A stretch of 64,000 nucleotides of DNA. It comes from Desulfosudaceae bacterium (GTDB lineage: Bacteria > Desulfobacterota > Desulfobacteria > Desulfobacterales > Desulfosudaceae). Shown piece after piece: positions 1 through 64,000 of the stretch. The notes beneath the pieces were generated by a model. The model was not told the origin of the DNA, did no database searches, and was given only the letters and a program-made list of their open reading frames with translations. Each line of letters starts with the position of its first letter. Position 1 is the stretch's first letter. The stretch is taken from positions 2,464,001 to 2,528,000 of the forward strand of contig CAXXDV010000003.1 of the NCBI GenBank assembly GCA_963674745.2, in the 5' to 3' direction. Both the position numbers and the translations under genes were made by a program.

Positions 1-1111
1 TTATCAGAATACCCGTCAGGGGCATATACATATAGCGATCAGCGATAAAAAACTCACCGACTTTGACGATACCGATAACCGGGACCAGTGTCCCCAGAAA
101 CCAGAACCATCCGGTGAGCAAATATCGCTGTCGCCGGGCAAGGCAGATAACACCGACCGTGATTGCTGCCAGGACAGCCACAGTAGTTATCAATATACCG
201 CTGTTCAACACCGGCATGGGATAAAACACGGTTAATGCACCGGGCCAGATGGATTTTTTCAAATACAGGGCATAAGCTGCCAGGACATGCGAAATCCTGG
301 ACATTAACGGAAACGACTCCGTAGATACCAATCCACCACCCTGTTGCTGCGCCACTACAGCGATGATAATACCGGCCAGACAAATCCCGAACAGCGGAAC
401 TTTTTCAATTACCAGTGTACGCCAGCGTCGAAAGCGGTGGCCACCGGACAAATCGCCGGATTCATGACCTGTATCACGGCATAACGGCCAGTAATCCAGC
501 AGCAGCAGCAAAAAAGGCAGGGTAACGATCATGGGCTTGGCCATAAGCCCCATTGCAAAGAACACAGCAACAGCCAGATATCGCCTCCACCCCGGAGAGC
601 GCCGGTATTCATCATAGGCCAGTATGGCCAGCAGCCAGAAGCCGACGCAAAGAAGCTCTTTTCGGCCCGAAACCCAGGCCACCGGTTCGACATGAAGGGG
701 ATGAAGGGCGAATAACAGCGAAATCACCCAGCTTTCCCAGAGACGCCCCGTAAGCCTCCGAAAACAAATAAAAACCATGGCGCTGTTAAACAGATGAAGC
801 AAAAGATTGGTCAGCAGGTATGCGCCGGGTTGGACACCGTAAAGTTCGGTATCCAACATGTAGGACAGCCAGGTCAAGGGGTGCCAGAACTCGGCTTTCA
901 TTGTCTGAAAAGCCCAGATAAAATTGTCCGGACTGAGCCCGGAAACAACCCTGTCGTTATCGAACACATAAAGAGAATCATCCAGAGAGACAAACACATG
1001 ATCCGCCAACTGGCGGTATAAATAAAACGTGACCGACAGGACCAGAAGCAGGAGCGCCGTTATCAACAGTTTCTCGTAAACCAGCTTCCGGATTTTGGCA
1101 TTTCTTGTCAT
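1..1111 (-). CDS. TMTC-like GT-C membrane glycosyltransferase (probably TPR-containing), runs off window start
   Basis: Not in ORF track (no stop in window). Manual translation from ATG 1111: MTRNAKIRKLVYEKLLITALLL...LDDSLYV...WHPLTWLSYMLD...ADRYMYMP; DD motif after TM1 and ADRYxYxP motif are typical of the family. Confidence 0.8.
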   Translation of the reverse strand, partial: MTRNAKIRKLVYEKLLITALLLLVLSVTFYLYRQLADHVFVSLDDSLYVFDNDRVVSGLSPDNFIWAFQTMKAEFWHPLTWLSYMLDTELYGVQPGAYLLTNLLLHLFNSAMVFICFRRLTGRLWESWVISLLFALHPLHVEPVAWVSGRKELLCVGFWLLAILAYDEYRRSPGWRRYLAVAVFFAMGLMAKPMIVTLPFLLLLLDYWPLCRDTGHESGDLSGGHRFRRWRTLVIEKVPLFGICLAGIIIAVVAQQQGGGLVSTESFPLMSRISHVLAAYALYLKKSIWPGALTVFYPMPVLNSGILITTVAVLAAITVGVICLARRQRYLLTGWFWFLGTLVPVIGIVKVGEFFIADRYMYMPLTGILI

Positions 1112-1122
1112 GAGTGAAAAAA

Positions 1123-2280
1123 TCATTCGATGATTGAATTAATAATTTCCGGTGGGATGTTGCCCACATACACCTCATCTTCGATTACGAAGCCGGGAGT
1201 GGCCGTCAGCCCCAATTGCAATGCGTCATGTATATCATTGGCCAGCAACGCTTTGAGCAACTGGCTTTTCAAGGCCCAGGCCAATTCGCGGGCATCCAGC
1301 CCCGATTTTTCGGCAATTTCTACCAGCGGCATGGCACCTCTGGGGATGCTGAACAACAGGTCATTCATTTCCCAGAACTTTTCTTTTTTCCCGGCATATA
1401 TCGCCATCAGCGCCATCTTTCCCGAACCGACGTGGAAAGGATCTTTGACAATAGGATTAAACTGATTGTCAAAGGGGAAATGCCGGTGAACAAGACGTAT
1501 CTTATCCGGATACGCTTCAACCATCTCTCTTAAATAGTAATGCATTTTCCGGCATTGAAAACAGAGGTAGTCGGAGTATTCTGTTATCGTCAGCTCCGGA
1601 TTTTCAGCACCGATCCAGGGATGACCGGTTTCGGTCAAACCATGGGGCAGGTCCTTATTTAAATGTTCGGGCGCAATTACCCAGTAGGGCGGTAAAAGGA
1701 AAATGACCAAAAGAGCGGAAAGGCCAAAAACAGATAATATCGTCTGGTGTCTCGGCAAGGCCATAAAAAAAACAAAATCCGAAACCAGCCCCCGCCAGAA
1801 ACGGTCAACGGAAAACCGGCGACGGATCAACCAGCAATAAAACAGTACTGCAAAATTAATCACATAGCTCACGATACACATGATGCAATAGCTGTGGATC
1901 AAATAATTGGAAATCATTGCCAGGATAATACTGTATATTGAATAAAAAGCAGAAATCACCATCAGCAACGTCCAGCCGGACTTATCCCGGCTTTTGTCGA
2001 AACCGGCAAAAAGGATCAATATCACCAGGAAAAGATAACCGATTACCCCCCATATGGGCACGGGTATGTTCAGAAAAACGGCATAGGGGCTCTGTGATAC
2101 CGTGTCACAGTTGATGGCTTTGGAAATAGCGCAGAAACTATCATATGAGATATCCGTATACACCCGGTGATGAGCGTAAGAGAGATAAATCGAATCAAAA
2201 AAACCCGCCAGCGCCAGCAACAGGACCGGCAGAAAATAAACATTGAACGGAAGCGGCTGGATGCGTCTTGTCTTGTTCAT
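1123..2280 (-). CDS. Vitamin K epoxide reductase (VKOR)-DsbA/thioredoxin fusion
   Basis: Loop Cys pair SFC...INCD, CIMC active site, TM helices; C-terminal DsbA-like domain with YLCFQC and TPGF cis-Pro loop. Confidence 0.88.
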   Translation of the reverse strand: MNKTRRIQPLPFNVYFLPVLLLALAGFFDSIYLSYAHHRVYTDISYDSFCAISKAINCDTVSQSPYAVFLNIPVPIWGVIGYLFLVILILFAGFDKSRDKSGWTLLMVISAFYSIYSIILAMISNYLIHSYCIMCIVSYVINFAVLFYCWLIRRRFSVDRFWRGLVSDFVFFMALPRHQTILSVFGLSALLVIFLLPPYWVIAPEHLNKDLPHGLTETGHPWIGAENPELTITEYSDYLCFQCRKMHYYLREMVEAYPDKIRLVHRHFPFDNQFNPIVKDPFHVGSGKMALMAIYAGKKEKFWEMNDLLFSIPRGAMPLVEIAEKSGLDARELAWALKSQLLKALLANDIHDALQLGLTATPGFVIEDEVYVGNIPPEIINSIIE

Positions 2281-4370
2281 TCCGGTAAAATTCCTTTTTC
2301 CTCGGCTTCCCGGGCAATGGCATAAAAAACCGTCTTGATGACCGGGGTCACCAAATTTTTCTCCACGGGAATTGTCTTGCCGGGTTCTGGCAATGTCTTT
2401 AACGTTTTAAAAATATCATAGACATCAAATTCAGAAAATAAAATCCGCGCGTATTGCTCTGCAGCCGATCGTTCACCTGCCCTGACGCTGTTTTCAATCA
2501 ACAACAGAAATGTCCGCATCTTCACCGGCTGCCGGAACTGGGCCAATTTATAAAACCATTCCGCCCGCGCGTATTCGCCGGTACGACTTAAGGCGGAGCC
2601 CGTGTAATATAATGTCAGGGGTGAATTATAAGGGTCCTTGATCAGGGCCTTCTGTAAAGAGGCCAGGGCTTTGTCGGGCAAATTCATCCACAGCAGGATA
2701 TATGCCTGCGTCTGATAATATTCCGCCCGGTCGTGTTCTCCTGAAAGGTGAAGCAACGATTCGATTTCGGCCAGCGCTTTTTGCCACTGGGCCGTTCTTG
2801 CCAGAAAACGGGCCAGATTATGCCTTGGTTTTAAAAAATTCGGATCCAGGTCGATGGCCTTCTGATAAGCCGTTTCAGCCTGAGCAAAATCGCCCAGCTC
2901 CATCAGCAATGTGCCGAGATTATCATACATTCTGGACCGAAAGTTGCGCCTGGGATGTTCCAGCGTGATGGCCTTTGTGAGCAATCTTACAGCCAGTTCT
3001 TTGTCCGCGAGCGTGCTTTGCTTTCCCCAGCCCAGGGCTGCGGCCAGATTATTGAGCGGCCCGGGCTGGTTCGGGGCTTTGCGGCTGGCATCATACCAGA
3101 GTGTCTCAATAGAACCCCAGGCACTGTTCCGTTCATAGGAAAACCGCCCCCAAAAAATGATCACCGACAGCAGACAAATTCCAACGGCCCAAAAAACCAG
3201 ACGATTACGCGATGCATACCGTTTAAGAAGATACAGAAAAACGGCTGTTACCGGCACAAAAAGAAATAAAGACGGAAGATAATTGCGGTGCTCAAAAATC
3301 AACTCCAGGGGAATAATGGTGGATTCTACGCTATGATTCACAAAATAGAAAAGTATGGCAAAAGCAAGCAGCGGGTAACGGCGGCGGACCGATACCGCCA
3401 TTACAACCAGTAAGCCAGTCAGCATGATAGCGGGAAATGTGGTCCAGGGGGAAAAAAGCGACCGGGACAACAGGACATCATGACTTATGGACAGCCGGGA
3501 CGGCAGGGGGTAAAATATCTGTGACAGATAGAACAAAACAATCCGGGGCTCCGTCAGGGTCCTTTCCAACAATGAAAACGGCCGGTCGCTATAACCTTTA
3601 AGAAAAAAAAGGATATCACCCTTTGCAAACATGACGACCCCGATGAGCCCGGCACCCAGAGCCAAACAACACAAGACCAGGTGAAAACGATGCCCGGCGC
3701 CATTTGTCCGTCGTCTTAAAAACAGTAATTCCAGAAAAAAGAGCACCACCGGAAACATAACGGCGTTCTCTTTTGAAAAAACAGCGCAGCAGAACATCAA
3801 TGCGGCCGGAAGGAAATACCACCGCCCGCATCCGCTCGAAGACAGCCTGGCCTTCAAATAGAAAAACATACCGGACACATAAAAAAGGGCGGCCATCTGG
3901 GCCATCCGCTGGACAATATAAGTAACCGTCTGGGTTTGTATGGGATTGACAGCCCACAACATGGCACTGATCAGAGAAACGAAAACAGCGTCATCAATTG
4001 AATACCGGCGACAGAGGGCGGGTGTTCGAAACAGTTGCAATATCGTCAGGTATAAGAAAAAAGCGGTCAGAACGTGTATCACAATGTTGACCAGGTGATA
4101 ACCGAAAGGATTATCTCTTCCGACAAACCAGTTCAGGGCAAAAGAGAAATTGGGCACCGGGCGATAAAACCGCTCTCTGCCGGCCTGGGTAAAAAACGTC
4201 TGGCGGACGGCATCGGCATCAAAGTCTGTCAGATGCAACTGCGGGTTGTAAAGAATATTGGGATGATCATCATACTGCCAGGGCGCATGAAGTGTGTTGG
4301 AATATATGGGGACAATCAGGCAGATCAAAAAGACCAGCACTGTCAGTAACCGGGGATGAGAAAATGACAT
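2277..4370 (-). CDS. TMTC-like GT-C membrane glycosyltransferase with C-terminal TPRs
   Basis: YDD, YRP, NPIQT..V.YIVQR, SKE, EHRNYLPS motifs; many TM segments; TPR helices. Confidence 0.82.
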   Translation of the reverse strand: MSFSHPRLLTVLVFLICLIVPIYSNTLHAPWQYDDHPNILYNPQLHLTDFDADAVRQTFFTQAGRERFYRPVPNFSFALNWFVGRDNPFGYHLVNIVIHVLTAFFLYLTILQLFRTPALCRRYSIDDAVFVSLISAMLWAVNPIQTQTVTYIVQRMAQMAALFYVSGMFFYLKARLSSSGCGRWYFLPAALMFCCAVFSKENAVMFPVVLFFLELLFLRRRTNGAGHRFHLVLCCLALGAGLIGVVMFAKGDILFFLKGYSDRPFSLLERTLTEPRIVLFYLSQIFYPLPSRLSISHDVLLSRSLFSPWTTFPAIMLTGLLVVMAVSVRRRYPLLAFAILFYFVNHSVESTIIPLELIFEHRNYLPSLFLFVPVTAVFLYLLKRYASRNRLVFWAVGICLLSVIIFWGRFSYERNSAWGSIETLWYDASRKAPNQPGPLNNLAAALGWGKQSTLADKELAVRLLTKAITLEHPRRNFRSRMYDNLGTLLMELGDFAQAETAYQKAIDLDPNFLKPRHNLARFLARTAQWQKALAEIESLLHLSGEHDRAEYYQTQAYILLWMNLPDKALASLQKALIKDPYNSPLTLYYTGSALSRTGEYARAEWFYKLAQFRQPVKMRTFLLLIENSVRAGERSAAEQYARILFSEFDVYDIFKTLKTLPEPGKTIPVEKNLVTPVIKTVFYAIAREAEEKGILPE

Positions 4371-4599
4371 GGTCCCCCTTCTTTAAAATCCTGAGATTTT
4401 TTCGCTCTCCGGGTTCCGGCGCCGGCCGGGTCAACCTGACACCATCATGTCAGCCCGAATAATAATACAAGCACCTTGCGGCCGGGATTTGTCTCTTGTA
4501 CCCCAAAATAATGATGCATTCGGGTTCGGCAGCAATGTTGATACCAACATTTATATCATAAAATTATAATATAAAAAACGCGGCCGATACAAATAAAAC

Positions 4600-4634
4600 A
4601 AAAAAGGGCGAGCCCGGGGGGCCCGCCCTTTTTT
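4600..4634. terminator. Intrinsic terminator downstream of pilA (likely bidirectional)
   Basis: AAAAAAGGGCGAGCCC...GCCCGCCCTTTTTT hairpin with A/T tracts on both sides. Confidence 0.8.
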
Positions 4635-4658
4635 ATTACTGAACGATTTGGAATAAAC

Positions 4659-5081
4659 TTAGAGGGACATCAGTTTGGTGTAGGTCAGGTTTGCATCGCC
4701 CCAGGCATTGCCGGCAGACGTCTGATAGTCAGACGGACATCTTGATGAGCCGTCAATAACCGTAATGGTAATGTTGATGTTGGGGTCATTAGCGGTAATA
4801 TCGGCTGTATTACCCGGGCTGCAGAAACCATTTGCCCAATCTCCATTTCCAGCAAGCTGGTTCGGCAGAAGGGTATGGTTCGGAATCGCAAAATGATCGC
4901 CAAGTGCAGCGGCAATATTATTGGCGTCTGATTCGGCCCGGCTGCAGAATGATTTATTCCTGTATGAAATGAAGTTCGGAATAGCGATGGCCGCCAGAAT
5001 ACCGATGATAGCGATAACGATCATCAGCTCGATCAATGTAAAACCCTGAGTGCCTCTGTTGATTTGAAGTTTACGTAACAT
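4659..5081 (-). CDS. pilA: Type IV major pilin
   Basis: G|FTLIELMIVIAIIGILAAIAIPNF prepilin motif; start moved to ATG 5081 behind AAGGAGG RBS. Confidence 0.93.
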   Translation of the reverse strand: MLRKLQINRGTQGFTLIELMIVIAIIGILAAIAIPNFISYRNKSFCSRAESDANNIAAALGDHFAIPNHTLLPNQLAGNGDWANGFCSPGNTADITANDPNINITITVIDGSSRCPSDYQTSAGNAWGDANLTYTKLMSL

Positions 5082-5295
5082 GTGTGCCTCCTTTGTTGAC
5101 CTTCGGTTAAATAAAAACGTTGCCAAAATTTTGTTAAGTACTTTTGTATTGCCTCCCTCCTTTCTTCCCCTGATTTATTCTCAGAAACGATCTTTTTCAC
5201 GGTTCAAATGGAACAATCTTTCAGGGATCAATGCTTTACAGTCCTTTTTGCTTTAACGCCTTTTTCTGCTTAATCGTTGTTCACAAAGATTTAAA

Positions 5296-5311
5296 AGCAA
5301 AAAAGATGCCA
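5296..5311 (-). promoter_or_regulatory. sigma54 -24/-12 promoter of pilA
   Basis: Minus strand TGGCATCTTTTTTGCT (GG-N10-GC), next to pilR. Confidence 0.82.
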
Positions 5312-5483
5312 CCTGATTGTTTGCCGCCCTTAAAAAGATAAAAGCCTTTGTTTTCTTAGTAAAAAAAACCAACCCGCCAATTTAAAAAGAACCGCTTAAC
5401 GGGAAAAACTGGATTTTAACGACAAATATTGTCAAGTTATACACAAAATTTGTCGTATCGCCCGCTCAACACAATCATTATTA

Positions 5484-6878
5484 TTAACGCTCCAGATCCA
5501 ATTTGTCAAGTCGATACCGGAAAGAGCGGGGACTTATACCAAGTAGTTCACAGGCCCGGTTTTTGTTTCCACCGCTGCATTCCAGGGCTTTTCTCAGGTA
5601 AGATCTTTCAATTTCCTGAAGGATATCATCAATTTGGACACCATTAACGACTTCATCCAGGTCAAAACGCCGACCGGGTACACCTTCAATCCAGCGACGC
5701 TTGTAGGTTGAAATCGACAGGCTTTCAGGCAGGATGATATTGGTTTCCGTCAAAGCGACGCTGCGTTCGATCAGGTTTTCCAGCTCCCGAACATTGCCGG
5801 GAAAATCATATTTTTCTAGCATATCGATTGCATAAGAGGATATTTTAACAACTGATTTACCGAATTCAGCCGAAAATTTGTCCAGGTAGTACTGGGCCAG
5901 CAACCGGATGTCGCTTTTTCGCTCTCTCAAGGGAGGAACCTTCAATTCAATGACATTCAACCGGTAAAACAGGTCTTCCCGGAAATTACCCGCAATGACC
6001 TCCTGCGCCAGGTTCTTGTTGGTGGCGGCAACAATACGGCTATCTACCACGATATCCTCGGTACCCCCGACCTGCTTGAAGACACCGTCCTGAACCACCC
6101 GCAACAGCTTAACCTGCAGCGGCAAACTCAATTCGCCGATTTCATCAAGAAAAATGGTTCCCATGTGGGCCAGGGTAAAAAGCCCTTTCTTGTCGTTGGA
6201 GGCGCCCGTAAAGGCCCCTTTCTTATGACCGAACAGCTCGCTTTCCATCAGGTTTTCCGGTATACCGCCGCAGTTGACGACGACAAAGGGCTTGTCAGCG
6301 CGGGCGCTCTCTTTGTGAATCGCTCTTGCGATCAACTCTTTACCGGTCCCGCTTTCACCGCTGATCAGCACCCGGGTTCTGGTTTTGGCGACCTGGCGGA
6401 TAAGCTTGTAAATGTACTGCATTTTGGGATGATCCCCGACAATCGTATTGAAAAACAGGGTACTTTCCAGGTTTTTGTCAATGGTCTTTTTTTCCTGCTC
6501 CACGGTCTTTAACCGCAGCGCGTTTACGATGGTCTGCTTCAGTTCATTGCTGTTCAGCGGCTTGGGAACAAAATCATATGCGCCCTCGTTCATGGCCTCA
6601 ACCGCCGTCTCTGTCGTCGCATATGCCGAAATCATGATCACCACTGTTTCGTGGTCCGCTTTTTTAGCCGCCTTTAACACTTCGATTCCCGATATGTCGC
6701 CAAGCCGGACATCACACAAAACAAGATCAAACCGGACCTCGGCAATCATGGAAACGGCCTTGCGACCGTCTTCGGCCAGTGACACCCGGTAGCCTTCCCG
6801 GGAGAGCATGACATCAAGCAGCTCCCGCATGCTTAATTCATCGTCAACAACCAGGATATGAGACTGTTTTTCAGTCAT
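5484..6878 (-). CDS. pilR: sigma54-dependent response regulator PilR
   Basis: REC + AAA+ (GESGTGKE, GAFTGA) + Fis HTH; directly upstream of pilA. Confidence 0.85.
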   Translation of the reverse strand: MTEKQSHILVVDDELSMRELLDVMLSREGYRVSLAEDGRKAVSMIAEVRFDLVLCDVRLGDISGIEVLKAAKKADHETVVIMISAYATTETAVEAMNEGAYDFVPKPLNSNELKQTIVNALRLKTVEQEKKTIDKNLESTLFFNTIVGDHPKMQYIYKLIRQVAKTRTRVLISGESGTGKELIARAIHKESARADKPFVVVNCGGIPENLMESELFGHKKGAFTGASNDKKGLFTLAHMGTIFLDEIGELSLPLQVKLLRVVQDGVFKQVGGTEDIVVDSRIVAATNKNLAQEVIAGNFREDLFYRLNVIELKVPPLRERKSDIRLLAQYYLDKFSAEFGKSVVKISSYAIDMLEKYDFPGNVRELENLIERSVALTETNIILPESLSISTYKRRWIEGVPGRRFDLDEVVNGVQIDDILQEIERSYLRKALECSGGNKNRACELLGISPRSFRYRLDKLDLER

Positions 6879-6903
6879 CGGCCTTCTCTCATTTTAAATT
6901 TGG

Positions 6904-8187
6904 TTACAGATTATCAAACACGACGCTGCCGCCGACCATGGTCAGCACTGCCCGGCCCTGCAATTCCCAACCGTCAAAAGGGGTATTTTTCCCCCGGGAA
7001 CGGAATTCACCTGTCTTGACCCGCCATTTTCGATCCAGATCGATAATGGTAATATCAGCCGCACCACCCTTTTTAAGGCCACTGGCCAGTCCCAGGATAC
7101 GGGCGGGAGCATTTGTCATGGTTTCCACCATACGACCCAGGGAAATCACGTTTTCGTTGACCAGCGACAGGGACAATCCCAACGAGGTTTCAAGGCCGCT
7201 GATACCGTTGGCCGCCAGATCGAACTCCACTTCTTTTTCCGTTACGGCATGCGGTGCATGATCACTGGCGATCACATCAATGGTGCCATCGGCCAGCCCC
7301 TCACGAACCGCTTCTCTGTCGGCTGACGACCGCAACGGGGGGTTCACCTTGGCGTCCGTATCATACTGTCCCACCGCCTCATCCGTCAGGGTAAAAAAAT
7401 GCGGCGCCGTCTCGGCCGTCACCGGGGCTCCGCGTCGCTTGGCCTCCCTGATGGCCTGCACGGACTCCTTGGTGCTTACGTGGGCAATATGCAGCGCGCC
7501 TCCCGTCAGTTCACATAAAGCAATGTCTCTCTGGACCATGACGCTTTCGGACGCATTGGGTATACCGGCCAATCCCAGTCGCGTTGCCGTCAGCCCTTCA
7601 TTCATGACACCGTTGGCCACCAGATCCAGCACCTCACAATGAGAAATAACCGGCAGGCCAAATCCCCGGGCGTATTCCAGCGCCCGGCGCATCAGCTGAT
7701 TGTTGGAAACCGGGTGACCGTCATCGGATACCGCCACGACTCCGGCTTCCTTCATCTCCGCGTATTCAGCCAGCTCTTTACCGGCTGACGCCCGGCTGAC
7801 AGCGCCGATCGGAAAAACCCTGACGCCGACATCACTTTTGGCCGCCTGAGACAGGATAAACCGGCAAATCTCAGCCCGGTCATTGACCGGGTCCGTGTTC
7901 GGCATGGGACAAACCGCCGTAAATCCGCCGCGGGCGGCCGCCAGGCATCCGCTGGCAATGGTTTCCTTGTATTCATAGCCCGGTTCCCTTAAATGCACGT
8001 GCATATCAATCAGGCCGGGCACGACGATCTTTCCTGCGGCTATGATCACCCGGGCTTCTTCCGCCGCCGGCGGGGACCCGGCAGCCGGATCAACGATATC
8101 AACAATCCGGCCTTCGGAAATATAAATATCAAACATACCATCCAGATGACCGGGGTCAACCACCCTGCCGCCTTTAATCACCACCAT
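6904..8187 (-). CDS. pyrC: Dihydroorotase
   Basis: DMHVHLREPG, KVNPPLR, SDHAPH; follows pyrB. Confidence 0.95.
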   Translation of the reverse strand: MVVIKGGRVVDPGHLDGMFDIYISEGRIVDIVDPAAGSPPAAEEARVIIAAGKIVVPGLIDMHVHLREPGYEYKETIASGCLAAARGGFTAVCPMPNTDPVNDRAEICRFILSQAAKSDVGVRVFPIGAVSRASAGKELAEYAEMKEAGVVAVSDDGHPVSNNQLMRRALEYARGFGLPVISHCEVLDLVANGVMNEGLTATRLGLAGIPNASESVMVQRDIALCELTGGALHIAHVSTKESVQAIREAKRRGAPVTAETAPHFFTLTDEAVGQYDTDAKVNPPLRSSADREAVREGLADGTIDVIASDHAPHAVTEKEVEFDLAANGISGLETSLGLSLSLVNENVISLGRMVETMTNAPARILGLASGLKKGGAADITIIDLDRKWRVKTGEFRSRGKNTPFDGWELQGRAVLTMVGGSVVFDNL

Positions 8188-9112
8188 CCCGCTGGCCTCC
8201 CAATACCAGATAAAACAACGCCATTCTCACCGCCACACCGTTTTCCACCTGATCCAGGATAACGGAATACTCCCCGTCAGCCACTTCCGGCGCGATTTCC
8301 ACGCCTCTGTTCAACGGACCGGGATGCATGATCAATACATCCGGACGGGCCTTTTTCAACCGTTCTGAAGTCAACCCGAAGGTTCTGGCATACTCACGCA
8401 AAGTGGAAAAAAGAAAACCCGCCTGCCGTTCTTTCTGGATTCTCAACATCATAATGGCATCCGCCTCGGCAATGGCTTCATCTACACTATACGTTACATC
8501 CACACCCAAAGATGAAATCCCGGAAGGCATCATCGTCGGCGGTGCCGCCACAACAACACTGGCCCCCATCTTTTTAAAGCCTTCAATATTCGAACGGGCC
8601 ACCCGGCTCCTGGCGATATCGCCGATAATAGCCAGCCGCAAGCCGCTGATATTTCCCCGTTTTTCCCTGACAGTCATCAGGTCGAGCAGGGCCTGGGTGG
8701 GATGCGCATGCATGCCGTCACCGGCGTTAATCACCGGCACCGCCACATTCCGGGCCAGTAAATAAGGCGCTCCTGCACTGGAATGACGTATAACAATGAT
8801 ATCCGGCGACATGGCCTCCAGGTTTTTAACCGTATCGATCAGGGTTTCGCCCTTGGTCATGCTGCTGCTGCCGGCGGTCAGCGACACCGCGTCGGCACTG
8901 AGGCGCTTGGCGGCGATATCAAATGAAACCTTGGTGCGGGTACTGGGTTCGTAAAAGAAGCTGACCACGGTTTTACCCCGCAGGGTTGGTACTTTTTTCA
9001 CGGCCCGCCTGGATATTTCCTTCATGTTCACGGCAGTATCCAGAATCAGGGAAATATCTTCGCGTGAAAGCGACTCCATATCCAGAATATGTTTTGTCGA
9101 CAACCCCCCCAT
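8174..9112 (-). CDS. pyrB: Aspartate carbamoyltransferase catalytic subunit
   Basis: FYEPSTRT, HPTQALLD, MHPGPLNRG. Confidence 0.96.
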   Translation of the reverse strand: MGGLSTKHILDMESLSREDISLILDTAVNMKEISRRAVKKVPTLRGKTVVSFFYEPSTRTKVSFDIAAKRLSADAVSLTAGSSSMTKGETLIDTVKNLEAMSPDIIVIRHSSAGAPYLLARNVAVPVINAGDGMHAHPTQALLDLMTVREKRGNISGLRLAIIGDIARSRVARSNIEGFKKMGASVVVAAPPTMMPSGISSLGVDVTYSVDEAIAEADAIMMLRIQKERQAGFLFSTLREYARTFGLTSERLKKARPDVLIMHPGPLNRGVEIAPEVADGEYSVILDQVENGVAVRMALFYLVLGGQRDGGD

Positions 9113-9122
9113 GACACGCCCC

Positions 9123-9767
9123 CTATCTTACGACATCACCGATTCTCGACCACCGGACGCGGCCGAGCGCTGAAGTCGATTGATCATTCCATGACCAGTA
9201 AATCAAAAACGCTTTTCCCCGGACGGCCTCTACGTCCAGAAAACCCCAAAACCGGCTGTCACTGCTGTTATCCCGGTTATCTCCCATCACAAACAGTTGA
9301 TTGTGCGGCACTTCGATCGGCCCGAACACATCCCTGACGGACTTAATCCGGGAATCTGTATGGATAACATAATCCTCCTCTAAAGGCTGTCCGTTGACAT
9401 AAAGTTTCTTGTTCATTACAGAGATGACGTCCCCGCCGACGCCGATGACCCGTTTGATATAGTCCTTATCGGGCTCATTGGGATACTTAAAAACGATGAC
9501 ATCCCCCCGTCGGGGCATTTTACCGGGCAGAAGGGGGAGCCTGAGAAAAGGAACGTCGAGGCCGTAAGCAAACTTGTTGACCAGAATATGATCCCCGATC
9601 TGAAGTGTGTTCATCATGGACCCGGAGGGGATTTTAAAGGCCTGTACGACAAACGTTCGAATAAACAGTGCCAGCAGCACGGCAATCAGTATGGCCTCCA
9701 CATTTTCCCGCCAGGCACTGACAGCAGGGCCGGCAGAGGCGGCTGTTATCCCCTTGCTTTTTGTCAA
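9123..9767 (-). CDS. lepB: Signal peptidase I
   Basis: IPSGSM, YIKRVIG, GDNRDNSSDSR; TTG start after AAGGAGG. Confidence 0.95.
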   Translation of the reverse strand: MTKSKGITAASAGPAVSAWRENVEAILIAVLLALFIRTFVVQAFKIPSGSMMNTLQIGDHILVNKFAYGLDVPFLRLPLLPGKMPRRGDVIVFKYPNEPDKDYIKRVIGVGGDVISVMNKKLYVNGQPLEEDYVIHTDSRIKSVRDVFGPIEVPHNQLFVMGDNRDNSSDSRFWGFLDVEAVRGKAFLIYWSWNDQSTSALGRVRWSRIGDVVR

Positions 9768-9809
9768 TTTAATACGCCTCCTTCATTTTATCTCCATGGT
9801 CCTTGCGCT

Positions 9810-11192
9810 TTAATCCGTCATGGCCTGCTGTATCAGGTCAAATCTGGCGCTGATATTGTTGTTTATCCATGATGCATCCCACCATTCAATGGGGTTGACG
9901 AAGGTTTCGTTGATGAGCATGCCGAAATGAAGATGGTCGCCACCGGCCAGCCCCGTCATGCCGGAACGACCGATAATGTCCCCTTTTTCCACGACCTGCC
10001 CGTCGGTTACGGCGATATGGCTGAGGTGGGAGTAAAGACTGAACAGCCCCAGCCCATGGTCAATAATAACCGTCCGGCCGTATATGCCGATGCTCCCGGT
10101 AAAGGCGATACGTCCTGCATTGGCGGCCGGTACCGGGGAGTTGGCTGTTGAGGCCAGGTCTACGCCCATATGCACCGCGTGATCAATGACCTTGCCCTTA
10201 TAAACATAACTGCGGCGGTCGGCAAACCCCGCTCTGGGGGCGGCATTGGGGAACCTCATGAATGTCCCCTGCCAGTACTTCCGGTTGTCCGACCGTCGGC
10301 ACAATGATCGAATCGTCTCGTTATTACTGGCGCGCATCTTGCTGTTGATCATCTTGAATTTATCAATCCCCTGCGCGCCCGCCTGGGAAACGTCAAATTC
10401 GGGCATTTTGGCGTTTAAAAATGAATCCGGTATGGTGATGCGGTCCTTGGCAAAGGATTTGGCCTTGATTAAATAATAAAACCCGGCCCGGGCAGTATTG
10501 CCCGCCTGATCGGTAACACTGACCAGCAGACGGGTATCGGCCGGCTGATCATAAGCCACCGCGAAAAACGCCAGGCAGATATTTTTGTCGGCAAACTGGC
10601 CGGCATAACCGGGGAAAAAATGATCACCGACCATGACGCCATGCACCATGTCCGGTTCAAATATCCGGTAAATAACCAGCCCCGCTCCGCCCTGGTTGAT
10701 ATAATGCTGACGGCTCAACACCTCAACTTCGGGTTTTTCGGTATCGATGACCACTTCTCTTTCAAGGTAGGTCCGGTTTCCTTTCAGAAACCCCGTCCAG
10801 GAGTAATCCTGAGCCAGTACCCGCAAGAGGACTTTTCCGTCCGGGACCCCCATCTTCTTCGGCTCCAGGCGGATATCAAACTGCCTGCTTCTAACCGCCT
10901 GCGCCCCGGCCCCGGCACCTGTAAAATCAGCCAGGACATGATCTTTCCCATCGGCCAGCAGGGTTACCGAGACGTTTTTCAGGCCACTTTTCTGATCGGC
11001 GACCCTGACGGAGAATTCCGACAAAACACCCATGGCCGGCGTAAGCCCGTCAAAAACGATTGTCGGGGCCTCTTTCTCCAGCCGGGGAAAACTCCAGACA
11101 GCAACAATGACGACAATCATCAGAATTAAGATCAGCAATATCCTTCCGGTTTTCTTTTTCACTCGTCCTGCCGTCACACGTACCCCCTTCAT
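9810..11192 (-). CDS. M23 family metallopeptidase with N-terminal membrane anchor
   Basis: HMGVD, YSHLS, HLHF zinc motifs; exact start uncertain. Confidence 0.88.
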   Translation of the reverse strand: MKGVRVTAGRVKKKTGRILLILILMIVVIVAVWSFPRLEKEAPTIVFDGLTPAMGVLSEFSVRVADQKSGLKNVSVTLLADGKDHVLADFTGAGAGAQAVRSRQFDIRLEPKKMGVPDGKVLLRVLAQDYSWTGFLKGNRTYLEREVVIDTEKPEVEVLSRQHYINQGGAGLVIYRIFEPDMVHGVMVGDHFFPGYAGQFADKNICLAFFAVAYDQPADTRLLVSVTDQAGNTARAGFYYLIKAKSFAKDRITIPDSFLNAKMPEFDVSQAGAQGIDKFKMINSKMRASNNETIRSLCRRSDNRKYWQGTFMRFPNAAPRAGFADRRSYVYKGKVIDHAVHMGVDLASTANSPVPAANAGRIAFTGSIGIYGRTVIIDHGLGLFSLYSHLSHIAVTDGQVVEKGDIIGRSGMTGLAGGDHLHFGMLINETFVNPIEWWDASWINNNISARFDLIQQAMTD

Positions 11193-11300
11193 CGTTAATT
11201 TTGGTCACTTTACCAAGCAAAATCTTCATATTCAAGGTTAAAATGTCCGACCCGGCTATCCTGATCCGGATATTTCAGTCGATGATTCAGGCCCGGAGGC

Positions 11301-11330
11301 TGAAATATCCGGGCGAACCCGGTTATTTCA
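11301..11330. repeat. Palindromic REP/MITE-end sequence
   Basis: TGAAATATCCGGG-CGAA-CCCGGTTATTTCA; same motif family as 25390-25693, 40768-40797 and 54509-54534. Confidence 0.55.
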
Positions 11331-11443
11331 CGAAAAGAGGTTTGCTTGACATTACCCGCCAGCCACGCTAGTAATAGTTCACGGCCAATATCGACTTTAA
11401 GGACATAAACACATAACGACTGAATCACCTGACCGGAATCTTC

Positions 11444-12265
11444 ATGACGGAAAAAATTTCAATAGGCGATATCTGTATCGGTAACAGCGCCCCGCTGATG
11501 CTCATTGCCGGGCCCTGCGTCATCGAGAATTACGATGCTGCTTTTCAGATCGCAGACTATTTAAAAACCGAAACCGATCGTTTAAACATTCCTTTTGTCT
11601 TCAAGGCCTCCTGCGACAAAGCCAATCGGACGTCAATCCATTCCTATCGTGGTCCGGGTATGGACAGCGGGCTGACCATCTTGAGAAAAATTAAAGAGGC
11701 ACTTGAGGTCCCCGTTATTTCCGATGTTCATCTCCCGGAACAGATTGATGCCGCCGCAGATGTACTTGATATCATCCAAATCCCGGCCTTCCTCTGCCGT
11801 CAAACGGATTTTATTGTTAAATCAGCCGCTTCTGGTCGGGCATTAAACATCAAAAAGGGCCAGTTTCTGGCGCCCTGGGACGTAAAAAACATTGTTGAAA
11901 AAGCAGCCTCGGCCGGCAACAGCCGAATCCTGATTACCGAACGGGGTTCCGTCTTCGGATATAACAACCTGGTGGTCGACTTCCGGGGAATTGCCATTAT
12001 GCAGAAAGAAACCGGGAAACCGGTGATCTTCGATGCCACCCACAGCGTCCAGCTGCCAGGCGGTGGCGGCAACCGTTCCGCAGGGCAACGCGACTTCGCG
12101 CCGATTCTGGCCCGGGCGGCTGTTGCCGCCGGAGCGGACGGTATTTTTATGGAAGTCCACCCGAACCCGGACAAAGCGCTGTGCGACGGACCGAACTCGC
12201 TCTACCTTGATTCCGTGCCAGACATTTTGAAAACCCTTTTGGCCATTCGGGCCGCCATACAGTAG
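11444..12265 (+). CDS. kdsA: KDO8P synthase
   Basis: AGPCVIE, KANRTS, QIPAFLCRQTD, DATHSVQ. Confidence 0.96.
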   Translation: MTEKISIGDICIGNSAPLMLIAGPCVIENYDAAFQIADYLKTETDRLNIPFVFKASCDKANRTSIHSYRGPGMDSGLTILRKIKEALEVPVISDVHLPEQIDAAADVLDIIQIPAFLCRQTDFIVKSAASGRALNIKKGQFLAPWDVKNIVEKAASAGNSRILITERGSVFGYNNLVVDFRGIAIMQKETGKPVIFDATHSVQLPGGGGNRSAGQRDFAPILARAAVAAGADGIFMEVHPNPDKALCDGPNSLYLDSVPDILKTLLAIRAAIQ

Positions 12266-12273
12266 ATATCCTT

Positions 12274-12801
12274 ATGACATCAAACCACCAGCCCCTCTTG
12301 ACCGACATCAGGCTCCTGCTGCTTGATGTTGATGGCGTCCTCACGGACGGCCGCATCACTTACACCGGAACGGATCAGGAGGCCAAGTCTTTTTGCGTTA
12401 AAGACGGCCTGGGCATTAAAATGCTGATCAACTCCGGTATCCAGGTCGCGATTGTAACCGGGAGGTCTTCCGAGGCGCTTCTAAGGCGTTGCCGGGAACT
12501 GGGCATTGACCTCGTCTATGACGGCGTCAGGGACAAGGGTGTCCTGCTGGATCAGATTTTGGCTGAAACAGGGGTTGCGTCGCCGCGGGAGGTGGCCTTT
12601 ATGGGCGACGATCTGCCGGATATTCCACTACTGAAAAAGATCGGCCTACCGATAGCGGTGGCCGACGCCCATCCGGAAGTGAAAAATGCGGCTGAATTAA
12701 TTACATCTGCCGAAGGCGGTCGTGGTGCCGTCAGAGAAGTCTGCGAAAAGATGCTTCACGCTCAGGATCTCTGGCGCCGGGCAACAGCTGCTTTTCTGTG
12801 A
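12274..12801 (+). CDS. kdsC: KDO8P phosphatase
   Basis: DVDGVLTDG HAD motif, GDDLPD, GGRGAVRE. Confidence 0.94.
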   Translation: MTSNHQPLLTDIRLLLLDVDGVLTDGRITYTGTDQEAKSFCVKDGLGIKMLINSGIQVAIVTGRSSEALLRRCRELGIDLVYDGVRDKGVLLDQILAETGVASPREVAFMGDDLPDIPLLKKIGLPIAVADAHPEVKNAAELITSAEGGRGAVREVCEKMLHAQDLWRRATAAFL

Positions 12802-12814
12802 GGTTTTTTCGTTG

Positions 12815-13378
12815 ATGACGCCTCGTAAACGCCTCCTTATTCCGGTCCTGCTGACGCTGTCAGCACTGAGTTTTTTTGCCTTTCTGGGCGGAAACGATCA
12901 CCATCAACAGGCCGATCCTGAAGTCGAAGCCGTTCGAACCGCCCCTGACATATCCCTTGAAGACATTAAAGAGACCTATATCGAAAAGGGCGAAAAAAAA
13001 TGGGTGCTGAAAGCGACTTCCGCCTGTTTATCCCGCAGCAGCGACCAGACCCGGGTCAGTGATATTGACATCTCCTTCTTCACTGCCGACGGCCGTTCTT
13101 TCCGGGTTACCGCCGATCGCGGACTGCTGTCGATGAACACGCGCAATGCGGAAGTTTCCGGAAATGTCATTATCCATCATCCGGTCTATAAAATGTATAC
13201 AGAGTCATTGCGTTATCGTGCCGAAAACCATATAATAATAAGTAATGAACCGGTCAGGATAGAAAGCGACTGGCTCCGGCTTGAGGGCGACCGCTTGCGG
13301 TTTGATCTAAATACAATGAAGGCCGAGCTGACCGGAAAGGTGGACGGTTTAATTAACGAAAAACTCACCCGGCATTGA
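12815..13378 (+). CDS. lptC: LPS export protein LptC
   Basis: N-terminal TM + beta-jellyroll-like sequence; position kdsC-lptC-lptA-lptB. Confidence 0.82.
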   Translation: MTPRKRLLIPVLLTLSALSFFAFLGGNDHHQQADPEVEAVRTAPDISLEDIKETYIEKGEKKWVLKATSACLSRSSDQTRVSDIDISFFTADGRSFRVTADRGLLSMNTRNAEVSGNVIIHHPVYKMYTESLRYRAENHIIISNEPVRIESDWLRLEGDRLRFDLNTMKAELTGKVDGLINEKLTRH

Positions 13379-13386
13379 TCCTGTTT

Positions 13387-13962
13387 ATGACGAATTCCAG
13401 AACGAATCTCACTTTCTCCTGGCGATCCACGGTCCGCACCCTGCTGTGGCTCCTGATAACGGCAGCGTTTTTTCCTATCATTCCGGTGACGGCGGCCGAA
13501 TTGGCAACTGCCGTAAATGATGTCGGCACGATTCACATCAGCGCCGATACGCTGACCGTTCCCGGAGGAGAGCAAAAGCAGGCGGTTTTCAGCGGCAATG
13601 TCCGCGCTGTGGGTGATCGGTTTGAAATTACCGCCGACCAGTTGAAAATCTTTTATCAACCGGCGTCAGATACAGCCGGTGATGCGCTTAACACCGGAAA
13701 CGCTTTAGAGAGAATTATCGCCACCGGCAATGTCGTGATTACTGCCGGAGAAAAAATTGCAAAGACACAAGAGGCTGTGTATGATAAAGAGCATCAGACA
13801 ATAACTTTAACCGGTGAACACTCGGTGGTTCAACAGAACAACAGCTATATTTCCGGTGCAAAAATTATTATGCACACGGATAGTGAAGCTGTCAGGGTGG
13901 AAAGCGACAGCGGCAAAAGGGTGAAAGCGTTTATCGAAGCGAGGGAAGTCAAAAACCAATAA
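13387..13962 (+). CDS. lptA: LPS transport periplasmic protein LptA
   Basis: Signal peptide, ISAD...FSGNV, ATGNV OstA-like motifs; synteny. Confidence 0.85.
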   Translation: MTNSRTNLTFSWRSTVRTLLWLLITAAFFPIIPVTAAELATAVNDVGTIHISADTLTVPGGEQKQAVFSGNVRAVGDRFEITADQLKIFYQPASDTAGDALNTGNALERIIATGNVVITAGEKIAKTQEAVYDKEHQTITLTGEHSVVQQNNSYISGAKIIMHTDSEAVRVESDSGKRVKAFIEAREVKNQ

Positions 13963-13981
13963 CTGCCCGGATATATCTGAA

Positions 13982-14704
13982 ATGACAGTATTTTCCTTGC
14001 ACGATCTACATAAAAATTATAACGGCAGGGCCGTGGTTGACGCGGTCAGCCTGGAACTGGCCAGCCATGAAGTCGTCGGCCTGCTGGGGCCCAACGGTGC
14101 CGGGAAAACCACGACTTTTTACATTTCCATCGGTATGATTCACGCGGACAGCGGCCGAATTCTGATCGATGAAAATGATATTACAGACATGCCCATGCAT
14201 TTACGGGCGCGCAAGGGGATCGGTTATCTGCCGCAGGAGGCCTCGGTATTTAAAAAGCTTTCGGTAGAGCAGAACATAAAAATCGTTCTTGAGTGCCTGA
14301 ACCACTCAAAAGCGGAACAAAACCGGCGAACCGATATGATTCTGGAAGAGATGGGTATCCATCATCTGGCCCGCCAACGGGCGAGCCAGCTCTCCGGAGG
14401 TGAAAGAAGACGGCTGGAAATCTCCAGGGTACTGGCCATCGATCCCGCTTTTATCCTGCTGGATGAGCCTTTTGCCGGTATCGATCCCCTGGCCATCGCC
14501 GACATTCAGAATATTATCTGTCACCTGACTGAACGAAAAATCGGTGTCATGATTTCCGACCACAATGTCAGAGAAACACTTGGCGTATGTGACCGGGCTT
14601 ATATTTTAAATAATGGAAAGGTCATTGAATCCGGAACACCGGAAGAAATCGCCGCCAGCGAAACAGCGCGGCGGATTTATCTGGGTTATGAATTCAAACT
14701 GTAA
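13982..14704 (+). CDS. lptB: LPS export ABC ATPase
   Basis: GPNGAGKTT, YLPQEAS, LSGGERRR, DEPFAGIDP. Confidence 0.95.
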   Translation: MTVFSLHDLHKNYNGRAVVDAVSLELASHEVVGLLGPNGAGKTTTFYISIGMIHADSGRILIDENDITDMPMHLRARKGIGYLPQEASVFKKLSVEQNIKIVLECLNHSKAEQNRRTDMILEEMGIHHLARQRASQLSGGERRRLEISRVLAIDPAFILLDEPFAGIDPLAIADIQNIICHLTERKIGVMISDHNVRETLGVCDRAYILNNGKVIESGTPEEIAASETARRIYLGYEFKL

Positions 14705-14715
14705 ATTTATAGAAG

Positions 14716-16146
14716 ATGGTACTTGATTTAAGACAACGACTGAAGTTAACCCAGCAGCTGGTGATGACACCACAGTTGCAGATGGCTATCCGTCTTTTGC
14801 AATTGAACCGGCTGGAACTGGTTGACGCCATTCAACAGGAACTGGCTGAAAATCCGGCCCTGGAAGAGGTGGTCGAGACCGATGCTGAAGAGAATGCCCA
14901 GGCCACAGCAGAGACCACCGTGGAATCCAACCCCGAAAAAGAGGTCTCAATAGAAGAAAAGATATCGGACCAGGTGGAATGGGAAAATTATTTAAATGAA
15001 TACAACTCGTACGGCGGGGTCCATTTCGAGTCCGAAGAAAAAGAACGTCTCCAGTTTGAATCCTTTACCGCCTCCCCCAAAACACTGAAAGACCATCTCC
15101 TGTGGCAGTTCCTGATGACATTGCCCGAGGAGGGAGAAGAACGCATCGCCAGCCTTATCATCGGCAATATTAATGATGATGGTTATCTCGAGTCGGATAT
15201 TGACGAAATCGCACGTGCCGCCTTGACGACTTCTGAGCGCGTCAGCGAAGTACTGTCGGTGATCAAAACATTCGACCCGCCCGGTGTCGGTGCGGAAACC
15301 CTGGCCGAATGTCTCCTGACCCAGTTAATTCATCTGGGCATAAACGACCCCGTCATCCGAAAAATTATCACGCATCACATCAAAGACCTGGAAAACAAAA
15401 ATTACAAAGCCATCACCAGGGCACTGAAGATCAGAATGGAAGACCTGCTTACCGCCATCAACATCATTAAGCGACTTGAACCGAAACCGGGTCGGCAGTT
15501 CAAGCAGGAGGAGCCCAGATATATCATTCCGGACATCTATGTCTATAAGTTTGAAGATGAGTTTATCATTATGCTCAATGATGATGATCTGCCCAGGCTG
15601 AATATCAACCCCTATTATCGTAAGGCCGTCCGCCGGAACTCGGGAACGCCCCGGGAAACAAAAGAGTATCTGCGGGAAAGAATACGGTCCGCTTCATGGC
15701 TGATCAAAAGTATCCAGCAACGTCGAAAGACAATCTATAACGTCATGCAAAGCATTTTAAAATTCCAGTTCGATTTTTTTGAACACGGCATCACCCATTT
15801 AAAGCCCATGATTCTTCGCGACGTTGCCGAGGATATCGGCATGCATGAATCAACCATCAGCCGGGTAACCACCAACAAATACGCTCATACCCCCCAGGGC
15901 GTGTTTGAATTAAAGTATTTCTTCAACAGTTCGATCAACCGGGTTGACGGGGAATCCATGGCATCCGCCAGTGTCCAGGATGCCATCAGGCAGATCATAA
16001 AAACCGAAAACCAGAAAAAGCCTTACAGCGATGATAAAATCGCCAAAATGCTGAAGGAGGCCAATATCGACATTGCACGACGAACAGTAACCAAGTACCG
16101 GGAGGCTCTGGGTATTCTACCGTCAACCAAACGCAAACAATATTAG
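14716..16146 (+). CDS. rpoN: RNA polymerase sigma-54
   Basis: Q/L-rich region I, HESTISR, ARRTVTKYR RpoN box. Confidence 0.97.
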   Translation: MVLDLRQRLKLTQQLVMTPQLQMAIRLLQLNRLELVDAIQQELAENPALEEVVETDAEENAQATAETTVESNPEKEVSIEEKISDQVEWENYLNEYNSYGGVHFESEEKERLQFESFTASPKTLKDHLLWQFLMTLPEEGEERIASLIIGNINDDGYLESDIDEIARAALTTSERVSEVLSVIKTFDPPGVGAETLAECLLTQLIHLGINDPVIRKIITHHIKDLENKNYKAITRALKIRMEDLLTAINIIKRLEPKPGRQFKQEEPRYIIPDIYVYKFEDEFIIMLNDDDLPRLNINPYYRKAVRRNSGTPRETKEYLRERIRSASWLIKSIQQRRKTIYNVMQSILKFQFDFFEHGITHLKPMILRDVAEDIGMHESTISRVTTNKYAHTPQGVFELKYFFNSSINRVDGESMASASVQDAIRQIIKTENQKKPYSDDKIAKMLKEANIDIARRTVTKYREALGILPSTKRKQY

Positions 16147-16155
16147 GAGGTTTCT

Positions 16156-16482
16156 ATGCAGGTATCTGTAACATTCAAAAATATCGATTCCTCAGATCAT
16201 CTGAAAGCCTTTGTCCAGGAAAAACTGACAAAATTTGACAAATTCTTTGACGGCCCGGCGGAAGCCAACATCATTCTCTCTGTGGAAAAGTTCAGAAACA
16301 TCGTGGAGGTCACCCTTTCCGGTGACCGACTGGTCATAAACGGCAAGGAAGAAACCGAAGACATGTATTCCGCCATCGACCTGGTTGTGGATAAACTTGA
16401 AAAACAGATCAAGAAGAATAAACAGAAAATAAAAAACCATCACCGGGCCAGTTCCAGGCGGAGCCCCAAAAGCGCGGAATAA
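16156..16482 (+). CDS. hpf: Ribosome hibernation promoting factor (short form)
   Basis: S30AE domain with DMYSAID; follows rpoN. Confidence 0.9.
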   Translation: MQVSVTFKNIDSSDHLKAFVQEKLTKFDKFFDGPAEANIILSVEKFRNIVEVTLSGDRLVINGKEETEDMYSAIDLVVDKLEKQIKKNKQKIKNHHRASSRRSPKSAE

Positions 16483-16491
16483 GAACGCAAC

Positions 16492-16660
16492 GGATAATGT
16501 GATTAGGTGGTTAGGTGGTTAAGTGATTATGTATCAAACACGGTATGTTCTGATGTGATTAACCATGACCAGCCTGCAGGGCAAGGTTTATATCTTTCAC
16601 GAAAAAAATACATAATAAAGCTTAAACACATAACCACTTAAACACTTAATCACATAATCA
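16492..16660. repeat. Inverted arrays of 8-bp tandem repeats
   Basis: TGATTAGG TGGTTAGG TGGTTAAG TGATTATG (16500-16531) and complementary CTTAAACA CATAACCA CTTAAACA CTTAATCA CATAATCA (16621-16660). Confidence 0.8.
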
Positions 16661-16827
16661 CCTTTTCTTCCTTCGATGACGGATGCTTCCGGGATCCAAT
16701 CGCCGCTTAAAGCATCCGGGCAACCCGATTTTTTATCCCCCATTTGACATCCTCCGATAAGTAACGTATCTTCTTGCCCCATGAATCTTTTATTACACGT
16801 GCGACACTGATATTTAAGGCGAAAAAA

Positions 16828-17286
16828 ATGAAACTACTTGATGTATTAAGAAAAGAAGCCATAATTTTAGGCCTCGAAGCCACAGATAAAAAAAGCGTGC
16901 TCGAAGAACTGACCATACCGGCCGCCGCTATTTCAAAAGTCGAGCACAGCCAGCTGGTACGGATGCTGATGGAGAGAGAGCGGCTCGGGACAACCGGCAT
17001 CGGCGGCGGCATCGCCATACCTCACGGCAAACTGAAAAGCCTGCCTTCAGAGATACTGTGCATGGGTATCAGCCAGAAAGGGGTTTCATTTGAAGCCATG
17101 GACGGAAAACCCGTCCATATCTTTTTTCTGCTGTTCACACCCGAAGGTGCCACTGAGCTCCACCTGATGCTGCTTTCACGCATATCGAAACTGTTGAAAA
17201 ATGGTATTTTCAAACAGCGGCTCCTGGACGCCCCCAATGCCGATACCATCCTGGATATTATTGAAGAATTTGATGAAGACGGTTAA
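16828..17286 (+). CDS. ptsN: PTS IIA-Ntr
   Basis: RERLGTTGIGGGIAIPH; start set at ATG 16828. Confidence 0.9.
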   Translation: MKLLDVLRKEAIILGLEATDKKSVLEELTIPAAAISKVEHSQLVRMLMERERLGTTGIGGGIAIPHGKLKSLPSEILCMGISQKGVSFEAMDGKPVHIFFLLFTPEGATELHLMLLSRISKLLKNGIFKQRLLDAPNADTILDIIEEFDEDG

Positions 17287-17349
17287 TCCGGTGATGTAAC
17301 AGCCGCTTTTTTGAACCCGAAAAAACAAAAAAACTACACTGAGCAGCAG

Positions 17350-18216
17350 ATGCAACACCTTGACATAAAAATCATCAGCGGCCTCTCTGGTTCGGGGAAA
17401 AGCACGGTGCTTGACGCGTTTGAAGACGCAGGTTTTTATTGTGTAGACAACATGCCGGTTACCCTCCTGCCGAAATTCCTTGAAATGCCTGTGGAAACAA
17501 CCGGCGGCGTATCCGGCCTGGCATTCGTCATGGATTTGCGGGAAAAGGATTTTCTTTCCGCCTGTCCGACGGTGTTTGAAGGGCTCAAGCAAAAACACTA
17601 TCAACTTGAAATCCTTTTTCTGGAAGCCGATGAAAAGGTCATCATCCAGCGTTACAGCCAGACCCGGCGGCACCATCCTTTGGCCAGGGATAAAGGCCTG
17701 GTAGACGCTATCAGAGAAGAACGCGTGCAACTGGACGGGCTCAGGCAGTCTGCCGACCGCATCATTGACACTTCCAGGCTGACGATTCACGATCTTAAAT
17801 CCTACATTTTCAAGACACTGCAAAAAAGCGAGTCCCGCCTGTCCATGCGGATACAGGTGCTCTCCTTTGGCTTTAAATACGGCGTACCCCACGATGCCGA
17901 TATGATCATGGACGTCAGATTCCTGCCCAACCCGTACTTTGACCCTGAATTGAAAAATCTTGACGGAAAATCACAAAAAGTCGATAATTATGTTTTAAAT
18001 AACAATACCGGTAAAGCGTTTATTACCCGTTTCCTGGAGATGGTCGACTTTTTATTGCCATTATACCGGGAGGAGCCAAAAGCATATTTAACCATCGCAA
18101 TCGGTTGTACCGGCGGCCTGCACAGAAGCGTCGCCGTCGCTGAAGCGGTTTATAAACATTTACATCAACAGGGGCAACCGGTCGAAATAACACACAGAAA
18201 TATTCGGCTGAGATAA
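17350..18216 (+). CDS. rapZ: RNase adapter RapZ (YvcJ/YhbJ)
   Basis: GLSGSGKS, SFGFKYG, DVRFLPNP, GCTGGLHRSV. Confidence 0.94.
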   Translation: MQHLDIKIISGLSGSGKSTVLDAFEDAGFYCVDNMPVTLLPKFLEMPVETTGGVSGLAFVMDLREKDFLSACPTVFEGLKQKHYQLEILFLEADEKVIIQRYSQTRRHHPLARDKGLVDAIREERVQLDGLRQSADRIIDTSRLTIHDLKSYIFKTLQKSESRLSMRIQVLSFGFKYGVPHDADMIMDVRFLPNPYFDPELKNLDGKSQKVDNYVLNNNTGKAFITRFLEMVDFLLPLYREEPKAYLTIAIGCTGGLHRSVAVAEAVYKHLHQQGQPVEITHRNIRLR

Positions 18217-18247
18217 TTTTAAAGATTCAATTTTCTGGGCAAACCAT

Positions 18248-18661
18248 ATGACAGGCATTCTAATCGTCACCCACCAGCGTCTCGGAGAAGCACTGATCGA
18301 AGCGGCCGAATTTGTACTGGGGTTTACCCCGGAAGGTGTCACCGCCGTTTCCATTGATCTGAACGAACCGGCTGAAACACTCAGGAAAAAGATAGAAAAC
18401 GGAATCAAAACCGTCAAGGGCCAAAACGGTGTCCTGATCCTGACCGATATGTTCGGCGGATCACCTTCCAACCTGAGCTATTCTTTTTTGGAAGAAGGCC
18501 GGGTGGAAGTCCTGTCCGGTGTTAATCTGCCCATCCTGCTAAAAGCCATCAGGGCCAGGCAGGATATCGTATTAAGCGAGTTAATCAAAGAAGTGGAAGT
18601 TTTCGGCAAAAAAAGCATATCCATAGCCAGCAGTATCTTAAAAGGGAATAAGCGTGCCTGA
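18248..18661 (+). CDS. PTS mannose/fructose-type EIIA
   Basis: ILIVTH, TDMFGGSPSN, SGVNLP. Confidence 0.9.
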   Translation: MTGILIVTHQRLGEALIEAAEFVLGFTPEGVTAVSIDLNEPAETLRKKIENGIKTVKGQNGVLILTDMFGGSPSNLSYSFLEEGRVEVLSGVNLPILLKAIRARQDIVLSELIKEVEVFGKKSISIASSILKGNKRA

Positions 18662-19127
18662 TGACCTGCGACCTCGCACAGCCGAAATTTCCAGGGCAAA
18701 CATCAGCACCGTTGCCTGTCTCGAACAACGCTGTTTTCAAACCCCATGGAGCCCGGCCGCCTGTGCCGCTGAAATAACCCACGGAAACGGCGGCGGGTTT
18801 GTCGCCACCTGCGACAACGGGGAAACGATTACCGGTTATATCTTTTACCGGATGATATTAGATGAAATGCATATCATGAAAATTGCCACGGCCCCCCGCT
18901 GGAGAAAGCATCATATCGCGACTGAATTGCTGCAAAAGACCATCACCCTGGCCCGGGAAAAAGGGTTGCGACGTTTATGTCTTGAAGTGCGGGCATCTAA
19001 CCTGCCCGCTATAAATTTATACCGGAAATTCGAGTTTACCCTTTCAGGGAAAAGGCCCCGGTATTATGATAATCATGAGGACGCGGTACTAATGACCAAA
19101 AACATTTTGGAGGATTTTCTGTCATGA
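18654..19127 (+). CDS. rimI: Ribosomal protein S18 alanine N-acetyltransferase
   Basis: F..PWS, LEVRASN..AI.LY, RPRYY...EDA. Confidence 0.88.
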   Translation: MPDDLRPRTAEISRANISTVACLEQRCFQTPWSPAACAAEITHGNGGGFVATCDNGETITGYIFYRMILDEMHIMKIATAPRWRKHHIATELLQKTITLAREKGLRRLCLEVRASNLPAINLYRKFEFTLSGKRPRYYDNHEDAVLMTKNILEDFLS

Positions 19128-20128
19128 CAACATCAATAGGCATTAATGGATTCGGCCGAATCGGCAGAATGGTTTTCAGGGCGGCTTTAGACAACCCGGA
19201 AGTAAACGTCGTTGCCATCAATGATCTGACCGACCCTGAAACCATTGCTTACCTGACCCTTCATGATTCGGTGCACGGTAATCTTGACGCCGATATCAAG
19301 GCCGGTGACAACGCGATTATCGTCAACGGCACGACTATCCCGGTGACGGCCATAAAAGACCCGGCCCAGCTGCACTGGAAAGAGTACGGCGTGGATATTG
19401 TCGCAGAATGTACCGGCCTTTTCAGGGACCGGGACACAGCGGCCAAACATCTTGAAGCCGGTGCCCGCAAAGTCATTATTTCCGCTCCGGCAAAAGGCCC
19501 TGACGCGACCATTGTCATGGGTGTAAATGATAATACCTACAATCCCAGAGAGCACCATATCGTCTCCAACGCATCCTGTACGACCAACTGCCTGGCCCCG
19601 GTGGCCAAGGTACTGCACGAACGGTTCGGCATCAAAGCAGGGTTGATGACCACAATCCACTCCTATACCGGTGATCAGCGACTGCTGGATTTTCCCCACA
19701 AGGACCTTCGCCGGGCCCGGGCCGCGGCCCTGTCCATGATACCGACCACAACCGGTGCCGCCAAAGCGGTGGCCCTGGTGCTTCCGGAACTGGCCGGAAA
19801 ACTGAACGGTCTGGCCATCCGGGTGCCGACGCCCAATGTTTCCATCGTGGATTTTGTGGCCACCCTGGACAAGACCGGCCTGACACCGCCCGACATCAAC
19901 CAGGCGTTAAAAGAAGCCTCGGAAAACGAGTTGGCCGGTTTCCTGGGTTACAGTGAAGCGCCGCTGGTATCCGTGGATTTAAACGGATGCCCCCTGTCTT
20001 CCATTGTCGATTCCCTGACAACGGATGTAGTTGATAACATGGTCAAAGTGTTGTCATGGTATGACAATGAAACCGGGTATTCCCATCGCATGGTGGATTT
20101 GGCCATCATGATGGGCAACCAGTTTTAA
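19124..20128 (+). CDS. gap: Glyceraldehyde-3-phosphate dehydrogenase type I
   Basis: GINGFGRIG, SNASCTTNC, WYDNE. Confidence 0.97.
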   Translation: MTTSIGINGFGRIGRMVFRAALDNPEVNVVAINDLTDPETIAYLTLHDSVHGNLDADIKAGDNAIIVNGTTIPVTAIKDPAQLHWKEYGVDIVAECTGLFRDRDTAAKHLEAGARKVIISAPAKGPDATIVMGVNDNTYNPREHHIVSNASCTTNCLAPVAKVLHERFGIKAGLMTTIHSYTGDQRLLDFPHKDLRRARAAALSMIPTTTGAAKAVALVLPELAGKLNGLAIRVPTPNVSIVDFVATLDKTGLTPPDINQALKEASENELAGFLGYSEAPLVSVDLNGCPLSSIVDSLTTDVVDNMVKVLSWYDNETGYSHRMVDLAIMMGNQF

Positions 20129-20139
20129 AGGAGAGAATA

Positions 20140-20895
20140 ATGACTCAACGTCGACCGCTCATTGCCGGGAACTGGAAAATGTTCAAAACCTGGCAGGAAG
20201 CGAAAAAAACGGCTGAACAGCTGGCTGAACGCGTGGCCGGAAAGACCGACCGGGATATCATGGTGGCACCGCAATCCACCGCGCTGGTACCGGTCTGCGA
20301 ATCATTGAAAAACACCAATATCGACGTCGGCGCCCAGAACCTGTTCTGGGAAGCCGAAGGTGCCTATACCGGAGAGATATCACCGGCCATGGTTACCGCC
20401 ACCGGTTGCCGGTATGTTATTATCGGCCATTCTGAACGCCGCCAGTACTTTGGTGAAACAGATGAGACCGTCAACAAGAAAATCAAAGCCGCCTGTTCGG
20501 CCGGACTCGTCCCTGTCATGTGTATCGGTGAAACCGAAGACGAGCGGGAAACAAAAAAAACCTTTTCCGTACTTGACAAACAGATTCAAAACGGGTTACA
20601 AGGCTTTGATTTAGACGAGTTAAAGGATCTGGTGCTGGCTTATGAGCCGGTCTGGGCGATCGGCACCGGCAAAACAGCCACCAGCAACCAGGCCCAGGAA
20701 GTTCACGCGTACGTCCGCAAGGCCATAGAGGCCCTGTTCGGCGCGTCCCTGGCGGATAGCATACGTATTCTGTACGGGGGCAGTGTAAAACCGGGCAACA
20801 TCGCGGAACTGATGCAAATGGAAGACATTGACGGCGCTCTGGTCGGCGGAGCCAGCCTGGACGCCGGTTCGTTTGCCGAAATTGTTAATTTTTGA
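20140..20895 (+). CDS. tpiA: Triosephosphate isomerase
   Basis: AGNWKM, GHSERR, AYEPVWAIGTG, VGGASL. Confidence 0.97.
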   Translation: MTQRRPLIAGNWKMFKTWQEAKKTAEQLAERVAGKTDRDIMVAPQSTALVPVCESLKNTNIDVGAQNLFWEAEGAYTGEISPAMVTATGCRYVIIGHSERRQYFGETDETVNKKIKAACSAGLVPVMCIGETEDERETKKTFSVLDKQIQNGLQGFDLDELKDLVLAYEPVWAIGTGKTATSNQAQEVHAYVRKAIEALFGASLADSIRILYGGSVKPGNIAELMQMEDIDGALVGGASLDAGSFAEIVNF

Positions 20896-20906
20896 CAGGA
20901 CGTTAA

Positions 20907-21254
20907 ATGAGTATATTGATAACCATAATCCACGTCATCGTCTGCATTCTGCTGATTGTCATCATCCTGCTCCAGGCGGGTAAAGGTGCCGGCATGGGAG
21001 CGGCATTCGGCGGAGGCGGCAGCCAGACGCTGTTCGGCAGTACCGGCGGCACGACCTTTTTAACCAAAATCACCACCGCCGTGGCCGTGATATTCATGCT
21101 GACCTGCCTCTCGCTGGCCTACATGTCGACCAATCAGCAGCCGAAGTCGATCGTGGCGGATGAGCCTGCTCCGGTAAGCCAGCCGGCCGAAGAAACCCCG
21201 GCCGCGCCCGCGGCAACGCCGGCCCCGGAAACCCCGGCTCAGCCATCAGAATAG
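20907..21254 (+). CDS. secG: Preprotein translocase SecG
   Basis: ILLQ.GKG.G..FGGG.SQT.FG, two TM helices, Pro/Ala tail. Confidence 0.93.
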   Translation: MSILITIIHVIVCILLIVIILLQAGKGAGMGAAFGGGGSQTLFGSTGGTTFLTKITTAVAVIFMLTCLSLAYMSTNQQPKSIVADEPAPVSQPAEETPAAPAATPAPETPAQPSE

Positions 21255-21263
21255 TCCCTTTGT

Positions 21264-21349
21264 GCCGAAGTGGTGGAACTTGGTAGACACGCTATCTTGA
21301 GGGGGTAGTGGGGCGACCCGTGCCGGTTCAAGTCCGGCCTTCGGCACCA
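21264..21349 (+). tRNA. tRNA-Leu (GAG)
   Basis: GCCGAAG...CTTCGGC-ACCA acceptor stem, anticodon arm CTATC-TTGAGGG-GGTAG, long variable arm, GGTTCAAGTCC T-arm. Confidence 0.95.
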
Positions 21350-21397
21350 TCATTTTTTTAATTATTTCAAATATCTATAATTCAGAAGCAACATTAA

Positions 21398-21427
21398 AGG
21401 GGACATAAAAGTGTCCCCTATTTTTTT
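21398..21427 (+). terminator. Intrinsic terminator after tRNA-Leu
   Basis: AGGGGACA-TAAAAG-TGTCCCCT followed by a T7 tract. Confidence 0.7.
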
Positions 21428-21570
21428 CTCGACACCAAGCAAAATACTGTTTAATTACAAAATATTACAGTGACTACAGAAAAGATATCGAGTCGCTTTT
21501 GTGAGCTCCAGTATCCATAACATTAGCTTCGGCACCGCATTTCCCCGTTATTATAACAAACTCTTTTAAA

Positions 21571-22749
21571 TCAAGCACTTTCAGATGCACGAACAGGAAG
21601 GAATGCTTGTATGAGGGATTTTCGAGCCCGCACCTTTCCACGTCTTCGCTCAACGAGATTCATTTTTGCCAAGGCATTTAGGTCACGCTGGAGCATCCTA
21701 TCTCCGGCTGTGGCATATAGCCTGGCAAGTGCCGGTGAGAGTTCATCAATTTCAGACACGTTAACCCAGTCATGACGTGAAAGCTCCAGCACGAGATCCC
21801 GCCGTCTTTTCTGAGTTGGAGAAGTCCTCTTCTCTTGAAAAGTTTCGTGGACGTAATTTTCCCAAGCAACGCTCATTTGATGTTGTCGAACGCCTTCAAT
21901 TTGTTCCCGCAGCCCGTCCAGAAATCCCTGAACGGCATACTTGATGAACGGCATAAGATCTCCACCCGCTTTACTTGTACGATCCAGTTCACGGTAATAT
22001 TTGGTTCTAGTCCTGTTGTAATGGTCACTAAGCAGATGAGCAGCAGGAAGCGGCAGGCCGCTCGAAAAGAGGATATGAAATTCTACCAGTCTCGCCGTTC
22101 GGCCATTACCGTCTCCAAAAGGATGAATCCAGGCCAGGTAGACATGTGCAACAATGGCTTTTATCAGTGCATACGGAATAATAAGTTCATCGTCAGGAGG
22201 GATGAAATCATCTCCATCCAGCCATTCACATAATTGTCCAAGAAGATAATCACAGTCTTCAGCGGGAGCGCCTCGATAGACATTCCCAACGACAACAGAA
22301 TGTCTTCTCAATTGCCCGGGCACTACGCCCTCATCAAGTTCCAATTTATGCAAAATCTGTTCGTTATATGACTCTATCTGCTTTTTACATAATCCGCCTT
22401 TGGTTAAAGTGTTGTTCATCAGGTTCTGTACTTCTGCGTTACAGACGGAGATAATGTTGTCTACTTCCTGTTTGAGGTATTCCTGCGAAGGAGGGAGTTG
22501 GAGCTTTCCCTCAAGATGCATTTGAACCTGCTCTTCACTGAGGGTATTACCTTCAATAGCGGTAGTCGCAAGAACACCTTTAGCCAAAAACACATGGTTG
22601 AGTTCCTTTGCAAATGCAGGCCGCAAAGGTATTCCAGACAGGTGCTCGCATTTTGATGTTATCTCACCCAATTGTAGCCACAGTCGGAAATCCGAGACAT
22701 CTACATTGAGTGAAAATCGAAGCCATGGATGTGTAGTTTTGTACTTCAT
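21571..22749 (-). CDS. Fic family protein with C-terminal HTH
   Basis: HPFGDGNGRTAR catalytic motif; TTAIEGN inhibitory-helix motif. Confidence 0.92.
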   Translation of the reverse strand: MKYKTTHPWLRFSLNVDVSDFRLWLQLGEITSKCEHLSGIPLRPAFAKELNHVFLAKGVLATTAIEGNTLSEEQVQMHLEGKLQLPPSQEYLKQEVDNIISVCNAEVQNLMNNTLTKGGLCKKQIESYNEQILHKLELDEGVVPGQLRRHSVVVGNVYRGAPAEDCDYLLGQLCEWLDGDDFIPPDDELIIPYALIKAIVAHVYLAWIHPFGDGNGRTARLVEFHILFSSGLPLPAAHLLSDHYNRTRTKYYRELDRTSKAGGDLMPFIKYAVQGFLDGLREQIEGVRQHQMSVAWENYVHETFQEKRTSPTQKRRRDLVLELSRHDWVNVSEIDELSPALARLYATAGDRMLQRDLNALAKMNLVERRRGKVRARKSLIQAFLPVRASESA

Positions 22750-23135
22750 AGCGTTAAATATAGACGATACACAGCCAATGTCAAGAATAATATTGCCGTA
22801 AATTGACTATTTATTATGACGTATATATAGAGACATTTAGTGACGGTATAAATATAAACAATAACATTCTAATATTAATTATAAATCATATTACTTTATA
22901 TGAGAATCAGCGTCTTATTAGTGATTTAATAAACACTATTTTCGATCTGAGTGGTAAGGGCTAACGAAGAAACGCCTAAAATATATTATGACCTGCCCCC
23001 AAGCCATACCCCGCTTGTGGTGAGAACTCTAATCCTACTTCCACGCTGCTGAACGATCACGTCCGGCATAGGGTAGTGTTTTACATTCAAGGCCTTAAAT
23101 TTTCAATCGGAGTAAAACAATATTCTTGAAAAAAA

Positions 23136-23309
23136 TATGCGGTAATATGCGATTATGCTGCCAGGGTGGTACAAAAACGCGTTTAATGTTTGAAAAACTC
23201 ACTTTAATTATACTAATTTATTGTTATCATTACATATTTTGATAATCCGGTCTTCGGCACCATTTTTATACAATATAAACAAGGAGTTATCCGTAAGGAT
23301 ACTCCTTTT
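23136..23309 (+). repeat. Direct repeat copy 1 (~170 bp) containing tRNA-Leu 3'-end att core at 23246-23262
   Basis: TATGCGGTAATATGCGATTATGC...TCCGGTCTTCGGCACCA...TATACAATATAAACAA; diverged copy at 25078-25250. Confidence 0.88.
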
Positions 23310-23319
23310 ACATCAGAGT

Positions 23320-23561
23320 CCATCACCATCCCAAAATCATGTTCTTTCCAGGGGTCATTATCAGGCGTAAAAACATCAAAGTTCCGGACCGCTGAAAGAA
23401 CCCGGTGAAAGGTTTGCTCGTCAAGATTTCTACCCCCCCCCTGTGTGAGCATCACCCTGCCCCCTTGAAACGTTTTTCTTAACTGGTCATTTAGAGATGC
23501 AATTGCTCTATGTTTCGGTTCCTTTTCCGGCCGATCAAAAGATTCATTTGGTTTTTTCCAT
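23320..23561 (-). pseudogene. DUF3768-like fragment
   Basis: IASLNDQLRKTFQGGRVMLTQG...VRNFDVFTPDNDPWKEHDFG; start appears frameshifted and the 3' end runs into the att repeat. Confidence 0.65.
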
Positions 23562-23658
23562 AAAGATTAAAAAAATGTTAAAAAACTGATCATCTGCATG
23601 AAACAGGTGGGGCACTATTGGACGCCTATAGCGGGTCAATTTTAAATGCCGATTGACA

Positions 23659-24882
23659 TCAAAGTTCTGAAAATGGCAGGGCTGAAACATTAGGGCCAAG
23701 TGGAAGGGTTGTATCTCCCGGGTGAATAACATATCCTGGTCCAGCCGTCGGCTCAAAATCTTTTTGAAATATTTTTATAGCCGACGCCATTGCCGGACGA
23801 GGTGTAGCAGACAGCTTAACTTCAATGGGTATAAGCCGTCCACCGGTATCCACCACAAGATCCACTTCTGTACCGGCTGTTGTTCTCCAGAAGTAAGTCT
23901 GTGGCTGAATTCCCTGATGCGTTAATGTTTTTATGACTTCAGAGATTACTGCGGTTTCCATGATCGCGCCGCCCATGGGACCGGTGGCCGCATGTTCCGG
24001 GTCTTTCAGTCCGACCAGATAGCAGAGTGTACCCACATCTGTAAAATAGACCTTTGGGGTCTTGACAAGCCTTTTTCCTACATTGGCATAGTAAGGGCGA
24101 AGCACAATTACCTGATAGGTCGCTTCGAGGACTGAGAGCCATGCCTTGGCTGTATTAACGGCAACACCAAGATCCCTGGCGATATCGGTCATATTCAGCA
24201 ACTGGGCGCTTCTGGCAGCCAGTGCCCTGAGAAAACTCTGAAACTGGGATAGATCGCCGACCTGCCTGAGCGTGCGGATGTCCCGCTCCAAATAAGTTTG
24301 AACGTAACTGGCATGCCAAAGATGAGTATCCCGACGGGGCTGGACGTTCAGTTCCGGATAATATCCCCTGAGAAAACATTTCCAGAGTTTGCGGTATGAC
24401 GTTTTTGATGAACCTGGAGGAGAAGATTTGGTTTCCCACGTTAAAGAACGTTCAGGCCGCGCTTCCGTTTCTCGTCGTGAAAATGGTAGAAGCCGCAATA
24501 TGGCGGCACGTCCGGCAAGCGATTCCGTCACTTGCTCCATAAGCAAAATATTCTGTGAGCCTGTCAGTAAATATTGACCGGCCCTATTTCGGTCGGCATC
24601 GATTTTTTCTTTTATGTATGGAAGCAGATCAGGAGCGTTTTGTATCTCATCGAAAATCACGGGAGGTGGATACATCTTCAGAAAAGCACGTGGATCTTCC
24701 CTGGCAGAGATTCCCACATCTGGTGGCTCAAGAGAAATATACTGGTATTGCTTGCCGAACAAATGTTGAAATAACGTTGTTTTTCCTGATTGACGCGGCC
24801 CGGTGAGAACTACTGCGGGAAATTCAGTGGCTGCGTTCTTAATGATCGGCTCCAGAGATCGTTTTATGTATGCTTGGCCCAT
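23659..24882 (-). CDS. AAA+ ATPase (AAA_14 + DUF4143)
   Basis: GPRQSGKTT, DEIQ, TYLERD, KTPKVYFTDVG, EVD...IEVK nuclease-like tail. Confidence 0.9.
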   Translation of the reverse strand: MGQAYIKRSLEPIIKNAATEFPAVVLTGPRQSGKTTLFQHLFGKQYQYISLEPPDVGISAREDPRAFLKMYPPPVIFDEIQNAPDLLPYIKEKIDADRNRAGQYLLTGSQNILLMEQVTESLAGRAAILRLLPFSRRETEARPERSLTWETKSSPPGSSKTSYRKLWKCFLRGYYPELNVQPRRDTHLWHASYVQTYLERDIRTLRQVGDLSQFQSFLRALAARSAQLLNMTDIARDLGVAVNTAKAWLSVLEATYQVIVLRPYYANVGKRLVKTPKVYFTDVGTLCYLVGLKDPEHAATGPMGGAIMETAVISEVIKTLTHQGIQPQTYFWRTTAGTEVDLVVDTGGRLIPIEVKLSATPRPAMASAIKIFQKDFEPTAGPGYVIHPGDTTLPLGPNVSALPFSEL

Positions 24883-25077
24883 TTTTTTCCTTTCGCATAC
24901 TTGATATTATGCATTTAAAATGCACAATATCAAGTAAAAATGTCCTCGCATAGTATTTAGGTGCCGCTATTTGAGAAAAAAAAGGATCCTGTGTGGCGAA
25001 AACCTTGCGCATACAGTCAACATAGAGAATATCATTATATCGATAGCTTATTACAAATCATGGGTACAATCTAAAAT

Positions 25078-25250
25078 TATGCGGTAATATGCGATTATGC
25101 GGCCAGGGTTGAACAAAAACTCGTTTAATGCTCGAAAAACCCGTCTTAATCACAGCAAATTTTTGTTATTACTATGTATTTTTATAATCCGGCCTTCGGC
25201 ACCAATTTTATACAATATAAACAAATAGTTATCAGTAAAGATGCGCCTTG
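25078..25250 (+). repeat. Direct repeat copy 2 containing exact 17-bp tRNA-Leu 3' end at 25188-25204
   Basis: TCCGGCCTTCGGCACCA identical to 21333-21349. Confidence 0.88.
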
Positions 25251-25389
25251 TTTTTGTTTCCCGGATGTTTCCCACTCCGAAATACCCCTTTAGGGTTTCC
25301 AAAAAACCATCAATTCAGCAACCGAAAAACGCCATTTCGCTGCGGCACTGTTTTCAGGGAGGGTTACACTTGAACCAACCCCCCAATTT

Positions 25390-25693
25390 TTAGCCCGAAT
25401 ATTTCACGCGTCGATTTGGCCCTTGGCCGCCTGGCCACACCCGCAAGGCGCAGGACGCGAAGCTGTAGTGAATCTAATGCGAGCAGCCTGCAACACAACG
25501 GATGGAGCCAAGGGCTCGGGGTCAAGGTGACTCGCCCGAAGGGTGAAAATTCTCGACATACAATTGGCGTAAAATTCATCAATCTGCTCATGACAATTTG
25601 TATTTTCAAAAAACGTCACCTTTTTTTGCAACAGTCTGTCTTTGATATAGATTTTTATCCATGTCGAAAATTTTCATGAAATATCCGGGTTAG
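25390..25693. mobile_element. MITE-like non-autonomous element
   Basis: Imperfect terminal inverted repeats TTAGCCCGAATATTTCACG / CATGAAATATCCGGGTTAG; no credible ORF inside. Confidence 0.55.
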
Positions 25694-25721
25694 AGGCACC
25701 CTTAATGTCTGCATCCATTTT

Positions 25722-25778
25722 TTCACAAAATGTCAAATCATATTCACATATGATCAATACATAGGTATTAAATATGGT
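25722..25778 (+). promoter_or_regulatory. Conserved island promoter/operator, copy 1
   Basis: TTCACAAAATGTCAAATCATA-TTCACATATGATCAATAC...TATGGT; 21-bp tandem repeat, -10-like hexamer at +51. Confidence 0.8.
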
Positions 25779-25868
25779 TTACGCTATTTATTCAAAGGGC
25801 CCTTTTTTCCCCTTTTTGAGAACTTCTGTCATGTGCTATTTTCTTTACAACCTGTTTTGAGGAAAACG

Positions 25869-26129
25869 ATGGAATATCAATCAAAGGCAACAGACCTTAT
25901 CAGAAACCGCTGTTCCTGGCGCAGTTTTGGCAGCAGGGCCGTAGAAACGGAAAAAAGAAAGAAACCGGCCGGCAGTGCGGATATGCAGCGCCTTGATATG
26001 GGGATCGCAATGTGTCATTTTGAGCTTGCCGCAGAAGAAGTGAACCTTGAGGGGGAATGGATCGAAACAAAACCGGCTTTGGCATTGCCCAAAAGATGCG
26101 AATATCTGGTGAGCTGGAAGGAAAATTGA
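25869..26129 (+). pseudogene. Internally deleted nitroreductase-family gene
   Basis: N-terminal LIRNRCSWRSF joined almost directly to C-terminal DMQRLDMGIAMCHFELAA; 86 aa, centre missing. Confidence 0.7.
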
Positions 26130-26168
26130 GCAGTACGGCAACAATGCCTGAACTTCGGGAGGAAAAAA

Positions 26169-28565
26169 ATGGCTTTAGAAAAAAAACATGTCGTCTGCAG
26201 CATGTGTGATCAGGCCTGCAGCCTGGAAGCCCATGTCAGGGACGGACGATTGGAAAAACTACGCGGGTTTTCAGACCACCTGATGATGCCCAAAACCATT
26301 TGCTGCAAACCGGTCTATGCCGCTGAATGGTATTACAATGAACACCGCCTGAAATATCCCTTGAAACGAACCGGAGAAAGAGGCAGCGGCCAGTGGACCC
26401 GCATCAGCTGGGACCAGGCCATGGATGAAATCGCGGCAAAGCTTCAAAAGGTGGTTGATCAACATGGGCCGGAAGCTTTTGCCTGCTCCACCTCGGATCA
26501 TAATCTCCAGATGGGCAGCGGCATGGTCCGGCGGTTCATGAACCTTTTGGGAAGCCCGAATTACATCAGCGGCGTAAGCCTTTGCCAGGGCAATACGGCT
26601 GCCGTCAACAGCATGACCTGCGGCGGTTATCCTTTTCCGGATTATGAACAGACCCGCTGTATGGTATTTTTCGGGCATAATCTCCGGCCGAATTCCTGGG
26701 CCGGCGAATACTATCGTCTGAAAGCGGCCAGGGCCAGAGGCGCCAGGCTGATTGTTCTGGACCCGAGAAAGAGTCATTGCGCTAAAATGGCCGACATTCA
26801 TCTGCCTTTGCGGGCAGGCACAGACGCGGCCATGTGCCTGGGCTGGATCAACGTTATTATTGAAGAAGAGCTGTACGAAAAGAAATTCGTATCCCGCTGG
26901 TGTGTGGGTTTTGATGAACTCAAAGAACGGGCCAAAGAATACCCGCTGGATCGGGTGTCCCAAATCACGGGGGTTCCCGCGAACCTGATCCGTGAGGCCG
27001 CCATCATGTATGCCACCAACACGCCGGCCATTATTCCCTGGACATGTGCTACCGACCAGCAGCTGAACAGCACTTCCGCCCTGCGCTGCCAGGCCATACT
27101 GCGGGCATTGACCAACAGCCTGAATGTTCCCGGAGGGGACGTCCTGGTCGACCCCAACAAGATGATCATATCCGAGTCGGAACTGGAACTCCACGAACGG
27201 CTGCCCCAGGAAAAAAAAGACCTGCAGCTGGGGGCAAAGGATTATCCGGTCATGACCTATTGGGGGCAGCAGGCCTTAAACGAGCCCCGGCGCAGGGTAT
27301 GGGGCCATCCCTACCGGAACCTGATGAAAGGCATGTACATGGCCCACCCTCCGGCTGTATTTAAAGCCATGCGGGAGGGCGTTCCCTACCCGGTAAAAGC
27401 CCTTTTCTCCATCGCCAACAACACCCTCATGTGCTACACCAACCAGCAGGGCATTTTCGAGGCCATTAAGAATCTTGACCTGTTTGTGGTCAATGACCTG
27501 TTCATGACGCCCACCGCCCAAATGGCCGACTACGTGCTTCCAGGCGACTGTTTTCTGGAACGGCCTGTCCTGTACAATTATCAGGAGTGGCTCAGTACCT
27601 ATTCGAGTTTCGAAAAAGCCGTTGAACCACCCGGTGAGTGCAGGGATGTGTATTATTTCCTGCGCGAACTGGCCGTGCGTATGGGCATGGAAGAACACTT
27701 CCCCTGGAAGAACGTTGAAGAACTTTACGAATGCCGGATCTCCGGGACCGGGCTTACCTGGAAGGCGCTTTCAAAAAACCTTCCTTTTCTAACGGCACCC
27801 GCTCCTCCAATGCCTCCCGGCGCAATGAAGCTTACCCTGAAACTCTTTTCCAAAATGGGCCTTTTGCCGTTATTAAGAAACGGTATGACTTCCATGTTGC
27901 GCCAACACCAGAAAACCCGGGAGTTTTTTGAACGCCGCGGCATGAAACGTATGGCCCGCCTTTTCAGGGATAATTTTGTGCTCGTTCCCTACCCGCACGA
28001 AAAACGGGGCTTTGCCACCCCCAGCGGGAAAGTGGAGCTGTATTCCAGTGTTTTGGAATCCATTGGCTGCGACCCGCTTCCCTACTGGAAGGAGATTTAT
28101 CCCCCGGACGAAAACCCGTCGGAAGAAGAATATCCGCTCCGCCTTTTTGTCGGCCTGCGTGAAGATGGATATTTTCTCTCTGCCGGACGCCATGTCAAAA
28201 AACTGCGCCAACGCAACCCCGAACCACAGGCCATGATGAATACCCAAACCGCCCGAAAATCCGGCATCAATGATGGTGACTGGATTTATGTGGAAACCGA
28301 CTGGGGCAGGACAAAAATGAAAGCACAGCTGAGCGAGGACATACAAAAGGACCTGGTCGGGGTCCGCCACGGATGGTGGAAGCCGGAAATGGCCCCTGGC
28401 ACCCCTGAACTCTGCGGGGCCTGGGATTACTCGGACGGCGTCCTGCTAAACGATGATCCGGCGTTTTTTGACCCGGAACAGGGCCTGCCCGACCTGCGCG
28501 GCGCCAGGAAGTGCCGGGTAATGCCGATGGAAAATTTGCCTGAAAAAGAGGAACAGCAGGCGTAA
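26169..28565 (+). CDS. Acetylene hydratase-like W/Mo-bisPGD enzyme (DMSO reductase family)
   Basis: KKHVVCSMCDQAC...ICCK [4Fe-4S] motif, RRFMNLLGSPN...CQGNTA, ATPSGKVELYSS, GLRED, DPEQGLPDLRG closely track the Pelobacter acetylenicus acetylene hydratase sequence as recalled; no Tat signal. Confidence 0.82.
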   Translation: MALEKKHVVCSMCDQACSLEAHVRDGRLEKLRGFSDHLMMPKTICCKPVYAAEWYYNEHRLKYPLKRTGERGSGQWTRISWDQAMDEIAAKLQKVVDQHGPEAFACSTSDHNLQMGSGMVRRFMNLLGSPNYISGVSLCQGNTAAVNSMTCGGYPFPDYEQTRCMVFFGHNLRPNSWAGEYYRLKAARARGARLIVLDPRKSHCAKMADIHLPLRAGTDAAMCLGWINVIIEEELYEKKFVSRWCVGFDELKERAKEYPLDRVSQITGVPANLIREAAIMYATNTPAIIPWTCATDQQLNSTSALRCQAILRALTNSLNVPGGDVLVDPNKMIISESELELHERLPQEKKDLQLGAKDYPVMTYWGQQALNEPRRRVWGHPYRNLMKGMYMAHPPAVFKAMREGVPYPVKALFSIANNTLMCYTNQQGIFEAIKNLDLFVVNDLFMTPTAQMADYVLPGDCFLERPVLYNYQEWLSTYSSFEKAVEPPGECRDVYYFLRELAVRMGMEEHFPWKNVEELYECRISGTGLTWKALSKNLPFLTAPAPPMPPGAMKLTLKLFSKMGLLPLLRNGMTSMLRQHQKTREFFERRGMKRMARLFRDNFVLVPYPHEKRGFATPSGKVELYSSVLESIGCDPLPYWKEIYPPDENPSEEEYPLRLFVGLREDGYFLSAGRHVKKLRQRNPEPQAMMNTQTARKSGINDGDWIYVETDWGRTKMKAQLSEDIQKDLVGVRHGWWKPEMAPGTPELCGAWDYSDGVLLNDDPAFFDPEQGLPDLRGARKCRVMPMENLPEKEEQQA

Positions 28566-28585
28566 ACATTTTTTTGGAGGCGTCC

Positions 28586-29401
28586 ATGACCCAGCGCTTT
28601 AAAGATAAAACAACCATAATTACCGGCGCGTCTTCAGGGATTGGCGCGTCTGCCGCCAGGCAGTTTATCATAGAGGGTGCCAATGTTGCCCTTATTGCCC
28701 GCAACAAAGACAATCTTGATAAAATAGTTGAGCAAATGGGCAGTGAAAAGGCCATTGCCATTTCTGCGGACGTCACGGATCTTGATAAAATGTCAGCCGT
28801 TCTTCAACAGGTGAAAAAACATTTCGGCGCCATTCACATACTGGTCAATAACGCCGGCTTCAACTCCAGGGGTCCGATAGACACCCGGCCGCTGGATGAA
28901 GTGCTGCACATAGTTGACCTGAACTTAAGGTCACCGATAGCGCTTACCAGGCTTGTACTGCCGCTAATAAAAGAAGCCGGAGCCGGAGCCGTGGTAAATG
29001 TCGCTTCGCTGGCGGGTCGATATCCCCTGCCGGATGAGGCGACCTACAGTGCAACAAAATTCGGGTTAAGGGCCTTTACCTATGCCCTGGCAGAAGAAAA
29101 CAGGGGGACAGGGGTGACGGTTTCCGTTGTCTCTCCCGGCCCGGTAGATACAGGGTTTATTATGGAAGATATTGATGACGTTCCGGACCTTGTTTTTTCA
29201 CAACCCATGAGTTCCCCCGAACAGATCGCCGCTGCTATTCTGGATTGCGCCTGTGACGGGAAGGTGGAAAGGGCAATACCCAGGTTAAGCGGTTATTTAA
29301 CCACAGCAGGTTATCTCTTTCCCGGCCTTCAGCGAAAGTTAAGGCCTATATTAAAAAGGAAAGGGCGTAAAAACAAGTTGAGATATAAGGCCAGGGCTTA
29401 A
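28586..29401 (+). CDS. SDR oxidoreductase
   Basis: TGASSGIG, NNAG, YSATK; ATG 28586 after GGAGG. Confidence 0.9.
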   Translation: MTQRFKDKTTIITGASSGIGASAARQFIIEGANVALIARNKDNLDKIVEQMGSEKAIAISADVTDLDKMSAVLQQVKKHFGAIHILVNNAGFNSRGPIDTRPLDEVLHIVDLNLRSPIALTRLVLPLIKEAGAGAVVNVASLAGRYPLPDEATYSATKFGLRAFTYALAEENRGTGVTVSVVSPGPVDTGFIMEDIDDVPDLVFSQPMSSPEQIAAAILDCACDGKVERAIPRLSGYLTTAGYLFPGLQRKLRPILKRKGRKNKLRYKARA

Positions 29402-29480
29402 TTATGGTTTACGTTGTTTGTTCAAATGCCCTTTCTTTTTAAACATTTACCCTTATCCTTTAAAAAAGTGTGGTTGAGTA

Positions 29481-29675
29481 ATGAACGCAGACAGCCTTAA
29501 CGGGTTGGTGGCTATTTTGCCGACACCATTTACCGATGACGGTAAAATCGACGAAAACGGTTTAAAGCGACTGGTCAGAGCCGCCATTAAGAAACAGCTT
29601 GATGGTGTTGTCGTTCTGGGAAGTAATGTAGCGTTTCCCTTGGCGGAGCCGCAATACATATGGAACCCGCTGTGA
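29481..29675 (+). pseudogene. Truncated 5' duplicate of the DapA-like aldolase gene
   Basis: 29479-29640 is nearly identical to 30341-30502, then diverges. Confidence 0.85.
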
Positions 29676-29766
29676 TGTCGGAACGACCAAGGAGAACGAA
29701 TATGATTGATTTTTGTAGTGGAAACAGCTATAAAGGCAATATGAAAAGGGTTTTACGGGGGTCGAC

Positions 29767-29955
29767 ATGAACATCAACAGAACAGTTAATAAATATAAGC
29801 TGGAAGAACAGCCCAGCGATTTCGCTTTCTGGCAAACCCGGCCATGCCAGGAACGAATTGCCGCTCTGGAAGAGATCCGCCGGGATTATCATGCCTGGAA
29901 ATACCATGTTGAGCCGGGATTTCATAGAGTTTATCGAATCGTTAAACAGTCATAG
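29767..29955 (+). CDS. Small hypothetical protein overlapping a nucleotidyltransferase gene (TA-like partner)
   Basis: 62 aa, D..FW......ERI.ALE.IR pattern; overlaps the next ORF. Confidence 0.6.
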   Translation: MNINRTVNKYKLEEQPSDFAFWQTRPCQERIAALEEIRRDYHAWKYHVEPGFHRVYRIVKQS

Positions 29956-30343
29956 CGTCCGTTATCTGGTGGTGGGCGGATATGCCGTGGCTTTTCACGG
30001 TTACCCCCGGTACACCAAGGATCTGGATGTCTGGATCGACCGGACCCCGGAGAACGCTGCTTGCCTTATGAAGGCGCTGACCGCCTTCGGGTTCGGCTCG
30101 GTTGGTCTCACAGTTGATGACTTTCTCCGGGAAGACTATGTCATTCAACTCGGATACCCGCCCAACCGTATCGACATCCTGACCAGCATCAAGGGGCTCG
30201 TGTTCGTTGAATGTTATGGCGCCGGAGTCCAGGAGGAAATCGGCGCTGTTACAGTCAACTTCATCGATATCGACAACCTGAAAAAAAACAAACAAGCCAG
30301 TGGCCGGCCCCAGGATCTGGCGGACATCGAAAATCTGAAATAA
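29906..30343 (+). CDS. Nucleotidyltransferase (DUF6036-like)
   Basis: YLVVGGYAV..HG..R.TKDLD, NK.ASGRPQD..D; start set at ATG 29906. Confidence 0.8.
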   Translation: MLSRDFIEFIESLNSHSVRYLVVGGYAVAFHGYPRYTKDLDVWIDRTPENAACLMKALTAFGFGSVGLTVDDFLREDYVIQLGYPPNRIDILTSIKGLVFVECYGAGVQEEIGAVTVNFIDIDNLKKNKQASGRPQDLADIENLK

Positions 30344-31314
30344 TGAATGTAGATAGCCTTAACGGGTTGGTGGCTATTTTGCCGACACCATTTACCGATG
30401 ACGGTAAAATCGACGAAAACGGTTTAAAGCAACTGGTCAGAGCCGCCATTGAGAAGCAGCTTGATGGTGTTGTCGTTCTGGGAAGTAATGCAGAGTTTCC
30501 CTATCTCCGTTTTGAAGAAAAAATACAGGTCATGGAAATTGCCGCTTCGGCAGCAAACGGAAAAATCCCTGTTATTGGTACGGCATCGGCCTGGAGTACA
30601 GATCAGGCGATTGATCTTGCAAAAGAGGCAAAAGCAGCAGGCTGCGATGCGCTTATGGCGGCGTTACCCGTTTATTTCAACCTTGACTTGAAAAATGTTG
30701 TGCACCATTTTAAATCCCTCACCAAAGCAATGGACCTGCCCGTTTATTACTACCATTTTCCTGATGTAACCGGTTTGAAAATACGGCCAAAAGACCTTGC
30801 CCGGATTGCGGAAATCGATGGCATTGTCGGGACAAAACTGACCGTTATGAACCGCCCGTTTTTAAAGAAAACGATTGACGCCACACGGCCTTATGACTGG
30901 AAAGTGTTTACCGGGGCATCATTGCTTCTTTATGACTGTCTCGAATTTGGTGGTGCCGGTGTGTTTTGTCCGATACCGCTTGTCGGGACTGAGGATGTCA
31001 GGATGTTATGGGACGCTTTTTCCTCGGGTGATTATAAAAAAGCAAAACAGATTCAGAAGAAACTGCTCAAAACGATCCCCCTGTTCACCGGTTCTTCACT
31101 GCCACCTGCAATTCTATCTCTCGGCTTTCAGTTTATGGTTCGACTGCCTTTTTTATCGGGCAAAAGACCTTTTGCCACTCACGGGTTATTGAAAGAAGCT
31201 TTGAGATTGCAGGGATATCTGGCCAGCAACAAAGTGAGAAGACCCCATGTTGAAGTCAGTCAGGCAGAGCAAAAGCTTGTTGAAAAAACACTGGCGTCGT
31301 TTGGGTGGCTATAG
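30343..31314 (+). CDS. DapA/NanA/HOGA family class I aldolase
   Basis: LPTPF, LGSNAEF, YYYHFP, GIVGTK Schiff-base Lys; true start ATG 30343. Confidence 0.85.
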   Translation: MNVDSLNGLVAILPTPFTDDGKIDENGLKQLVRAAIEKQLDGVVVLGSNAEFPYLRFEEKIQVMEIAASAANGKIPVIGTASAWSTDQAIDLAKEAKAAGCDALMAALPVYFNLDLKNVVHHFKSLTKAMDLPVYYYHFPDVTGLKIRPKDLARIAEIDGIVGTKLTVMNRPFLKKTIDATRPYDWKVFTGASLLLYDCLEFGGAGVFCPIPLVGTEDVRMLWDAFSSGDYKKAKQIQKKLLKTIPLFTGSSLPPAILSLGFQFMVRLPFLSGKRPFATHGLLKEALRLQGYLASNKVRRPHVEVSQAEQKLVEKTLASFGWL

Positions 31315-31345
31315 GAAGGGGACCGGGTCGGGCCAGGCGAATACA

Positions 31346-32506
31346 TTATGGAATCGGCGATAATTTTTCAATATAATCAGAATTTAATTTATTAATGTCA
31401 TTACACCCGATCAATGCCATTACCCGTTCCATTTCTTCTTTCAAGATCGAAAGCGCCCTGTCTACCCCTTTTTCTCCCCCGGCGGCCAATCCATATAAAT
31501 AGGCCCTGCCAATCATGCAGGCATCGGCGCCCAGGGCGATCGCTTTAATAATATCAGACCCTCTGGTAATGCCGCCGTCAATCAGTATCTCGAGTTGATC
31601 CTTTACGGCCTCTTTTACCTTTGGTAAAAGTTCTAAAGCCGTGGGGGCGCCGTCCAGCTGCCGGCCGCCATGATTCGATAACACGATGCCGCTGGCACCG
31701 ATATCAACGGCCTTTTTTGCATCTTCTACCGATTGTATTCCTTTTAAAAGGAAGGGGCCGTCACCCCAGTAGTCTTTTATTTCTCTGGCATCTTTCCATG
31801 AAACAGACGGATCGTACTGGCCATTAATTGTATCAACTACTTTTTGCACATCACCGCCATGGGGTAAATACCCGGTCATATTTCCCATAACCAGTTTGGG
31901 AGATGTTAAAAACCGGAATAACCATTCTGGTCTTGCGAGAGAGGATAAAACCATGTTTATTTTTAAGCGGGGGGTTCCATGACCGTGATGAATATCACGT
32001 TCTCTTTTACCCAGAACCGGTGAATCTACCGCTAAATAAATACCCTTGTACCCGGATGTTTTGCAGCGGTCTAAAAACCTGTACACCCAGTCCCTGTTAT
32101 GCCAGATATATATCTGAAAAAACAAGTCCCCGGTTGATACGGCTGCCGTATCTTCTATAGAAGTAGTAGAAACGGTTGACAGGGTATAGGGAATCTGGGC
32201 TTTACTGGCAGCTTTGACAACCGCTTGTTCGCCTTTATAGTGGAAGAGACGGGAAAATCCGGTAGGCGCCAGGATTACAGGCAGCGCGCTATCCCTGCCA
32301 TTTATCCTGGTTTGCAGGTTAATTGTCGTAACATCTTTCAATACGCTTGGCCGAAAACCATATGTTCTGAAAACCGAACTGTTCCGCTGCATTGTAATTT
32401 CATCTTCAGCCCCGCCGTCAATGTAGTCGAAAGTGATACGTGGAATACTTTTTTTGGCAAGAGTCCGTAAATCATTTATGGAAACACAACGATCAACATT
32501 TTTCAC
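31346..32506 (-). CDS. FMN-dependent alpha-hydroxy acid dehydrogenase/oxidase (LldD family)
   Basis: FDYIDGGAEDE, LAPTG, FQIY, SNHGGRQLD, DGGI.RG.D. Confidence 0.92.
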   Translation of the reverse strand: MKNVDRCVSINDLRTLAKKSIPRITFDYIDGGAEDEITMQRNSSVFRTYGFRPSVLKDVTTINLQTRINGRDSALPVILAPTGFSRLFHYKGEQAVVKAASKAQIPYTLSTVSTTSIEDTAAVSTGDLFFQIYIWHNRDWVYRFLDRCKTSGYKGIYLAVDSPVLGKRERDIHHGHGTPRLKINMVLSSLARPEWLFRFLTSPKLVMGNMTGYLPHGGDVQKVVDTINGQYDPSVSWKDAREIKDYWGDGPFLLKGIQSVEDAKKAVDIGASGIVLSNHGGRQLDGAPTALELLPKVKEAVKDQLEILIDGGITRGSDIIKAIALGADACMIGRAYLYGLAAGGEKGVDRALSILKEEMERVMALIGCNDINKLNSDYIEKLSPIP

Positions 32507-32523
32507 AGCCTGACTCCAGTTTT

Positions 32524-32730
32524 TTATTTATCTTTAATATCCTTTAATACTGAAAAAATGCCGCTGAAATAAGTCACTCCGACAAAAAACCACATAACAC
32601 ACAATCCGACAATACTTTTTAGTTCTTCTTTTGGAAATGGTTCCCAGACATGTGTTTCCCACATAAAGTATGTGATAATCGGGGTCGGAATGATGAATAA
32701 TAGAAACGGAATCAGGTACTTGAATTTCAT
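32524..32730 (-). CDS. Small membrane protein (2 TM)
   Basis: Two hydrophobic segments, AAGGA RBS, in operon. Confidence 0.55.
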   Translation of the reverse strand: MKFKYLIPFLLFIIPTPIITYFMWETHVWEPFPKEELKSIVGLCVMWFFVGVTYFSGIFSVLKDIKDK

Positions 32731-32885
32731 GCTAAAATCCTTTTTATTGGTTGTTTTCGTTGTCTTAGAATTTACGCGAGCGTGTCTTTGGCTGAAGAGG
32801 AGATCGTTTCATCAATCGTCAATGTCCCGGATTCATCTATTCTTCTCCGTGTCATCCATTGTGAGAATTACCGGGGGAATAATCT

Positions 32886-33500
32886 CTAACCTACATCAAT
32901 ACTTCTAAAGCCGCTTAACTTCTCCAGTCTTCCAAGAAAATGATAGGCAAACCCGAATGGTTTGAATCGAACACCCAGCATGCTGAAACTGATCAGCTCG
33001 ATAATTGTTTGGGTTTCAGAGAGTGTATCCATATAGGCAAAATCAACAGCAATAGGCCATGTTTGTATTTTCCCTCTTACCCAAGTGGGATACCCTGCTG
33101 CGTTCAAACTTTCCATTTCTTTATCAACATCTTTAACTAAGAGCCCCAGGTGCTGAGCCACTGTCCTGCCTTCAGGATCAAGGCTTTGCTTGTAAAAGTC
33201 TGAGCCTTCACCCGGCTCAAGAAGTTCGAGGTCAACCCCCTGATATTTGGCCAGACCGACCTTCCCGCGAAAGCTTCTCGGTGTACCGTGCTCATCCCAT
33301 CGCGCGAGGCTACCGGCTGAAATGAAAAACGGCCCGATTCCCATCATTTCAAGCCGTTTAGCAGCTTCTTCCACGTCTGGCACTACCAGGCCGAGTTGAT
33401 GTATTTGAGGCAGGCTGTGTTTCTCTCGAAATTCGGCTGCAAGGTTATTGACAGATTTTTTAAAGTTCTCTGCCGCAAGCAGGTCGTCTAAAAGCAACAT
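32886..33500 (-). CDS. VOC/glyoxalase-like (methylmalonyl-CoA epimerase-like) protein
   Basis: HQLGLVVPD, LELLEP, QHLGLLV, IIELI. Confidence 0.78.
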   Translation of the reverse strand: MLLLDDLLAAENFKKSVNNLAAEFREKHSLPQIHQLGLVVPDVEEAAKRLEMMGIGPFFISAGSLARWDEHGTPRSFRGKVGLAKYQGVDLELLEPGEGSDFYKQSLDPEGRTVAQHLGLLVKDVDKEMESLNAAGYPTWVRGKIQTWPIAVDFAYMDTLSETQTIIELISFSMLGVRFKPFGFAYHFLGRLEKLSGFRSIDVG

Positions 33501-33611
33501 TGGTTCCCCTAATTTTTTTTAGTCATTTATGGCGATATGCCCGGAAGCCCCCTGTTTCAGGCGAGAACAATTCATTCAGCAGGGTGTCGGTTGTCTCTTC
33601 TTCAGGGCCTA

Positions 33612-34646
33612 TTAATTTAGGTTCTCCAGAGTCCGGGCGATTATAATATTCACGACCCTGTCGTTTATTTCCCCTTCACTTATTACTAATTCATAGAGTT
33701 CCAGATCATCTATAAGCGCACTGATGAACTTTTCATCTGAAACCGCTTTTGCCAGTATCGTTTTGTCTTTACGGTCTGCAATATGGGTTTCAACAAGTTT
33801 GGCAAACATGGGAGTTTTAACGTATTTTTTTGTAATAGCCCTTGCTGTTTTCTTCGTGCCTTCTTTTGAAGGACCGGATTCAATTGCGATCATCATTAAC
33901 TCGTTATCTGAAGTAAGAAAATCAAGGATCGCTTCATCCTTATATGTCTGCTTTGCACGATTTCGTATGCTCGTTCGGGCCACGTCAATATTATCAGGAT
34001 GTAATGGGTCAGCATTATAATATTTATCGTTTTTAACAAATTCTTCCAGGTTTTCTAATATCTTGCGGGGGATCTTTGCCAGCTCACCATTCACCATAAA
34101 TGCTTTCAGGTTGCCCCCTGTTTCCAAATGGATGGAAAATATAACCTCGGTTTTATCATGGGCTTTATAAGACATGTTAATCTGTTGATACATTTTGGGA
34201 AGGCGCACATATTCCTCTTTATCCGGTATTTCAGGATCAGTAATGAGTTGTGATGTTGTCGTTATGTCACCGGTTTCAAGGGCAACAGAAGTCTTCGCAC
34301 TGATAATGGCATCCCGGTCATCTGCCGGCCAGGGGAAGTCCATGACCATGTACAGATCCATGTCATTCGAGTTGTATTGCCTGAGAACTTTTGAGCTTAT
34401 TACGCCATCCATCCATTCCTTCATTACCGGTGTGTCCCTAAGGACTGCACCGATCGCTGCCATGCTGGCATTGATAACTGCAGTGGCCTTGAATGCCTTG
34501 TATCTCGAGCCTTCAACATCTCGTGAGTAGGTTATGATACCATCATTATCTTTTTCAATTTCCCAATCAACAGCACCTGTTGCCGGCTGCAAAAGAAGCG
34601 CTAAGGTAAAACAAATGATACCTGTGTATACGCTTAAATTTTTCAT
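33612..34646 (-). CDS. Secreted START-domain lipid-binding protein
   Basis: Signal peptide; W.IEKDNDGI..YSR, KAFKA, W, FPWPADDRD START motifs; helical C-terminal extension. Confidence 0.75.
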   Translation of the reverse strand: MKNLSVYTGIICFTLALLLQPATGAVDWEIEKDNDGIITYSRDVEGSRYKAFKATAVINASMAAIGAVLRDTPVMKEWMDGVISSKVLRQYNSNDMDLYMVMDFPWPADDRDAIISAKTSVALETGDITTTSQLITDPEIPDKEEYVRLPKMYQQINMSYKAHDKTEVIFSIHLETGGNLKAFMVNGELAKIPRKILENLEEFVKNDKYYNADPLHPDNIDVARTSIRNRAKQTYKDEAILDFLTSDNELMMIAIESGPSKEGTKKTARAITKKYVKTPMFAKLVETHIADRKDKTILAKAVSDEKFISALIDDLELYELVISEGEINDRVVNIIIARTLENLN

Positions 34647-34704
34647 AATAGTTCCTTATACTTTTGTGTGGTGGTGCTGATCCTGAAGCAATGGCAGGGG
34701 GTTT

Positions 34705-35547
34705 CTATTTCATAGCTTTTTCGGGTAATCGGATTTTATTCATTACTAACCCTGTTATGATATAATTAAGCACCGGGCTCAGCCTTGACATGATATCCAT
34801 GAATTTCGCGTCCATCCCTACCATAAGTCTTTTTTTATTTTTAATTATCGCTCTTACGATCTTCTCCGCGCATTCTTCAGGTGTTGTTCTGAAAATAATA
34901 TCGGAAGACTTCACAAGATATTCTTTATTCATATTTTCATTAACACCCTTCACAAAACGCATATTTCTGGCAATATTGGTTTTAATCCCCCCGGGGTGAA
35001 CCGACGTGACATGAATGTTACTTGTCCTTAGTTCCTGGACCAGGGTCTCATTAAACCCCCTTACCGCGTATTTAGCACTGTTGTAGGGGCCGTTATGCGG
35101 GAAAGGCACCACGCCGTTAATACTCGAGATATTGACAATATTTGCTTCAGGGCGTTTCCTTAAATGCGGCAGAAACGCCTTGGTGCCATACACCACCCCC
35201 CAAAAAACAATGTTAAAACACCATTCAAAATTTTCATAAGAAATGTCTTCCAGGCTGTCGTGGACAGCTACGCCGGCATTATTGATGATAATATCAACCT
35301 GGCCGTGTTCATGCACAACATAATCAGCCCACTCAACCACCTGTTCTCTGTCTGATACATCGAGGGTAAACGTGCTGACCTTAATACCGCTTACTTTAAT
35401 CATATCAGCCGTCTTTTTCAGTTCATCTTCATTAATATCTGAAATAGCCAGATGGCACCCCCTGGCCGCAAGGTTTAACGCAAGGCACCGGCCGATTCCG
35501 GATCCGGCGCCTGTAATTGCCGCTACTTTATTCTTCAAGTTTTTCAT
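34705..35547 (-). CDS. SDR oxidoreductase
   Basis: TGAGSGIG, NNAG, YNSAK, HPGGI; ATG 35547 with AGGAG RBS. Confidence 0.9.
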   Translation of the reverse strand: MKNLKNKVAAITGAGSGIGRCLALNLAARGCHLAISDINEDELKKTADMIKVSGIKVSTFTLDVSDREQVVEWADYVVHEHGQVDIIINNAGVAVHDSLEDISYENFEWCFNIVFWGVVYGTKAFLPHLRKRPEANIVNISSINGVVPFPHNGPYNSAKYAVRGFNETLVQELRTSNIHVTSVHPGGIKTNIARNMRFVKGVNENMNKEYLVKSSDIIFRTTPEECAEKIVRAIIKNKKRLMVGMDAKFMDIMSRLSPVLNYIITGLVMNKIRLPEKAMK

Positions 35548-35569
35548 AATGCTATGGTTCTCCTTTTTT

Positions 35570-36610
35570 TTAAAGCAGCTTGTCACAGAGAAACGACACC
35601 TGGTCCTTGACGATGGTTTCGAAAAACTCGCCCACGTAGATGTCGAAATGGCCGGCGTCGTAAACGCGGACGTCCACGTTGGGCAGGCCTTTCGCAAAGT
35701 CGATGGTGGGACCGGCAGGGGCCACCGAGTCTTTGGAACTCACACAGATGAGGGCGGGACATTTGAGATGGCGCATGTATTTGCCCGGCACGTCGAGACC
35801 GATGCGCAGGGCGAATCTGCCCGCCACGCCATTGGCCGAATGCGTTCCTGTGGGCAGCCGCATGCTCCCCACGAACCGGGTCGTTTTCTCCTGTTCTTCA
35901 AAATCACCAAGTGAAACGTGGGCCGGCAGCTCGATGCGCTTGCTCGCGAAAAGTTTATAAAGTCTTGAGAGCTGCGCTGAAAATGTCGTGCCCGGCGGCA
36001 GCAGCGTGAGAATGCCTTTGACTACATCCGGCGCGGTCATTAATGCCGGTGTACCCGGAGTGCCCACGAGGGGTACGAGCAGCGGCTTGAACCCCACCCA
36101 GGCCATTAGCTGGTCGATGATGGCTATTGTACCGCTTCCCAGCATGCTCATAATTCCCAGTGCGCGCACCGAAGCGGGACCGCTCGTAAAAGGGCATTGG
36201 GAAATCACCGCGGCCACACCTCCGTCCTCGGCCCCCACCTTGATTACATGTCCTCCCGAAAAGGACGTGCCAAACAGGGCGATGCGCTCCGTGTCGATGA
36301 AAGACAGGGAGCGAGCGTATCTCAGCGCCGCGTGCCAGTCCTGCCGTTGCCGTTTGATGTCGAGCAGGTACCGGGGATTTCCCTCGCTGGAGCCGAAATG
36401 CCGATAGTCAAAAACAAGGGCCGCAAAACCCGCCTGGCTGAAACGCTCTGCATAGGCGTCCAACCGCATCTCGCGGATAGAGCCCAGGCCATGGGCCAAA
36501 ATAACCAGCGGCGCCCGCTCTATCCCCTCCGGGCGATAAAGCCAGGCGCTGCACCTAATTCCCAGGGATTCAAACGAAACATCTGTCCTGTTAAAGATAT
36601 GAGAAGACAT
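35570..36610 (-). CDS. Alpha/beta hydrolase
   Basis: AHG, FDYRHFG.S.G.PR, GTSFSGG nucleophile elbow, D and GHF. Confidence 0.85.
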   Translation of the reverse strand: MSSHIFNRTDVSFESLGIRCSAWLYRPEGIERAPLVILAHGLGSIREMRLDAYAERFSQAGFAALVFDYRHFGSSEGNPRYLLDIKRQRQDWHAALRYARSLSFIDTERIALFGTSFSGGHVIKVGAEDGGVAAVISQCPFTSGPASVRALGIMSMLGSGTIAIIDQLMAWVGFKPLLVPLVGTPGTPALMTAPDVVKGILTLLPPGTTFSAQLSRLYKLFASKRIELPAHVSLGDFEEQEKTTRFVGSMRLPTGTHSANGVAGRFALRIGLDVPGKYMRHLKCPALICVSSKDSVAPAGPTIDFAKGLPNVDVRVYDAGHFDIYVGEFFETIVKDQVSFLCDKLL

Positions 36611-36626
36611 GCGATCCCTCTTAAAA

Positions 36627-37451
36627 TTATTCCATCAATTTTTTAAATGCAGCGCCTGTCCACATAACCATTCTAATGGGAAAAATCCGGGAAGCCAGGT
36701 CCATCAGTCGGGCGTCTACGCCCACCATTATTCGTTTTTTATTTTTTTTTATGCCGGCAATAATGATCCTGGCGGCTTTTTCCGGTGAGGTTTTAGCGAT
36801 CCGTGAAAAATTCTCGGCAGCCCCGGCCTGATCCTGGCTGCCGGTTGCTGAGTGGTAGAAACGGGAGTTTGACACGATATTGGTGTTGATACCCCCGGGG
36901 TGAACGCTGCTGACATAAACGCCGGTACCGGCCAGTTCCTGCATCAGGGTTTCGCTGAAGGCCCGCACCGCATATTTAGACATGTTGTAAGGGCCGTTGT
37001 GGGAAAAGGGGATCATGCCGTTGATGCTGGAAATATTGACGATATGACCTTTTCCGCGTTTTTTCAGCAGGGGCAGAAAGGCCCGGGTGCCATACACAAC
37101 GCCCCACATGTTGATGTTGATGAGCCATTCAAAATCTTCGTAAGAGACGTTTTCAAGGGATTCAGTAACAGCGACCCCGGCGTTGTTGATAATCACGTCC
37201 ACTCCGCCGTGATGTGCCGCCGCGTCATCGGCATACCGGTACACCTGTTCCCGGTTTCCCGTGTCCACCAGGTGCGTGCTGATGGATGCGCTCAGCCCGC
37301 CGGCCATCCGGGCGGTTTCCTCGAGCCCTTTTTCGTTGATGTCCGACAACGCCAGCCGGCAGCCTTCCTGCGCCAGCCGCATGGCCAGCGCCCGGCCGAT
37401 CCCCGAACCCGCACCGGTAATGGCAACCACCTTGCTTTCCAGTGATTCCAT
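36627..37451 (-). CDS. SDR oxidoreductase (paralog of 34705-35547)
   Basis: TGAGSGIG, SSINGMIPFSHNGPYNMSK. Confidence 0.9.
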   Translation of the reverse strand: MESLESKVVAITGAGSGIGRALAMRLAQEGCRLALSDINEKGLEETARMAGGLSASISTHLVDTGNREQVYRYADDAAAHHGGVDVIINNAGVAVTESLENVSYEDFEWLININMWGVVYGTRAFLPLLKKRGKGHIVNISSINGMIPFSHNGPYNMSKYAVRAFSETLMQELAGTGVYVSSVHPGGINTNIVSNSRFYHSATGSQDQAGAAENFSRIAKTSPEKAARIIIAGIKKNKKRIMVGVDARLMDLASRIFPIRMVMWTGAAFKKLME

Positions 37452-37489
37452 CGTTTATCCTTCTCATTTATTATGTCTAGAGATTTATT

Positions 37490-38332
37490 TTAATTCTGCT
37501 CATGAGTCGATGTTAAATACATCTTAATATTTTCCGCCTTGGAATAAGTTCCATATAAAGGGATTCCTTGTGGTATAAGGTTTTTGCCTGGCTCAGCATC
37601 CCCAATCATAATTCGGATACTTCCTCTTATATTTGTCGTAGAAGGTTGCTTTTGATCTTTAGGATCAGTTCCAGGCCTTCCAGATACAGATCTCACAGTG
37701 ATAACCCTTGGCCCTATTGATGGCGGTTTAAGGAGGAAGAGGGGACCGTCCATTGGCCATTCTTGGGTTATCCATACAGGTGCTGGTATTTGTTCAGGTG
37801 TAAATTCAAGGCGGATTCTTGTTTGGCCCTTATCGACAACTTCTCCTGTCCAGGAATTTCCTGATTGCTTCAGCGTTACGCTATCAGCAAGATATTTGGG
37901 ATGCCCCATGGTACGTCCGGCCCAAACTGGTACCCACTTGCTTTCCGGCATCGTAAGACAATACCAGCCCGCTTCACCTTTATAGGAACATCGGATCTTA
38001 ATATATGCGAGTTGGTAAGGGGTGAGCGGCCATGGCCCGACCTCAATATTATCCAAAACACCTACCATTACCATGGGATGATCGGGCATATTAAATTGCT
38101 CAGGCAGAAGTTTTCTGTAAAGGGTTAAGTCTTTCGGTTCAACCAGAGCAGTTATATTTTGTTGTGCTCTAAAATTATTTTGCGTTGAAGCGGCCATATG
38201 CATAGCTTTTTCTGCAAGATCGCCTTCAATTATCGAATACTGCCCGTTGGCGGTACGATTGTAAAAGAAAATCGATAAACCTAACAATATAATCAAAGAA
38301 AGACATCCCATTACTAATAGCTTTTTTTTCAT
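37490..38332 (-). CDS. Acetoacetate decarboxylase-like superfamily protein with N-terminal anchor
   Basis: LRKLLP-like segment, Y...M, AGRTMGHPK Schiff-base Lys motif; N-terminal TM/signal. Confidence 0.65.
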   Translation of the reverse strand: MKKKLLVMGCLSLIILLGLSIFFYNRTANGQYSIIEGDLAEKAMHMAASTQNNFRAQQNITALVEPKDLTLYRKLLPEQFNMPDHPMVMVGVLDNIEVGPWPLTPYQLAYIKIRCSYKGEAGWYCLTMPESKWVPVWAGRTMGHPKYLADSVTLKQSGNSWTGEVVDKGQTRIRLEFTPEQIPAPVWITQEWPMDGPLFLLKPPSIGPRVITVRSVSGRPGTDPKDQKQPSTTNIRGSIRIMIGDAEPGKNLIPQGIPLYGTYSKAENIKMYLTSTHEQN

Positions 38333-38389
38333 TTTACTTGTCTCCTTTTTTATTAAATATAAAGAACGCCTGATTGAATCAATAACTAA

Positions 38390-38446
38390 ACCATATGTGA
38401 CCGCTAAGTATTGACCATATGTGAATATAATTTGACATTTTGTGAA
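38390..38446 (-). promoter_or_regulatory. Conserved island promoter/operator, copy 2
   Basis: Minus strand TTCACAAAATGTCAAATTATA-TTCACATATGGTCAATAC...TATGGT, facing the 38332 gene run. Confidence 0.8.
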
Positions 38447-38560
38447 AATATGAATTTAAAAAATACTGTGCGATACAGAAAAAGCATAAAGTACAAATGT
38501 TTATCGTGGGATTGATGCTGCGGAATACGGGAAGCGAGACGGGAGACGTTTGCAGGAACC

Positions 38561-39610
38561 CTAAAAGGAATGATTCTGCCGGTACTCACCGGGGGTAAAA
38601 CCCGTCCATTTTTTAAATGCCCGGTTAAACGCACTTTGCTCGGAGTAGCCGAGCAGGAATGTAATATCGATAATAGGTATGGGGGATTGTTCGAGCAGCT
38701 GTATGGCGTGCTCTCTTTTTACCTTATCCAGTATGTCCTGATATGTTACGCCTTCTTTGTTTAACTTGATCTGAAGGCTTCTTTTGCTCATGGCAAACTG
38801 ACCGGAAATGGTTTCTATGTCTGTCTTCCCGGAAAGCAAATTCTGAATGATGGCGGTTTCAACCTCTCCGGAAAACAGGTCTTCACGATATATCTTTTTT
38901 TGAAGTTTTTCAGCATATGACTTAAGCGTGTCGAGGATTTCAGCATTGGCGACCAGGACAGGAAGATCCAGATACTTTTTATTAAAGGTCATCTTATTTT
39001 CCGGCTGATTGAACAGCACGGGTATTTTAAAAATACGGTCATGCTCTTTCGTGTCTGTTGGAGACGCATGAATAAACTGAACGCTGTCAAGACTGATCTC
39101 TTCCCCGGTCAGGCGGGTTAACAGATTAATATAATATGCAAAATGGCCTTCAATAAATTGTCGAAGTTCATTCATATCGGTAATTTGATATTGCAATTCA
39201 AGAGACAGGGATGCAGTACTTCCTTTCTCGGAGAACACAGGTATGCATAAATCATGCATCAGGGGGTAATACTTGCAGAAATTGGTCAATGCTTCTCCAA
39301 GGGTTGGAGAGTTAAACGTGATCACATGCATGGCGTCCATAACATAATCGAATACTTCTCCTAGGTGCAGCCCTAAATCGGGGTCATGAATGAGATTCAG
39401 GAGTTCAGTTGCCAAATAGTGACACTTATGGGCGGGTAACCGCTCATTAGGGGCCTTAAGTATATCTGGATCAAAACCCATTCTTTTAAAAAATATCAAG
39501 GGATCAATACCAAACCTGTCTCCCTCCTTGATAAGTATATTAATAAAATCAACCGAAACACTCGGTTCTTTTATGGATCGGGTTCGGCTTTCAGTCAACT
39601 CATTCGACAT
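38561..39610 (-). CDS. AraC family regulator (OruR/Arabinose_bd_2 type)
   Basis: GLHLGE, SPTLGEAL, C-terminal LLGYSEQSAFNRAFKKWTGFTPGEYR; start set at ATG 39610. Confidence 0.92.
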   Translation of the reverse strand: MSNELTESRTRSIKEPSVSVDFINILIKEGDRFGIDPLIFFKRMGFDPDILKAPNERLPAHKCHYLATELLNLIHDPDLGLHLGEVFDYVMDAMHVITFNSPTLGEALTNFCKYYPLMHDLCIPVFSEKGSTASLSLELQYQITDMNELRQFIEGHFAYYINLLTRLTGEEISLDSVQFIHASPTDTKEHDRIFKIPVLFNQPENKMTFNKKYLDLPVLVANAEILDTLKSYAEKLQKKIYREDLFSGEVETAIIQNLLSGKTDIETISGQFAMSKRSLQIKLNKEGVTYQDILDKVKREHAIQLLEQSPIPIIDITFLLGYSEQSAFNRAFKKWTGFTPGEYRQNHSF

Positions 39611-39706
39611 ATTCGATCTCTTCTTGATGGCATGTTGGTCTGTTTTTCTAAAAATACGCCGCACTTATTATTTTCAGGATATCAATCTATATTTTAAATT
39701 CATTTT

Positions 39707-39763
39707 TTCACAAAATGTCAAATCTTATTCACATTTGGTCAATACACAGGGTTCAAATATGCT
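39707..39763 (+). promoter_or_regulatory. Conserved island promoter/operator, copy 3
   Basis: TTCACAAAATGTCAAATCTTA-TTCACATTTGGTCAATAC...TATGCT. Confidence 0.8.
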
Positions 39764-39943
39764 TTAGATTACTGATTCAACCTGACCTTTTTTAAAAGTA
39801 TTAAACAATTCATAAGCTTCAAACCAGGGCAAAAACAGGAAAACGGGAAAAAAATGAAGCCCATATCAACAGAAAAAACGCCTTTAACACAGAGCCGTTC
39901 GTAACGGCTGCTTGACGCTATAAAAGGATGGCGTCAGGCCCGG

Positions 39944-40744
39944 TTGAAAATCTGGCTGGATATGCATATCGTGGGAAGCCATTTAAGACGGTTGGGCCCT
40001 CTGAGAGTTACCATCGGCGGCGGTTCAATGTATCTGAGTCTGCCCTTGTTTCTGTTCGCTCACCTGGTGTTTATTGAACTGCTTTTAAACCGGATATTAA
40101 CGCCGTTACTGGGCCTTCAGAAGCTGAAAACAACCAATTACATCGTCCTCGACCGCCACCGGACAAAAGGGTTGTCCCGGTTTGACAAATTAAATTGTGT
40201 GTTTTGCGGCTATGCCAACGGTATTTCGGTATTATTGAACGAAAAAATCTGTCAACTTGCTGAACGCAAAAAAGAGCTGGGATCCTTTAGTCCATCATAC
40301 AACATTGTTTTGTTTATAATTGTGGCTGTCTTTCTGCCATTTATGGTAGTTGTGAAATTTGCAGGCATGAACATCATTTACGATATCCTTGTGTCACGTC
40401 CCCTTTACATGCATAGAACCCGGACAAAAGATATCAAGCGTAAAATTCTCAGCACCGGTTCTGCTGATATGTTTAATCAGAACACCTTATTTGATATGCT
40501 GATTCTTCATTCAAAAATAATCGTCATCAGGTTGATAGACGCGCTTGAGCAAATTGAATCAGCATGGTGCCCCCTGAAACATAAGAAAGTCGGAGAAAAC
40601 GTTAAGTATCCGTTACACCACCGGAACTTCTTTGAACCGGATGATCTTGAAGCCATGAGAAGTTCGCTTTATCTGAACGGCACTGTTTCAGACAAAAAAC
40701 CCCTGGTTGAAATTAAAAATCCCGCATATCCTTTAGACAGATAA
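39944..40744 (+). CDS. Hypothetical membrane protein with CxxC and WCPxKH motifs
   Basis: YIVLDRH..KLNCVFCGYANG and E..WCPLKH; TM segments; start uncertain. Confidence 0.65.
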   Translation: MKIWLDMHIVGSHLRRLGPLRVTIGGGSMYLSLPLFLFAHLVFIELLLNRILTPLLGLQKLKTTNYIVLDRHRTKGLSRFDKLNCVFCGYANGISVLLNEKICQLAERKKELGSFSPSYNIVLFIIVAVFLPFMVVVKFAGMNIIYDILVSRPLYMHRTRTKDIKRKILSTGSADMFNQNTLFDMLILHSKIIVIRLIDALEQIESAWCPLKHKKVGENVKYPLHHRNFFEPDDLEAMRSSLYLNGTVSDKKPLVEIKNPAYPLDR

Positions 40745-40767
40745 ACGCAGTTTCACGACTGCCCGAA

Positions 40768-40797
40768 CCCGCATATTTCATGAAATAACCGGGCTAA
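40768..40797. repeat. Palindromic REP / collapsed MITE ends
   Basis: CCCGCATATTTCATGAAATAACCGGGCTAA. Confidence 0.55.
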
Positions 40798-40833
40798 ATC
40801 CCGCATCTTCCCAGACTTTCTAAAGCTCATTTA

Positions 40834-40890
40834 TTCACAAAATGTCAAATCATATTCACATCTGGTCAATACTTAGAGCTCAAATATGTT
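40834..40890 (+). promoter_or_regulatory. Conserved island promoter/operator, copy 4
   Basis: TTCACAAAATGTCAAATCATA-TTCACATCTGGTCAATAC...TATGTT. Confidence 0.8.
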
Positions 40891-40943
40891 CTAGGGTAAT
40901 CATACAACCGAGCTTTTTTACAAATTGGAATAAGGAGAGCCTC

Positions 40944-41765
40944 ATGTTTAAAAACAAAACCATACTCATCACCGGCGGGTCATCCGGGCTTGGACTGGGG
41001 TTGGCTCAGGCACTTTTAGAAAGAGGCGCGCGCCTGATTCTTCTGGCCCGCACGCCAAAAAAACTGGAACAGGCAAAAGAGCGCCTGCTGAAAAACGTTC
41101 CCAACGGAAATGTAGATATCGTCCCCGTGGATGTAAGCGACCGCGAGACGTTGCACGAAGCGCTTGACGATGCTCTGAAAAGGCACCCCTCCCTGGACAT
41201 GGTCATCAACAATGCCGGGATATTAAGGGAAGGTTATTTTGAAAAACTGGCGGTAACGGATTTTGAAGAGATGTTCGGCGCCAACTACTTCGGCTGTCTA
41301 TATATAACGCGGATCACCCTGCCTTACTTGAAAAAATCCCGGGGCCGCCTGATCAACGTTGCATCTGTGGCGGGATTAACCGGCGGATTTGGACTTTCCG
41401 CATACGGCTCATCCAAATACGCGCTTGTTGGATTATCTGAAACATTACGCTGCGAACTAAAGCCACAGGGTGTTACCGTCCAGGTGGTATGCCCCCCGGA
41501 ATTTCTATCTCCCATGGTTGAGGAATTGGATACCTATCGGACACCGGAAAACCTGGCGCATACAATTATGATTCCCAGGCTGTCCCTGGATACTCTGGTG
41601 AAAGATACAGTAAAAGGCATTGAAAAAAACAAATTCAGGATTATCCCCGGCTGGCGGACACGATTGATGCTTCTCGGGGCGCAGCACTTTCCCGGTATCA
41701 GCCGTTTTTTTGCCGACCGGGTAATCAAAAAAGCCTATGTCGGTCCCGACCAGCATAATGGTTGA
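40944..41765 (+). CDS. SDR oxidoreductase (3-ketodihydrosphingosine reductase-like)
   Basis: ITGGSSGLG, NYFG, GLSAYGSSK, CPPEF.SP; ATG 40944 after AAGGAG. Confidence 0.85.
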   Translation: MFKNKTILITGGSSGLGLGLAQALLERGARLILLARTPKKLEQAKERLLKNVPNGNVDIVPVDVSDRETLHEALDDALKRHPSLDMVINNAGILREGYFEKLAVTDFEEMFGANYFGCLYITRITLPYLKKSRGRLINVASVAGLTGGFGLSAYGSSKYALVGLSETLRCELKPQGVTVQVVCPPEFLSPMVEELDTYRTPENLAHTIMIPRLSLDTLVKDTVKGIEKNKFRIIPGWRTRLMLLGAQHFPGISRFFADRVIKKAYVGPDQHNG

Positions 41766-41827
41766 AGCGCCCTCATCAGTCTAACGGAAAAGAGAACCAA
41801 AAGGGTTATATGATCTGGATATATACA

Positions 41828-41863
41828 GGGGATCTCTAAAAAAGCAATTTTTAGAGGTGCCTT
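41828..41863. repeat. Palindrome resembling collapsed IS/MITE ends
   Basis: GGGGATCTCTAAAAA-AGCAA-TTTTTAGAGGTGCCTT. Confidence 0.45.
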
Positions 41864-41897
41864 ACCGTTTTAATTACAAAAAGGAGATAAGATCACA

Positions 41898-42677
41898 ATG
41901 AAAACGGCACTCATTACCGGCGCGTCAAACGGCATTGGCCTTGAACTGGCCCGATTGTTTGCAAAAGACAAGATCAATGTCATTCTGGTCGCACGCAGTA
42001 AAGACAAATTGAACCGTATTGCCAGTGATTTTGAGCAGCAGTATGGCATCAAGGCGTTACCTGTCTCTGCCGACCTTTCCAGGCCCGGGTCGAGTCATGC
42101 GCTTTTTGAAGAAATCAGCCAGAACAATCATATGGATGTCGAGTTTCTTGTCAATAATGCCGGGGTTGGCATTTGCGGCACCATAAATGACACCAATATT
42201 GAACAAACATCAGCTATGCTTCAGCTCAATATGGTGAGCCTGGCGGAACTGACCATGCTGTTTCTGCCGGGGATGAAAAAAAAGAGAAGCGGTCGTATTT
42301 TAAATATCGGTTCTACTGCCGGTTATGTAATGCCTCACGGCTATGAAGTTGCCTATGCCGCAACAAAGTCCTTTGTGGTCAGCTTTTCAGAAGGCCTGCA
42401 TTTTGAACTGAAAGGGACGGGCGTTTCCTGTACCCATTTGAGCCCCGGCCCTACTCAAAGCAGTTTCTTTGACACGGCCGGTGCGAAAAGCGATGCCCGG
42501 TTACGGAACATGCTGATGGACACGAGGGTTGTGGCGCAAAAAGGGTACCGGGCAATGATGGCCGGGAAAAAGCACACGATCCCCGGCATTACCAATAAAG
42601 TGTTTGCATTTCTGGCCAGCCGGGTATCTCCATCTCGGAGACTGGTTTATACCTTATCCGGTGCGTTTGTAAAGTAG
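41898..42677 (+). CDS. SDR oxidoreductase
   Basis: TGASNGIG, NNAG, YAATK, PGPT. Confidence 0.9.
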   Translation: MKTALITGASNGIGLELARLFAKDKINVILVARSKDKLNRIASDFEQQYGIKALPVSADLSRPGSSHALFEEISQNNHMDVEFLVNNAGVGICGTINDTNIEQTSAMLQLNMVSLAELTMLFLPGMKKKRSGRILNIGSTAGYVMPHGYEVAYAATKSFVVSFSEGLHFELKGTGVSCTHLSPGPTQSSFFDTAGAKSDARLRNMLMDTRVVAQKGYRAMMAGKKHTIPGITNKVFAFLASRVSPSRRLVYTLSGAFVK

Positions 42678-42819
42678 TGCCCATCCAGAAATTGCTATTT
42701 TGCCCGATTTCTGTGTCAGGCTCAAATTTTAATCTTCGAAATACGACAAGTATTCCTCCGGTTAAAATTTTCGCCTTCCTTGAACTCGAACAAAATATCT
42801 AATCTCTTGACGGACACTA
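42675..42819. mobile_element. MITE-like element starting at the SDR stop codon
   Basis: Imperfect TIRs TAGTGCCCATCCAGAAATT / AATCTCTTGACGGACACTA. Confidence 0.6.
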
Positions 42820-42854
42820 AAAGGCCAGAGGGGCTGTTTATAGGAGAATAATCT

Positions 42855-43721
42855 ATGTCGCTATTGTTTGTCGAAGAATCTCATCATCCAGGTGTTCCCG
42901 AAATACAGCGTTTTGATGCCACGTCTGTTTATATTATGGTAAAGCGCCCTTCTTTCTCAGGAAGGGAACGGTTTAAAAAAAAATTGTTGTCCGGCTTTGT
43001 GGAACAGGTCAGGTCTGTTGGATCCGCTTTAAATTATACCGCATTTAAGCAGCATCATCTTGTCAGGAGCGGTGCGTTTGCCGCCATTTCCTATATTGCG
43101 ACTCGAAAGCACTTGAATGTCTCATTGCTGAGCCGCATCCGCGGCCTGACACCCCCGAAGCCGTATCATGTTTCCTTGTTTCCATATTATGACGCGGTGA
43201 TAGAATTTCAATTTGCCGACCGGTTGTCAAATAAACAGATAACAACGATCAAAGACCTTGCCCGTTATCTGGCCGGTAAGTGTAAACGGGTTTCCGTCAT
43301 GGAGAGTAATGTCCGCTATCAGGCATTCGACGATAAGAGCCCTGCCAATAAGAATCCTTTTCATATGGTGTTCATTTCACAGGAGCCATCTCATATTGCA
43401 CGTGAAAAAGCGCAAAAACACTGGATAAGTGATCATGCCGCTTTTGTCGTTAATCATGTCAAGTATACAAAAATGATACGCTATCGGATTTCCCATGCAA
43501 CCCTTGATAAAAAAAGCGCATTTGAAAACAGGTATGGCGGAATCGCGTTTGTAGAATTTAAAGGCCTGCCGGCTTTTATGCGTAACATGCTCAATCCCAA
43601 TGCGGTAAGGCTCAACAATTCAATCGTGCTGGATGAAATGAATTTATCGGCAGAGTCCAGAATTATGCTGATGAAAGAATACGATCTCGGGGCTAAAGGG
43701 AGCGGAAAGGAGGACACCTGA
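42855..43721 (+). CDS. EthD-like tandem-domain protein
   Basis: KRP..S...F, YDAVIE.F; HW...HA..V...RY.ISH, YGGIA.VEF, ..DE.N. Confidence 0.55.
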   Translation: MSLLFVEESHHPGVPEIQRFDATSVYIMVKRPSFSGRERFKKKLLSGFVEQVRSVGSALNYTAFKQHHLVRSGAFAAISYIATRKHLNVSLLSRIRGLTPPKPYHVSLFPYYDAVIEFQFADRLSNKQITTIKDLARYLAGKCKRVSVMESNVRYQAFDDKSPANKNPFHMVFISQEPSHIAREKAQKHWISDHAAFVVNHVKYTKMIRYRISHATLDKKSAFENRYGGIAFVEFKGLPAFMRNMLNPNAVRLNNSIVLDEMNLSAESRIMLMKEYDLGAKGSGKEDT

Positions 43722-43745
43722 TTCAGGCAAACAAGGGGGTACAGT

Positions 43746-44273
43746 ATGACTGAAGACGCAACCATGAACAATCAGAGCAGGCGATCGTTTTTCAAATCGA
43801 GTTTTAAAATGCTTACCGCCATTGGCCTGGGCGGAATATTTTACAGCGCTGCCAGATTTCTCGGTTCTGATTCGACTCCGGAGACAGGCCATAGCCATGC
43901 TTTTGGTGCCTTTCATCCGGACAATGAACGCATGACCGGATCAGGCGGCGGACTTCGCGCCTCAAAGGCCGCTGACGGTCGATATGAACTTGAGACTGAA
44001 TCCGTCCCCGCAGGCGTTGGCGCCGTTGTGTCTGCAGGAAGCCTGCCCATACTGGTAGTCCACGGGACGAACGGTTTCAGGGTATTTAACGCCACCTGCA
44101 CTCATCTTGGATGCCTTGTGAAATGGGATCCGGCGGCCAACATGTTCATCTGCCCCTGCCACGGCGGAAAATATGATGCAAACGGTCAGGTCATTGCCGG
44201 CCCACCTCCGAGTGCCCTTAAAGAACACACCGTTGCTGAAAAAGACGATATGATCAGAATTGCCATCACATGA
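43746..44273 (+). CDS. Rieske [2Fe-2S] protein with Tat anchor
   Basis: SRRSFFK, CTHLGC, CPCHG, GPPP. Confidence 0.93.
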   Translation: MTEDATMNNQSRRSFFKSSFKMLTAIGLGGIFYSAARFLGSDSTPETGHSHAFGAFHPDNERMTGSGGGLRASKAADGRYELETESVPAGVGAVVSAGSLPILVVHGTNGFRVFNATCTHLGCLVKWDPAANMFICPCHGGKYDANGQVIAGPPPSALKEHTVAEKDDMIRIAIT

Positions 44274-45517
44274 CAAAAAACATAATCGACACCTTTTTAA
44301 ACCGCGTTCGAGTCAGGCTGAAAGCAGCCGGTACTGTAAAAGCGCAGATTTTTTCCCGTTCCACCTTACAGCCGGAGAGCCGGCTTGATTACCTGGCCTA
44401 TTCCGGGACAGTCATTGCGGTACTGCTGGTGATTCAGTTTGCAACGGGCGTGCTGCTTTTACTTCATTATGAACCCTTTCCCTCGCGTGCGTTCTCATCT
44501 CTGCTGACCATCAGGAACGATGTTGAGTACGGACTGTTGTTTTCCAACCTTCATTCCGTGGGTTCCAAGCTGATTATACTGGTGATGTTTATTCACATGT
44601 TCAGGATTATGCTGGTTTCTGCCCACCGCGGCCCACGGTCCCCCCAGTGGTATGTCGGCGTTGGTCTCGCTTTTTTAATGCTTTTTACCGGTTTCTCCGG
44701 ATATCTTCTGCCCTGGTCCCAGCAGTCTTTCTGGGCCTGTGTTGTCGGTACCGAGTCGCTTCGCGTTTTTCCCGTCATTGGAAACACCGCCACATGGCTT
44801 CTACGGGGCGGTTCCGAAGTTAACGGCCTGACCCTGACCAGATTTTACTGGCTTCACATCACCCTGCTCCCCATTTCAATCATATACCTGGCATGGCTGC
44901 ACATAAAAATGGTCTGGAGAACAGGCGTGGCCGGGCCGGCAAAATCTTTTGCGGACGTGGCCACCGAAAATTGCGTGGGCTGCGGCAAATGCCGACAGGT
45001 CTGCTCGTTTAACGCGGTTTCCATGAAAGAGGATGGGGACAAAAAAGACAAACCGCTGATTGATCCTTCCAGATGCAATGGTTGCCGGGCCTGTGTGGAG
45101 GAATGCCCCAACGCCTGCATCTTCCTGTTCAAGGGAACAGAACCGTGCCGGTTGGAGCCCATATTTCCGGATAATATTGTCAGGAGAATGCTTGCGGTCT
45201 TCATTACAGTGGTAGTTCTTTTCGGATTTTCGTATTTCGGCCACGCTTTTCACAAGATCCCGGCCGACCCCATGCTGACACCGGAACGGATAAAGCCCGA
45301 CTGGTATTTCCTGGGGGCGTATCAATTCCTGAAAGCACTGCCAAGCGAAACCTGGGGGATACTGGCAATGCTGGCAATCTGTATCCTGATTGCGATTCTG
45401 CCGATTATTGACAAGTCAGGTTCCAGAAATCCCCGGCGTCGACCTGTATATATGCTGCTTGTTATTGGCGGTATTTCAGGGTTTATCATATTCACCTTCT
45501 GGGGATGGGTTTCCTGA
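44270..45517 (+). CDS. Cytochrome b (b6 + subunit IV fused) with inserted 2x[4Fe-4S] ferredoxin
   Basis: Four heme His, GYLLPW.Q.SFWA, CVGCGKCRQVC and CNGCRACVEECP, IKPDWYF (PEWY-type) motif. Confidence 0.9.
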   Translation: MTKNIIDTFLNRVRVRLKAAGTVKAQIFSRSTLQPESRLDYLAYSGTVIAVLLVIQFATGVLLLLHYEPFPSRAFSSLLTIRNDVEYGLLFSNLHSVGSKLIILVMFIHMFRIMLVSAHRGPRSPQWYVGVGLAFLMLFTGFSGYLLPWSQQSFWACVVGTESLRVFPVIGNTATWLLRGGSEVNGLTLTRFYWLHITLLPISIIYLAWLHIKMVWRTGVAGPAKSFADVATENCVGCGKCRQVCSFNAVSMKEDGDKKDKPLIDPSRCNGCRACVEECPNACIFLFKGTEPCRLEPIFPDNIVRRMLAVFITVVVLFGFSYFGHAFHKIPADPMLTPERIKPDWYFLGAYQFLKALPSETWGILAMLAICILIAILPIIDKSGSRNPRRRPVYMLLVIGGISGFIIFTFWGWVS

Positions 45518-45518
45518 C

Positions 45519-46316
45519 ATGAAAAAATATTTTTTCCTGCTATTCCTCCTGCTCGTCCTGGTTTCAAAAACAACGGCACAGGACAGATTATTTCTGCTCC
45601 AGGACAACTGCATTAAATGCCATCTGTGGTGCGAGACAAAAAGCGGCGAAAACTCGGTTGTCAAATGGAAAAGGAGCGTTCATTTCAGGCCGGATACCGC
45701 CTGCGCCGACTGCCATGGCGGCGATCGGCTTTTATATCTGGATTTTAAAGCCGGACACATGGGAATGCCTGACAGAAACCAATCAGTAGGGATGTGCGAA
45801 CAGTGTCATGAGCAGGCTGTACGTGATTTCATAGGCCGCAAGGTGTCGCAGACAAAAAACAATAAGTGCACGGTAAGCTGCGTTGACTGCCACGGGCATC
45901 ACCAGATTGAAAAACCGGATGCTCCGGCCATGTTCCAAAGAACCTGCCGTAAATGTCATTCTCCGGACAAAGCCGCCGCGATTGCAAACACGATACAAAA
46001 AACAGAATCCCGCCTGGCATTTGTTGAGGCGGAAATAAAGTCCCACGAAACATCCGGACTGCCGGTTCTGACCCCGAAGGAAATGCTGAAAGATATTCAA
46101 CGGCAGTATGCGCGGGGATTTCACAAAAATACGTTTTCAAAACAGGAACCGTTTCTGACTGGAGAATTGTCATATGCAATAGATGATCTTGAAGACCGTT
46201 TGGGCCGTTCAGCCCCGAACCAATGGCATATTCAGGGGTATATGGTCATAGCCTTTCTGGGCCTGATCTGTGTTTTGCTGACGGCCTACTTAGCGACCCT
46301 GAAAAAGAAAGAATAA
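45519..46316 (+). CDS. Pentaheme cytochrome c with signal peptide and C-terminal TM anchor
   Basis: CIKCH, CADCH, CEQCH, CVDCH, CRKCH; start ATG 45519. Confidence 0.88.
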   Translation: MKKYFFLLFLLLVLVSKTTAQDRLFLLQDNCIKCHLWCETKSGENSVVKWKRSVHFRPDTACADCHGGDRLLYLDFKAGHMGMPDRNQSVGMCEQCHEQAVRDFIGRKVSQTKNNKCTVSCVDCHGHHQIEKPDAPAMFQRTCRKCHSPDKAAAIANTIQKTESRLAFVEAEIKSHETSGLPVLTPKEMLKDIQRQYARGFHKNTFSKQEPFLTGELSYAIDDLEDRLGRSAPNQWHIQGYMVIAFLGLICVLLTAYLATLKKKE

Positions 46317-46335
46317 AAAATTTGGGAGGAAAATC

Positions 46336-46674
46336 ATAAACGACACATGCCAAGACAAGACAAACTGCCCCTGGACAGGAAGGATCGCCCTGATCCTCGC
46401 CCTTGTTGCTGTTTTTATGGCGTTTAAGGCCGGGCATTCCTCAAAAATCAACGCCATAACCAGCATCAATGAGATGATAACGGACAAGGTCGTACCCCAG
46501 ATGGCCAGGGCCACCGAAAGGGATGTCATCGGCCATATCTACGATCTGAAACGGACCATGGTTACCCTTGAGGAGATAAAGGAGACCACGGCCAACGAGG
46601 ACGTCAAAGCCATGGTGGACAAAATCCGCAAGGACATTGAGGAACTTAACGTCAAACTCTTTGTGCATGAATAG
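46336..46674 (+). CDS. Small single-TM coiled-coil protein (probable ATA start)
   Basis: GGAGGA RBS 5 nt before an in-frame ATA at 46336, which adds TM segment RIALILALVAVF to the 46417 ORF. Confidence 0.6.
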   Translation: MNDTCQDKTNCPWTGRIALILALVAVFMAFKAGHSSKINAITSINEMITDKVVPQMARATERDVIGHIYDLKRTMVTLEEIKETTANEDVKAMVDKIRKDIEELNVKLFVHE

Positions 46675-46679
46675 GGGGT

Positions 46680-48545
46680 ATGGCCATGCCTGATAAGGAC
46701 AAGCCGGAAAACATTTTCCAAAAACCGATCAACCGCCGTAATTTTTTAAAAATAAGCGCTGCCGCAGCAGCGGCCGGCGTAATGGGGCCCGGACTTTCAG
46801 GCTGTGCCCCGGAGATTTACCGGGGCCATTACCCGGATGTGCCCGAAAACCATGTCTCGCTTTCGCCCAACGGGAAAAGTGTGCTCATCCTGGGCGGTGG
46901 TTTCGGCGGCATGCACGCGGCCTGCGAACTGCTTGACCGGGGTTTTGAAGTCACGATTATCGAAAAATCAAGCATGCTCGGGGGAAAACTCAAGAGTTGG
47001 CGGGATCCCGGGTTCGGCATCCCGCCCACGGATGATCCCAACTGGAAGGGATATCCCAGGGATCACGGTGCGCACGCGGTGTGGGGGTTTTACAACAACC
47101 TGAGAGAATTCATGGGCAGACACGGCTATAAACTGGCGACCTTCCCCCGGGAATCCACCATGTACAATTTTCTGGATAAAGACGGTTCCCAGGCTGTCAT
47201 GGGTTCTGCACCCACATGGCCCGGCCCCCTGGCAAATCTTCAAAGAGGCCTTGAGACAAAACATGCCATTGAAAAATTAACCGGAGAAGATCCGGGCGCC
47301 ATGCTGTACATGAACAAAATCTTTGGCTTTGACTATGAGAGCAAGAAGCAGCGGGCCTATCTGGACAGCATTTCTTTTCCCGAGTGGGCGCGACTGGTAG
47401 GCATACCGGACAAGCTGATTTATAAGTTCTTCGGTCCCACGTCTGAAATGGCCATGTTCGACCACATCGATAACACCAGCGCGCTCTATATGCTGACAAC
47501 GCTGAGCCTGGGCTCGGGCAGTTATAGGGACATGTGCGTTGATATTTTCACCCACCCTCCCGGCGAAACCTATGCCGAGCCCATTGAGCGCTACATCCTG
47601 GCCAAAGGCGGAAAGATCATTTATGACATGCCGGTCATCAAGGTCAATCATGACGGCAGAAAGATTAAGAGCGTCCTTGCCGGTGATGAAAATTTTGTCC
47701 CGGGTGTGAAAAACTGGAAATGTAATGTCTGCGGATCAACCTTTCCTTCGCCGGCCAAGCCGTTCAGATGCCCGGTATGCGGTGCCCCCATTACCCAGAT
47801 CAGGGCCCTGTCTTCAGGCCCGCCTAAAGAATACCTGGCGGATTATTATGTGGTTGCCATGGACACGCCCGGCGCCAAACAGGTGGTGGCAAAATCGGGG
47901 CTGCTGGGGGACACCTATTTTGACAATATCATGAAGCTGGATGCGACCGGCGTCTATGTTGTCAATTTATGGTATGCCGACTGCAATGCATGGGAGCGCC
48001 GTTTTCCCAAACATGGTGATTTTTTCGCTTCCGGATTCAAGTTTCTGGGCATCACGCTCAACTGGGCGGTTTCTCGAAAATCCAAAGACGGACAAGACAG
48101 ACAATACCTTGTACCGGATTATCAGGGCAAAAACATCAACGTGATTGAAACCCAGATAGCCAATACCGAGCGGGTGGAGAACAAATCAGACGAAGAAATC
48201 GCCCGGCTGGTTCACGAGGAGTTATTGTGCGTGATGCCGGATTTACCCGTGCCGACGGATTTTTATGTCAACCGGTGGGACACCTATTCACCCCAGCGGA
48301 CCGGGTACGAGGCCCTGCGACCCGATATTCAGAGCCCGGTAGACAACCTGTTTTTCATCGGCGACTGGGTTCTGACAAACCATGAAAGCGTTTATATGGA
48401 GAAAACCAACGTGGCCTCAAAAATGGTGACCAACCTGTTACTGGACAAGATCGGACAAAAACAGGGCCGTATGAAAATACTGAAAAGCGGCGATCCCGAC
48501 CTTACGATGAGGGTACTCAAAGCGTTAAACAATCCATACCCGTAA
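46680..48545 (+). CDS. Tat-exported lipoprotein FAD oxidoreductase, CrtU/zeta-carotene desaturase-like, with rubredoxin-like insert
   Basis: NRRNFLK Tat motif, LSGC lipobox, GGGFGG...LGGK, HGAHAVWGFYNNL, CNVC-x12-CPVC, NLFFIGDWV..YMEK. Confidence 0.8.
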   Translation: MAMPDKDKPENIFQKPINRRNFLKISAAAAAAGVMGPGLSGCAPEIYRGHYPDVPENHVSLSPNGKSVLILGGGFGGMHAACELLDRGFEVTIIEKSSMLGGKLKSWRDPGFGIPPTDDPNWKGYPRDHGAHAVWGFYNNLREFMGRHGYKLATFPRESTMYNFLDKDGSQAVMGSAPTWPGPLANLQRGLETKHAIEKLTGEDPGAMLYMNKIFGFDYESKKQRAYLDSISFPEWARLVGIPDKLIYKFFGPTSEMAMFDHIDNTSALYMLTTLSLGSGSYRDMCVDIFTHPPGETYAEPIERYILAKGGKIIYDMPVIKVNHDGRKIKSVLAGDENFVPGVKNWKCNVCGSTFPSPAKPFRCPVCGAPITQIRALSSGPPKEYLADYYVVAMDTPGAKQVVAKSGLLGDTYFDNIMKLDATGVYVVNLWYADCNAWERRFPKHGDFFASGFKFLGITLNWAVSRKSKDGQDRQYLVPDYQGKNINVIETQIANTERVENKSDEEIARLVHEELLCVMPDLPVPTDFYVNRWDTYSPQRTGYEALRPDIQSPVDNLFFIGDWVLTNHESVYMEKTNVASKMVTNLLLDKIGQKQGRMKILKSGDPDLTMRVLKALNNPYP

Positions 48546-48687
48546 ACCGGGATGGCACAGTTAGGGCTATGAATAGATTTCCGGACGATTTCCGAGGTCA
48601 GTATATCTAATTCAATCTATTAACAGCGAAAATTAGTCAACTAACAAAGGCTCATTTTTGATTCTTAACATATTTACAGGGGGGATT

Positions 48688-49530
48688 ATGCTTACAGTAG
48701 ATTGGGCCTGGACGTATGCTTTTGGCGCAGGATTCGCGGCCTGCGCGGCAAGACAACTGAAAAAAGAAGAAAAACCGTTTGACAACCAGTGGTATGTTTT
48801 TACGCTTACTTTTTTTTCGGTTTTTTTCGTACCCGCATGTGTTTACCTCTTATGGGAACATCCCCAATGGGAAAGCGCGCAGCTGGCCAAAACGTTTACT
48901 GACCTGCCTGCCTGGCTGGTGACCGGTTATGCGGTCACCAATGTCACGCAGGGGATCCTGGGCTTTTGGGTTTCATTCAAACTGATTAAAAAAGGGAATT
49001 ACTACGCCGCCCACGCCAACTGGATGGCCGCCTGGATCCTCATGTGGTTCCTCGCTTTCTGCGGATGGGATTGTACCGGCTACCAGCGTTGGCTTTATGA
49101 CATGAGTGTAAACAACGGTCAATACTGGACACCCGGCACACACATGGGTGTCCGATTTTTCTATGCCAGCAAGATCTGGTGGACACTGGTGGTCATGGGG
49201 ATCTTTTTCGTCCCCATGCTGATTCACGGCTCTGTCAGCTTCGTCCGCAACGGCTTTAAGGAAGACCCATCCATTCCAGCCGGAACTGCCCCCGGCCCCA
49301 TCAGGATCCTGGCTGTTGTTTTTGGCGCACAATATGTTGTCTGCCTGGGGCTGGCAATCCTGGCCACGCTGTGCGTCATGGGCTTACGGAACCTGACCGG
49401 CAGTACGCTGACCGGTTACCTCATTGGCGTTCCGCTTTTTTCTATAGCAACCTACGTTCTGCTTTTCAGAAGGGGCATGCCCATGAACTTAATTGCCAGG
49501 CAATTGTATGTTAAAGAACCGGGGGAATAG
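48688..49530 (+). CDS. Multi-pass membrane protein of unknown function
   Basis: About 7 TM segments, Trp-rich; VD..W.YA.GAGFA..A.RQL N-terminus; ATG 48688. Confidence 0.7.
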   Translation: MLTVDWAWTYAFGAGFAACAARQLKKEEKPFDNQWYVFTLTFFSVFFVPACVYLLWEHPQWESAQLAKTFTDLPAWLVTGYAVTNVTQGILGFWVSFKLIKKGNYYAAHANWMAAWILMWFLAFCGWDCTGYQRWLYDMSVNNGQYWTPGTHMGVRFFYASKIWWTLVVMGIFFVPMLIHGSVSFVRNGFKEDPSIPAGTAPGPIRILAVVFGAQYVVCLGLAILATLCVMGLRNLTGSTLTGYLIGVPLFSIATYVLLFRRGMPMNLIARQLYVKEPGE

Positions 49531-49713
49531 CTGCTTGCTGACAGGTCCGAAATAGTAAAAAACCTGTTCCATTTTTTTGAGGTAGGTCTCAGGAGGGCAC
49601 TAGCATGTATGATATAGAGTATATGTACGAAATAAAATATTTAAATATACTATATATAATGCCCGGGCACCATTTATCATGACAAGACACTGTATTTAAA
49701 TGCTATTTCTGTG

Positions 49714-49729
49714 TGGCACAGATATTGCT
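49714..49729 (+). promoter_or_regulatory. sigma54 promoter
   Basis: TGGCACAGATATTGCT, near-consensus GG-N10-GC. Confidence 0.85.
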
Positions 49730-49812
49730 ATTAAGCACTTAATCAGCTTCGACCGTTTCGGTTTTAAAACGCATATCGTAACAACACTATTTTGGGGAAG
49801 GACGAAAAGATC

Positions 49813-51876
49813 ATGAAAGAAAACGTTTTCAGAAGAATGGTAATCCTTACATTTATTACCCTGACATTGCTGTTTCAATCAGCCGCTGTATTTGCAGTTG
49901 CCCCACCACCCCCGCCCCCGACCTATACCCTGACCGTCAACAACGGCAGTGGTGACGGGGCTTATCCGGCTGATGCGGCAATCAATATTGTTGCCGATGC
50001 AGCTCCGGCCGGCCAGGTGTTTGACCGCTGGGAAGTCGTTTCCGGAGGCGCCCGTATCGCTTCTGTCCGGGTTGCCAGCACCACCGTTACGATGCCGTCA
50101 AATAATGCCACTGTGACCGCGACATACATTGAACCGCAACCGCTTGATTTCAGCTGCCACCCCTATTCCCTGTCAACCTGCGCCATGCCGTACCCGAACG
50201 ACCTTTTTACGCCTGAAGAGATGACAGCTACCTTTTCAGAAGATCTTTTGTCACAGCTCCCTGAAAGTCTATTTCCAACAACCATTCTAAAAGACCGCGA
50301 TGGCTGGTCACCGGTAACGGCCGTATTATTTGAGGTACCCTATAAAATAAACGAATGTGCGCTCCCGCTCAATGGGGATAATGTTCTGAAGGTATTTGAC
50401 ATGGACGACCCCTATGCACCGCCTGTTCCTGTCAGGGTTCGACTCAGCCAGCCTGCCGAAGTAGAGAAGCAAAACTGGCAGATATTGAACCCGGGAGCAA
50501 AGACCCACCAGGTGATTGAAGCATTTCCGCGATCCCGCTTCCCCTTCGGGCACCGGATGGCGGCCGTGCTGACCACCGCCCTGAAGGCAGCCGACGGTAC
50601 CATCCCCACAGCGCCGGAGATACCCGAAGCATATGAAGGCCTGGCCTACGAACTGGCGGGTCGCGGCGTTGATCCGGGTACCATTTTATCCTTGACCGAG
50701 TTTACCATTGCCACGGAAGAAAACACCACCGGCAAGCTGTTTGATATGATCGATGTTATAGAAAATCAGGGTCATCCTGTCAAAGACCTTAAAATAGAAA
50801 GATGGTTAGGCCTGGATGTTGATACAGTCGTGAGAGGCAAAGTCCGCCTGACCAGTTTTCGTGATCTGAATGGCGATGGCATGGTTCACTTTGAAGCGGG
50901 AGATACCGGTAAAGAATACTGGGCTGATTTTGACCTCTTTTTTCCCTCTGAAGCCGATTGGGGGTCGGTGCCTGTCTGTATATACGGACACGGGCTGGAT
51001 GGGGATAAGGAAACAGCTGTTGTCTTCGCGGAATTAAATGCCGATGAAGGGATAGCCACATTGGCCATTGACTGGCCCAACCACGGTACCCGTTCATCAA
51101 AAGACGGCGGTCAAATGAAAACGCTGTTTGCCCCTGAAACCGTAAGTTTTATTACCGGCATGGCCGTTCAGGGTGTTCTTGATTTCCATTCTGTGATGGC
51201 CGCCATACGGGGCAGCCTTGCGGACCTGGACGTGATGCCGCCGCATGAGTGGTATAACTCCTTGAGGCCGGGATATGGCAGGCCGGATATTGATACAGAC
51301 AGGATATATTATATGGGCACCTCCCTGGGCGGTGTTTTCGGGAGCGGCTATGTCGGCAGTGCCACCGGCCTTGACGGCGCTTTTCTGCAGGTCTCCGGCG
51401 TGGGTATTATGCGGACACTGGCGCTTTCCGGCCTGTATGAAAGTATGGGATTTTACAAGATGGTGCCCATGGGCGCCACCCCTTCTGAAACGGCACTTCT
51501 CTTTAACTATGTGCAGAACATCGTGGATGTGGCCGATGGCGCCAACCTGATCCACAATATTCAGGATCCGAATGTCGGCGGGCAGAAAACACCGCTGGTG
51601 GTCCAGTATGGCCTGCATGACAGTATTGTTCACAATGACTCGTCTGAGGCAATGGCTGAAATCGCGGGCCTTAAACAGGTTCCGCCCGTTTGGAGAGACT
51701 TGGCTTATATCCCGAACACATGTGACGATGACGCTCCTTTTGCCCTTGTCCAGGGTACTTGGCCGGTCCCGTCCATTGAGGTTCTTGGACTTGACCTGGC
51801 GATGATCCAGCACATCTCCTTTCTTACACCCAGCGCGCTGTACTATTACGAGAACTGGCTGGCAAATATAAAGTAG
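49813..51876 (+). CDS. Secreted lipase-like alpha/beta hydrolase with Pro-rich linker and bacterial-repeat domain
   Basis: Signal peptide, PPPPPP, YTLTVNNGSG repeat domain, PYPND, DGWSP, HGL, IDWPNHG, GTSLGG, D..V.N, H. Confidence 0.75.
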   Translation: MKENVFRRMVILTFITLTLLFQSAAVFAVAPPPPPPTYTLTVNNGSGDGAYPADAAINIVADAAPAGQVFDRWEVVSGGARIASVRVASTTVTMPSNNATVTATYIEPQPLDFSCHPYSLSTCAMPYPNDLFTPEEMTATFSEDLLSQLPESLFPTTILKDRDGWSPVTAVLFEVPYKINECALPLNGDNVLKVFDMDDPYAPPVPVRVRLSQPAEVEKQNWQILNPGAKTHQVIEAFPRSRFPFGHRMAAVLTTALKAADGTIPTAPEIPEAYEGLAYELAGRGVDPGTILSLTEFTIATEENTTGKLFDMIDVIENQGHPVKDLKIERWLGLDVDTVVRGKVRLTSFRDLNGDGMVHFEAGDTGKEYWADFDLFFPSEADWGSVPVCIYGHGLDGDKETAVVFAELNADEGIATLAIDWPNHGTRSSKDGGQMKTLFAPETVSFITGMAVQGVLDFHSVMAAIRGSLADLDVMPPHEWYNSLRPGYGRPDIDTDRIYYMGTSLGGVFGSGYVGSATGLDGAFLQVSGVGIMRTLALSGLYESMGFYKMVPMGATPSETALLFNYVQNIVDVADGANLIHNIQDPNVGGQKTPLVVQYGLHDSIVHNDSSEAMAEIAGLKQVPPVWRDLAYIPNTCDDDAPFALVQGTWPVPSIEVLGLDLAMIQHISFLTPSALYYYENWLANIK

Positions 51877-51906
51877 TATGCTTACCGTTGATTGAGCGTG
51901 ATGAGC

Positions 51907-51950
51907 AAAACAATGGCCGTGGCAATTATGCCACGGCCATTTGTTTTTTT
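51907..51950 (+). terminator. Intrinsic terminator
   Basis: AATGGCCGTGGCA-ATTA-TGCCACGGCCATT followed by a T tract. Confidence 0.85.
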
Positions 51951-51992
51951 ACCGTTTTTCAGCCCTTACGTACTCGTAATAAGTATGAATCA

Positions 51993-52133
51993 TGATGGCA
52001 AAGTAAAAAGTTCAAGATCAAGGCGCCGCAAGTCCTGAGGAATGCAGCGTACTTATATGTACGTGAAATTCCGAAGGGTGCAGCGCAACGCAGCCCGCCG
52101 CCTTGCGGCATTGGACTTTTTACGAAGCCATCA
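51993..52133. mobile_element. MITE/REP-like element
   Basis: TIRs TGATGGCAAAGTAAAAAGT / ACTTTTTACGAAGCCATCA, 141 bp, no ORF. Confidence 0.7.
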
Positions 52134-52136
52134 GCC

Positions 52137-54227
52137 TTACCTCTTCCAGCCGTAAGGGATACCCAGTTTTTTCATTTTGCTGCGGAGCGTATTGGGTTTT
52201 ATCTGCAGCAGTTCGGCGGCGCCCCCGGGGCCTGCCACTTTTCCATGGGAAAGGGTCAGCGCCTTGTTTATGTGCCTGATAGTGGCTTCTTCCAAACCCG
52301 GGAAATCATCGTCCTGGCTGCCATTTTCCGGGGTGTTTTTATCAGGAGACTGCTGGAAGACATTTTCAAACGATAAGGGCCTTCCCATGCTCAGGATCAG
52401 TTCCCTTTCGATCACATTTTCCAGCTCGCGAACGTTGCCCGGCCACTCATATTCGGTCAATCGCCTCATGGCGCCCGGTGTCAAAGACGGCTTTTCGTGC
52501 AGATTCAGCTCACGGGATCTCTTTTCAATGAAATGATCCACGAGAGCCGGGATATCAGCACGCCTTGCCCGAAGGGGTGGGATTCTGATGGGGAAAACGT
52601 TCAGGCGGAACCACAAATCCTCCCGGAACTCCCTGGATGCAACCAGTTCCTCGAGATTGCGGTGGGTGGCGGCAATGATGCGGATGTTGACCGGTATGGT
52701 GTCCTTCCCGCCGACACGTTGAATAACTTTATGTTCAATCACCCGGAGCAGGCGGACCTGAACCGGGGGAGGCAGTTCCCCGATCTCATCCAGAAAGACG
52801 GTTCCGTTACTGGCCCTTTCAAAGTGGCCTTTTTTCAGGTTTGTTGCGCCGGTAAAGGCCCCTTTTTCGTGGCCGAACAGTTCGCTGTCCACAAGGGTAT
52901 CCGGGATGGCGCCGCAATTGACCTTAATCAAGGGGGCGTCTTTGCGTGAAGATTCCAGGTGAATATAATTTGCCACCACCTCCTTGCCAACACCGGTTTC
53001 GCCCAGCAGCAATACGGGACTGTCCTGCCCGGCAACGAGGCGGGCGTTGTCCACAACCCCTTTCAGGCCAAGGCCGGCCCCGACTATGGTCTGATTCAGA
53101 TTATCCTTCAGTTCTTCGTGCAGGTTTTTATTTTCAGCTTCAATGATGTTCTTCAGCCGGATGACCTCACGGTGTTTGATATTGTTTGAAAGGGCCAGAA
53201 CGAAAGGATCATGGAGCATTTCAAAAAGCTTTTTGTGCTCTGCTTTGTAGCGACCCTTTCCTTCCAGCCCTACCAGCGCAATACCCACAAGCTTTTTCTT
53301 GTGAATGAGGGGCATGGCAATAAGCGAAAAGTCATTTCCGAATATTTTGGTATGTTGATGTGCTACAGGGTGGCGTTCGGGATTGTTTATTATAAGTGTT
53401 TTAGGAGGGTCCCCAACACCCATGAATTGGGGGTCTTCCGAGACATTCAGGACCGGGAGAAGGGAATCCAGCTTTGAAAAAAAGAAGCCATAGTGCTCGG
53501 CCAGCACACGTTCTGACTGCAATTCCGGCTCTGTCTGCCAGACATGGAGCACGTCCGCAGGCAAAAACCGGCTGAGGTATTGAGCGCAATGCGTGACCCC
53601 GGTTTTAAGGTCTAAATGGCCGCACAACCGCCGTGTGACCTGTCGGAAGAATTCGTTTTTATCAGCCACGGGCTCTTTTTGGGAAGGGTGAAGCTTTTTC
53701 CTGTCGTAATCTTTAATGAGTGCGTCCGCCACCAGTTGAAGGGGCTCTCTCACAGGCGTGAGCAGGCGGGTGTGTTCTTCCGTGAATTTATCCTTTTCGT
53801 CAGCGATGATCATTGCGTTGGCATAAGAACCCTCAGCGTTTTTGAAAATAATATACACGGCTGACCAGTCAAACAATCTGGCACGTTCAGAGATTGACGT
53901 CCCGACGATGTCCCTTTCCGGATGATTTATAACCCAGATATCGGGGTTGTCGGCACTGCATGCCAGGTCAATTATCTCCTGGGGTTGTTCGTACATGAAA
54001 TTTGTTTTTTCCGCCCCTGTGCTCACGGCCTGGGCGATAATCCTGACCAGGCGAAGATCATGATGATTATGAAAGATGCTTATTTTCGTCAGAGGAGCGA
54101 ATTCTGAAATATAGTTGAAAATATCAAAAAGCGCTTCTTCGATGTTGCCCTCTTCCAGGACACGCCGCCTGACCTTATTCAATAATTGATCGGAATCCAT
54201 TTTTATCATCGGTGAGTGCTCATCCAT
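52137..54227 (-). CDS. sigma54 enhancer-binding protein with tandem GAF-like sensor domains
   Basis: Internally repeated N-terminal domain (INHPERD / INNPERH), [22 protein letters not shown], Fis HTH. Confidence 0.92.
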
Positions 54228-54452
54228 AACTTCAAAATATCATAAATGCGTTTTTCTAAACTCTGTCAGGAATCCCTTCCTGCTTTTGGAAATGACTGCA
54301 AAGGCAATTTCAACTTTAAGATTTCAAAGCCCGCGTCAATTTCCAAGTATCATATAAAAAACATATACGAAATACAATATCATCATGCACTTTATTTCGT
54401 ATTCCCTCACCATATATTAAGATAATAATTTGTATTATATCGTTTTTTTTGT

Positions 54453-54468
54453 TGGCACAGAGAATGCT
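54453..54468 (+). promoter_or_regulatory. sigma54 promoter
   Basis: TGGCACAGAGAATGCT (GG-N10-GC), divergent from the EBP gene. Confidence 0.82.
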
Positions 54469-54578
54469 CTATAGTTTTAAATTAATTAGCGCCGCCGTGC
54501 CGGCTCAAGCCCGGTTATTTCATGAAATATCGGCCAGGGCGCTCAAGACAATCAGCACCAACGAAGAAGGGGGAAAGA

Positions 54579-55649
54579 ATGGAGAAAACAAGAATGGTAA
54601 GTAAAATCATGGTACTGTCATTACTAACCCTGTTTATGCTTGCTCAGTCAGCCATTGTTTTTGGATCGGCCCCGCCGCCGCCTGCACCTACCGGCACCGT
54701 TGAACAACCGGCCACAGGATATGGCTCAAACGGCCCGTATGGCGTCGGCCACAAATCTTTCTGTAACACCAGGGACTTGACCAAGAAAGTGCACATTTTT
54801 TATCCGATTGGCGCAACCCCGGCACCAACGATATTCTTTTCTCATGGTTATACGGGCAGCGACCCGAAATTCTATCAGGCAATGATCGATCATTTTGTCA
54901 GCAACGGGTATTCTGTGGTTTTTCCAAATACGGGTGAAATTGGAATCGTCATATATCCACTCTGGGTTTTTCATACCTACGAGCTTTTCTGGCACGGAAT
55001 GGAACAGGCCGCCAGAAATTACAGCCATCTGATCGACACGGATAAAGTCGGGTTCATCGGGCATTCATTGGGTGCCGGCGCAGTCCCATGGCTTTGCTAT
55101 AAGGGGGCGCAAGAGGGCTGGGGAGACGAAGGGCTATTCATGATTCAATGCGCGCCATGGTACACGTATAATATGAGTGATTGTGAACTGGCCAGCTTTC
55201 CTCCCCACACTAAATATCTGTGCATGAATTATGAAGACGATACAACCAATGACCACCGGATGGGTATCGATATATTTAATCATATAAACATTACCGACCC
55301 GGAAAAAGATTATATCCTGTATCACAGCAGTTCAAATTGTTCTGCCAGCATGGCAGCAGATCACAATTTAATCGTCAGCGAGGATAATGATGGCCCATGC
55401 CTAGATGGCCTGGATTATTATTCGTGGCGGCATATGGATGCCTTAGCCGATTATGCATTTACAGGCAGCCCCGAAGCCTGGGAGATCGCCCTTGGAAATA
55501 ACAGCGATGCCCAAAGATACATGGGGGAATGGACATGTGACGGAACACCTGCAAGAAAGTGCAGCGTAACCGATTACCCGGTCCCATCTAAAGACCAGAC
55601 AGCATATTTGTTCTGGTGGTCCGGTATTTTAAATCCAAGAAATTATTAA
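54579..55649 (+). CDS. Secreted cutinase/chlorophyllase-like alpha/beta hydrolase
   Basis: Signal peptide + PPPP, GPYGV, HGYTG, GHSLG, APW, Cys-rich; ATG 54579. Confidence 0.75.
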   Translation: MEKTRMVSKIMVLSLLTLFMLAQSAIVFGSAPPPPAPTGTVEQPATGYGSNGPYGVGHKSFCNTRDLTKKVHIFYPIGATPAPTIFFSHGYTGSDPKFYQAMIDHFVSNGYSVVFPNTGEIGIVIYPLWVFHTYELFWHGMEQAARNYSHLIDTDKVGFIGHSLGAGAVPWLCYKGAQEGWGDEGLFMIQCAPWYTYNMSDCELASFPPHTKYLCMNYEDDTTNDHRMGIDIFNHINITDPEKDYILYHSSSNCSASMAADHNLIVSEDNDGPCLDGLDYYSWRHMDALADYAFTGSPEAWEIALGNNSDAQRYMGEWTCDGTPARKCSVTDYPVPSKDQTAYLFWWSGILNPRNY

Positions 55650-55688
55650 TGAAAAGATAAAAACGCTGATAATCAAAGGAGAAAAGTT

Positions 55689-57035
55689 ATGATTGAATTC
55701 AGCAGAATACGGTTTGGTTTGGTTTTTGCCGTTGTTTTTTGTGTGTTGTTGAGCGGTTGCAAAATCAGCGGTAATGTCAGGGATAACGGGGTTGGTTTAC
55801 AAGGCATCACCGTTACCCTTACCGGCAAGCCGGACAGGCCGACCAATATTGATCATCTCATCACAACAACGGATAGTCGCGGATACTTTGAGTTTGATGA
55901 AATACCGGATGGAGATTATATCGTTACGCCTTCAAAAGAGGGAATGATCTTTGAACCACCACAGCGAAAAGTCTTCTTAACCAATAAAGAACCAGAAGAG
56001 AACCTGACCTTTGAAGCGATCAAAAGCTCGGGCCCCATGAATTTCTACTATGGCAACCTGCATAGCCACTCGAGCTATTCAGATGGTGAGGGTACAGCAG
56101 CCCAGGCTTTTGCCTGGGCAAGGGATAAAGCCGGGCTCGATTTTTATGCCATCACAGATCATGCTTTCATGTTGGTCCACGATACCAACATCGATTTTAA
56201 CCTGGTTGATGAATGGGCTGATGTCAAAAGACAGGCCGATATTTTTTCGCAACAGGATGTATTTGTCGGCATCATCGGCTTTGAATGGAGTCACCCTTTA
56301 CTGGGGCATGTATGTGTTTATGGAACAGAAGATTATACCACTTTTCTCTTAACCGGTGATATGTATTGGTTCTACAGGTGGCTGGCGGAACGGCCCGAAG
56401 CCCTGGCCCAGTTCAATCACCCCGGAAGAGAACCATTGAAATTCAATTGTTTTGCCCTTGAAACAGACGTCCAGGATAATATGTGCGCCCTTGAAACCGG
56501 GAATAAGGATGTCGGCAATAATGACGAAGAATACCTGAACTATTATCACGAGGTGCTTGATAAAGGCTGGAAGGTCGCCCCCACCAGCAACCAGGACAAT
56601 CACAGCCTGGCAACAAATTCTCACCGCACCGTAGTGATTGCACGGGAACTCAGCCGTGATGGAATTTCAGAAGCCATGCGGTCACGCCGCATGTATTCAT
56701 CCGACGATCCCAACATAAAGATTACATATCACTATCAAGACAAATGGATGGGATCGGAAATCGCGGTTGACGCCGCCGCCGTCACGCTCACCATAAACAT
56801 CGAAGACGATGAGCCCATTACCAAAGTTCAACTGATTACCAACGGGGGAAGAATTATTCAGGAAATAACCCCGGCAGCAGGGCAGACAGCCGTGTCCTGG
56901 AATCCGACCGTGATGCTGGGCGGGACAGAATGCTATTTTTATGTTCAGGTTACCGAACAAAATGAGCTTGATGATGATGAGGGCAACACCGAGCAAATTG
57001 CGGTTTCAGCCCCTTTATGGTTCACGCCTATCTAA
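55689..57035 (+). CDS. Lipoprotein, CehA/McbA-like PHP metallohydrolase with N-terminal prealbumin-like domain
   Basis: LSGC lipobox, GNLHSHSSYSDG, ITDH, GFEWS, GH, NHP, DNH. Confidence 0.8.
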   Translation: MIEFSRIRFGLVFAVVFCVLLSGCKISGNVRDNGVGLQGITVTLTGKPDRPTNIDHLITTTDSRGYFEFDEIPDGDYIVTPSKEGMIFEPPQRKVFLTNKEPEENLTFEAIKSSGPMNFYYGNLHSHSSYSDGEGTAAQAFAWARDKAGLDFYAITDHAFMLVHDTNIDFNLVDEWADVKRQADIFSQQDVFVGIIGFEWSHPLLGHVCVYGTEDYTTFLLTGDMYWFYRWLAERPEALAQFNHPGREPLKFNCFALETDVQDNMCALETGNKDVGNNDEEYLNYYHEVLDKGWKVAPTSNQDNHSLATNSHRTVVIARELSRDGISEAMRSRRMYSSDDPNIKITYHYQDKWMGSEIAVDAAAVTLTINIEDDEPITKVQLITNGGRIIQEITPAAGQTAVSWNPTVMLGGTECYFYVQVTEQNELDDDEGNTEQIAVSAPLWFTPI

Positions 57036-57057
57036 TTGTCAATAACCGGTTTAGCAA

Positions 57058-57095
57058 AGGAAAAAGGGCGATGCCAGGCACCGCCCTTTTTTTCC
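57058..57095. terminator. Intrinsic terminator
   Basis: AAAAAGGGCG...CGCCCTTTTTTT. Confidence 0.75.
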
Positions 57096-57103
57096 CTATC
57101 AAT

Positions 57104-57481
57104 ATGACACGGAAACCAATCCGGCAAAAAACCAGATGCATTACCCAGTACGGGATGATTGCCGTTTGTGAAAACCATCCGATGTTTATCGGAGAGGTTC
57201 TTGATATCAGCGCGGAAGGTATGGCCATCAAATGCTTTATTAAACCTGTTGTTAAGCACCGGAACAGGCGTATCCGTCTGATGGGGCCTAAAGGAATAAA
57301 AATTGAGGATATTCCCGCAGAAATCGTATATATTTCAAAAACACCTTTTATTCCTGCCAATAACAAGCAGGATAAAGATCGTTTCTATCGGGTAGGTATA
57401 CGTTTAGCGCCAAAAACAGGACAGGCAGATAAAATCCATCAATTGATTGACGTGATCAGAAAAATGGGCATACCGTCATAA
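57104..57481 (+). CDS. PilZ-domain protein
   Basis: RQKTR (RxxxR) and DISAEG (DxSxxG) motifs. Confidence 0.65.
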   Translation: MTRKPIRQKTRCITQYGMIAVCENHPMFIGEVLDISAEGMAIKCFIKPVVKHRNRRIRLMGPKGIKIEDIPAEIVYISKTPFIPANNKQDKDRFYRVGIRLAPKTGQADKIHQLIDVIRKMGIPS

Positions 57482-57485
57482 CGGA

Positions 57486-58712
57486 ATGTCGAAACGGTAC
57501 AAACCAATGAGCAGAGAAAACTACAAACTGTTTTCTGAGGGTCGGTTAGGCGGCCTGTCTGTCAAAAATCGCCTGGTCCGATCGGCTACGTATGAGGCGT
57601 GTGCTACTGACGCCGGAAGCGTGACCGAAAAGATGCTCTGCTTGTACAAAGACCTGGCCGCAGGAGGGGTTGGGACGATTATCACCGGTCACATGGCGGT
57701 CTGTCTTTCCGGCAGGGCGATGCCCCGGCAAACCTGCATTCACTCCGATGCTTTTATTGACGACCTGGCCCGGTTGGCTGAAGCGGTTCATAATCAGGGC
57801 GATAACTGCAAGGTGATCGCGCAGTTAAGCCATTGCGGCAGGCAGGTGACCCATCACAACCATGAGGCTGAATGTGTCGGGCCGTCCGAAGTGCCCAGTC
57901 CCCTCCTCAGAAAACAGTGCCGGAAGCTCACCACTAAAGAAGTTAAAAAGGTTATTCAGGACTTCGCAGCGGGTATTGAGCGGGTCAAAAAGGCAGGCTT
58001 TGATGGGGTTCAGCTGCACGCAGCCCACGGCTGGCTGTTGAGTTCGTTTATGTCTCCCTACACAAACCGCCGTAAAGATGAGTACGGCGGTTCTTTAAAA
58101 AACAGGACAAGAATCGTCCGGGAAATTGCGGCCTCGGCCCGAAAAAAAACAGGCGACTTTCCTTTGCTTATCAAGATAAACGCAACCGATTATATAGATG
58201 GCGGGATCAGCGAGAATACTTTTCCGGAACTGGCCCGGGAAGTAAAAGCCTCTGGATTCGACGCCATTGAGGTAAGCGGCGGCATGTGGGATTGCCTTGT
58301 CCGCACAGAAGCGGAACTCGGATTTCGGCCGATGCCCATACCTGAAGCCCACACCAGAATAAGCAGCCCCGAAAAGCAATCCTATTTTTCTAAGGCGGTT
58401 GAATCGCTCCATCTCGACAAACCGGTCATCCTGGTCGGGGGAAACAGAAATGCAGACCGCCTGGAAGAACTGTTGCAAACCAGCGCTGTTGACTTTATTT
58501 CTCTATCCAGACCGTTGATTTCAGAGCCGGATTTGCCCAGGCGCTGGCTTGAAGGAAAAGGCAGTCCCGGCACGGATTGTGTCTCATGCAATTCATGCCT
58601 TCAGACGATATCCGCCGGGGGCAGCCTCGAATGCATGCTTAAACAAAACCGGATTAAACAGGAAATCGTCAGGCGCTTTGCTCCAAAACTCTGGAAATTC
58701 TTATTGAAGTAA
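57486..58712 (+). CDS. NADH:flavin oxidoreductase (Old Yellow Enzyme family)
   Basis: KNRLVRSAT, QLSHCG, FDGVQLHAAHGWLL, NRR.DEYGG, CVSCNSC. Confidence 0.92.
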   Translation: MSKRYKPMSRENYKLFSEGRLGGLSVKNRLVRSATYEACATDAGSVTEKMLCLYKDLAAGGVGTIITGHMAVCLSGRAMPRQTCIHSDAFIDDLARLAEAVHNQGDNCKVIAQLSHCGRQVTHHNHEAECVGPSEVPSPLLRKQCRKLTTKEVKKVIQDFAAGIERVKKAGFDGVQLHAAHGWLLSSFMSPYTNRRKDEYGGSLKNRTRIVREIAASARKKTGDFPLLIKINATDYIDGGISENTFPELAREVKASGFDAIEVSGGMWDCLVRTEAELGFRPMPIPEAHTRISSPEKQSYFSKAVESLHLDKPVILVGGNRNADRLEELLQTSAVDFISLSRPLISEPDLPRRWLEGKGSPGTDCVSCNSCLQTISAGGSLECMLKQNRIKQEIVRRFAPKLWKFLLK

Positions 58713-58821
58713 AAAATTGCGGCACGACTTTAATATCTCCCGGATTACCTTTAATGCCCCGACCGCGCAAATTTCTTCCGGTACTCCCCGGGGTTAATCC
58801 AGTCCTTTTTACATTTGTTTT

Positions 58822-58878
58822 TTCACAAATTGTCAAATCATATTCACTTATGGTCAATACATAGCGCTCAGATATGGT
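58822..58878 (+). promoter_or_regulatory. Conserved island promoter/operator, copy 5
   Basis: TTCACAAATTGTCAAATCATA-TTCACTTATGGTCAATAC...TATGGT. Confidence 0.8.
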
Positions 58879-59099
58879 TTAGCCTAATCATTCAGCAGGG
58901 CCATTTATCGACAAATTGGAATAAGCAAAACCCGGTATGAGTAAAAGATAACGGCGGAACTGATGGCCACCCATCAGTTCAGACTTAAAATTATCGTTCC
59001 ATGGTGGAAGTCAATATGAACAAGGGAGAGCATAAGGCCATGAAGACAATCGTGGCCTTTTAATCGTAAAATTCATGAATATAAAAAGGAATTATTGTC

Positions 59100-59453
59100 A
59101 TGAGGTTAAAGATTCTACTGTTGGGCCTGTACTGGTTGCTCTGGTTTTCTTCCAAGACCAACGCCTCTTTTAAGCAGTTTATCCGCAAGGCCAAGGTCCG
59201 GTTTATGATCCGGACAGAAGACGGTCGGTATGCCCGGCTGTTTGTGTTCGACCAGGGCAAAGTCACCACTGCCGTGGGCCCGGACCATCCTTTTGACGCG
59301 GCCCTGACCTGGAAGGACGCCAAAACAGCTTTTTCCACTATGTTAAAGCAGAACATGGAGGCGTTTTTCTACGCTGCCGCAGACGGAAAACTGAGAATAG
59401 AGGGGATGCCTGTGTATGCCCAGTGGTTTGATGCGGCGATGAAGCATATCTGA
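59100..59453 (+). CDS. SCP2-like (sterol carrier) small protein
   Basis: G.V....D..L.W.D...A...GKLRIEG pattern. Confidence 0.6.
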   Translation: MRLKILLLGLYWLLWFSSKTNASFKQFIRKAKVRFMIRTEDGRYARLFVFDQGKVTTAVGPDHPFDAALTWKDAKTAFSTMLKQNMEAFFYAAADGKLRIEGMPVYAQWFDAAMKHI

Positions 59454-59500
59454 AAATTCCATATTTAATCATCACAGATAAGAGAGAAGAGGAGAGTCAC

Positions 59501-61168
59501 ATGTCAAAGATGTCCGGCGGTCACCTGGTGGCAAAGTATCTGAAAGAAGCAGAAAGCATAACCCACGTGTTCACCCTGTCAGGTGGCCACATTGAGGCCA
59601 TCCTGGACGGCATGACCGAGTACAACATCACCGCCATCGATGTCCGCCATGAACAGGTTGCCGCCATGATGGCCCATGCCTGGTCGGTTTATACCAATAC
59701 ACCCGGCGTCTGCCTGGTCACGGCCGGGCCGGGGTTCACCAATGCCCTCACCGGCATCGTCAATGCCCACCTGGAAAATGTTCCCCTGGTGGTGCTTTGC
59801 GGCCGGCATCCCATCCGGGACGATCTGAAAGGTGCCCTGCAGGAGATGAATCAGATCGACATGGTCAAGCCCGTTACCAAGTGGAGTGCCACCTGTTATG
59901 ATGTCCGGCGCATACCCGAATATCTGTCCATTGCCTTTCGACAGGCCACCATGGGGCGGCCCGGCCCGGTTTTTCTGGAGCTGCCGCCGGATATCCTGTT
60001 TGCTGAAATCGACAGCAGCAGTGCGTCCATACTTCCCAGGCGAAAGCACAAAACCGCAGTTCAGCCGGTAGCAAACGACCTGGAAGCTGCCGCCCGAATC
60101 ATCAACAGCGCTAAAAAGCCGGTTTTTCTGGGGGGCAGCGGCATTGGTTTGAGTGATTGCGGTCCGGCTATGCAGGCGTTTATTGAAAAAACCGGCATTC
60201 CTTTCGGCTTGATCAACTACGGCCGGGGGATGCTGCCGGATGATCATCCGCTTTCCTTGAGCGAAAGCGGGTTTACGGGCATTGCTTCGGGCCTGCCGGT
60301 GGCCGATGTTGTTGTCGCCGCGGGTGTCCGGTTCAACTGGGTGATGCAGTCGGGACAGCTGTTCCCGGATGCGAAGGTTGTCAGGATCGACATCGATCCC
60401 CATGAGCTTGATCGCAACCAGACCGCCACAGTCGGGCTGGAAGGCGACGCCGGGGTAGTGCTGGATCAGCTGCTGCCGCTGGTGGAAAAAAAAGACCATA
60501 CCGAATGGGTGGATACCTTCAAGCGGGCTTCGGCCGCCTTCATGGTCACGGAACTTGAGAAACGGCAGAAACCGTCCGACCCCATTCATCCCTCGCGCCT
60601 GGTGGAACAGGTCATGAGTGTGTTCGGCACTGATGCCTATTATGTGGCTGACGGCGGTGACACCACCTATTACGGCCTGTCCGGGTTTTCTTCCGTCCAC
60701 CGGGCAGGTGTTCTTATCCCTGCCGGCGGCCTGCTGGGCTGTCTCGGTACCGGTATCCCGTTCGCCCTGGCCGCGAAACTGGCCCATCCGGACAAGCCGG
60801 TCATTGTGCTGAACGGGGACGGTTCCTTTGGATTCAACGGCATGGAATTTGACACGGCCGTGCGCCACAATATTCCCATTATCTGTGTGGTCAATAATGA
60901 CTGTGCCTGGGGTATGATCAAACACGCCCAGGAAATCAGCCTGGGCCATGACCGTTGCACCTGCACTGATCTGGGAATGCGTCATTATGAAAAAATGGTG
61001 GAAGGCCTGGGCGGTTACGGTGAACTGGTCACCAAAGACGAGGAGATCGTTCCCGCTCTTAAGCGGGCCGCGGCATCCGGAAAACCGGCCTGCATCAACG
61101 TGGTCACCGATCCGACCGTGACCAGCCAGGCCACCATCATGTTTTATCAGAGTTTTGGTGAGTTGTAA
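59501..61168 (+). CDS. TPP-dependent enzyme, 2-hydroxyacyl-CoA lyase/IlvG-like
   Basis: GGHLVA..L...VFTLSGGHI, RHEQ, TAGPG.TN, GDGSFGFNGMEF...NN. Confidence 0.85.
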   Translation: MSKMSGGHLVAKYLKEAESITHVFTLSGGHIEAILDGMTEYNITAIDVRHEQVAAMMAHAWSVYTNTPGVCLVTAGPGFTNALTGIVNAHLENVPLVVLCGRHPIRDDLKGALQEMNQIDMVKPVTKWSATCYDVRRIPEYLSIAFRQATMGRPGPVFLELPPDILFAEIDSSSASILPRRKHKTAVQPVANDLEAAARIINSAKKPVFLGGSGIGLSDCGPAMQAFIEKTGIPFGLINYGRGMLPDDHPLSLSESGFTGIASGLPVADVVVAAGVRFNWVMQSGQLFPDAKVVRIDIDPHELDRNQTATVGLEGDAGVVLDQLLPLVEKKDHTEWVDTFKRASAAFMVTELEKRQKPSDPIHPSRLVEQVMSVFGTDAYYVADGGDTTYYGLSGFSSVHRAGVLIPAGGLLGCLGTGIPFALAAKLAHPDKPVIVLNGDGSFGFNGMEFDTAVRHNIPIICVVNNDCAWGMIKHAQEISLGHDRCTCTDLGMRHYEKMVEGLGGYGELVTKDEEIVPALKRAAASGKPACINVVTDPTVTSQATIMFYQSFGEL

Positions 61169-61204
61169 GCAGTTCATATATACATGACGCCTGGAGGACG
61201 AGAC

Positions 61205-62032
61205 ATGCCGGGAGTAAAAGATTTGCGGGATAAGGTGGTGGTGGTGACCGGCGCCGGCAGCGGGATCGGCCGTGCTACGGCCAATGCTTTTGCCGGTGAA
61301 AAGGCCAGGCTGGTGATTGCCGACATCAACCGGGAACGGCTGGACGATACGGAAAAGGAACTACAGGAAAAGGGTGTTCAGGTATCGATCTTTGAAATTG
61401 ATGTTTCTGACAAGTCACAGGTGGCCGATCTGGCGCAGTTCACCCTGGATACATACGGCCGGGTGGACATTATTCATAACAATGCCGGAATCGGCTGGGG
61501 CGGCCCCATGGAAGTTTATCCCCTGGAAAACTGGGAGAAGATTGTGGGGGTCAATTTCTGGAGCGTGGTTTACGGGGTGCATTATTTTTTACCGCATCTG
61601 ATCAGGCAGCGCTCGGGTCATATCGTCAATACCTCCAGCGCGGCCGGTTACTGGGGGGGGCCTGGTTTGAGCGCCTACACCGCCACCAAGCACGCCATTG
61701 TCGGCCTTTCAGATGTGCTGCGTGCGGAAGTCCGGCGATACAATATCGGCGTTTCCACCATTTGCCCTGGGATTATCAAGACCAGCATCGTGCATGACGG
61801 CAAACAGACGTTGCTGCCGACCGCCAAGCTTGACCAGAAAAATATGGCTGCGTTTTACGACCGTTTCGGCTGGTCTCCGGACCGGGTGGCCCGGGCAGTG
61901 ATAAAAGCGGTCAAAAAAAACCGGGGACTGGTGCCTGCCGGGCCGGAAGCCTGGCTGATGTGGTATTCCAAGCGGCTTTCCGAAACCGCCTATAACCTTT
62001 TTCTGCGGTTCGGTGCCCGGACCGCCTGGTAA
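61205..62032 (+). CDS. SDR oxidoreductase
   Basis: TGAGSGIG, NNAG, YTATK, CPG; ATG 61205 after GGAGG. Confidence 0.9.
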   Translation: MPGVKDLRDKVVVVTGAGSGIGRATANAFAGEKARLVIADINRERLDDTEKELQEKGVQVSIFEIDVSDKSQVADLAQFTLDTYGRVDIIHNNAGIGWGGPMEVYPLENWEKIVGVNFWSVVYGVHYFLPHLIRQRSGHIVNTSSAAGYWGGPGLSAYTATKHAIVGLSDVLRAEVRRYNIGVSTICPGIIKTSIVHDGKQTLLPTAKLDQKNMAAFYDRFGWSPDRVARAVIKAVKKNRGLVPAGPEAWLMWYSKRLSETAYNLFLRFGARTAW

Positions 62033-62239
62033 TCAGGGCAGCCTGTTCGATAGGTGTAGCGGAGGGCTTCACAGGCTGTCCAATAACTCAGAACATTCGT
62101 CATTCCTGGCCCAAAAAGCGTCCAGCGTCCTGGCAATGCCTGAAGAAACGCACCCTTTTTCCGCTAAAATAACAATGTCCACCATGATTCACCTTTTATA
62201 TCGCCGAATGTTTTTTTTGACATGAAATATGTCAATCTC

Positions 62240-62736
62240 TCCCCTTTTGAGAACTTCTGTCATGGGCTATTTTTTTACAACCTGTTTTGAGGAGGGATGC
62301 GATGGACTATCAATCAAAGGTGACAGACCTTATCAGAAACCGCTGTTCCTGGCGCAGTTTTGGGGACCGGGCCGTAGAAACGGAAAAAAGAAAGAAACAG
62401 AACCGGATTTAGCATTGCCCAAAAGATGTGAGTATCTGGTGAGCTGGAAGGGGATTTGAACAGTACGGCGACAATGCCTGAACTTCGGGAGCAAGAAAAA
62501 ATGCCTTTGGAAAAAAAACATGTCGTATGCAGCATGTGTGATCAGGCCTGCAGTCTGGAAACGCATGCCAGGGACGGACGGTTGGAAAAACTGCGCGGGT
62601 TTGCAGACCATCTGTTGATGCCCAAGACCATTTGCTGCAAACCCGGGGAGGCTGCTAAATGGTTTTACAATGAACATCGCCTGCTATACCCCTTGAAACG
62701 AACCGGAGAAAGAGGCAGCGGTATGGTCAGGCGGTT
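62240..62736 (+). pseudogene. Decayed duplicate of 25808-26536 (nitroreductase remnant + 5' part of the acetylene hydratase-like gene)
   Basis: Clear nucleotide similarity; MPLEKKHVVCSMCDQAC at 62501; two internal deletions; truncated. Confidence 0.9.
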
Positions 62737-62954
62737 ATCCGTTTCCAGATCAAGGAAAGGCATCTATATTAAAAGGGAATAAACCCTTTTTGACCTTAAA
62801 ACGGGCCTTCTAAGCTGTTCCTTTGTCTGGCTCACGCCTTGAGACTATTTTTAAGCCCCCAAAAGCCCCTTATAAGTCGGTTTTCCCCTCATTTTTTGAT
62901 ATATTTCATCAACTTTTCAAAACGTTAGCCTGGTCCGACCCTGAAAGGGGCCTG

Positions 62955-63221
62955 TCCCGGACCTGATCCGGGAAAGAAGATCCGCTATTGTATCCCAAGT
63001 GCCAGGGGCAAATGAAAATCATCAGTTTTATCGAAGAGCAGGCCGTCATCAAACAGATACTGCAACATCTGGGATTGTGGGAAATCCGCAACACCGGCCC
63101 GCCGCCAACCCCGAACCTGAATATTGTCCGGGAACTGACGTATCAGCCGATGCCTGATCAGGTATCGGCTGATGACGGGTTCTTTTCTCAGGTTCCCGAT
63201 TATGGCTACTGGGCTGAATAA
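62955..63221 (+). mobile_element. IS91-family transposase C-terminal remnant
   Basis: DPLLYPKCQGQMKIISFIEEQAVIKQILQHLGLW, typical of the C-terminal zinc-ribbon segment of IS91-like transposases; preceded by palindrome TCCCGGA-CCTGA-TCCGGGA. Confidence 0.65.
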
Positions 63222-64000
63222 TCCCAAAATCCTCCAGCCGGGTGACCACAGCAGAGCGGACTCAAAAATCCCGTTTTTTTCTTTATTTTTCACTGCCCTG
63301 ACATTTTTTCTGTTTTTTTTATCTCTTTGATAATGTTCTGTCGAACCCCGCCTGAAGGCTTCGTCAACATGTGGTGACCTCACAAACATTGACACACAAG
63401 ACCGATCTTGCTATAGATAATGGCCATAAAAGCAAGTTCTTATCCCTAATAGGTGTTGACAAACTCCTCCAGTTTATTTTACTTTCCTTCATAGTCTTTA
63501 CCCCGAACATTGTTTTAAACGGCCGTTTTTTTTAACTCCCAGCGAGAAAGGACGCCCCTTTTTCTCACAGCAATCTGTGGAAAGTTTAGTTAAATAAATT
63601 ATGTCTGTTCCCCGGAAGGCCAGCAATACACCTGAAAAACTTCCAGCAGGCGACTTACAGCTTGTTTTTTCGCTTTTTTTTATGGGGCTGGGATATGCCC
63701 TCCTCTCATTCTGTCTCTTCAGGATGCTCTGTTTTATAAACTTCAGCGCGCCCTTTTTCGTTCTTTATATAGGGATAGGATTCCCTGCCGGTGCGTTACT
63801 TGTTTCTTTTTTCATCCGCGACCTTTATACCGGCTTAAAGCTCGTCATTATGGCACTCCCTCTTGCTTCCGCCGGAGTCCTTGCTGTTGGTGTGCTGGCG
63901 ACCTCATTGTGGGGCAACGCGTTAGAGCAAATTTCTTTAGATGTTAATTTCTCCCTTCTGTTTCTCGCAATAGTGGGGGTATCCATCATCTCTATTCCCT

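Follow-up and report, generated by a model that had tools for sequence, protein, structure and literature searches.

The stretch of DNA analyzed here (the window, 64,000 nt from a Desulfosudaceae bacterium) carries a core cassette at positions 43746-48545 that encodes a Tat Rieske protein, a Fer4-bearing cytochrome b, a pentaheme cytochrome c, a small single-TM protein and a flavoprotein (Table 1). Sequence comparisons indicate that the cassette is rare yet conserved and that it joins a Rieske/cytochrome b complex to an exported flavoprotein. The first-pass annotation had proposed an undescribed system, and our literature search likewise found no published description of this architecture. We tentatively suggest, at somewhat less than even confidence, that the products of 43746-48545 form one membrane complex in which a periplasmic flavin dehydrogenase supplies electrons and menaquinone is reduced by a reversed Qo reaction. 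The genome contains a dsrA that scores above the family cut-off, so the host is taken to be a sulfite/sulfate reducer.

Table 1. Features of the cassette and its surroundings, in window positions.
Feature	Position	Strand	Length (aa)	Characteristics
ADC-like protein	37490..38332	-		PF06314, 61.1 bits
Cys/His-rich membrane protein	39944..40744	+	266	family of unknown function
SDR	40842..41765	+		adh_short, 173.9 bits; probable true start ~40944
Second SDR	41898..42677	+		adh_short, 150.3 bits; local accessory, not conserved with cassette
Remote EthD-like protein	42855..43721	+	288	tightly packed with cassette
Rieske [2Fe-2S] subunit	43746..44273	+	175	Tat signal; PF00355, 44.2 bits
Cytochrome b, unsplit	44270..45517	+	415	PF00033 and PF00032 with Fer4 families between
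Pentaheme c-type cytochrome	45519..46316	+	265	N-terminal signal peptide, C-terminal TM anchor
Small single-TM protein	46336..46674	+		conserved helical C-terminal domain (end ...VKLFVHE)
Flavoprotein, Tat lipoprotein	46680..48545	+	621	amine-oxidase/PDS-like fold; CxxC...CxxC knuckle
6-7-TM protein	48688..49530	+	280	probable start 48688
Sigma-54 promoter	49714..49729	+		TGGCAC-N5-TTGCT, 0 mismatches to consensus; upstream of lipase-like gene
Lipase-like gene	49792..51876			downstream of sigma-54 promoter; not conserved with cassette
Strong terminator	51912..51941			
Sigma-54 activator	52137..54227	-		

All the ORFs between 42855 and 49530 are real and are on the + strand. Distances between the packed genes range from -4 to 24 nt, which bears out the tight packing reported earlier for 42855 to 48545. 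The EthD-like gene and the Rieske gene are 24 nt apart, the 3' end of the Rieske gene overlaps the cytochrome b gene by 4 nt, the cytochrome b and c genes are separated by 1 nt, and 5 nt lie between the genes for the small protein and the flavoprotein.

The Rieske subunit has the motifs RRSFFK, CTHLGC and CPCHGGKY. Both cluster boxes are kept in all 8 cassette homologs, 7 of which also have the G-Y signature. Cytochrome b consists of a b6-like N-terminal half, a ferredoxin insert with 2x[4Fe-4S] (approximately residues 224-306) and a C-terminal half resembling subunit IV. Its two CxxCxxCxxxC motifs, at residues 235 and 269, are present as a pair in 8/8 homologs, and its Qo motif is PDWY, as in six of the eight homologs (PEWY in the other two). 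Alignment with mitochondrial cytochrome b shows that all four heme-ligand histidines are kept and that the insert falls between residues aligning with mitochondrial positions 215 and 241, so that it lies in the n-side D-E loop. By this alignment the 2x[4Fe-4S] domain faces the cytoplasm between helices D and E, and a link to cytoplasmic low-potential carriers, as proposed in the first-pass annotation, is a fair reading of that site. The closest cytochrome b without Fer4 is just 30% identical, and a second cytochrome b locus in the genome is of the ordinary, split kind. The Rieske G-Y signature and PDWY have been linked to a Rieske potential of ~+200 mV and to menaquinone in the available part of Kao & Hunte 2014 (PMC4122944). 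This two-residue predictor places the cassette Rieske protein near +200 mV.

The pentaheme cytochrome c possesses five CxxCH motifs, as do 8/8 homologs, and a TM anchor at residues 243-261; it matches Cytochrom_c3_2/C7 weakly. A TTG at 45390 was rejected as its start in favor of the ATG at 45519. For the small gene, the listed start (ATG 46417) gives a product of 85 aa without a TM segment. Its start is probably a non-canonical ATC (46333) or ATA (46336), giving ~112 aa, because the homologs are longer (108-141 aa) and have an N-terminal TM segment, the frame stays open upstream of 46417 and encodes a TM segment of the homolog type (RIALILALVAVFMAF), and a GGGAGG Shine-Dalgarno sequence precedes the extension. 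The extended gene leaves a gap of 16-19 nt after the cytochrome c gene, and its product is consistent with the small TM coiled-coil protein described before. The small protein is present at 6/7 of the closest loci; at L006 it is fused with the cytochrome c in a single ORF.

The flavoprotein matches PF01593 (111.9 bits), PF13450 and the TAT_signal family PF10518 (29.8 bits, cut-off 22.7), and a lipobox, LSGC, is C-terminal to the Tat region. This lipobox is found only in the flavoprotein clade that has Rieske genes. The best Foldseek match of its AF2 model (pLDDT 84.8) is PDS 5mog, with a TM of 0.82 on the target; by sequence the two are 19% identical (E 7e-30 across the N-terminal half). The earlier label "CrtU-like" is imprecise, as the best-scoring curated NCBIfam models, those for HpnE and zeta-carotene desaturase, fall far short of their equivalog cut-offs (94.9 against 283 and 88.6 against 622). 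The one guide to the substrate, the similarity to the PDS fold, suggests that it is hydrophobic and probably lipid- or isoprenoid-like; nothing specific points to aromatization of the CrtU kind. A CxxC...CxxC knuckle is located at residues 348 and 364, and its four cysteines are invariant in 18/18 sequences. It appears rubredoxin-like and presumably binds iron; it could alternatively hold a structural zinc, the PF21349 score of 25.1 bits being below the cut-off of 26.5.

The distribution of the flavoprotein follows that of the Fer4-bearing cytochrome b. A sample of 200 other genomes from the order yielded both, each in the same 3 genomes, and a sample of 400 genomes from the phylum yielded neither. 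Their genes adjoin at 6/7 of the closest public genome loci, again in a genome of the same genus, and in both of the sufficiently long metagenome contigs found via cytochrome b. In 11 of 33 Fer4-bearing cytochrome b clusters, the longest contig equals in size that of a close-clade flavoprotein cluster. No Fer4-bearing cytochrome b without the flavoprotein was found among related loci and contigs long enough to tell. Co-conservation with the Rieske, cytochrome b and cytochrome c genes was a refuting test named in the first-pass annotation, and the co-conservation holds at these loci. One of the seven close loci, L005, has the flavoprotein and an SDR only, with no Rieske genes within 8 kb. More distant flavoprotein relatives have Rieske/cytochrome b genes nearby at 0/45 loci, and therefore the enzyme itself is not dependent on the complex. 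The relatives from beta/gamma-proteobacteria and Nitrospirae lack the Rieske genes and are paired instead with an ADC-like protein and a membrane protein rich in Cys and His. Leptospiraceae relatives adjoin genes for lipids and lipoproteins (Lgt, Lnb_N, a fatty-acid desaturase and a steroid-5-alpha-reductase-like protein).

The genes flanking the cassette differ in how far they travel with it. The EthD-like gene was considered part of the unit, but no homolog of it exists at any related locus. Its relation to EthD is remote: the window protein has no Pfam match, whereas 11 of 23 homologs match PF07110 (5 of the 11 above cut-off) and an atlas lead also points toward EthD. The product described as a ~7-TM protein has 6-7 hydrophobic segments. 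It likewise falls outside the unit, since it has no homolog at related loci and belongs to a widespread independent family (97 clusters, 28-79% identity, including Smithella, Desulfosudis and Spirochaetes) with a paralog elsewhere in the same genome. The lipase-like gene has its own predicted sigma-54 promoter and so appears to be a separate transcription unit. An SDR, absent from the first-pass annotation, recurs upstream of the cassette; its homologs immediately precede the Rieske gene or the flavoprotein gene at L001, L003, L005, L059, L073 and L076. Two further genes had also been overlooked, those for the Cys/His-rich membrane protein and the ADC-like protein. The former has the invariant residues H13, H40, C85, C88, C209, H213, H225 and H226, no match in Pfam, PDB or fold searches, and homologs adjoining flavoprotein relatives in 11/45 distant loci (beta/gamma-proteobacteria, Nitrospirae). 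In beta/gamma-proteobacterial loci a member of the ADC-like family comes after the flavoprotein gene (cluster c6, 9 loci, with Pfam checked on 3 members).

In the complex we tentatively propose, the flavoprotein would be a PDS-like FAD enzyme that acquires its cofactors and folds in the cytoplasm, is exported by Tat and becomes lipid-anchored at the periplasmic face, where it would oxidize (desaturate or dehydrogenate) its substrate. Two electrons would pass singly from FAD through the Cys4 center and the pentaheme cytochrome c to the Rieske protein. Because the electrons from the flavoprotein would be too positive to reduce menaquinone directly, Qo would run in reverse, with menaquinone receiving one electron each from the Rieske protein and heme bL. 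The 2x[4Fe-4S] domain, next to heme bH, would refill the b hemes from a cytoplasmic donor at the ferredoxin level, with the membrane potential assisting, and the net process would be electron confurcation at Qo. A structural role, or one in docking the flavoprotein to cytochrome c, may fall to the small single-TM protein. That the complex is a dedicated one is suggested by the co-conservation, the gene packing, the clade-specific lipobox, the L006 fusion and the D-E insertion with its four histidines. By the potentials generally given, sulfate reducers need help to put high-potential electrons into the menaquinone pool, which lends further support to such a complex in a host with dsrA. Its menaquinone-reducing direction is suggested by those general potentials and by the two-residue predictor, with G-Y and PDWY kept as described above.

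The same complex might instead oxidize menaquinol, an alternative we regard as unlikely. It would then be a terminal reductase bifurcating at Qo, with electrons moving from the Rieske protein through cytochrome c to a flavoprotein that saturates a periplasmic double bond or reduces another acceptor, and from bL through bH and the 2x[4Fe-4S] domain to a cytoplasmic low-potential carrier. This is the usual direction of Rieske/cytochrome b complexes. PDWY/PEWY is of the quinol-oxidizing type, while the reverse-operation clade in the available part of Kao & Hunte (PMC4122944) has APWY, and the part of PMC12954380 at hand proposes that anammox Rieske/cytochrome b complexes generate NAD(P)H. A reductive role is possible because the CrtI/PDS relatives include saturases; HpnE, the best NCBIfam match, is such a reductive member. 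Against this, electrons would go uphill from a Rieske protein predicted near +200 mV to a flavin reducing a C=C bond, for which the reduction potential is near 0 mV. The b-heme electron would have to oppose the membrane potential and then still reach the Fe-S clusters, and a sulfate reducer has no evident high-potential periplasmic acceptor.

Two other explanations loosen the tie between the genes. The flavoprotein could be a biosynthetic desaturase of an envelope lipid or isoprenoid, for which the Rieske protein and cytochromes are a mere electron sink into the respiratory chain and the ferredoxin insert has another role, such as an exit to a cytoplasmic acceptor in place of the Qi site. PDS, ZDS and HpnE are all biosynthetic and the Leptospiraceae relatives are among lipid and lipoprotein genes, but those loci share synteny and are not independent evidence, a presence in 3/200 of the order's other genomes is low for an envelope function, and the window has a catabolic, regulated look, with an AraC regulator, several SDRs, hydrolases and a START protein besides the lipase-like gene; we consider this quite improbable. 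Least probable in our estimate is that the genes are co-travelling neighbors, with a stand-alone flavoprotein that reduces quinone directly, like PDS, and an unrelated respiratory role for Rieske/cytochrome b. The 45 distant relatives and L005 are in keeping with such independence. The identical presence and absence over the order and phylum samples, the constant company of the flavoprotein wherever a contig with Fer4-bearing cytochrome b is long enough, and the restriction of the lipobox to the Rieske-bearing clade argue against it, and the second, split cytochrome b locus can serve general use.

The menaquinone-reducing complex can be set beside several known systems. PDS (5mog), zeta-carotene desaturase and HpnE, the nearest kin of the flavoprotein in sequence and fold, are FAD enzymes that work at the membrane surface, with long isoprenoid chains as substrates; unlike the cassette enzyme, they are not known to be Tat-exported lipoproteins or to have the Cys4 insertion. 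They use quinone directly, and this normal route of PDS-type enzymes counts against electron transfer through cytochrome c. In Geobacter metallireducens the comparable dehydrogenase is presumably a flavocytochrome, of a fold class other than that of the cassette flavoprotein. A bc1 gene cluster is found there with a periplasmic p-cresol methylhydroxylase, and a reversed Q cycle to menaquinone has been proposed (Peters 2007, Johannes 2008, as cited in Kao & Hunte 2014, PMC4122944). Common to both are Rieske/cytochrome b beside a periplasmic flavin dehydrogenase, menaquinone and a strictly anaerobic host, but the Geobacter cytochrome b is in the APWY clade and, in the available part of that paper, no ferredoxin insertion is mentioned for it (PMC4122944). 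NicA2 and Pnao of Pseudomonas putida are amine-oxidase-fold dehydrogenases whose natural acceptor is a c-type cytochrome, CycN; unlike the cassette flavoprotein, they have soluble amine substrates, a soluble monoheme partner and, as far as the available text describes them, no link to Rieske/cytochrome b (PMC9396064, PMC10611581). NicA2 is among the Foldseek matches of our model, and NicA2/Pnao identity is 13-14%. The Geobacter and Pseudomonas precedents support the proposed complex.

The flavin delta-24 steroid desaturase and the limonene dehydrogenase CtmAB desaturate or hydroxylate an allylic isoprenoid carbon independently of O2 in anaerobic catabolism, and their natural electron acceptor is not known; they are soluble, of another class with covalent FMN, and by the available account show no similarity to PDS, in contrast to the cassette flavoprotein (PMC11061730). 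Anammox Rieske/cytochrome b complexes resemble the cassette in their extra redox subunits and multiheme cytochromes, with quinol chemistry proposed to yield a cytoplasmic low-potential product. They differ in organism group and accessory subunits, and no exported PDS-like flavoprotein or ferredoxin insertion is reported in the part of the source at hand (PMC12954380). The "PDWF-FeS" clade (Magnetospirillum, Turneriella, Alicycliphilus) joins cytochrome b to 4Fe-4S/ferredoxin-type domains, as the cassette does. It is set apart, as described in the available part of Kao & Hunte 2014, by its PDWF motif, by clusters that lack a Rieske protein and by fused domains of other kinds (MvhD, flavin oxidoreductase), against the Rieske, PDWY/PEWY and D-E insert of the cassette (PMC4122944). 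This clade shows that Fe-S modules can be connected to cytochrome b (PMC4122944), and the cassette suggests an undescribed link from an oxidation in the periplasm to the quinone pool of the membrane.

Seven ORFs occupy the + strand between positions 42855 and 49530 of the window, and five of them, encoding a Rieske protein, a cytochrome b, a cytochrome c, a small single-TM protein and a flavoprotein, make up the cassette considered here (see the table). The first-pass annotation described these genes as tightly packed. This holds after correction of the starts, with gaps of -4 to 24 nt over 43721-46680, and the cytochrome c start lies one base past the cytochrome b stop. Homologues of the small protein are 108-141 aa long and have a TM helix at the N-terminus. 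In the window the frame stays open upstream of the listed ATG, codes for an N-terminal TM helix and is preceded by GGGAGG, which makes ATC 46333 or ATA 46336 the likely start.

Features of the window in and around the Rieske/cytochrome b/flavoprotein cassette
Feature	Position	Strand	Characteristics
Possible catabolic run	26169-39664		Molybdopterin oxidoreductase, SDRs, DHDPS-like, FMN-dependent dehydrogenase, glyoxalase, START-domain, alpha/beta hydrolase
Acetoacetate-decarboxylase-like (ADC-like) gene	37490-38332	-	Divergent operon, behind AraC regulator
Cys/His membrane protein	39944-40744	+	266 aa
SDR (adh_short family)	40842-41765
g1, remotely EthD-like	42855-43721	+	288 aa
Rieske protein	43746-44273	+	PF00355 44.2 bits (cut-off 20.3); RRSFFK, CTHLGC, CPCHGGKY
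Unsplit cytochrome b	44270-45517	+	PF00033 residues 40-218 (140 bits), Fer4 families 227-288, PF00032 331-412
Cytochrome c	start ATG 45519	+	Signal peptide, five CxxCH, C-terminal TM helix
Small single-TM protein	listed from ATG 46417	+	85 aa as listed
Flavoprotein	46680-48545	+	Tat signal PF10518 29.8 bits (cut-off 22.7) and TIGR01409 22.3 bits (16.7); lipobox LSGC; PF01593 111.9 bits (gathering cut-off 19.8); CxxC...CxxC
Sigma-54 site, two mismatches	48553
Membrane protein (~7-TM)	48658-49530, probable start 48688	+	6-7 hydrophobic segments
Sigma-54 promoter, perfect	49714-49729
Lipase-like gene	49792-51876
Strong terminator	51912-51941
Sigma-54 activator gene	52137-54227	-	Adjoins lipase-like gene
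Sigma-54 consensus, one mismatch	54453-54468		Upstream of gene at 54522

The Rieske protein and cytochrome b of the window carry the features of their superfamily, namely the Rieske boxes, four haem-ligand His and a Qo (quinone site) motif. The window and 8/8 homologues share the cluster boxes CTHLGC and CPCH. The haem ligands H95, H109, H196 and H211 align with those of mitochondrial cytochrome b and are invariant in alignment A4. Five residues past the bH ligand, where the mitochondrial protein has a further His, the window cytochrome b has Trp, which alone says little because b6-type proteins are likewise not known to have this His. The ferredoxin domain falls between the residues aligned to mitochondrial cytochrome b 215 and 241 and occupies the D-E loop. 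In bc1 and b6f structures this loop faces the electronegative side of the membrane (the cytoplasm) and lies next to haem bH and the Qi site. The closest likeness of the Fe-S part is to RnfB. The Qo motif, PDWY, starts at residue 343; six of the eight cassettes have PDWY and two have PEWY. In 7/8 cassettes the residues two and four places after CxCH, which make up the Rieske signature, are G-Y. Passages of Kao & Hunte 2014 (PMC4122944) associate the G-Y signature with a potential of about +200 mV and PDWY with menaquinol-type systems.

A canonical bc1 or b6f complex can be set aside, since the third subunit has five CxxCH motifs in place of a monohaem c1 or f and the cytochrome b bears two [4Fe-4S] motifs; every score against the NCBIfam bc1/b6f equivalogs was under its cut-off. 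The PDWF-FeS cytochrome b clade, as delimited in the passages of PMC4122944 that describe it, has the Qo motif PDWF, a fused non-Rieske Fe-S protein and a gene cluster without a Rieske gene. Going by that description the cassette stands apart from it, with PDWY or PEWY and an adjacent Rieske gene. A second cytochrome b locus occurs in the same genome (L072, G000:C3:143303-146884). It consists of separate b6-like and subunit-IV-like genes, has no Fe-S insertion and adjoins a cytochrome carrying four or more haems. The genome, which is 99.96% complete in 3 contigs, also carries a dsrA that scores above the cut-off and is accompanied by an adjacent dsrB.

The flavoprotein belongs to the amine-oxidase/phytoene desaturase (PDS)-like fold superfamily. 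By sequence, the nearest solved structure is that of rice phytoene desaturase (5mog, E 7e-30, N-terminal half only), and the same structure is the best Foldseek match of the AF2 model (pLDDT 84.8; E 6e-27, TM 0.62 query and 0.82 target, 19% identity), followed by monoamine oxidases, NicA2 and protoporphyrinogen oxidase. Membership in the known equivalogs is rejected by the NCBIfam cut-offs for HpnE (94.9 vs 283.05), ZDS (88.6 vs 622.15) and PDS (55.2 vs 569.4), and the flavoprotein is a distinct family with a PDS-like fold outside all three. It had earlier been called CrtU-like. Three homologue clusters do carry CrtU names, all assigned automatically (JGI); no CrtU model is among the 25 NCBIfam matches listed, and in these results nothing specific ties the flavoprotein to CrtU.

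Its sequence begins with a twin-arginine signal (RRNFLK), followed by a lipobox Cys, and the protein is predicted by these signals to be a Tat-exported lipoprotein. The Tat arginine is kept throughout the family; the lipobox is retained only in the clade that occurs with Rieske genes. Four Cys residues forming a CxxC...CxxC knuckle are invariant in 18/18 flavoprotein sequences. PF21349 matches the knuckle with 25.1 bits, under the cut-off of 26.5, and the knuckle may hold an Fe(Cys)4 centre.

A profile built from 18 flavoprotein homologues (alignment A1) retrieved 52 loci from contigs representing one genome per species. The seven closest (56-66% identity) come from Desulfobacterota-type MAGs, and in 6/7 (L001-L004, L006, L007) the flavoprotein gene adjoins Rieske, cytochrome b and cytochrome c genes and the small protein is present. 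In the seventh, L005, the flavoprotein is preceded by an SDR alone. The remaining 45 loci (43% identity or less) have no Rieske or cytochrome c genes; L042 has a weak cytochrome b match (E 3e-04) on the opposite strand, probably to the Fer4 part. The flavoprotein and the cytochrome b (E <= 1e-60) were found in the same three of 200 other genomes of the order and neither in the other 197, a result that describes co-occurrence and is not a statistical test because the kin are few (two genera beyond the window's genome). One of the three genomes is of the window's genus and two are of another, and the order Rieske-cytochrome b-cytochrome c-small protein-flavoprotein is the same in all of them. 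A phylum sample of 400 genomes contained neither protein. The flavoprotein is thus co-conserved with the Rieske/cytochrome b genes, as the grouping in the first-pass annotation implied.

Searching from the cytochrome b leads to the same association. Five close loci were found on metagenome contigs, and both of those with sufficient reach (L073, L075) have the flavoprotein; they add little independent weight because L075 duplicates L002 and L073 shares ORF offsets with L003. Fer4 domains occur in 33 cytochrome b clusters of the protein collection (45-59% identity, plus the cluster of the window itself); the next cytochrome b, at 30% identity, has none. The longest contig of 11/33 Fer4 clusters is equal in size to that of a close-clade flavoprotein cluster.

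Several of the related loci show variations of their own. In L006 the flavoprotein gene comes first, and a single uninterrupted ORF of 394 aa covers both the pentaheme cytochrome c and the small TM protein as a natural fusion (L006:11698-12885). The cassette of L059 (genome G129, same genus) is no closer to that of the window than is the cassette of another family, the flavoprotein being 65% identical both times, and its flanking genes differ, a possible sign of horizontal transfer or old paralogy. An SDR homologous to that of the window lies upstream of the cassette or flavoprotein in L001, L003, L005, L059, L073 and L076. Proteins of ~490 aa of the HGD-D type (2-hydroxyglutaryl-CoA dehydratase D-component) are encoded downstream of the flavoprotein at L001:9884-11347, L008:12836-14308 and L011:9782-11260, immediately after it in L001 and L011; L008 has additional HGD-D, CdhC-like and ATPase genes. 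Duplicate flavoprotein genes, tandem or nearby, occur at L008:6056-9872, L021:5624-9746 and in L036.

The genes on either side of the cassette are not part of the conserved unit. No homologue of g1 is present in any of the related loci. Its family is small (26 representative clusters), and g1 itself has no Pfam (E <= 0.01) or NCBIfam match. PF07110 (EthD) is found in the C-terminal half of 11/23 homologues, 5 of them above the 22-bit cut-off, and the first atlas match for g1 is a cluster with EthD in 50% of its members (score 0.92). The earlier description of g1 as EthD-like is therefore fair, though remote. Homologues of the ~7-TM protein are likewise absent from the related loci. Its family is widespread (97 clusters, including Smithella, Desulfosudis and Spirochaetes), with a paralogue 71% identical in the window's genome. 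It has no similarity to the ADC-like neighbour of the beta/gamma-proteobacterial loci (E 1.9).

The lipase-like gene, with a perfect sigma-54 promoter and a strong terminator, is by these predicted signals a separate transcription unit. Control of the cassette by the sigma-54 activator was considered and rejected, since the perfect site is downstream of the cassette, before the lipase-like gene; the two-mismatch site is the only one ahead of the ~7-TM gene. The perfect and one-mismatch sites flank the activator gene. A single steroid/terpene catabolic island over 31-52 kb (Mo-oxidoreductase, START, SDRs, hydrolases) was also considered; none of these genes is conserved beside the cassette elsewhere. 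A possible catabolic run lies upstream in the window (see the table).

Outside the Rieske-bearing clade the flavoprotein has other neighbours. In beta/gamma-proteobacterial and Nitrospirae loci it is flanked in 11/45 cases by a membrane protein of 260-290 aa homologous to the Cys/His membrane protein of the window (L009, L013, L029, L031, L032, L035, L037, L044, L046, L048, L052) and in 9 loci by an ADC-like protein (PF06314). The three genes form a recurrent trio, for example at L031:9909-10745 and L009:9746-10729 (ADC-like), and the window carries homologues of both neighbours. The membrane protein family (~265 aa) has invariant H13, H40, C85, C88, C209, H213, H225 and H226; motifs with invariant Cys/His are NCxFCGYANG, LEQIESxWCPLKH and YPxHHxxFF. 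Searches for its relatives gave nothing noteworthy in Pfam at E <= 1, a best PDB profile match of E 0.013 over 40 residues, a best Foldseek E of 0.67 for a model with pLDDT of only 68.6, and in a wide VIA-align search a best Z of 5.9, in the noise range for helical models. It has no similarity to a 249-aa Leptospira neighbour (BLASTP E 1.6). No member of the family turned up in the other three genomes with the cassette, for which reason the protein may act as a partner in place of the Rieske module and not belong to it. In beta/gamma-proteobacteria and Nitrospirae it may serve the Tat flavoprotein as a membrane redox partner. The Leptospiraceae loci form a conserved block of their own (e.g., L017:5140-11501, L025:4527-10886), where the neighbours are a TRL lipoprotein, an Lnb_N-domain protein, a 365-aa protein, a steroid-5-alpha-reductase-like membrane protein, an Lgt paralogue and a fatty-acid desaturase.

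The redox centres of the cassette can be placed in line from periplasm to cytoplasm: FAD, possible Fe(Cys)4, five c haems, Rieske cluster, Qo, bL, bH and two [4Fe-4S]. On the outer side of the membrane the flavoprotein would most likely oxidise a hydrophobic substrate, passing its electrons one at a time to the cytochrome c, which would hand them to the Rieske protein. Electrons from C-C desaturation or allylic oxidation would be unable to reduce menaquinone unaided. A second, low-potential electron would therefore be needed at Qo; it would arrive from the cytoplasmic side by way of the Fe-S domain and b haems, and menaquinone would be reduced there. There are precedents for parts of this scheme: passages of PMC4122944 report a bc1 complex clustered with a periplasmic p-cresol methylhydroxylase in Geobacter, for which a reversed Q cycle was proposed, and amine-oxidase-fold dehydrogenases that use cytochrome c are described in PMC9396064 and PMC10611581.

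In the main rival the same complex would run forwards: it would oxidise quinol with bifurcation, and the flavoprotein would be a reductase. The PDWY/PEWY motif fits forward running better; the predicted Rieske potential fits it less well. We infer the direction of flow, the substrate, the metal content of the knuckle and a physical complex. A more far-reaching reading is a speculative one to which we give a low probability: the cassette would represent a new class of quinone-based con/bifurcating machine whose Qi side is replaced or supplemented by a built-in ferredoxin port, and in which Qo would directly couple a periplasmic high-potential flavin dehydrogenase (via cytochrome c and Rieske), menaquinone and cytoplasmic ferredoxin-level carriers.

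Rieske/cytochrome b complexes are textbook quinone-based bifurcating enzymes. Dedicated or variant forms are already known, and the present cassette is a variant among them; fusions of cytochrome b to Fe-S proteins without a Rieske protein are noted in passages of PMC4122944. No description of the cassette was found in literature, mostly outside subscription journals, on Rieske/cytochrome b-ferredoxin fusions, sulfate reducers, Deltaproteobacteria, COG3349, or Rieske with phytoene desaturase in periplasmic or multihaem contexts. The extent to which the b-haem branch can be rewired has until now been asked about chiefly in anammox bacteria. In the cassette the rewiring is encoded in the gene, as a 2x[4Fe-4S] domain at the cytoplasmic end of cytochrome b, and among the genomes and loci examined this Fer4-inserted variant was seen only alongside one clade of PDS-like flavoproteins with predicted export. 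These features open the idea that Qo chemistry is coupled to carriers at the ferredoxin level to testing in a sulfate reducer with a sequenced genome. The homologues also point to an unrecognised family of putative periplasmic flavin dehydrogenases in Desulfobacterota, Nitrospirae, beta/gamma-proteobacteria and Leptospiraceae. The question of substrate and natural acceptor extends to other anaerobic flavin desaturases (PMC11061730). If the proposed coupling is true, a sulfate reducer could attack a hydrophobic substrate extracellularly, oxidising C-H or C-C bonds that would otherwise be 'too positive'.

Follow-up and report, generated by a model that had tools for sequence, protein, structure and literature searches.

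Can the low-potential chain of a Rieske/cytochrome b complex exchange electrons with soluble carriers of the cytoplasm? This has been debated for the entry of ferredoxin electrons into the b6f complex (cyclic flow), as has the ability of such complexes to make NAD(P)H, which was proposed for anammox bacteria. Both debates are years old and have gone on without a tractable test system. The question is raised again by a locus in the window analysed here (the whole stretch of 64,000 nucleotides, from a Desulfosudaceae bacterium), in which a cytochrome b carries a ferredoxin domain within its own polypeptide chain.

A fused cytochrome b with an internal ferredoxin domain

The gene (44270..45517, plus strand) is a single open frame with an ATG start and encodes 415 residues. 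Pfam domains occur in the order Cytochrome_B (residues 40-218, E 1.1e-40), Fer4 (E 1.3e-10, 41 bits against a cut-off of 21.1) and Cytochrom_B_C (residues 331-412, E 1.5e-19). Helices A-D, as delimited in the predicted model (residues 38-218; 44381..44923, plus strand), include the four heme ligands: H95 and H109 in helix B, with 13 residues in between, and H196 and H211 in helix D, with 14 (b6-type spacing). All four are invariant in an alignment of 31 sequences. The D-E insert (residues 219-297; 44924..45160, plus strand) is assigned to a ferredoxin fold with two [4Fe-4S] motifs from Pfam, the conserved Cys residues and the model. It is followed by a subunit-IV-like part with helices E-G (residues 298-415; 45161..45514, plus strand), recognised by Cytochrom_B_C. 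This includes the Qo motif PDWY (residues 343-346, nt 45296-45307), of which P343, W345 and Y346 are invariant among 26 aligned family members. The polypeptide is thus a fused cytochrome b of seven helices in a single open frame, and full-length family members are fused likewise.

Comparison with solved structures gives the same picture. In bc1 cytochromes b, whose fold the protein matches at TMq 0.64-0.70, helices A-D correspond to its residues 37-223 and helices E-G to its residues 307-396; b6f subunit IV chains match residues 296-401 (E 6e-12). None of the structure matches of the cytochrome b is a solved chain covering the insert, for which the nearest solved relative is RnfB (9eri_B, over residues 234-287). 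The AlphaFold2 model has a pLDDT of 84.6 and a pTM of 0.86, with values of 77-89 by block in the insert; the pTM and the insert values are consistent with, without proving, an insert held at a fixed position on the membrane core.

The insert itself, of about 79 residues, starts 8 residues past the end of helix D, which bears H211, and extends as far as the start of helix E. It includes CVGCGKCRQVC (residues 235-245, nt 44972-45004) and CNGCRACVEECP (residues 269-280, nt 45074-45109), and also matches Fer4_7 (residues 234-282, 39 bits against a cut-off of 27). The linkers from the cluster motifs are short, 16 residues to helix D and 17 to helix E. All 33 family proteins retain both CxxCxxCxxxC motifs, and a CxxCxxCxxxC motif occurs in only one of the 178 other cytochromes b retrieved, as a single copy. 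In the 26 aligned members, the eight Cys residues, N270, R273 and P280 are invariant, and overall identity among the family proteins with the invariant Cys set is only 44-59%. The insert occupies the same position in every member. From this pattern it is predicted to bind two [4Fe-4S] clusters.

Homology to the solved bc1 cytochromes b and the positive-inside rule (Lys and Arg at 13 of 52 positions in the n-side loops and 8 of 103 in the p-side loops) support a location of the insert on the cytoplasmic (n) side. The helix alignment and the charge count together rule out a periplasmic insert.

Other positions around the n-side hemes depart from the familiar pattern. The Cys that binds heme ci in b6-type proteins with a CxGG motif (L071 and L082) aligns with Y44, in AYSG, and the position is His in one family relative (L001) and Tyr in another (L003). 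A heme-ci-containing b6 is ruled out by this Tyr. L082 is a second cytochrome b of the same genome, b6-type and with the CxGG cysteine. In the alignment with solved chains, a His conserved in plant bc1 corresponds to W216, a nearly invariant Trp in the family. We take this His to be that of the Qi site (His201 in bovine numbering); since Trp replaces it, a classical Qi site is not evident. Apart from the four canonical ligands, the 26 aligned members contain no additional invariant His pair.

These results agree with a sequence-only reading of the window, which had described a ferredoxin inserted after helix D in this frame, expected the order Cytochrome_B, Fer4 and Cytochrom_B_C, and singled out the b6-type His pair, the two Cys motifs at about 44950-45130, the subunit-IV-like part with PDWY, AYSG at the heme-ci position and a cytoplasmic loop. 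Its statement that the ferredoxin lies at the split point between cytochrome b6 and subunit IV is correct as to location. It is a positional analogy only, because the protein is fused, with seven helices, and has no gene boundary there.

The gene module and its distribution

The cytochrome b gene belongs to a conserved module of five genes, which encode a Rieske protein, the cytochrome b, a pentaheme cytochrome c, a small helical membrane protein and a Tat flavoenzyme. The Rieske [2Fe-2S] subunit (43746..44273, plus strand; 175 aa; Pfam Rieske, E 1.9e-11) has a twin-arginine signal/anchor, SRRSFFK, and the boxes CTHLGC and CPCHGGKY (G-Y type). Its gene overlaps the start of the cytochrome b gene by 4 nt and is also found upstream in three other family loci (L001, L002 and L003). 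In the survey of Kao & Hunte 2014 (PMC4122944), PDWY at Qo and a G-Y Rieske protein accompany menaquinol-type complexes, and we read the present Rieske/cytochrome b complex as one of this type. Downstream, the ATG of the pentaheme cytochrome c (45519..46316, plus strand; 265 aa; five CxxCH) lies 1 nt past the cytochrome b stop. The protein has an N-terminal Sec signal peptide and a C-terminal membrane helix, and is kept in the same three loci. Since the Rieske protein and the cytochrome c have Tat and Sec signals respectively, they are expected on the side of the membrane opposite the insert.

The fourth gene (46333..46674, plus strand) encodes a small protein with a single membrane span, whose periplasmic domain is helical and has an invariant VHE at its end; it matches no Pfam family. 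Its first ATG (46417) is located past the segment coding for the membrane helix; a start codon other than ATG is suggested by in-frame ATC/ATA at 46333/46336, preceded by a GGGAGG site. In L003 this protein is joined to the C-terminus of the cytochrome c.

The last gene (46680..48545, plus strand; 621 aa) encodes a Tat-exported lipoprotein flavoenzyme, recognised from Pfam (Amino_oxidase, E 6.2e-32), conservation and fold match, with an FAD-binding Rossmann motif and the fold of its family. The Tat signal (RR19-20) and a lipobox-like Cys (C42) indicate that it faces the periplasm, and it contains a rubredoxin-like CxxC...CxxC insert (C348, C351, C364 and C367). Among 34 sequences, the Cys of the lipobox is invariant, as are three Cys of the rubredoxin-like site; its fourth Cys and the RR are nearly so. 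The best fold match is phytoene desaturase 5mog (Foldseek; E 2e-23, TMt 0.78); NicA2 chains are also among the matches. NicA2 and Pnao are described as flavoproteins of the amine oxidase superfamily which act as dehydrogenases and reduce a c-type cytochrome, CycN (PMC9396064, PMC12224317). By analogy, the module flavoprotein may be a dehydrogenase. It differs from them in its best match to phytoene desaturase, in the added rubredoxin-like insert and lipobox Cys, and in its link to a Rieske/cytochrome b complex.

The flavoprotein gene adjoins the module in all three loci long enough to tell (the window, L001 and L003), and in 10 of the 32 other family clusters the longest contig is identical in size to that of a flavoprotein cluster. 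These observations argue for co-inheritance of the cytochrome b and the Tat/lipoprotein flavoprotein. A cytoplasmic partner, either a ferredoxin or an NAD(P) subunit, is not encoded in the conserved module in the window or in L001-L003, and no high-potential acceptor system linked to the module was found.

For the phylogeny, proteins P0001-P0130 were trimmed at residue 470; fragments and one chimera (P0020, P0028, P0030-P0033 and P0066), proteins shorter than 330 aa and P0131-P0211 were left out. The 27 full-length ferredoxin-bearing members form one clade (FastTree, support 100), which lies within a larger one of fused cytochromes b that lack the insert (support 97), and this topology argues for a single origin of the ferredoxin insertion. 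As the architecture occurs in 33 clusters from several sources, an assembly chimera is ruled out.

The five-gene module is rare. Searches of 400 further genomes sampled from the phylum detected neither its cytochrome b gene nor its flavoprotein gene. The cytochrome b gene may alternatively have arisen by fusion of three genes, for b6, a ferredoxin and subunit IV; its nearest relatives, however, are already fused and lack the insert, and a ferredoxin gene was absent from all 10 Rieske/b6 loci examined in the phylum. A protein search with residues 222-300 alone returned the query and no other match. Scanning metagenomes with a single 100-residue query gave 46 loci, all with generic ferredoxins and none with a cytochrome b adjoining the match. 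In a full-text literature search, with most subscription journals outside it, no description was found of a Rieske-associated cytochrome b with a ferredoxin domain in its D-E loop.

Relation to known cytochrome b systems

Like bc1 and b6f, the complex includes both Pfam domains of cytochrome b, the four heme histidines, PDWY, an adjoining Tat-type Rieske protein and a c-type cytochrome. It differs in the insert of about 79 residues with two [4Fe-4S] motifs in the n-side D-E loop, and in a pentaheme cytochrome c in place of c1 or f. Of the traits of a three-heme b6f cytochrome b6, the 14-residue helix D spacing is present, whereas the CxGG Cys and the split into b6 and subunit IV are not. In sulfate reducers, one polypeptide, QmoC of the QmoABC complex, unites a di-heme cytochrome b in the membrane with a two-cluster Fe-S domain in the cytoplasm, and links the menaquinone pool to cytoplasmic redox enzymes. 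It belongs to another cytochrome b family (HdrE/NarI-like), without a Qo site or Rieske partner.

The nearest relatives, at 30-35% identity, are encoded in insert-less operons of the order Rieske, fused cytochrome b and multiheme c, found in Geobacteraceae, Desulfuromonadales, Nitrospirota and others. They share a common backbone with the family, the Rieske gene being upstream in 13 of 14 loci and an ORF with five CxxCH nearby in 9 of 14, but lack the ferredoxin insert. The Rieske protein beside them is mostly F-type: 12 of 13 end in F, the lower-potential class.

Closer in possible function are the anammox complexes Kuste4569-4574 and Kustd1480-1485, which are described as having a Rieske/cytochrome b core, multiheme cytochromes c and n-side Fe-S clusters (PMC12954380). 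These clusters were proposed to carry electrons of the low-potential chain out of the membrane. In contrast to the present protein, whose motifs lie within cytochrome b, the anammox clusters belong, by that account, to an FAD-containing NAD(P) oxidoreductase that forms a subunit of its own. The anammox complexes alone also have heme cN, a b6 split from a five-helix subunit IV and, as proposed, an additional heme b (PMC12954380). Neither an n-side NAD(P) oxidoreductase with FAD nor a Ser-bearing Rieske protein was found here.

Covalent association of a cytochrome b with Fe-S domains has a precedent in the 'PDWF-FeS' clade of Kao & Hunte 2014, whose cytochromes b carry either 4Fe-4S and MvhD domains or a ferredoxin and a flavin oxidoreductase domain (PMC4122944). 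Like the present protein, these are described as bc-type cytochromes b with a Qo-like motif joined to [4Fe-4S] domains. They are set apart, as described, by a fused non-Rieske Fe-S protein, PDWF and MvhD, in contrast to the Rieske partner, PDWY and internal insert found here. Our cytochrome b has no Pfam match to MvhD, and no PDWF-FeS protein occurs among the best 150 representatives. With this clade the cytochrome b/Fe-S fusion as such is already in print (PMC4122944).

Possible routes of electron flow

Placed in the D-E loop, the two-cluster domain would form a built-in port on the n side, right behind the helix that bears a heme bH ligand, and would link heme bH and the quinone chemistry of the complex with soluble low-potential carriers such as ferredoxin. 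We regard a role of the domain as a redox port to heme bH, in whatever direction, as somewhat more probable than otherwise. Counted against it were the lack of heme ci, of an extra invariant His pair and of a cytoplasmic partner gene in the module. In AlphaFold3 models of the anammox complexes, as reported, 20 A separate an n-side [4Fe-4S] cluster from heme cN, and a further heme b was proposed as a bridge (PMC12954380).

The host genome is 99.96% complete and contains dsrA and two rnfD genes above the cut-offs. For the oxidation of ferredoxin it already possesses two Rnf complexes. No heme-copper oxidase was found in it, so that forward operation lacks an obvious sink of high potential.

The most likely direction would be inward, from reduced ferredoxin through the two clusters to heme bH, a tentative assignment which we hold at a little less than even confidence; the Rnf complexes argue against it, since they already oxidise ferredoxin. 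Two fates can be proposed for the electron. It could pass from heme bH to heme bL and Qo, where menaquinone would be reduced jointly with an electron of the periplasmic branch, which would run from the flavoprotein via the rubredoxin-like site, the pentaheme cytochrome c and the Rieske cluster to Qo. Such ferredoxin-assisted reverse operation, or confurcation, would enable a strict anaerobe to oxidise a periplasmic substrate too high in potential to reduce menaquinone directly. Alternatively, the heme bH electron could reduce menaquinone at Qi. A Qo site that reversibly couples one-electron branches on the two sides, a periplasmic one (lipoprotein flavo-rubredoxin, pentaheme c and Rieske) and a cytoplasmic one (ferredoxin, 2x[4Fe-4S], bH and bL), is rather unlikely as a complete scheme. 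If it is true, ferredoxin, menaquinone and a periplasmic substrate would all be joined by a single enzyme in a strict anaerobe.

Forward, quinone-based bifurcation is an unlikely reading too. Of the two electrons that menaquinol would give up at Qo, one would follow the Rieske protein, pentaheme c and flavoprotein and end on a periplasmic acceptor of high potential. The other would travel via bL and bH to the clusters and on to ferredoxin or NAD(P)+, instead of or besides quinone reduction at Qi. Architecture and sidedness fit this flow equally well, a classical Qi site is not evident given W216, and the anammox complexes (Kuste4569-74 and Kustd1480-85) offer a published analogue, with an n-side Fe-S chain for which NAD(P)H production is proposed (PMC12954380). 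The Rieske protein bears on both sides of the argument. In all four family loci (the window, L001, L002 and L003) the signature is G-Y, with Gly at the Ser position, one class above the F-type of most insert-less relatives; by a symmetry rule described for these complexes, under which a higher Rieske potential goes with lower b-heme potentials, the b hemes should therefore be lower in potential, as expected for electrons leaving via the clusters. However, G-Y Rieske proteins are assigned to the 'Mid-' class of about 200 mV (Kao & Hunte, PMC4122944), whereas those of anammox, in which the Ser is present and which make NAD(P)H production plausible there, were measured above +300 mV (PMC12954380). 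The values given are +303 and +335 mV, and Ser is reported to raise the potential by about 130 mV. With the Ser absent here, bifurcation to NAD(P)H is weakened. An n-side NAD(P)-binding subunit is also lacking, the sole flavoprotein being equipped with a Tat signal and related in fold to desaturases and dehydrogenases, and the host has neither heme-copper oxidases nor a high-potential acceptor system linked to the module. Of the bifurcation or confurcation suggested by the sequence-only reading, the first has accordingly lost ground, while confurcation, or input from ferredoxin, is still a plausible reading.

Entry of ferredoxin electrons combined with a normal forward Q cycle is less probable again. 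The clusters would act like heme cn of b6f, menaquinone being reduced at Qi while Qo runs forward to the periplasmic chain. The insert does occupy the n-side location of the missing heme ci, and donation by ferredoxin to heme cn of b6f has long been proposed (PMC5600118), but the scheme requires a periplasmic acceptor above the Rieske potential, none of which is evident, would bring no energetic gain over the Rnf complexes of the host, and relies on a Qi pocket that is not recognisably conserved. A ferredoxin domain without electron contact to heme bH, serving in docking, assembly, redox sensing or with an unrelated cytoplasmic partner, would be in line with the extra heme needed across a comparable gap in the anammox models (PMC12954380) and with a module that lacks a partner gene, but is likewise improbable given the invariant eight Cys and motif Pro in proteins only 44-59% identical, the fixed position of the insert and its short linkers to helices D and E.

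Inward flow through the ferredoxin domain thus remains the reading that we prefer. Ferredoxin-bearing cytochromes b would be the simplest object in which a port between the low-potential chain and soluble carriers could be tested. Should the clusters lie too far from heme bH, the protein would amount to no more than a case of domain insertion, unusual and confined to a rare gene family. With a real port, the module would represent a new type of link between menaquinone, ferredoxin and periplasmic oxidation in sulfate reducers.

Cytochrome b with an internal ferredoxin domain

The ORF at 44270-45517 (forward strand) encodes a cytochrome b of 415 residues in which Pfam places a ferredoxin domain (Fer4, 41 bits against a cut-off of 21.1; Fer4_7, residues 234-282, 39 bits against 27) between Cytochrome_B (residues 40-218, E = 1.1e-40) and Cytochrom_B_C (residues 331-412, E = 1.5e-19). 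This architecture, a ferredoxin between b6-like and subunit-IV-like parts, is that proposed in the sequence-only reading, all of whose other observations were confirmed: a b6-type His pair with 14-residue spacing (H196/H211; the second pair, H95/H109, is 13 residues apart), PDWY (residues 343-346) within the Cytochrom_B_C match, and the absence of the heme ci-binding Cys. When the protein is aligned with two proteins of b6 type that carry the CxGG cysteine, Y44 stands where they have that cysteine. The cluster motifs lie at residues 235-245 and 269-280. Among solved structures, bc1 cytochromes b match residues 37-223 and, separately, residues 307-396, b6f subunit IV matches residues 296-401 (E = 6e-12) and RnfB matches the insert (residues 234-287). 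All NCBIfam models stay below their cut-offs; the highest-scoring are those for ExtP, a b-type cytochrome (168 bits, cut-off 290), and for cytochrome b6 (151.5 bits, cut-off 325). Since every defining feature tested was found, the protein belongs to the Rieske/cytochrome b superfamily; the lack of CxGG and the unsplit chain set it apart from the three-heme cytochromes of b6f type, of which it is not one.

In bc1 and b6f complexes, the N-terminus and the segment joining helices D and E face the cytoplasm (n side), and the ef loop, which includes the Qo motif, is on the p side. Helices A-D and E-G were fixed by homology to solved bc1/b6f structures. With the model helices and excluding the insert, Lys and Arg number 13 in 52 residues of n-side loops versus 8 in 103 of p-side loops. 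The signal of the Rieske protein is of the twin-arginine type and that of the cytochrome c is cleavable; Qo therefore faces the periplasm. Homology, charge bias and partner signals thus agree with the earlier proposal that the insert is cytoplasmic, and speak against a periplasmic location. An AlphaFold2 model from a 26-sequence alignment (pLDDT 84.6, pTM 0.86; insert block means 77-89) matches bc1 cytochromes b in Foldseek (TMq 0.64-0.70), where no solved chain covers the insert. The tethers are short in sequence, which is a matter of length and not of distance: a stretch of 16 residues links the end of helix D to the first Cys, and one of 17 residues links the last motif residue to helix E. 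These data support a cytoplasm-facing relay of two predicted clusters, tethered beside the helix ligating heme bH.

Distribution and origin of the insert

A word-indexed search of 5.8 billion proteins retrieved 65 relatives. The 33 highest-ranking ones, which are 45-59% identical or are fragments of proteins at that level, all have both CxxCxxCxxxC motifs, in every case after 'PWSQQS' and before the Qo motif; such a motif is present in one of the 178 other cytochromes b retrieved (P0069). Across 26 aligned members of this cytochrome b-Fer4 family, no substitution occurs at the eight Cys, at N270, R273 and P280 or at the four heme His. When 1.84 billion 50%-identity representatives were searched exhaustively with HMMER, 7659 cytochromes b matched (E<=1e-3), the best 150 of which include one full-length family representative and four fragments. 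Among the best 80 of 589 relatives in one-genome-per-species contigs, the long form is restricted to three loci (L001, L002 and L003), from MAGs labelled Deltaproteobacteria or 'uncultured bacterium'. The full architecture was found in none of 400 sampled genomes of the phylum to which the window belongs; 12 of them had a match, each confined to the N-terminal domain. In a FastTree phylogeny of 122 proteins (taken from P0001-P0130, at least 330 aa long, cut at residue 470, and without P0020, P0028, P0030-P0033 and P0066, which are fragments and one chimera), the 27 full-length family members form a single branch (support 100) nested in a clade of insert-less fused cytochromes b (support 97), with P0069 elsewhere. 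Taken together, these results make the insert a single, old acquisition in one rare lineage.

P0069 is a fused cytochrome b (33% identical) with an unrelated Ser/Pro-rich D-E-loop insert containing one CxxCxxCxxxCP, which suggests that this loop was used independently for a Cys-rich insertion. P0028, a helicase-like N-terminus joined to cytochrome b from helix B on, is probably a misassembly; P0031, which stops within helix E, is a truncated or frameshifted copy.

The five-gene module and its host

The cytochrome b gene is preceded by that of the Rieske protein (43746-44273, 4-nt overlap) and followed by genes for a pentaheme cytochrome c (45519-46316; five CxxCH, C-terminal anchor), a small protein with one membrane pass and a helical domain in the periplasm (about 46333-46674) and a 621-residue flavoprotein (46680-48545). 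By tblastn, L001 and L003 have all five genes and the short L002 the first three; the genes flanking the module in the window were not found in these loci. In L003 (3631-4482 and 8195-9379) the pentaheme cytochrome and small helical protein form one polypeptide, and the Rieske gene has the flavoprotein gene upstream of it, which begins 1 nt after an ORF resembling, by eye, a MoxR-type AAA+ ATPase. The small subunit gene has no ATG, GTG or TTG ahead of its membrane helix (46320-46420); after GGGAGG (46324-46329) come ATC (46333) and ATA (46336) in frame, which suggests a rare start codon. Starting at the first ATG (46417) would remove the helix, which is present in the homologues of L001 and L003.

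Around the module (30000-42700 and 57000-62000) are many short-chain dehydrogenases, a START lipid-binding protein, hydrolases, an acetoacetate-decarboxylase-like protein, an FMN dehydrogenase, an old-yellow-enzyme-type reductase, a ThDP enzyme and an AraC regulator. Since none of them keeps its place beside the module in L001 or L003, they may be no more than a hint that the substrate in this host is a lipid or hydrophobic.

The host genome (99.96% complete) encodes dsrA and two rnfD genes and lacks a heme-copper oxidase; the organism is therefore a strict anaerobe that reduces sulfate or sulfite. Elsewhere the genome encodes another cytochrome b, of the ordinary b6 type (L082; contig 3, about 143.3-146.9 kb). 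It is split and carries the CxGG heme-ci motif; a subunit-IV-like protein of 243 aa and a multiheme cytochrome c come next. Directly upstream is a NarJ-type chaperone (Pfam Nitrate_red_del) and, ahead of that, an ORF resembling an Fe-S beta subunit, for which Pfam gave no match at E<=0.001. No Rieske gene was seen in these 3.6 kb, and L082 may be a molybdoenzyme-linked b6 module.

Electron flow and the associated flavoprotein

That a cytochrome b complex can have an Fe-S arm in the cytoplasm is, as a general idea, already in print. The nearest functional likeness is to the anammox complexes, in which the n-side Fe-S/FAD arm is a separate subunit (PMC12954380); the nearest formal likeness is to the 'PDWF-FeS' cytochromes b, with 4Fe-4S and MvhD domains (Kao & Hunte, PMC4122944). 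Neither an internal D-E-loop ferredoxin insertion in a Rieske-bearing complex nor the pairing of such a complex with a Tat-lipoprotein flavo-rubredoxin turned up in full-text searches of the literature.

The interpretation in the sequence-only reading, that the clusters wire heme bH/Qi to cytoplasmic partners, is partly supported overall: the insert is probably a redox port to heme bH. As to direction, an inward flow, in which ferredoxin electrons would pass through the two clusters to heme bH, is a tentative choice. Input is favoured by the lack of an evident high-potential sink in the host and by the flavoprotein relatives, which are dehydrogenases or desaturases, some of the amine-oxidase type reducing cytochrome c (PMC9396064, PMC12224317). 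It is also favoured by the module Rieske, which lacks the potential-raising Ser and is of the G-Y class, with a predicted potential of about 200 mV (Kao & Hunte, PMC4122944). A symmetry rule ties Rieske, quinone and b-heme potentials (PMC12954380); by our own arithmetic from this rule, with menaquinone near -70 to -80 mV, we estimate bL near -340 mV and bH near -210 mV, less extreme than in the anammox complexes.

Forward bifurcation, with electrons leaving through the clusters, appears unlikely. The Rieske proteins of the family are all G-Y, while in 12 of 13 encoded next to insert-less relatives the Tyr is replaced by F, and this difference, which lowers b-heme potentials, would favour output, as would a nearly invariant Trp aligned with a conserved His of plant bc1, the Qi-site His (His201 in bovine numbering); the Ser-less Rieske and the lack of an evident sink, however, count for input. 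Ferredoxin entry at Qi with a forward Q cycle seems more doubtful still. It is equally improbable that the ferredoxin domain is not wired to heme bH at all. As a general caution, anammox AlphaFold3 models place an n-side cluster 20 A from heme cN, with an extra heme b proposed as bridge (PMC12954380), and the cytochrome b-Fer4 protein shows no evident equivalent.

The flavoprotein has a Tat motif, a lipobox-like Cys at the signal end (invariant in 34 sequences) and an insert with four cysteines in a rubredoxin-like CxxC...CxxC arrangement. The best fold match to its model (pLDDT 83.2) is phytoene desaturase from a plant (E = 2e-23, TMt 0.78); amine oxidases, among them NicA2, come next. About 34 flavoprotein clusters (>53% identity) mirror about 33 cytochrome b clusters, and for 10 of the 32 non-window cytochrome b clusters the longest contig is exactly equal in size to that of a flavoprotein cluster; a search of the 400 other genomes sampled from the phylum did not find the flavoprotein. 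A protein-atlas search found related clusters in Cyanobacteria with a Rieske domain instead of the rubredoxin-like site. This would be a desaturase-like flavoprotein family with interchangeable one-electron relay domains.

Follow-up and report, generated by a model that had tools for sequence, protein, structure and literature searches.

A predicted exported, CrtU-like flavoenzyme with a rubredoxin-type insert and its own Rieske/cytochrome b cassette in a Desulfosudaceae bacterium

We analyzed a 64,000-nucleotide stretch of DNA from a Desulfosudaceae bacterium (hereafter the window) and describe a flavoenzyme of the phytoene-desaturase/CrtU fold that has a rubredoxin-type four-cysteine module where certain CrtU proteins have a Rieske domain, and that is encoded beside a respiratory cassette. 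What is new on solid ground is this exchange between Rieske and rubredoxin, together with the dedicated cassette. The enzyme belongs to a family that is real, conserved and within a known superfamily, and that is apparently undescribed so far. Our best explanation, to which we give a probability of about 45%, is a periplasmic flavin dehydrogenase that oxidizes a C-C bond and feeds menaquinone via a reversed Rieske/cytochrome b complex.

The flavoenzyme gene (46680..48545, + strand) is an intact open reading frame of 621 aa with supporting Pfam, model and structure matches; the second ATG, at 46686, is the probable true start, given the ribosome-site spacing and a database version of 619 aa. 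The open reading frame, the twin-arginine motif RRNFLK (46734..46751, +), the lipobox LSGC with Cys42 predicted to be lipidated (46794..46805, +), the FAD-binding GxGxxG motif GGGFGG (46893..46910, +) and the cysteine pattern CNVC-x12-CPVC were all found where the original prediction had placed them. Scores for the Pfam TAT_signal model (29.8 bits, cut-off 22.7) and for TIGR01409 (22.3 bits, cut-off 16.7) uphold the predicted export signal, and an RR motif, a hydrophobic stretch, a conserved lipobox cysteine and tatC in the genome together describe a putative Tat lipoprotein. Further motifs are GDW...MEK at the C-terminal FAD site (48360..48404, +), consistent with presumed FAD binding, and RDHGAH (47058..47075, +), which by alignment holds His129 and His132. 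The former is common to the flavoenzyme and CrtU (9/9 rows) and missing from the PDS/ZDS-like and HpnE rows; the latter is common to all aligned groups. Amino_oxidase was the top Pfam family (E 6e-32). The top NCBIfam model was HpnE, yet its 94.9 bits fell far below the cut-off of 283, and the ZDS model (89 bits, cut-off 622) and the PDS model TIGR02731 (55 bits, cut-off 569) likewise fell short.

Our homologue search yielded 94 family proteins, the window's own included, from 7998 scored candidates, and conservation was counted over the query and its 93 homologues. Of these 94, 91 have RR or RK and the remaining three are N-terminally truncated. All four insert cysteines are present in 93, the exception (P0018) having one Cys replaced by Ser. 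A cysteine at the lipobox position, 18-24 residues past the RR, occurs in every near-clade protein with a signal peptide (34/34), in agreement with the lipid anchor originally predicted, but in only 3 of 59 proteins elsewhere (1/53 in the mid clade, at an odd position, and 2/6 in the far clade). By sequence, then, the lipobox is a near-clade trait, and most of the family has the twin-arginine motif and hydrophobic stretch without it. A genome scan gave 59 loci, from which L067 was dropped as a Rossmann motif match only. The four-Cys motif was found at 54 of the remaining 58, two of the four misses being cut by contig ends; since the motif is kept in 93/94 proteins and 54/58 loci, it is not a product of chance. 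By record title, the loci belong to Desulfobacterales, other deltaproteobacteria, HdN1, Aromatoleum, Sterolibacterium, Aquabacterium, Nitrospirae, Bacteroidetes and many Leptospiraceae. Sulfate reducers and denitrifiers are among the carriers, and several carrier genera are known for growth on lipids, hydrocarbons or steroids. The distribution is patchy, since only 2 of 60 relatives have the enzyme. Some members carry the automatic name 'isorenieratene synthase', although the present genome lacks a carotenoid pathway. When one homologue was searched against the ESM Atlas, the clusters returned were no more specific than FAD oxidoreductases; two were cyanobacterial and included a Rieske domain. 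Literature searches by title and start of abstract, beyond whose reach most subscription literature lies, returned no paper on the family and none joining crtU, Rieske and 'aromatic carotenoid'; neither HDN1F_18440 nor SMB24898 had a literature match among the matches listed, and the available text of one paper on crtU and twin-arginine signals drew no link between the two.

The AlphaFold2 model of the flavoenzyme (pLDDT 88.5, pTM 0.88; pLDDT 86-91 over the insert) is closest to rice phytoene desaturase, PDS 5MOG, with a Foldseek E of 1.5e-25. A second aligner gave Z 34.5 and an rmsd of 2.1 over 446 residues for the same structure, and Z of at most 25.9 for all others, amine oxidases included. 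Profile matches ranked likewise (E 3e-79 for PDS, 7e-19 for amine oxidases), and oleate hydratases had a weak profile score only. For phylogeny we used core columns without the insert and built a FastTree tree of 111 rows and IQ-TREE trees of 45 and 23 rows, in which CrtU rows were assigned from the organism, the automatic annotation and similarity to Thiodictyon CrtU; the latter was aligned but stood outside the trees, as did NicA2. The family formed a single clade with support of 100 in all three trees. A starred split put it on the CrtU side, with PDS/ZDS and HpnE on the other. Its sister group varied, being CrtU in the 45-row tree (88, unstarred), whereas the family was basal in the 23-row tree. 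Grouping with the Tat-Rieske CrtU proteins was rejected (p-AU 0.0006), as was grouping with PDS/ZDS (p-AU 0.0013; both 23 rows, LG+G4). We also rejected identity with HpnE on the basis of the separate clade, the score under cut-off and the lack of hopanoid context. The enzyme called 'CrtU-like' in the original prediction is not a CrtU: it shares the side of the tree and the HGxH motif, but the family is its own clade outside CrtU, PDS/ZDS and HpnE.

The insert, delimited by alignment, comprises ∼53 aa (residues 334-386; 47679..47837, +) and contains a CxxC-x12-CxxC module of the rubrerythrin-type rubredoxin kind, CNVC...CPVC (47721..47780, +), predicted to bind iron as Fe(Cys)4, with Zn possible. 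The alignment places this slot within the FAD domain, in its beta-meander. We compared its content over 182 aligned proteins, the distant ones recruited by searching 1.84 billion representatives with a profile. Members of the flavoenzyme family have 42-56 aa with four cysteines here, 14 proteins have 104-123 aa that include a Rieske motif, and all others have 4-37 aa; P0212, a distant protein without a signal, likewise has a four-Cys insert there. The Pfam Rieske domain of Thiodictyon CrtU (329-392) occupies this same slot, and in the alignment of the two proteins both cysteine knuckles of the insert line up with the Rieske boxes. A profile built from 36 insert sequences found rubredoxins and rubrerythrins on top (E 3e-8 to 1.2e-7), with a zinc-finger array at rank 9. 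The rubrerythrin match covered profile positions 1-33 of 37 at E 1.2e-7, and the pattern CxxCG...CPxCG, with ∼12 residues between, confirms the rubrerythrin-like spacing noted originally. Four domains of the genome that by motif are of the rubredoxin/rubrerythrin type received 27-44 bits from the same profile, and 15 Rieske-bearing proteins -3 bits or lower, so that we reject a decayed Rieske domain and favor module replacement. Speaking against an iron relay are the single insert sequence, which as a query ranked C2H2 zinc fingers first, and the RUBY_RBDX model (PF21349), which gave the window's insert 25.1 bits, 1.4 under its cut-off of 26.5. Nevertheless, because the same slot houses the Rieske domain in CrtU/CruE, a redox role is suggested for the insert, and this positional equivalence favors the predicted one-electron relay. 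On the simplest reading, a single site has received two different types of one-electron carrier, and we consider it likely that the insert relays electrons through redox-active iron, in whichever direction they run.

One premise of the original prediction, that CrtU relatives are cytoplasmic, did not hold. The Thiodictyon CrtU, THSYN_RS31305, is encoded on plasmid pTs485 adjoining crtY, and we infer that it is the CrtU of the Thiodictyon (Cad16) CrtY/CrtU pair named in the accessible text of PMC5944118. It begins with MKRRIFL followed by a hydrophobic stretch. A twin-arginine motif is present in 9 of the 14 Rieske-bearing relatives of the alignment set, which include Chlorobiales, Prochlorothrix and Thiohalocapsa proteins. 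For Synechococcus, Table 1 of PMC7880944 gives A1248/crtU an enrichment of 5.88 with an APEX2 probe in the lumen, while the protein was missing from cytoplasmic samples. As that table, in the part available, also has periplasmic and integral membrane proteins, the result indicates the non-cytoplasmic face and not the lumen in particular. Since Rieske-type CrtU also bears the twin-arginine motif, export is not the new element here. If the motif in CrtU/CruE means what it appears to, aromatic carotenoid biomarkers would be completed on the lumenal/periplasmic side.

The cassette lies directly upstream on the same strand. It begins with a Rieske protein (43746..44273, +) identified by domain and motif, with a twin-arginine anchor and box II CPCHGGKY, a G-Y type box that the available part of PMC4122944 places in the ∼200 mV class. 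Next is a cytochrome b with b6 and subunit IV fused (44270..45517, +), which has the four haem His, the Qo motif PDWY and no haem ci Cys, and which carries a 2x[4Fe-4S] ferredoxin insert at ∼44963-45121. A pentahaem cytochrome c follows (45519..46316, +), with five CxxCH, a Sec-type signal and a C-terminal membrane anchor, and then a small membrane-anchored subunit of no known family (46336..46674, +), recognized as an open reading frame conserved beside the enzyme; its N-terminal hydrophobic segment requires an ATA start at 46336, the first ATG being at 46417. The genes are separated by -4 nt (Rieske to cytochrome b), 1 nt (cytochrome b to cytochrome c) and 5 nt (small subunit to flavoenzyme), and scans for promoters and terminators gave chance-level results only. 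The cassette lies within 4 kb at 6 of the 58 loci, all near-clade; genome G002 also has it. It was never seen without the enzyme (0/6). Within the class, the small subunit was found in 6 of 401 genomes, every time beside the enzyme, which itself was found in 7 of the 401; these genomes are kin from three families and so not independent. This conservation speaks for the link to the cytochrome that was originally proposed. Because 52 of the 58 loci lack the cassette, it is not required by the family. The Qo motif over 8 cassettes is PDWY in 6 and PEWY in 2. According to the available text of PMC4122944, PDWY goes with the oxidation of menaquinol and APWY with proposed reverse operation, and a separate PDWF-FeS clade has no Rieske partner. 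A second Rieske/cytochrome b pair in the genome is of the APWY type and lies beside an ethylbenzene-dehydrogenase-like enzyme. With the present assignment, the Rieske/cytochrome b complexes of sulfate reducers would gain a single defined partner, so that the direction of flow, as well as what the ferredoxin insert does, becomes testable.

Other neighbors vary by lineage and are mostly cytoplasmic. Within 4 kb at the 58 loci we counted steroid-5-alpha-reductase-like genes at 18, the CxxC membrane protein at 13, acetoacetate-decarboxylase-like genes at 13 (retaining the Lys of G[YF]PK), short-chain dehydrogenases at 10, 2-hydroxyacyl-CoA-dehydratase-like genes at 5, nitroreductases at 2 and NrfD at 1. 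The neighborhood loosely points to lipid catabolism, with no single substrate indicated by the genes. In the window, two short-chain dehydrogenases lie upstream on the same strand (40842..42677, +). The CxxC membrane protein (39944..40744, +; invariant CxxC, WCP and His) is a loose partner 6 kb upstream of the flavoenzyme and had no PDB match by Foldseek at E 0.001. We rejected it as a dedicated partner, as the enzyme was at only 6 of its best 51 metagenome loci (L086-L136, many short) and it was found in only 2 of 401 class genomes. Acyl-CoA enzymes and thiolases also recur near family loci.

The host genome is 99.96% complete and has dsrA, tatC, menaquinone genes and cytochrome bd. The whole genome gave no match to squalene/phytoene synthase (PF00494, a search whose control was detected in 8/14) or to squalene-hopene cyclase. 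The absence of carotenoid and hopanoid synthesis genes, noted originally for the window, thus extends to crtB and shc throughout the genome, in support of a non-biosynthetic role. COX1 (cytochrome c oxidase) and NrfA likewise had no match in the genome.

According to the preferred dehydrogenase reading, the lipid-anchored flavoenzyme would sit at the outer face of the membrane and take two hydrogens off a hydrophobic, probably lipid or isoprenoid, substrate in the manner of a desaturase. Electrons would pass one at a time from FAD to the presumed iron of the rubredoxin insert, then by a putative contact to the pentahaem cytochrome c and on to the Rieske/cytochrome b complex, which, running in reverse, would reduce menaquinone. 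The C-C to C=C couple lies at about 0 to +100 mV. Such a couple presumably cannot reduce menaquinone (∼-80 mV; available part of PMC4122944) directly. In a sulfate reducer that relies on menaquinone, an uphill step would therefore be required, for which the energy might come from the proton-motive force or from electrons of low potential supplied via the ferredoxin insert of cytochrome b. Relatives in aerobes and denitrifiers, which lack the cassette, would not need this step. That the cassette forms one circuit between substrate and menaquinone is suggested because the flavoenzyme is the only evident periplasmic partner of the pentahaem cytochrome.

Oxidation of a C-C bond is supported by the wide margin in fold of the PDS dehydrogenase over amine oxidases in our model comparisons and, by analogy, by the nearest characterized relatives, CrtU/CruE, which are desaturases and have a Rieske domain in the same slot. 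PDS hands electrons to quinone and not to O2, and its Arg300 is linked to quinone binding, yet is not essential in PDS, as described in the accessible text of PMC5703498. Here 72 of 95 family rows have Leu at this position, and among the CrtU rows it is Phe in 7 of 9; because the quinone-linked Arg300 is missing from both insert-bearing families, another electron exit would fit. The ethylbenzene-dehydrogenase-like enzyme and second Rieske/cytochrome b pair of the same genome support the oxidation reading by analogy, as does the reverse Q-cycle coupling proposed for p-cresol methylhydroxylase (PMC4122944, in the part available). A Tat signal with a Sec cytochrome c gene next to it, the mark of dehydrogenases that use cytochrome c in the amine-oxidase superfamily (PMC12224317), also favors oxidation. 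The absence of COX1 and NrfA matches, which leaves no detected sink draining the pentahaem cytochrome, is a further support, as are the presence of menaquinone genes and dsrA, the top rank of rubredoxins and rubrerythrins with the insert profile, the short gene gaps and the conserved cassette. On the other side, the PDWY/PEWY motifs speak against reverse operation, APWY being that of the genome's other complex, and neighbors that name no substrate, vary by lineage and are mostly cytoplasmic also speak against the dehydrogenase reading. Further points against it are the 52/58 loci without the cassette, the kinship of the six cassette genomes and the dispensability of Arg300 in PDS.

The main rival, which we regard as a good deal less probable, has the same wiring in the opposite direction: the enzyme would be a terminal reductase. 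Menaquinol would be oxidized by the Rieske/cytochrome b complex, the high-potential electron would reach FAD by way of the pentahaem cytochrome c and then the rubredoxin, and FAD would reduce a C=C bond or remove a hydroxyl as HpnE does, while the low-potential electron could exit via the ferredoxin insert. The Qo motifs and the G-Y Rieske box suit such forward menaquinol oxidation, as does the lack of any other detected cytochrome c sink in the genome, and among the neighbors the steroid-5-alpha-reductase-like genes (18/58 loci) and an NrfC/NrfD-like pair directly upstream of the gene at one locus (L028) are what a reductase might have. However, a Rieske center at about +200 mV would presumably be a poor donor to a flavin/C=C couple near 0 mV, the nearest characterized relatives are desaturases, and a terminal reductase would be of less use to aerobic carriers such as Leptospira and Aquabacterium.

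A periplasmic dehydrogenase of amines, amino acids or alcohols, of the NicA2/Pnao type and acting via rubredoxin and cytochrome c on something other than a C-C bond, seems unlikely. Amino_oxidase is the top Pfam family, and an aromatic residue is invariant at position 536 (Y85, F10, n=95) and common at 572. We take these two positions to be roughly the site of the amine-oxidase aromatic cage. CrtU likewise has Phe at 536, however (8/9), and PDS is far nearer than amine oxidases in both fold and profile. The G[YF]PK lysine of the acetoacetate-decarboxylase-like neighbors would suit carbonyl products, and PMC12224317, in its available part, provides a precedent: within the amine-oxidase superfamily, a Tat signal and an adjacent Sec cytochrome c gene mark dehydrogenases that use cytochrome c, an arrangement also found here. 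Least probable of all, and in our view improbable, is a flavin isomerase or hydratase that acts on unsaturated lipids without net redox change, has zinc in a purely structural knuckle and shares no more than its regulation with the cassette. In its favor, the short-chain dehydrogenase, acetoacetate-decarboxylase-like and nitroreductase neighbors recall the hydratase, dehydrogenase and decarboxylase by which lactobacilli convert linoleate (PMC9241672, available part), oleate hydratases match weakly and the single insert matches zinc fingers. Against it, the insert stands in the slot of the Rieske domain, the cassette is always with the enzyme (6/6), and the family has DHGxH and lacks the RGGREM-type motif of oleate hydratases.

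Extending the dehydrogenase reading, the family might be one of extracellular-lipid desaturases, with the present enzyme as founding member, that start anaerobic breakdown of lipids or isoprenoids outside the cytoplasm, with confurcation along FAD, rubredoxin, pentahaem cytochrome c and Rieske/cytochrome b, a slot refilled several times and a redox-active rubredoxin in the periplasm; as a whole we consider this doubtful. If true, a cytoplasmic ferredoxin module would give the second, low-potential electron in a quinone-based confurcation, and evolution would have filled one modular port with Rieske or rubredoxin several times. The Rieske/rubredoxin swap also suggests a route by which CrtU-type flavoenzymes get reoxidized.

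Among known systems, CrtU and CruE, desaturase/methyltransferases of aromatic carotenoids, resemble the flavoenzyme in fold, in the HGxH motif with His129, in the twin-arginine N-terminus and in having a module for metal binding at this slot, and Thiodictyon CrtU is ∼24% identical to it. They differ in that theirs is a Rieske domain (a Rieske center is reported for CruE in the accessible part of PMC6553663) and the flavoenzyme's a rubredoxin-type four-Cys module, and in that the flavoenzyme has a near-clade lipobox, its own clade, its own respiratory cassette and a genome without a carotenoid pathway. PDS/CrtP (5MOG) and ZDS/CrtQ have the same fold and offer flavin-only dehydrogenase chemistry as a model, but have neither the insert nor a bacterial export signal, and PDS has a quinone in its substrate cavity and an Arg300 that is not conserved here. 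NicA2 and Pnao with CycN share the superfamily and the Tat signal with an adjacent Sec-type cytochrome c gene, but probably belong to a different branch, act on amines and lack a Rieske/cytochrome b cassette; the available part of PMC12224317 does not mention rubredoxin, Rieske, desaturase or quinone. HpnE, the hydroxysqualene dehydroxylase, provides the top NCBIfam model but is a separate clade whose rows have no export signal and no insert, and the flavoenzyme's genome has no hopanoid pathway. A last comparison is with p-cresol methylhydroxylase of Geobacter metallireducens, which we take to be of a different flavoenzyme family. It too is a periplasmic oxidizing flavoenzyme clustered with a Rieske/cytochrome b (bc1) complex, proposed to run in reverse to menaquinone, but that complex has APWY and, in the available text, no ferredoxin insert described (PMC4122944), whereas the one beside the flavoenzyme has PDWY and a ferredoxin insert.

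The cassette upstream of the flavoenzyme gene is bracketed in the window by two proteins (42855-43721 and 48658-49530) that have no family match in Pfam or NCBIfam. The genome encodes, at other sites, a close paralogue of each (82% for the first and 72% for the second), and neither is kept beside the flavoenzyme gene in the relatives. Within the cassette, the hydrophobic N-terminal segment of the small membrane subunit (46336-46416, + strand) is in frame solely from an ATA codon located 6 nt past GGGAGG, which could mean that the start codon is non-standard, that the site has mutated or that the sequence contains an error.

The wider surroundings (33612-37451, 49792-51876 and 54522-55649) have a lipid flavour, comprising several SDRs, an alpha/beta hydrolase, a secreted lipase-like protein, a weak match to chlorophyllase and a protein labelled by eye as START-like, which has seven paralogues. 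An uncharacterised helical membrane protein is also encoded upstream (39944-40744, + strand), and its family of 113 matches shows invariant NCxxCGYANG and QIExxWCP motifs and invariant His residues. Its structural model is confident (pLDDT 92.5) and gave no match in a Foldseek search against the PDB; it is possibly a new metal-binding membrane protein.

A second Rieske/cytochrome b system is present in the same genome (L171, G000:C3:141810-152273), where a Rieske protein, a split cytochrome b with APWY and an octahaem cytochrome c occur with an ethylbenzene-dehydrogenase-like molybdoenzyme having beta and gamma subunits. Among the relatives, we noted a spirochaete MAG in which the flavoenzyme gene lies immediately downstream of an NrfC/NrfD-like quinone module (L028:7937-9875), and this module could be a second route joining the flavoenzyme to quinones. 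The flavoenzyme gene is duplicated within a single locus in four cases (L016, L023, L030 and L065), accompanied in L016 and L023 by a 2-hydroxyacyl-CoA-dehydratase-like pair together with its activase, and by an ATPase-like gene. Three Leptospirales-type loci (L040, L058 and L064) carry a divergently oriented ccmE-like gene upstream of the flavoenzyme gene.

The distant protein P0212, which lacks a signal, carries a four-Cys insert of its own in the slot used by the flavoenzyme family, and Rieske inserts in this slot are spread over three separate tree branches (P0117, P0124, P0130, P0202 and P0213), suggesting that the slot was filled by insertion more than once. Our literature searches (crtU with Rieske or with twin-arginine) found no paper describing extracytoplasmic ring formation for aromatic carotenoids. 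In purple bacteria, green bacteria and cyanobacteria, CrtU/CruE proteins of the Rieske type have twin-Arg N-termini (L168:7765-9669, P0127, P0133 and P0150), implying that the aromatic carotenoid ring would be made outside the cytoplasm.
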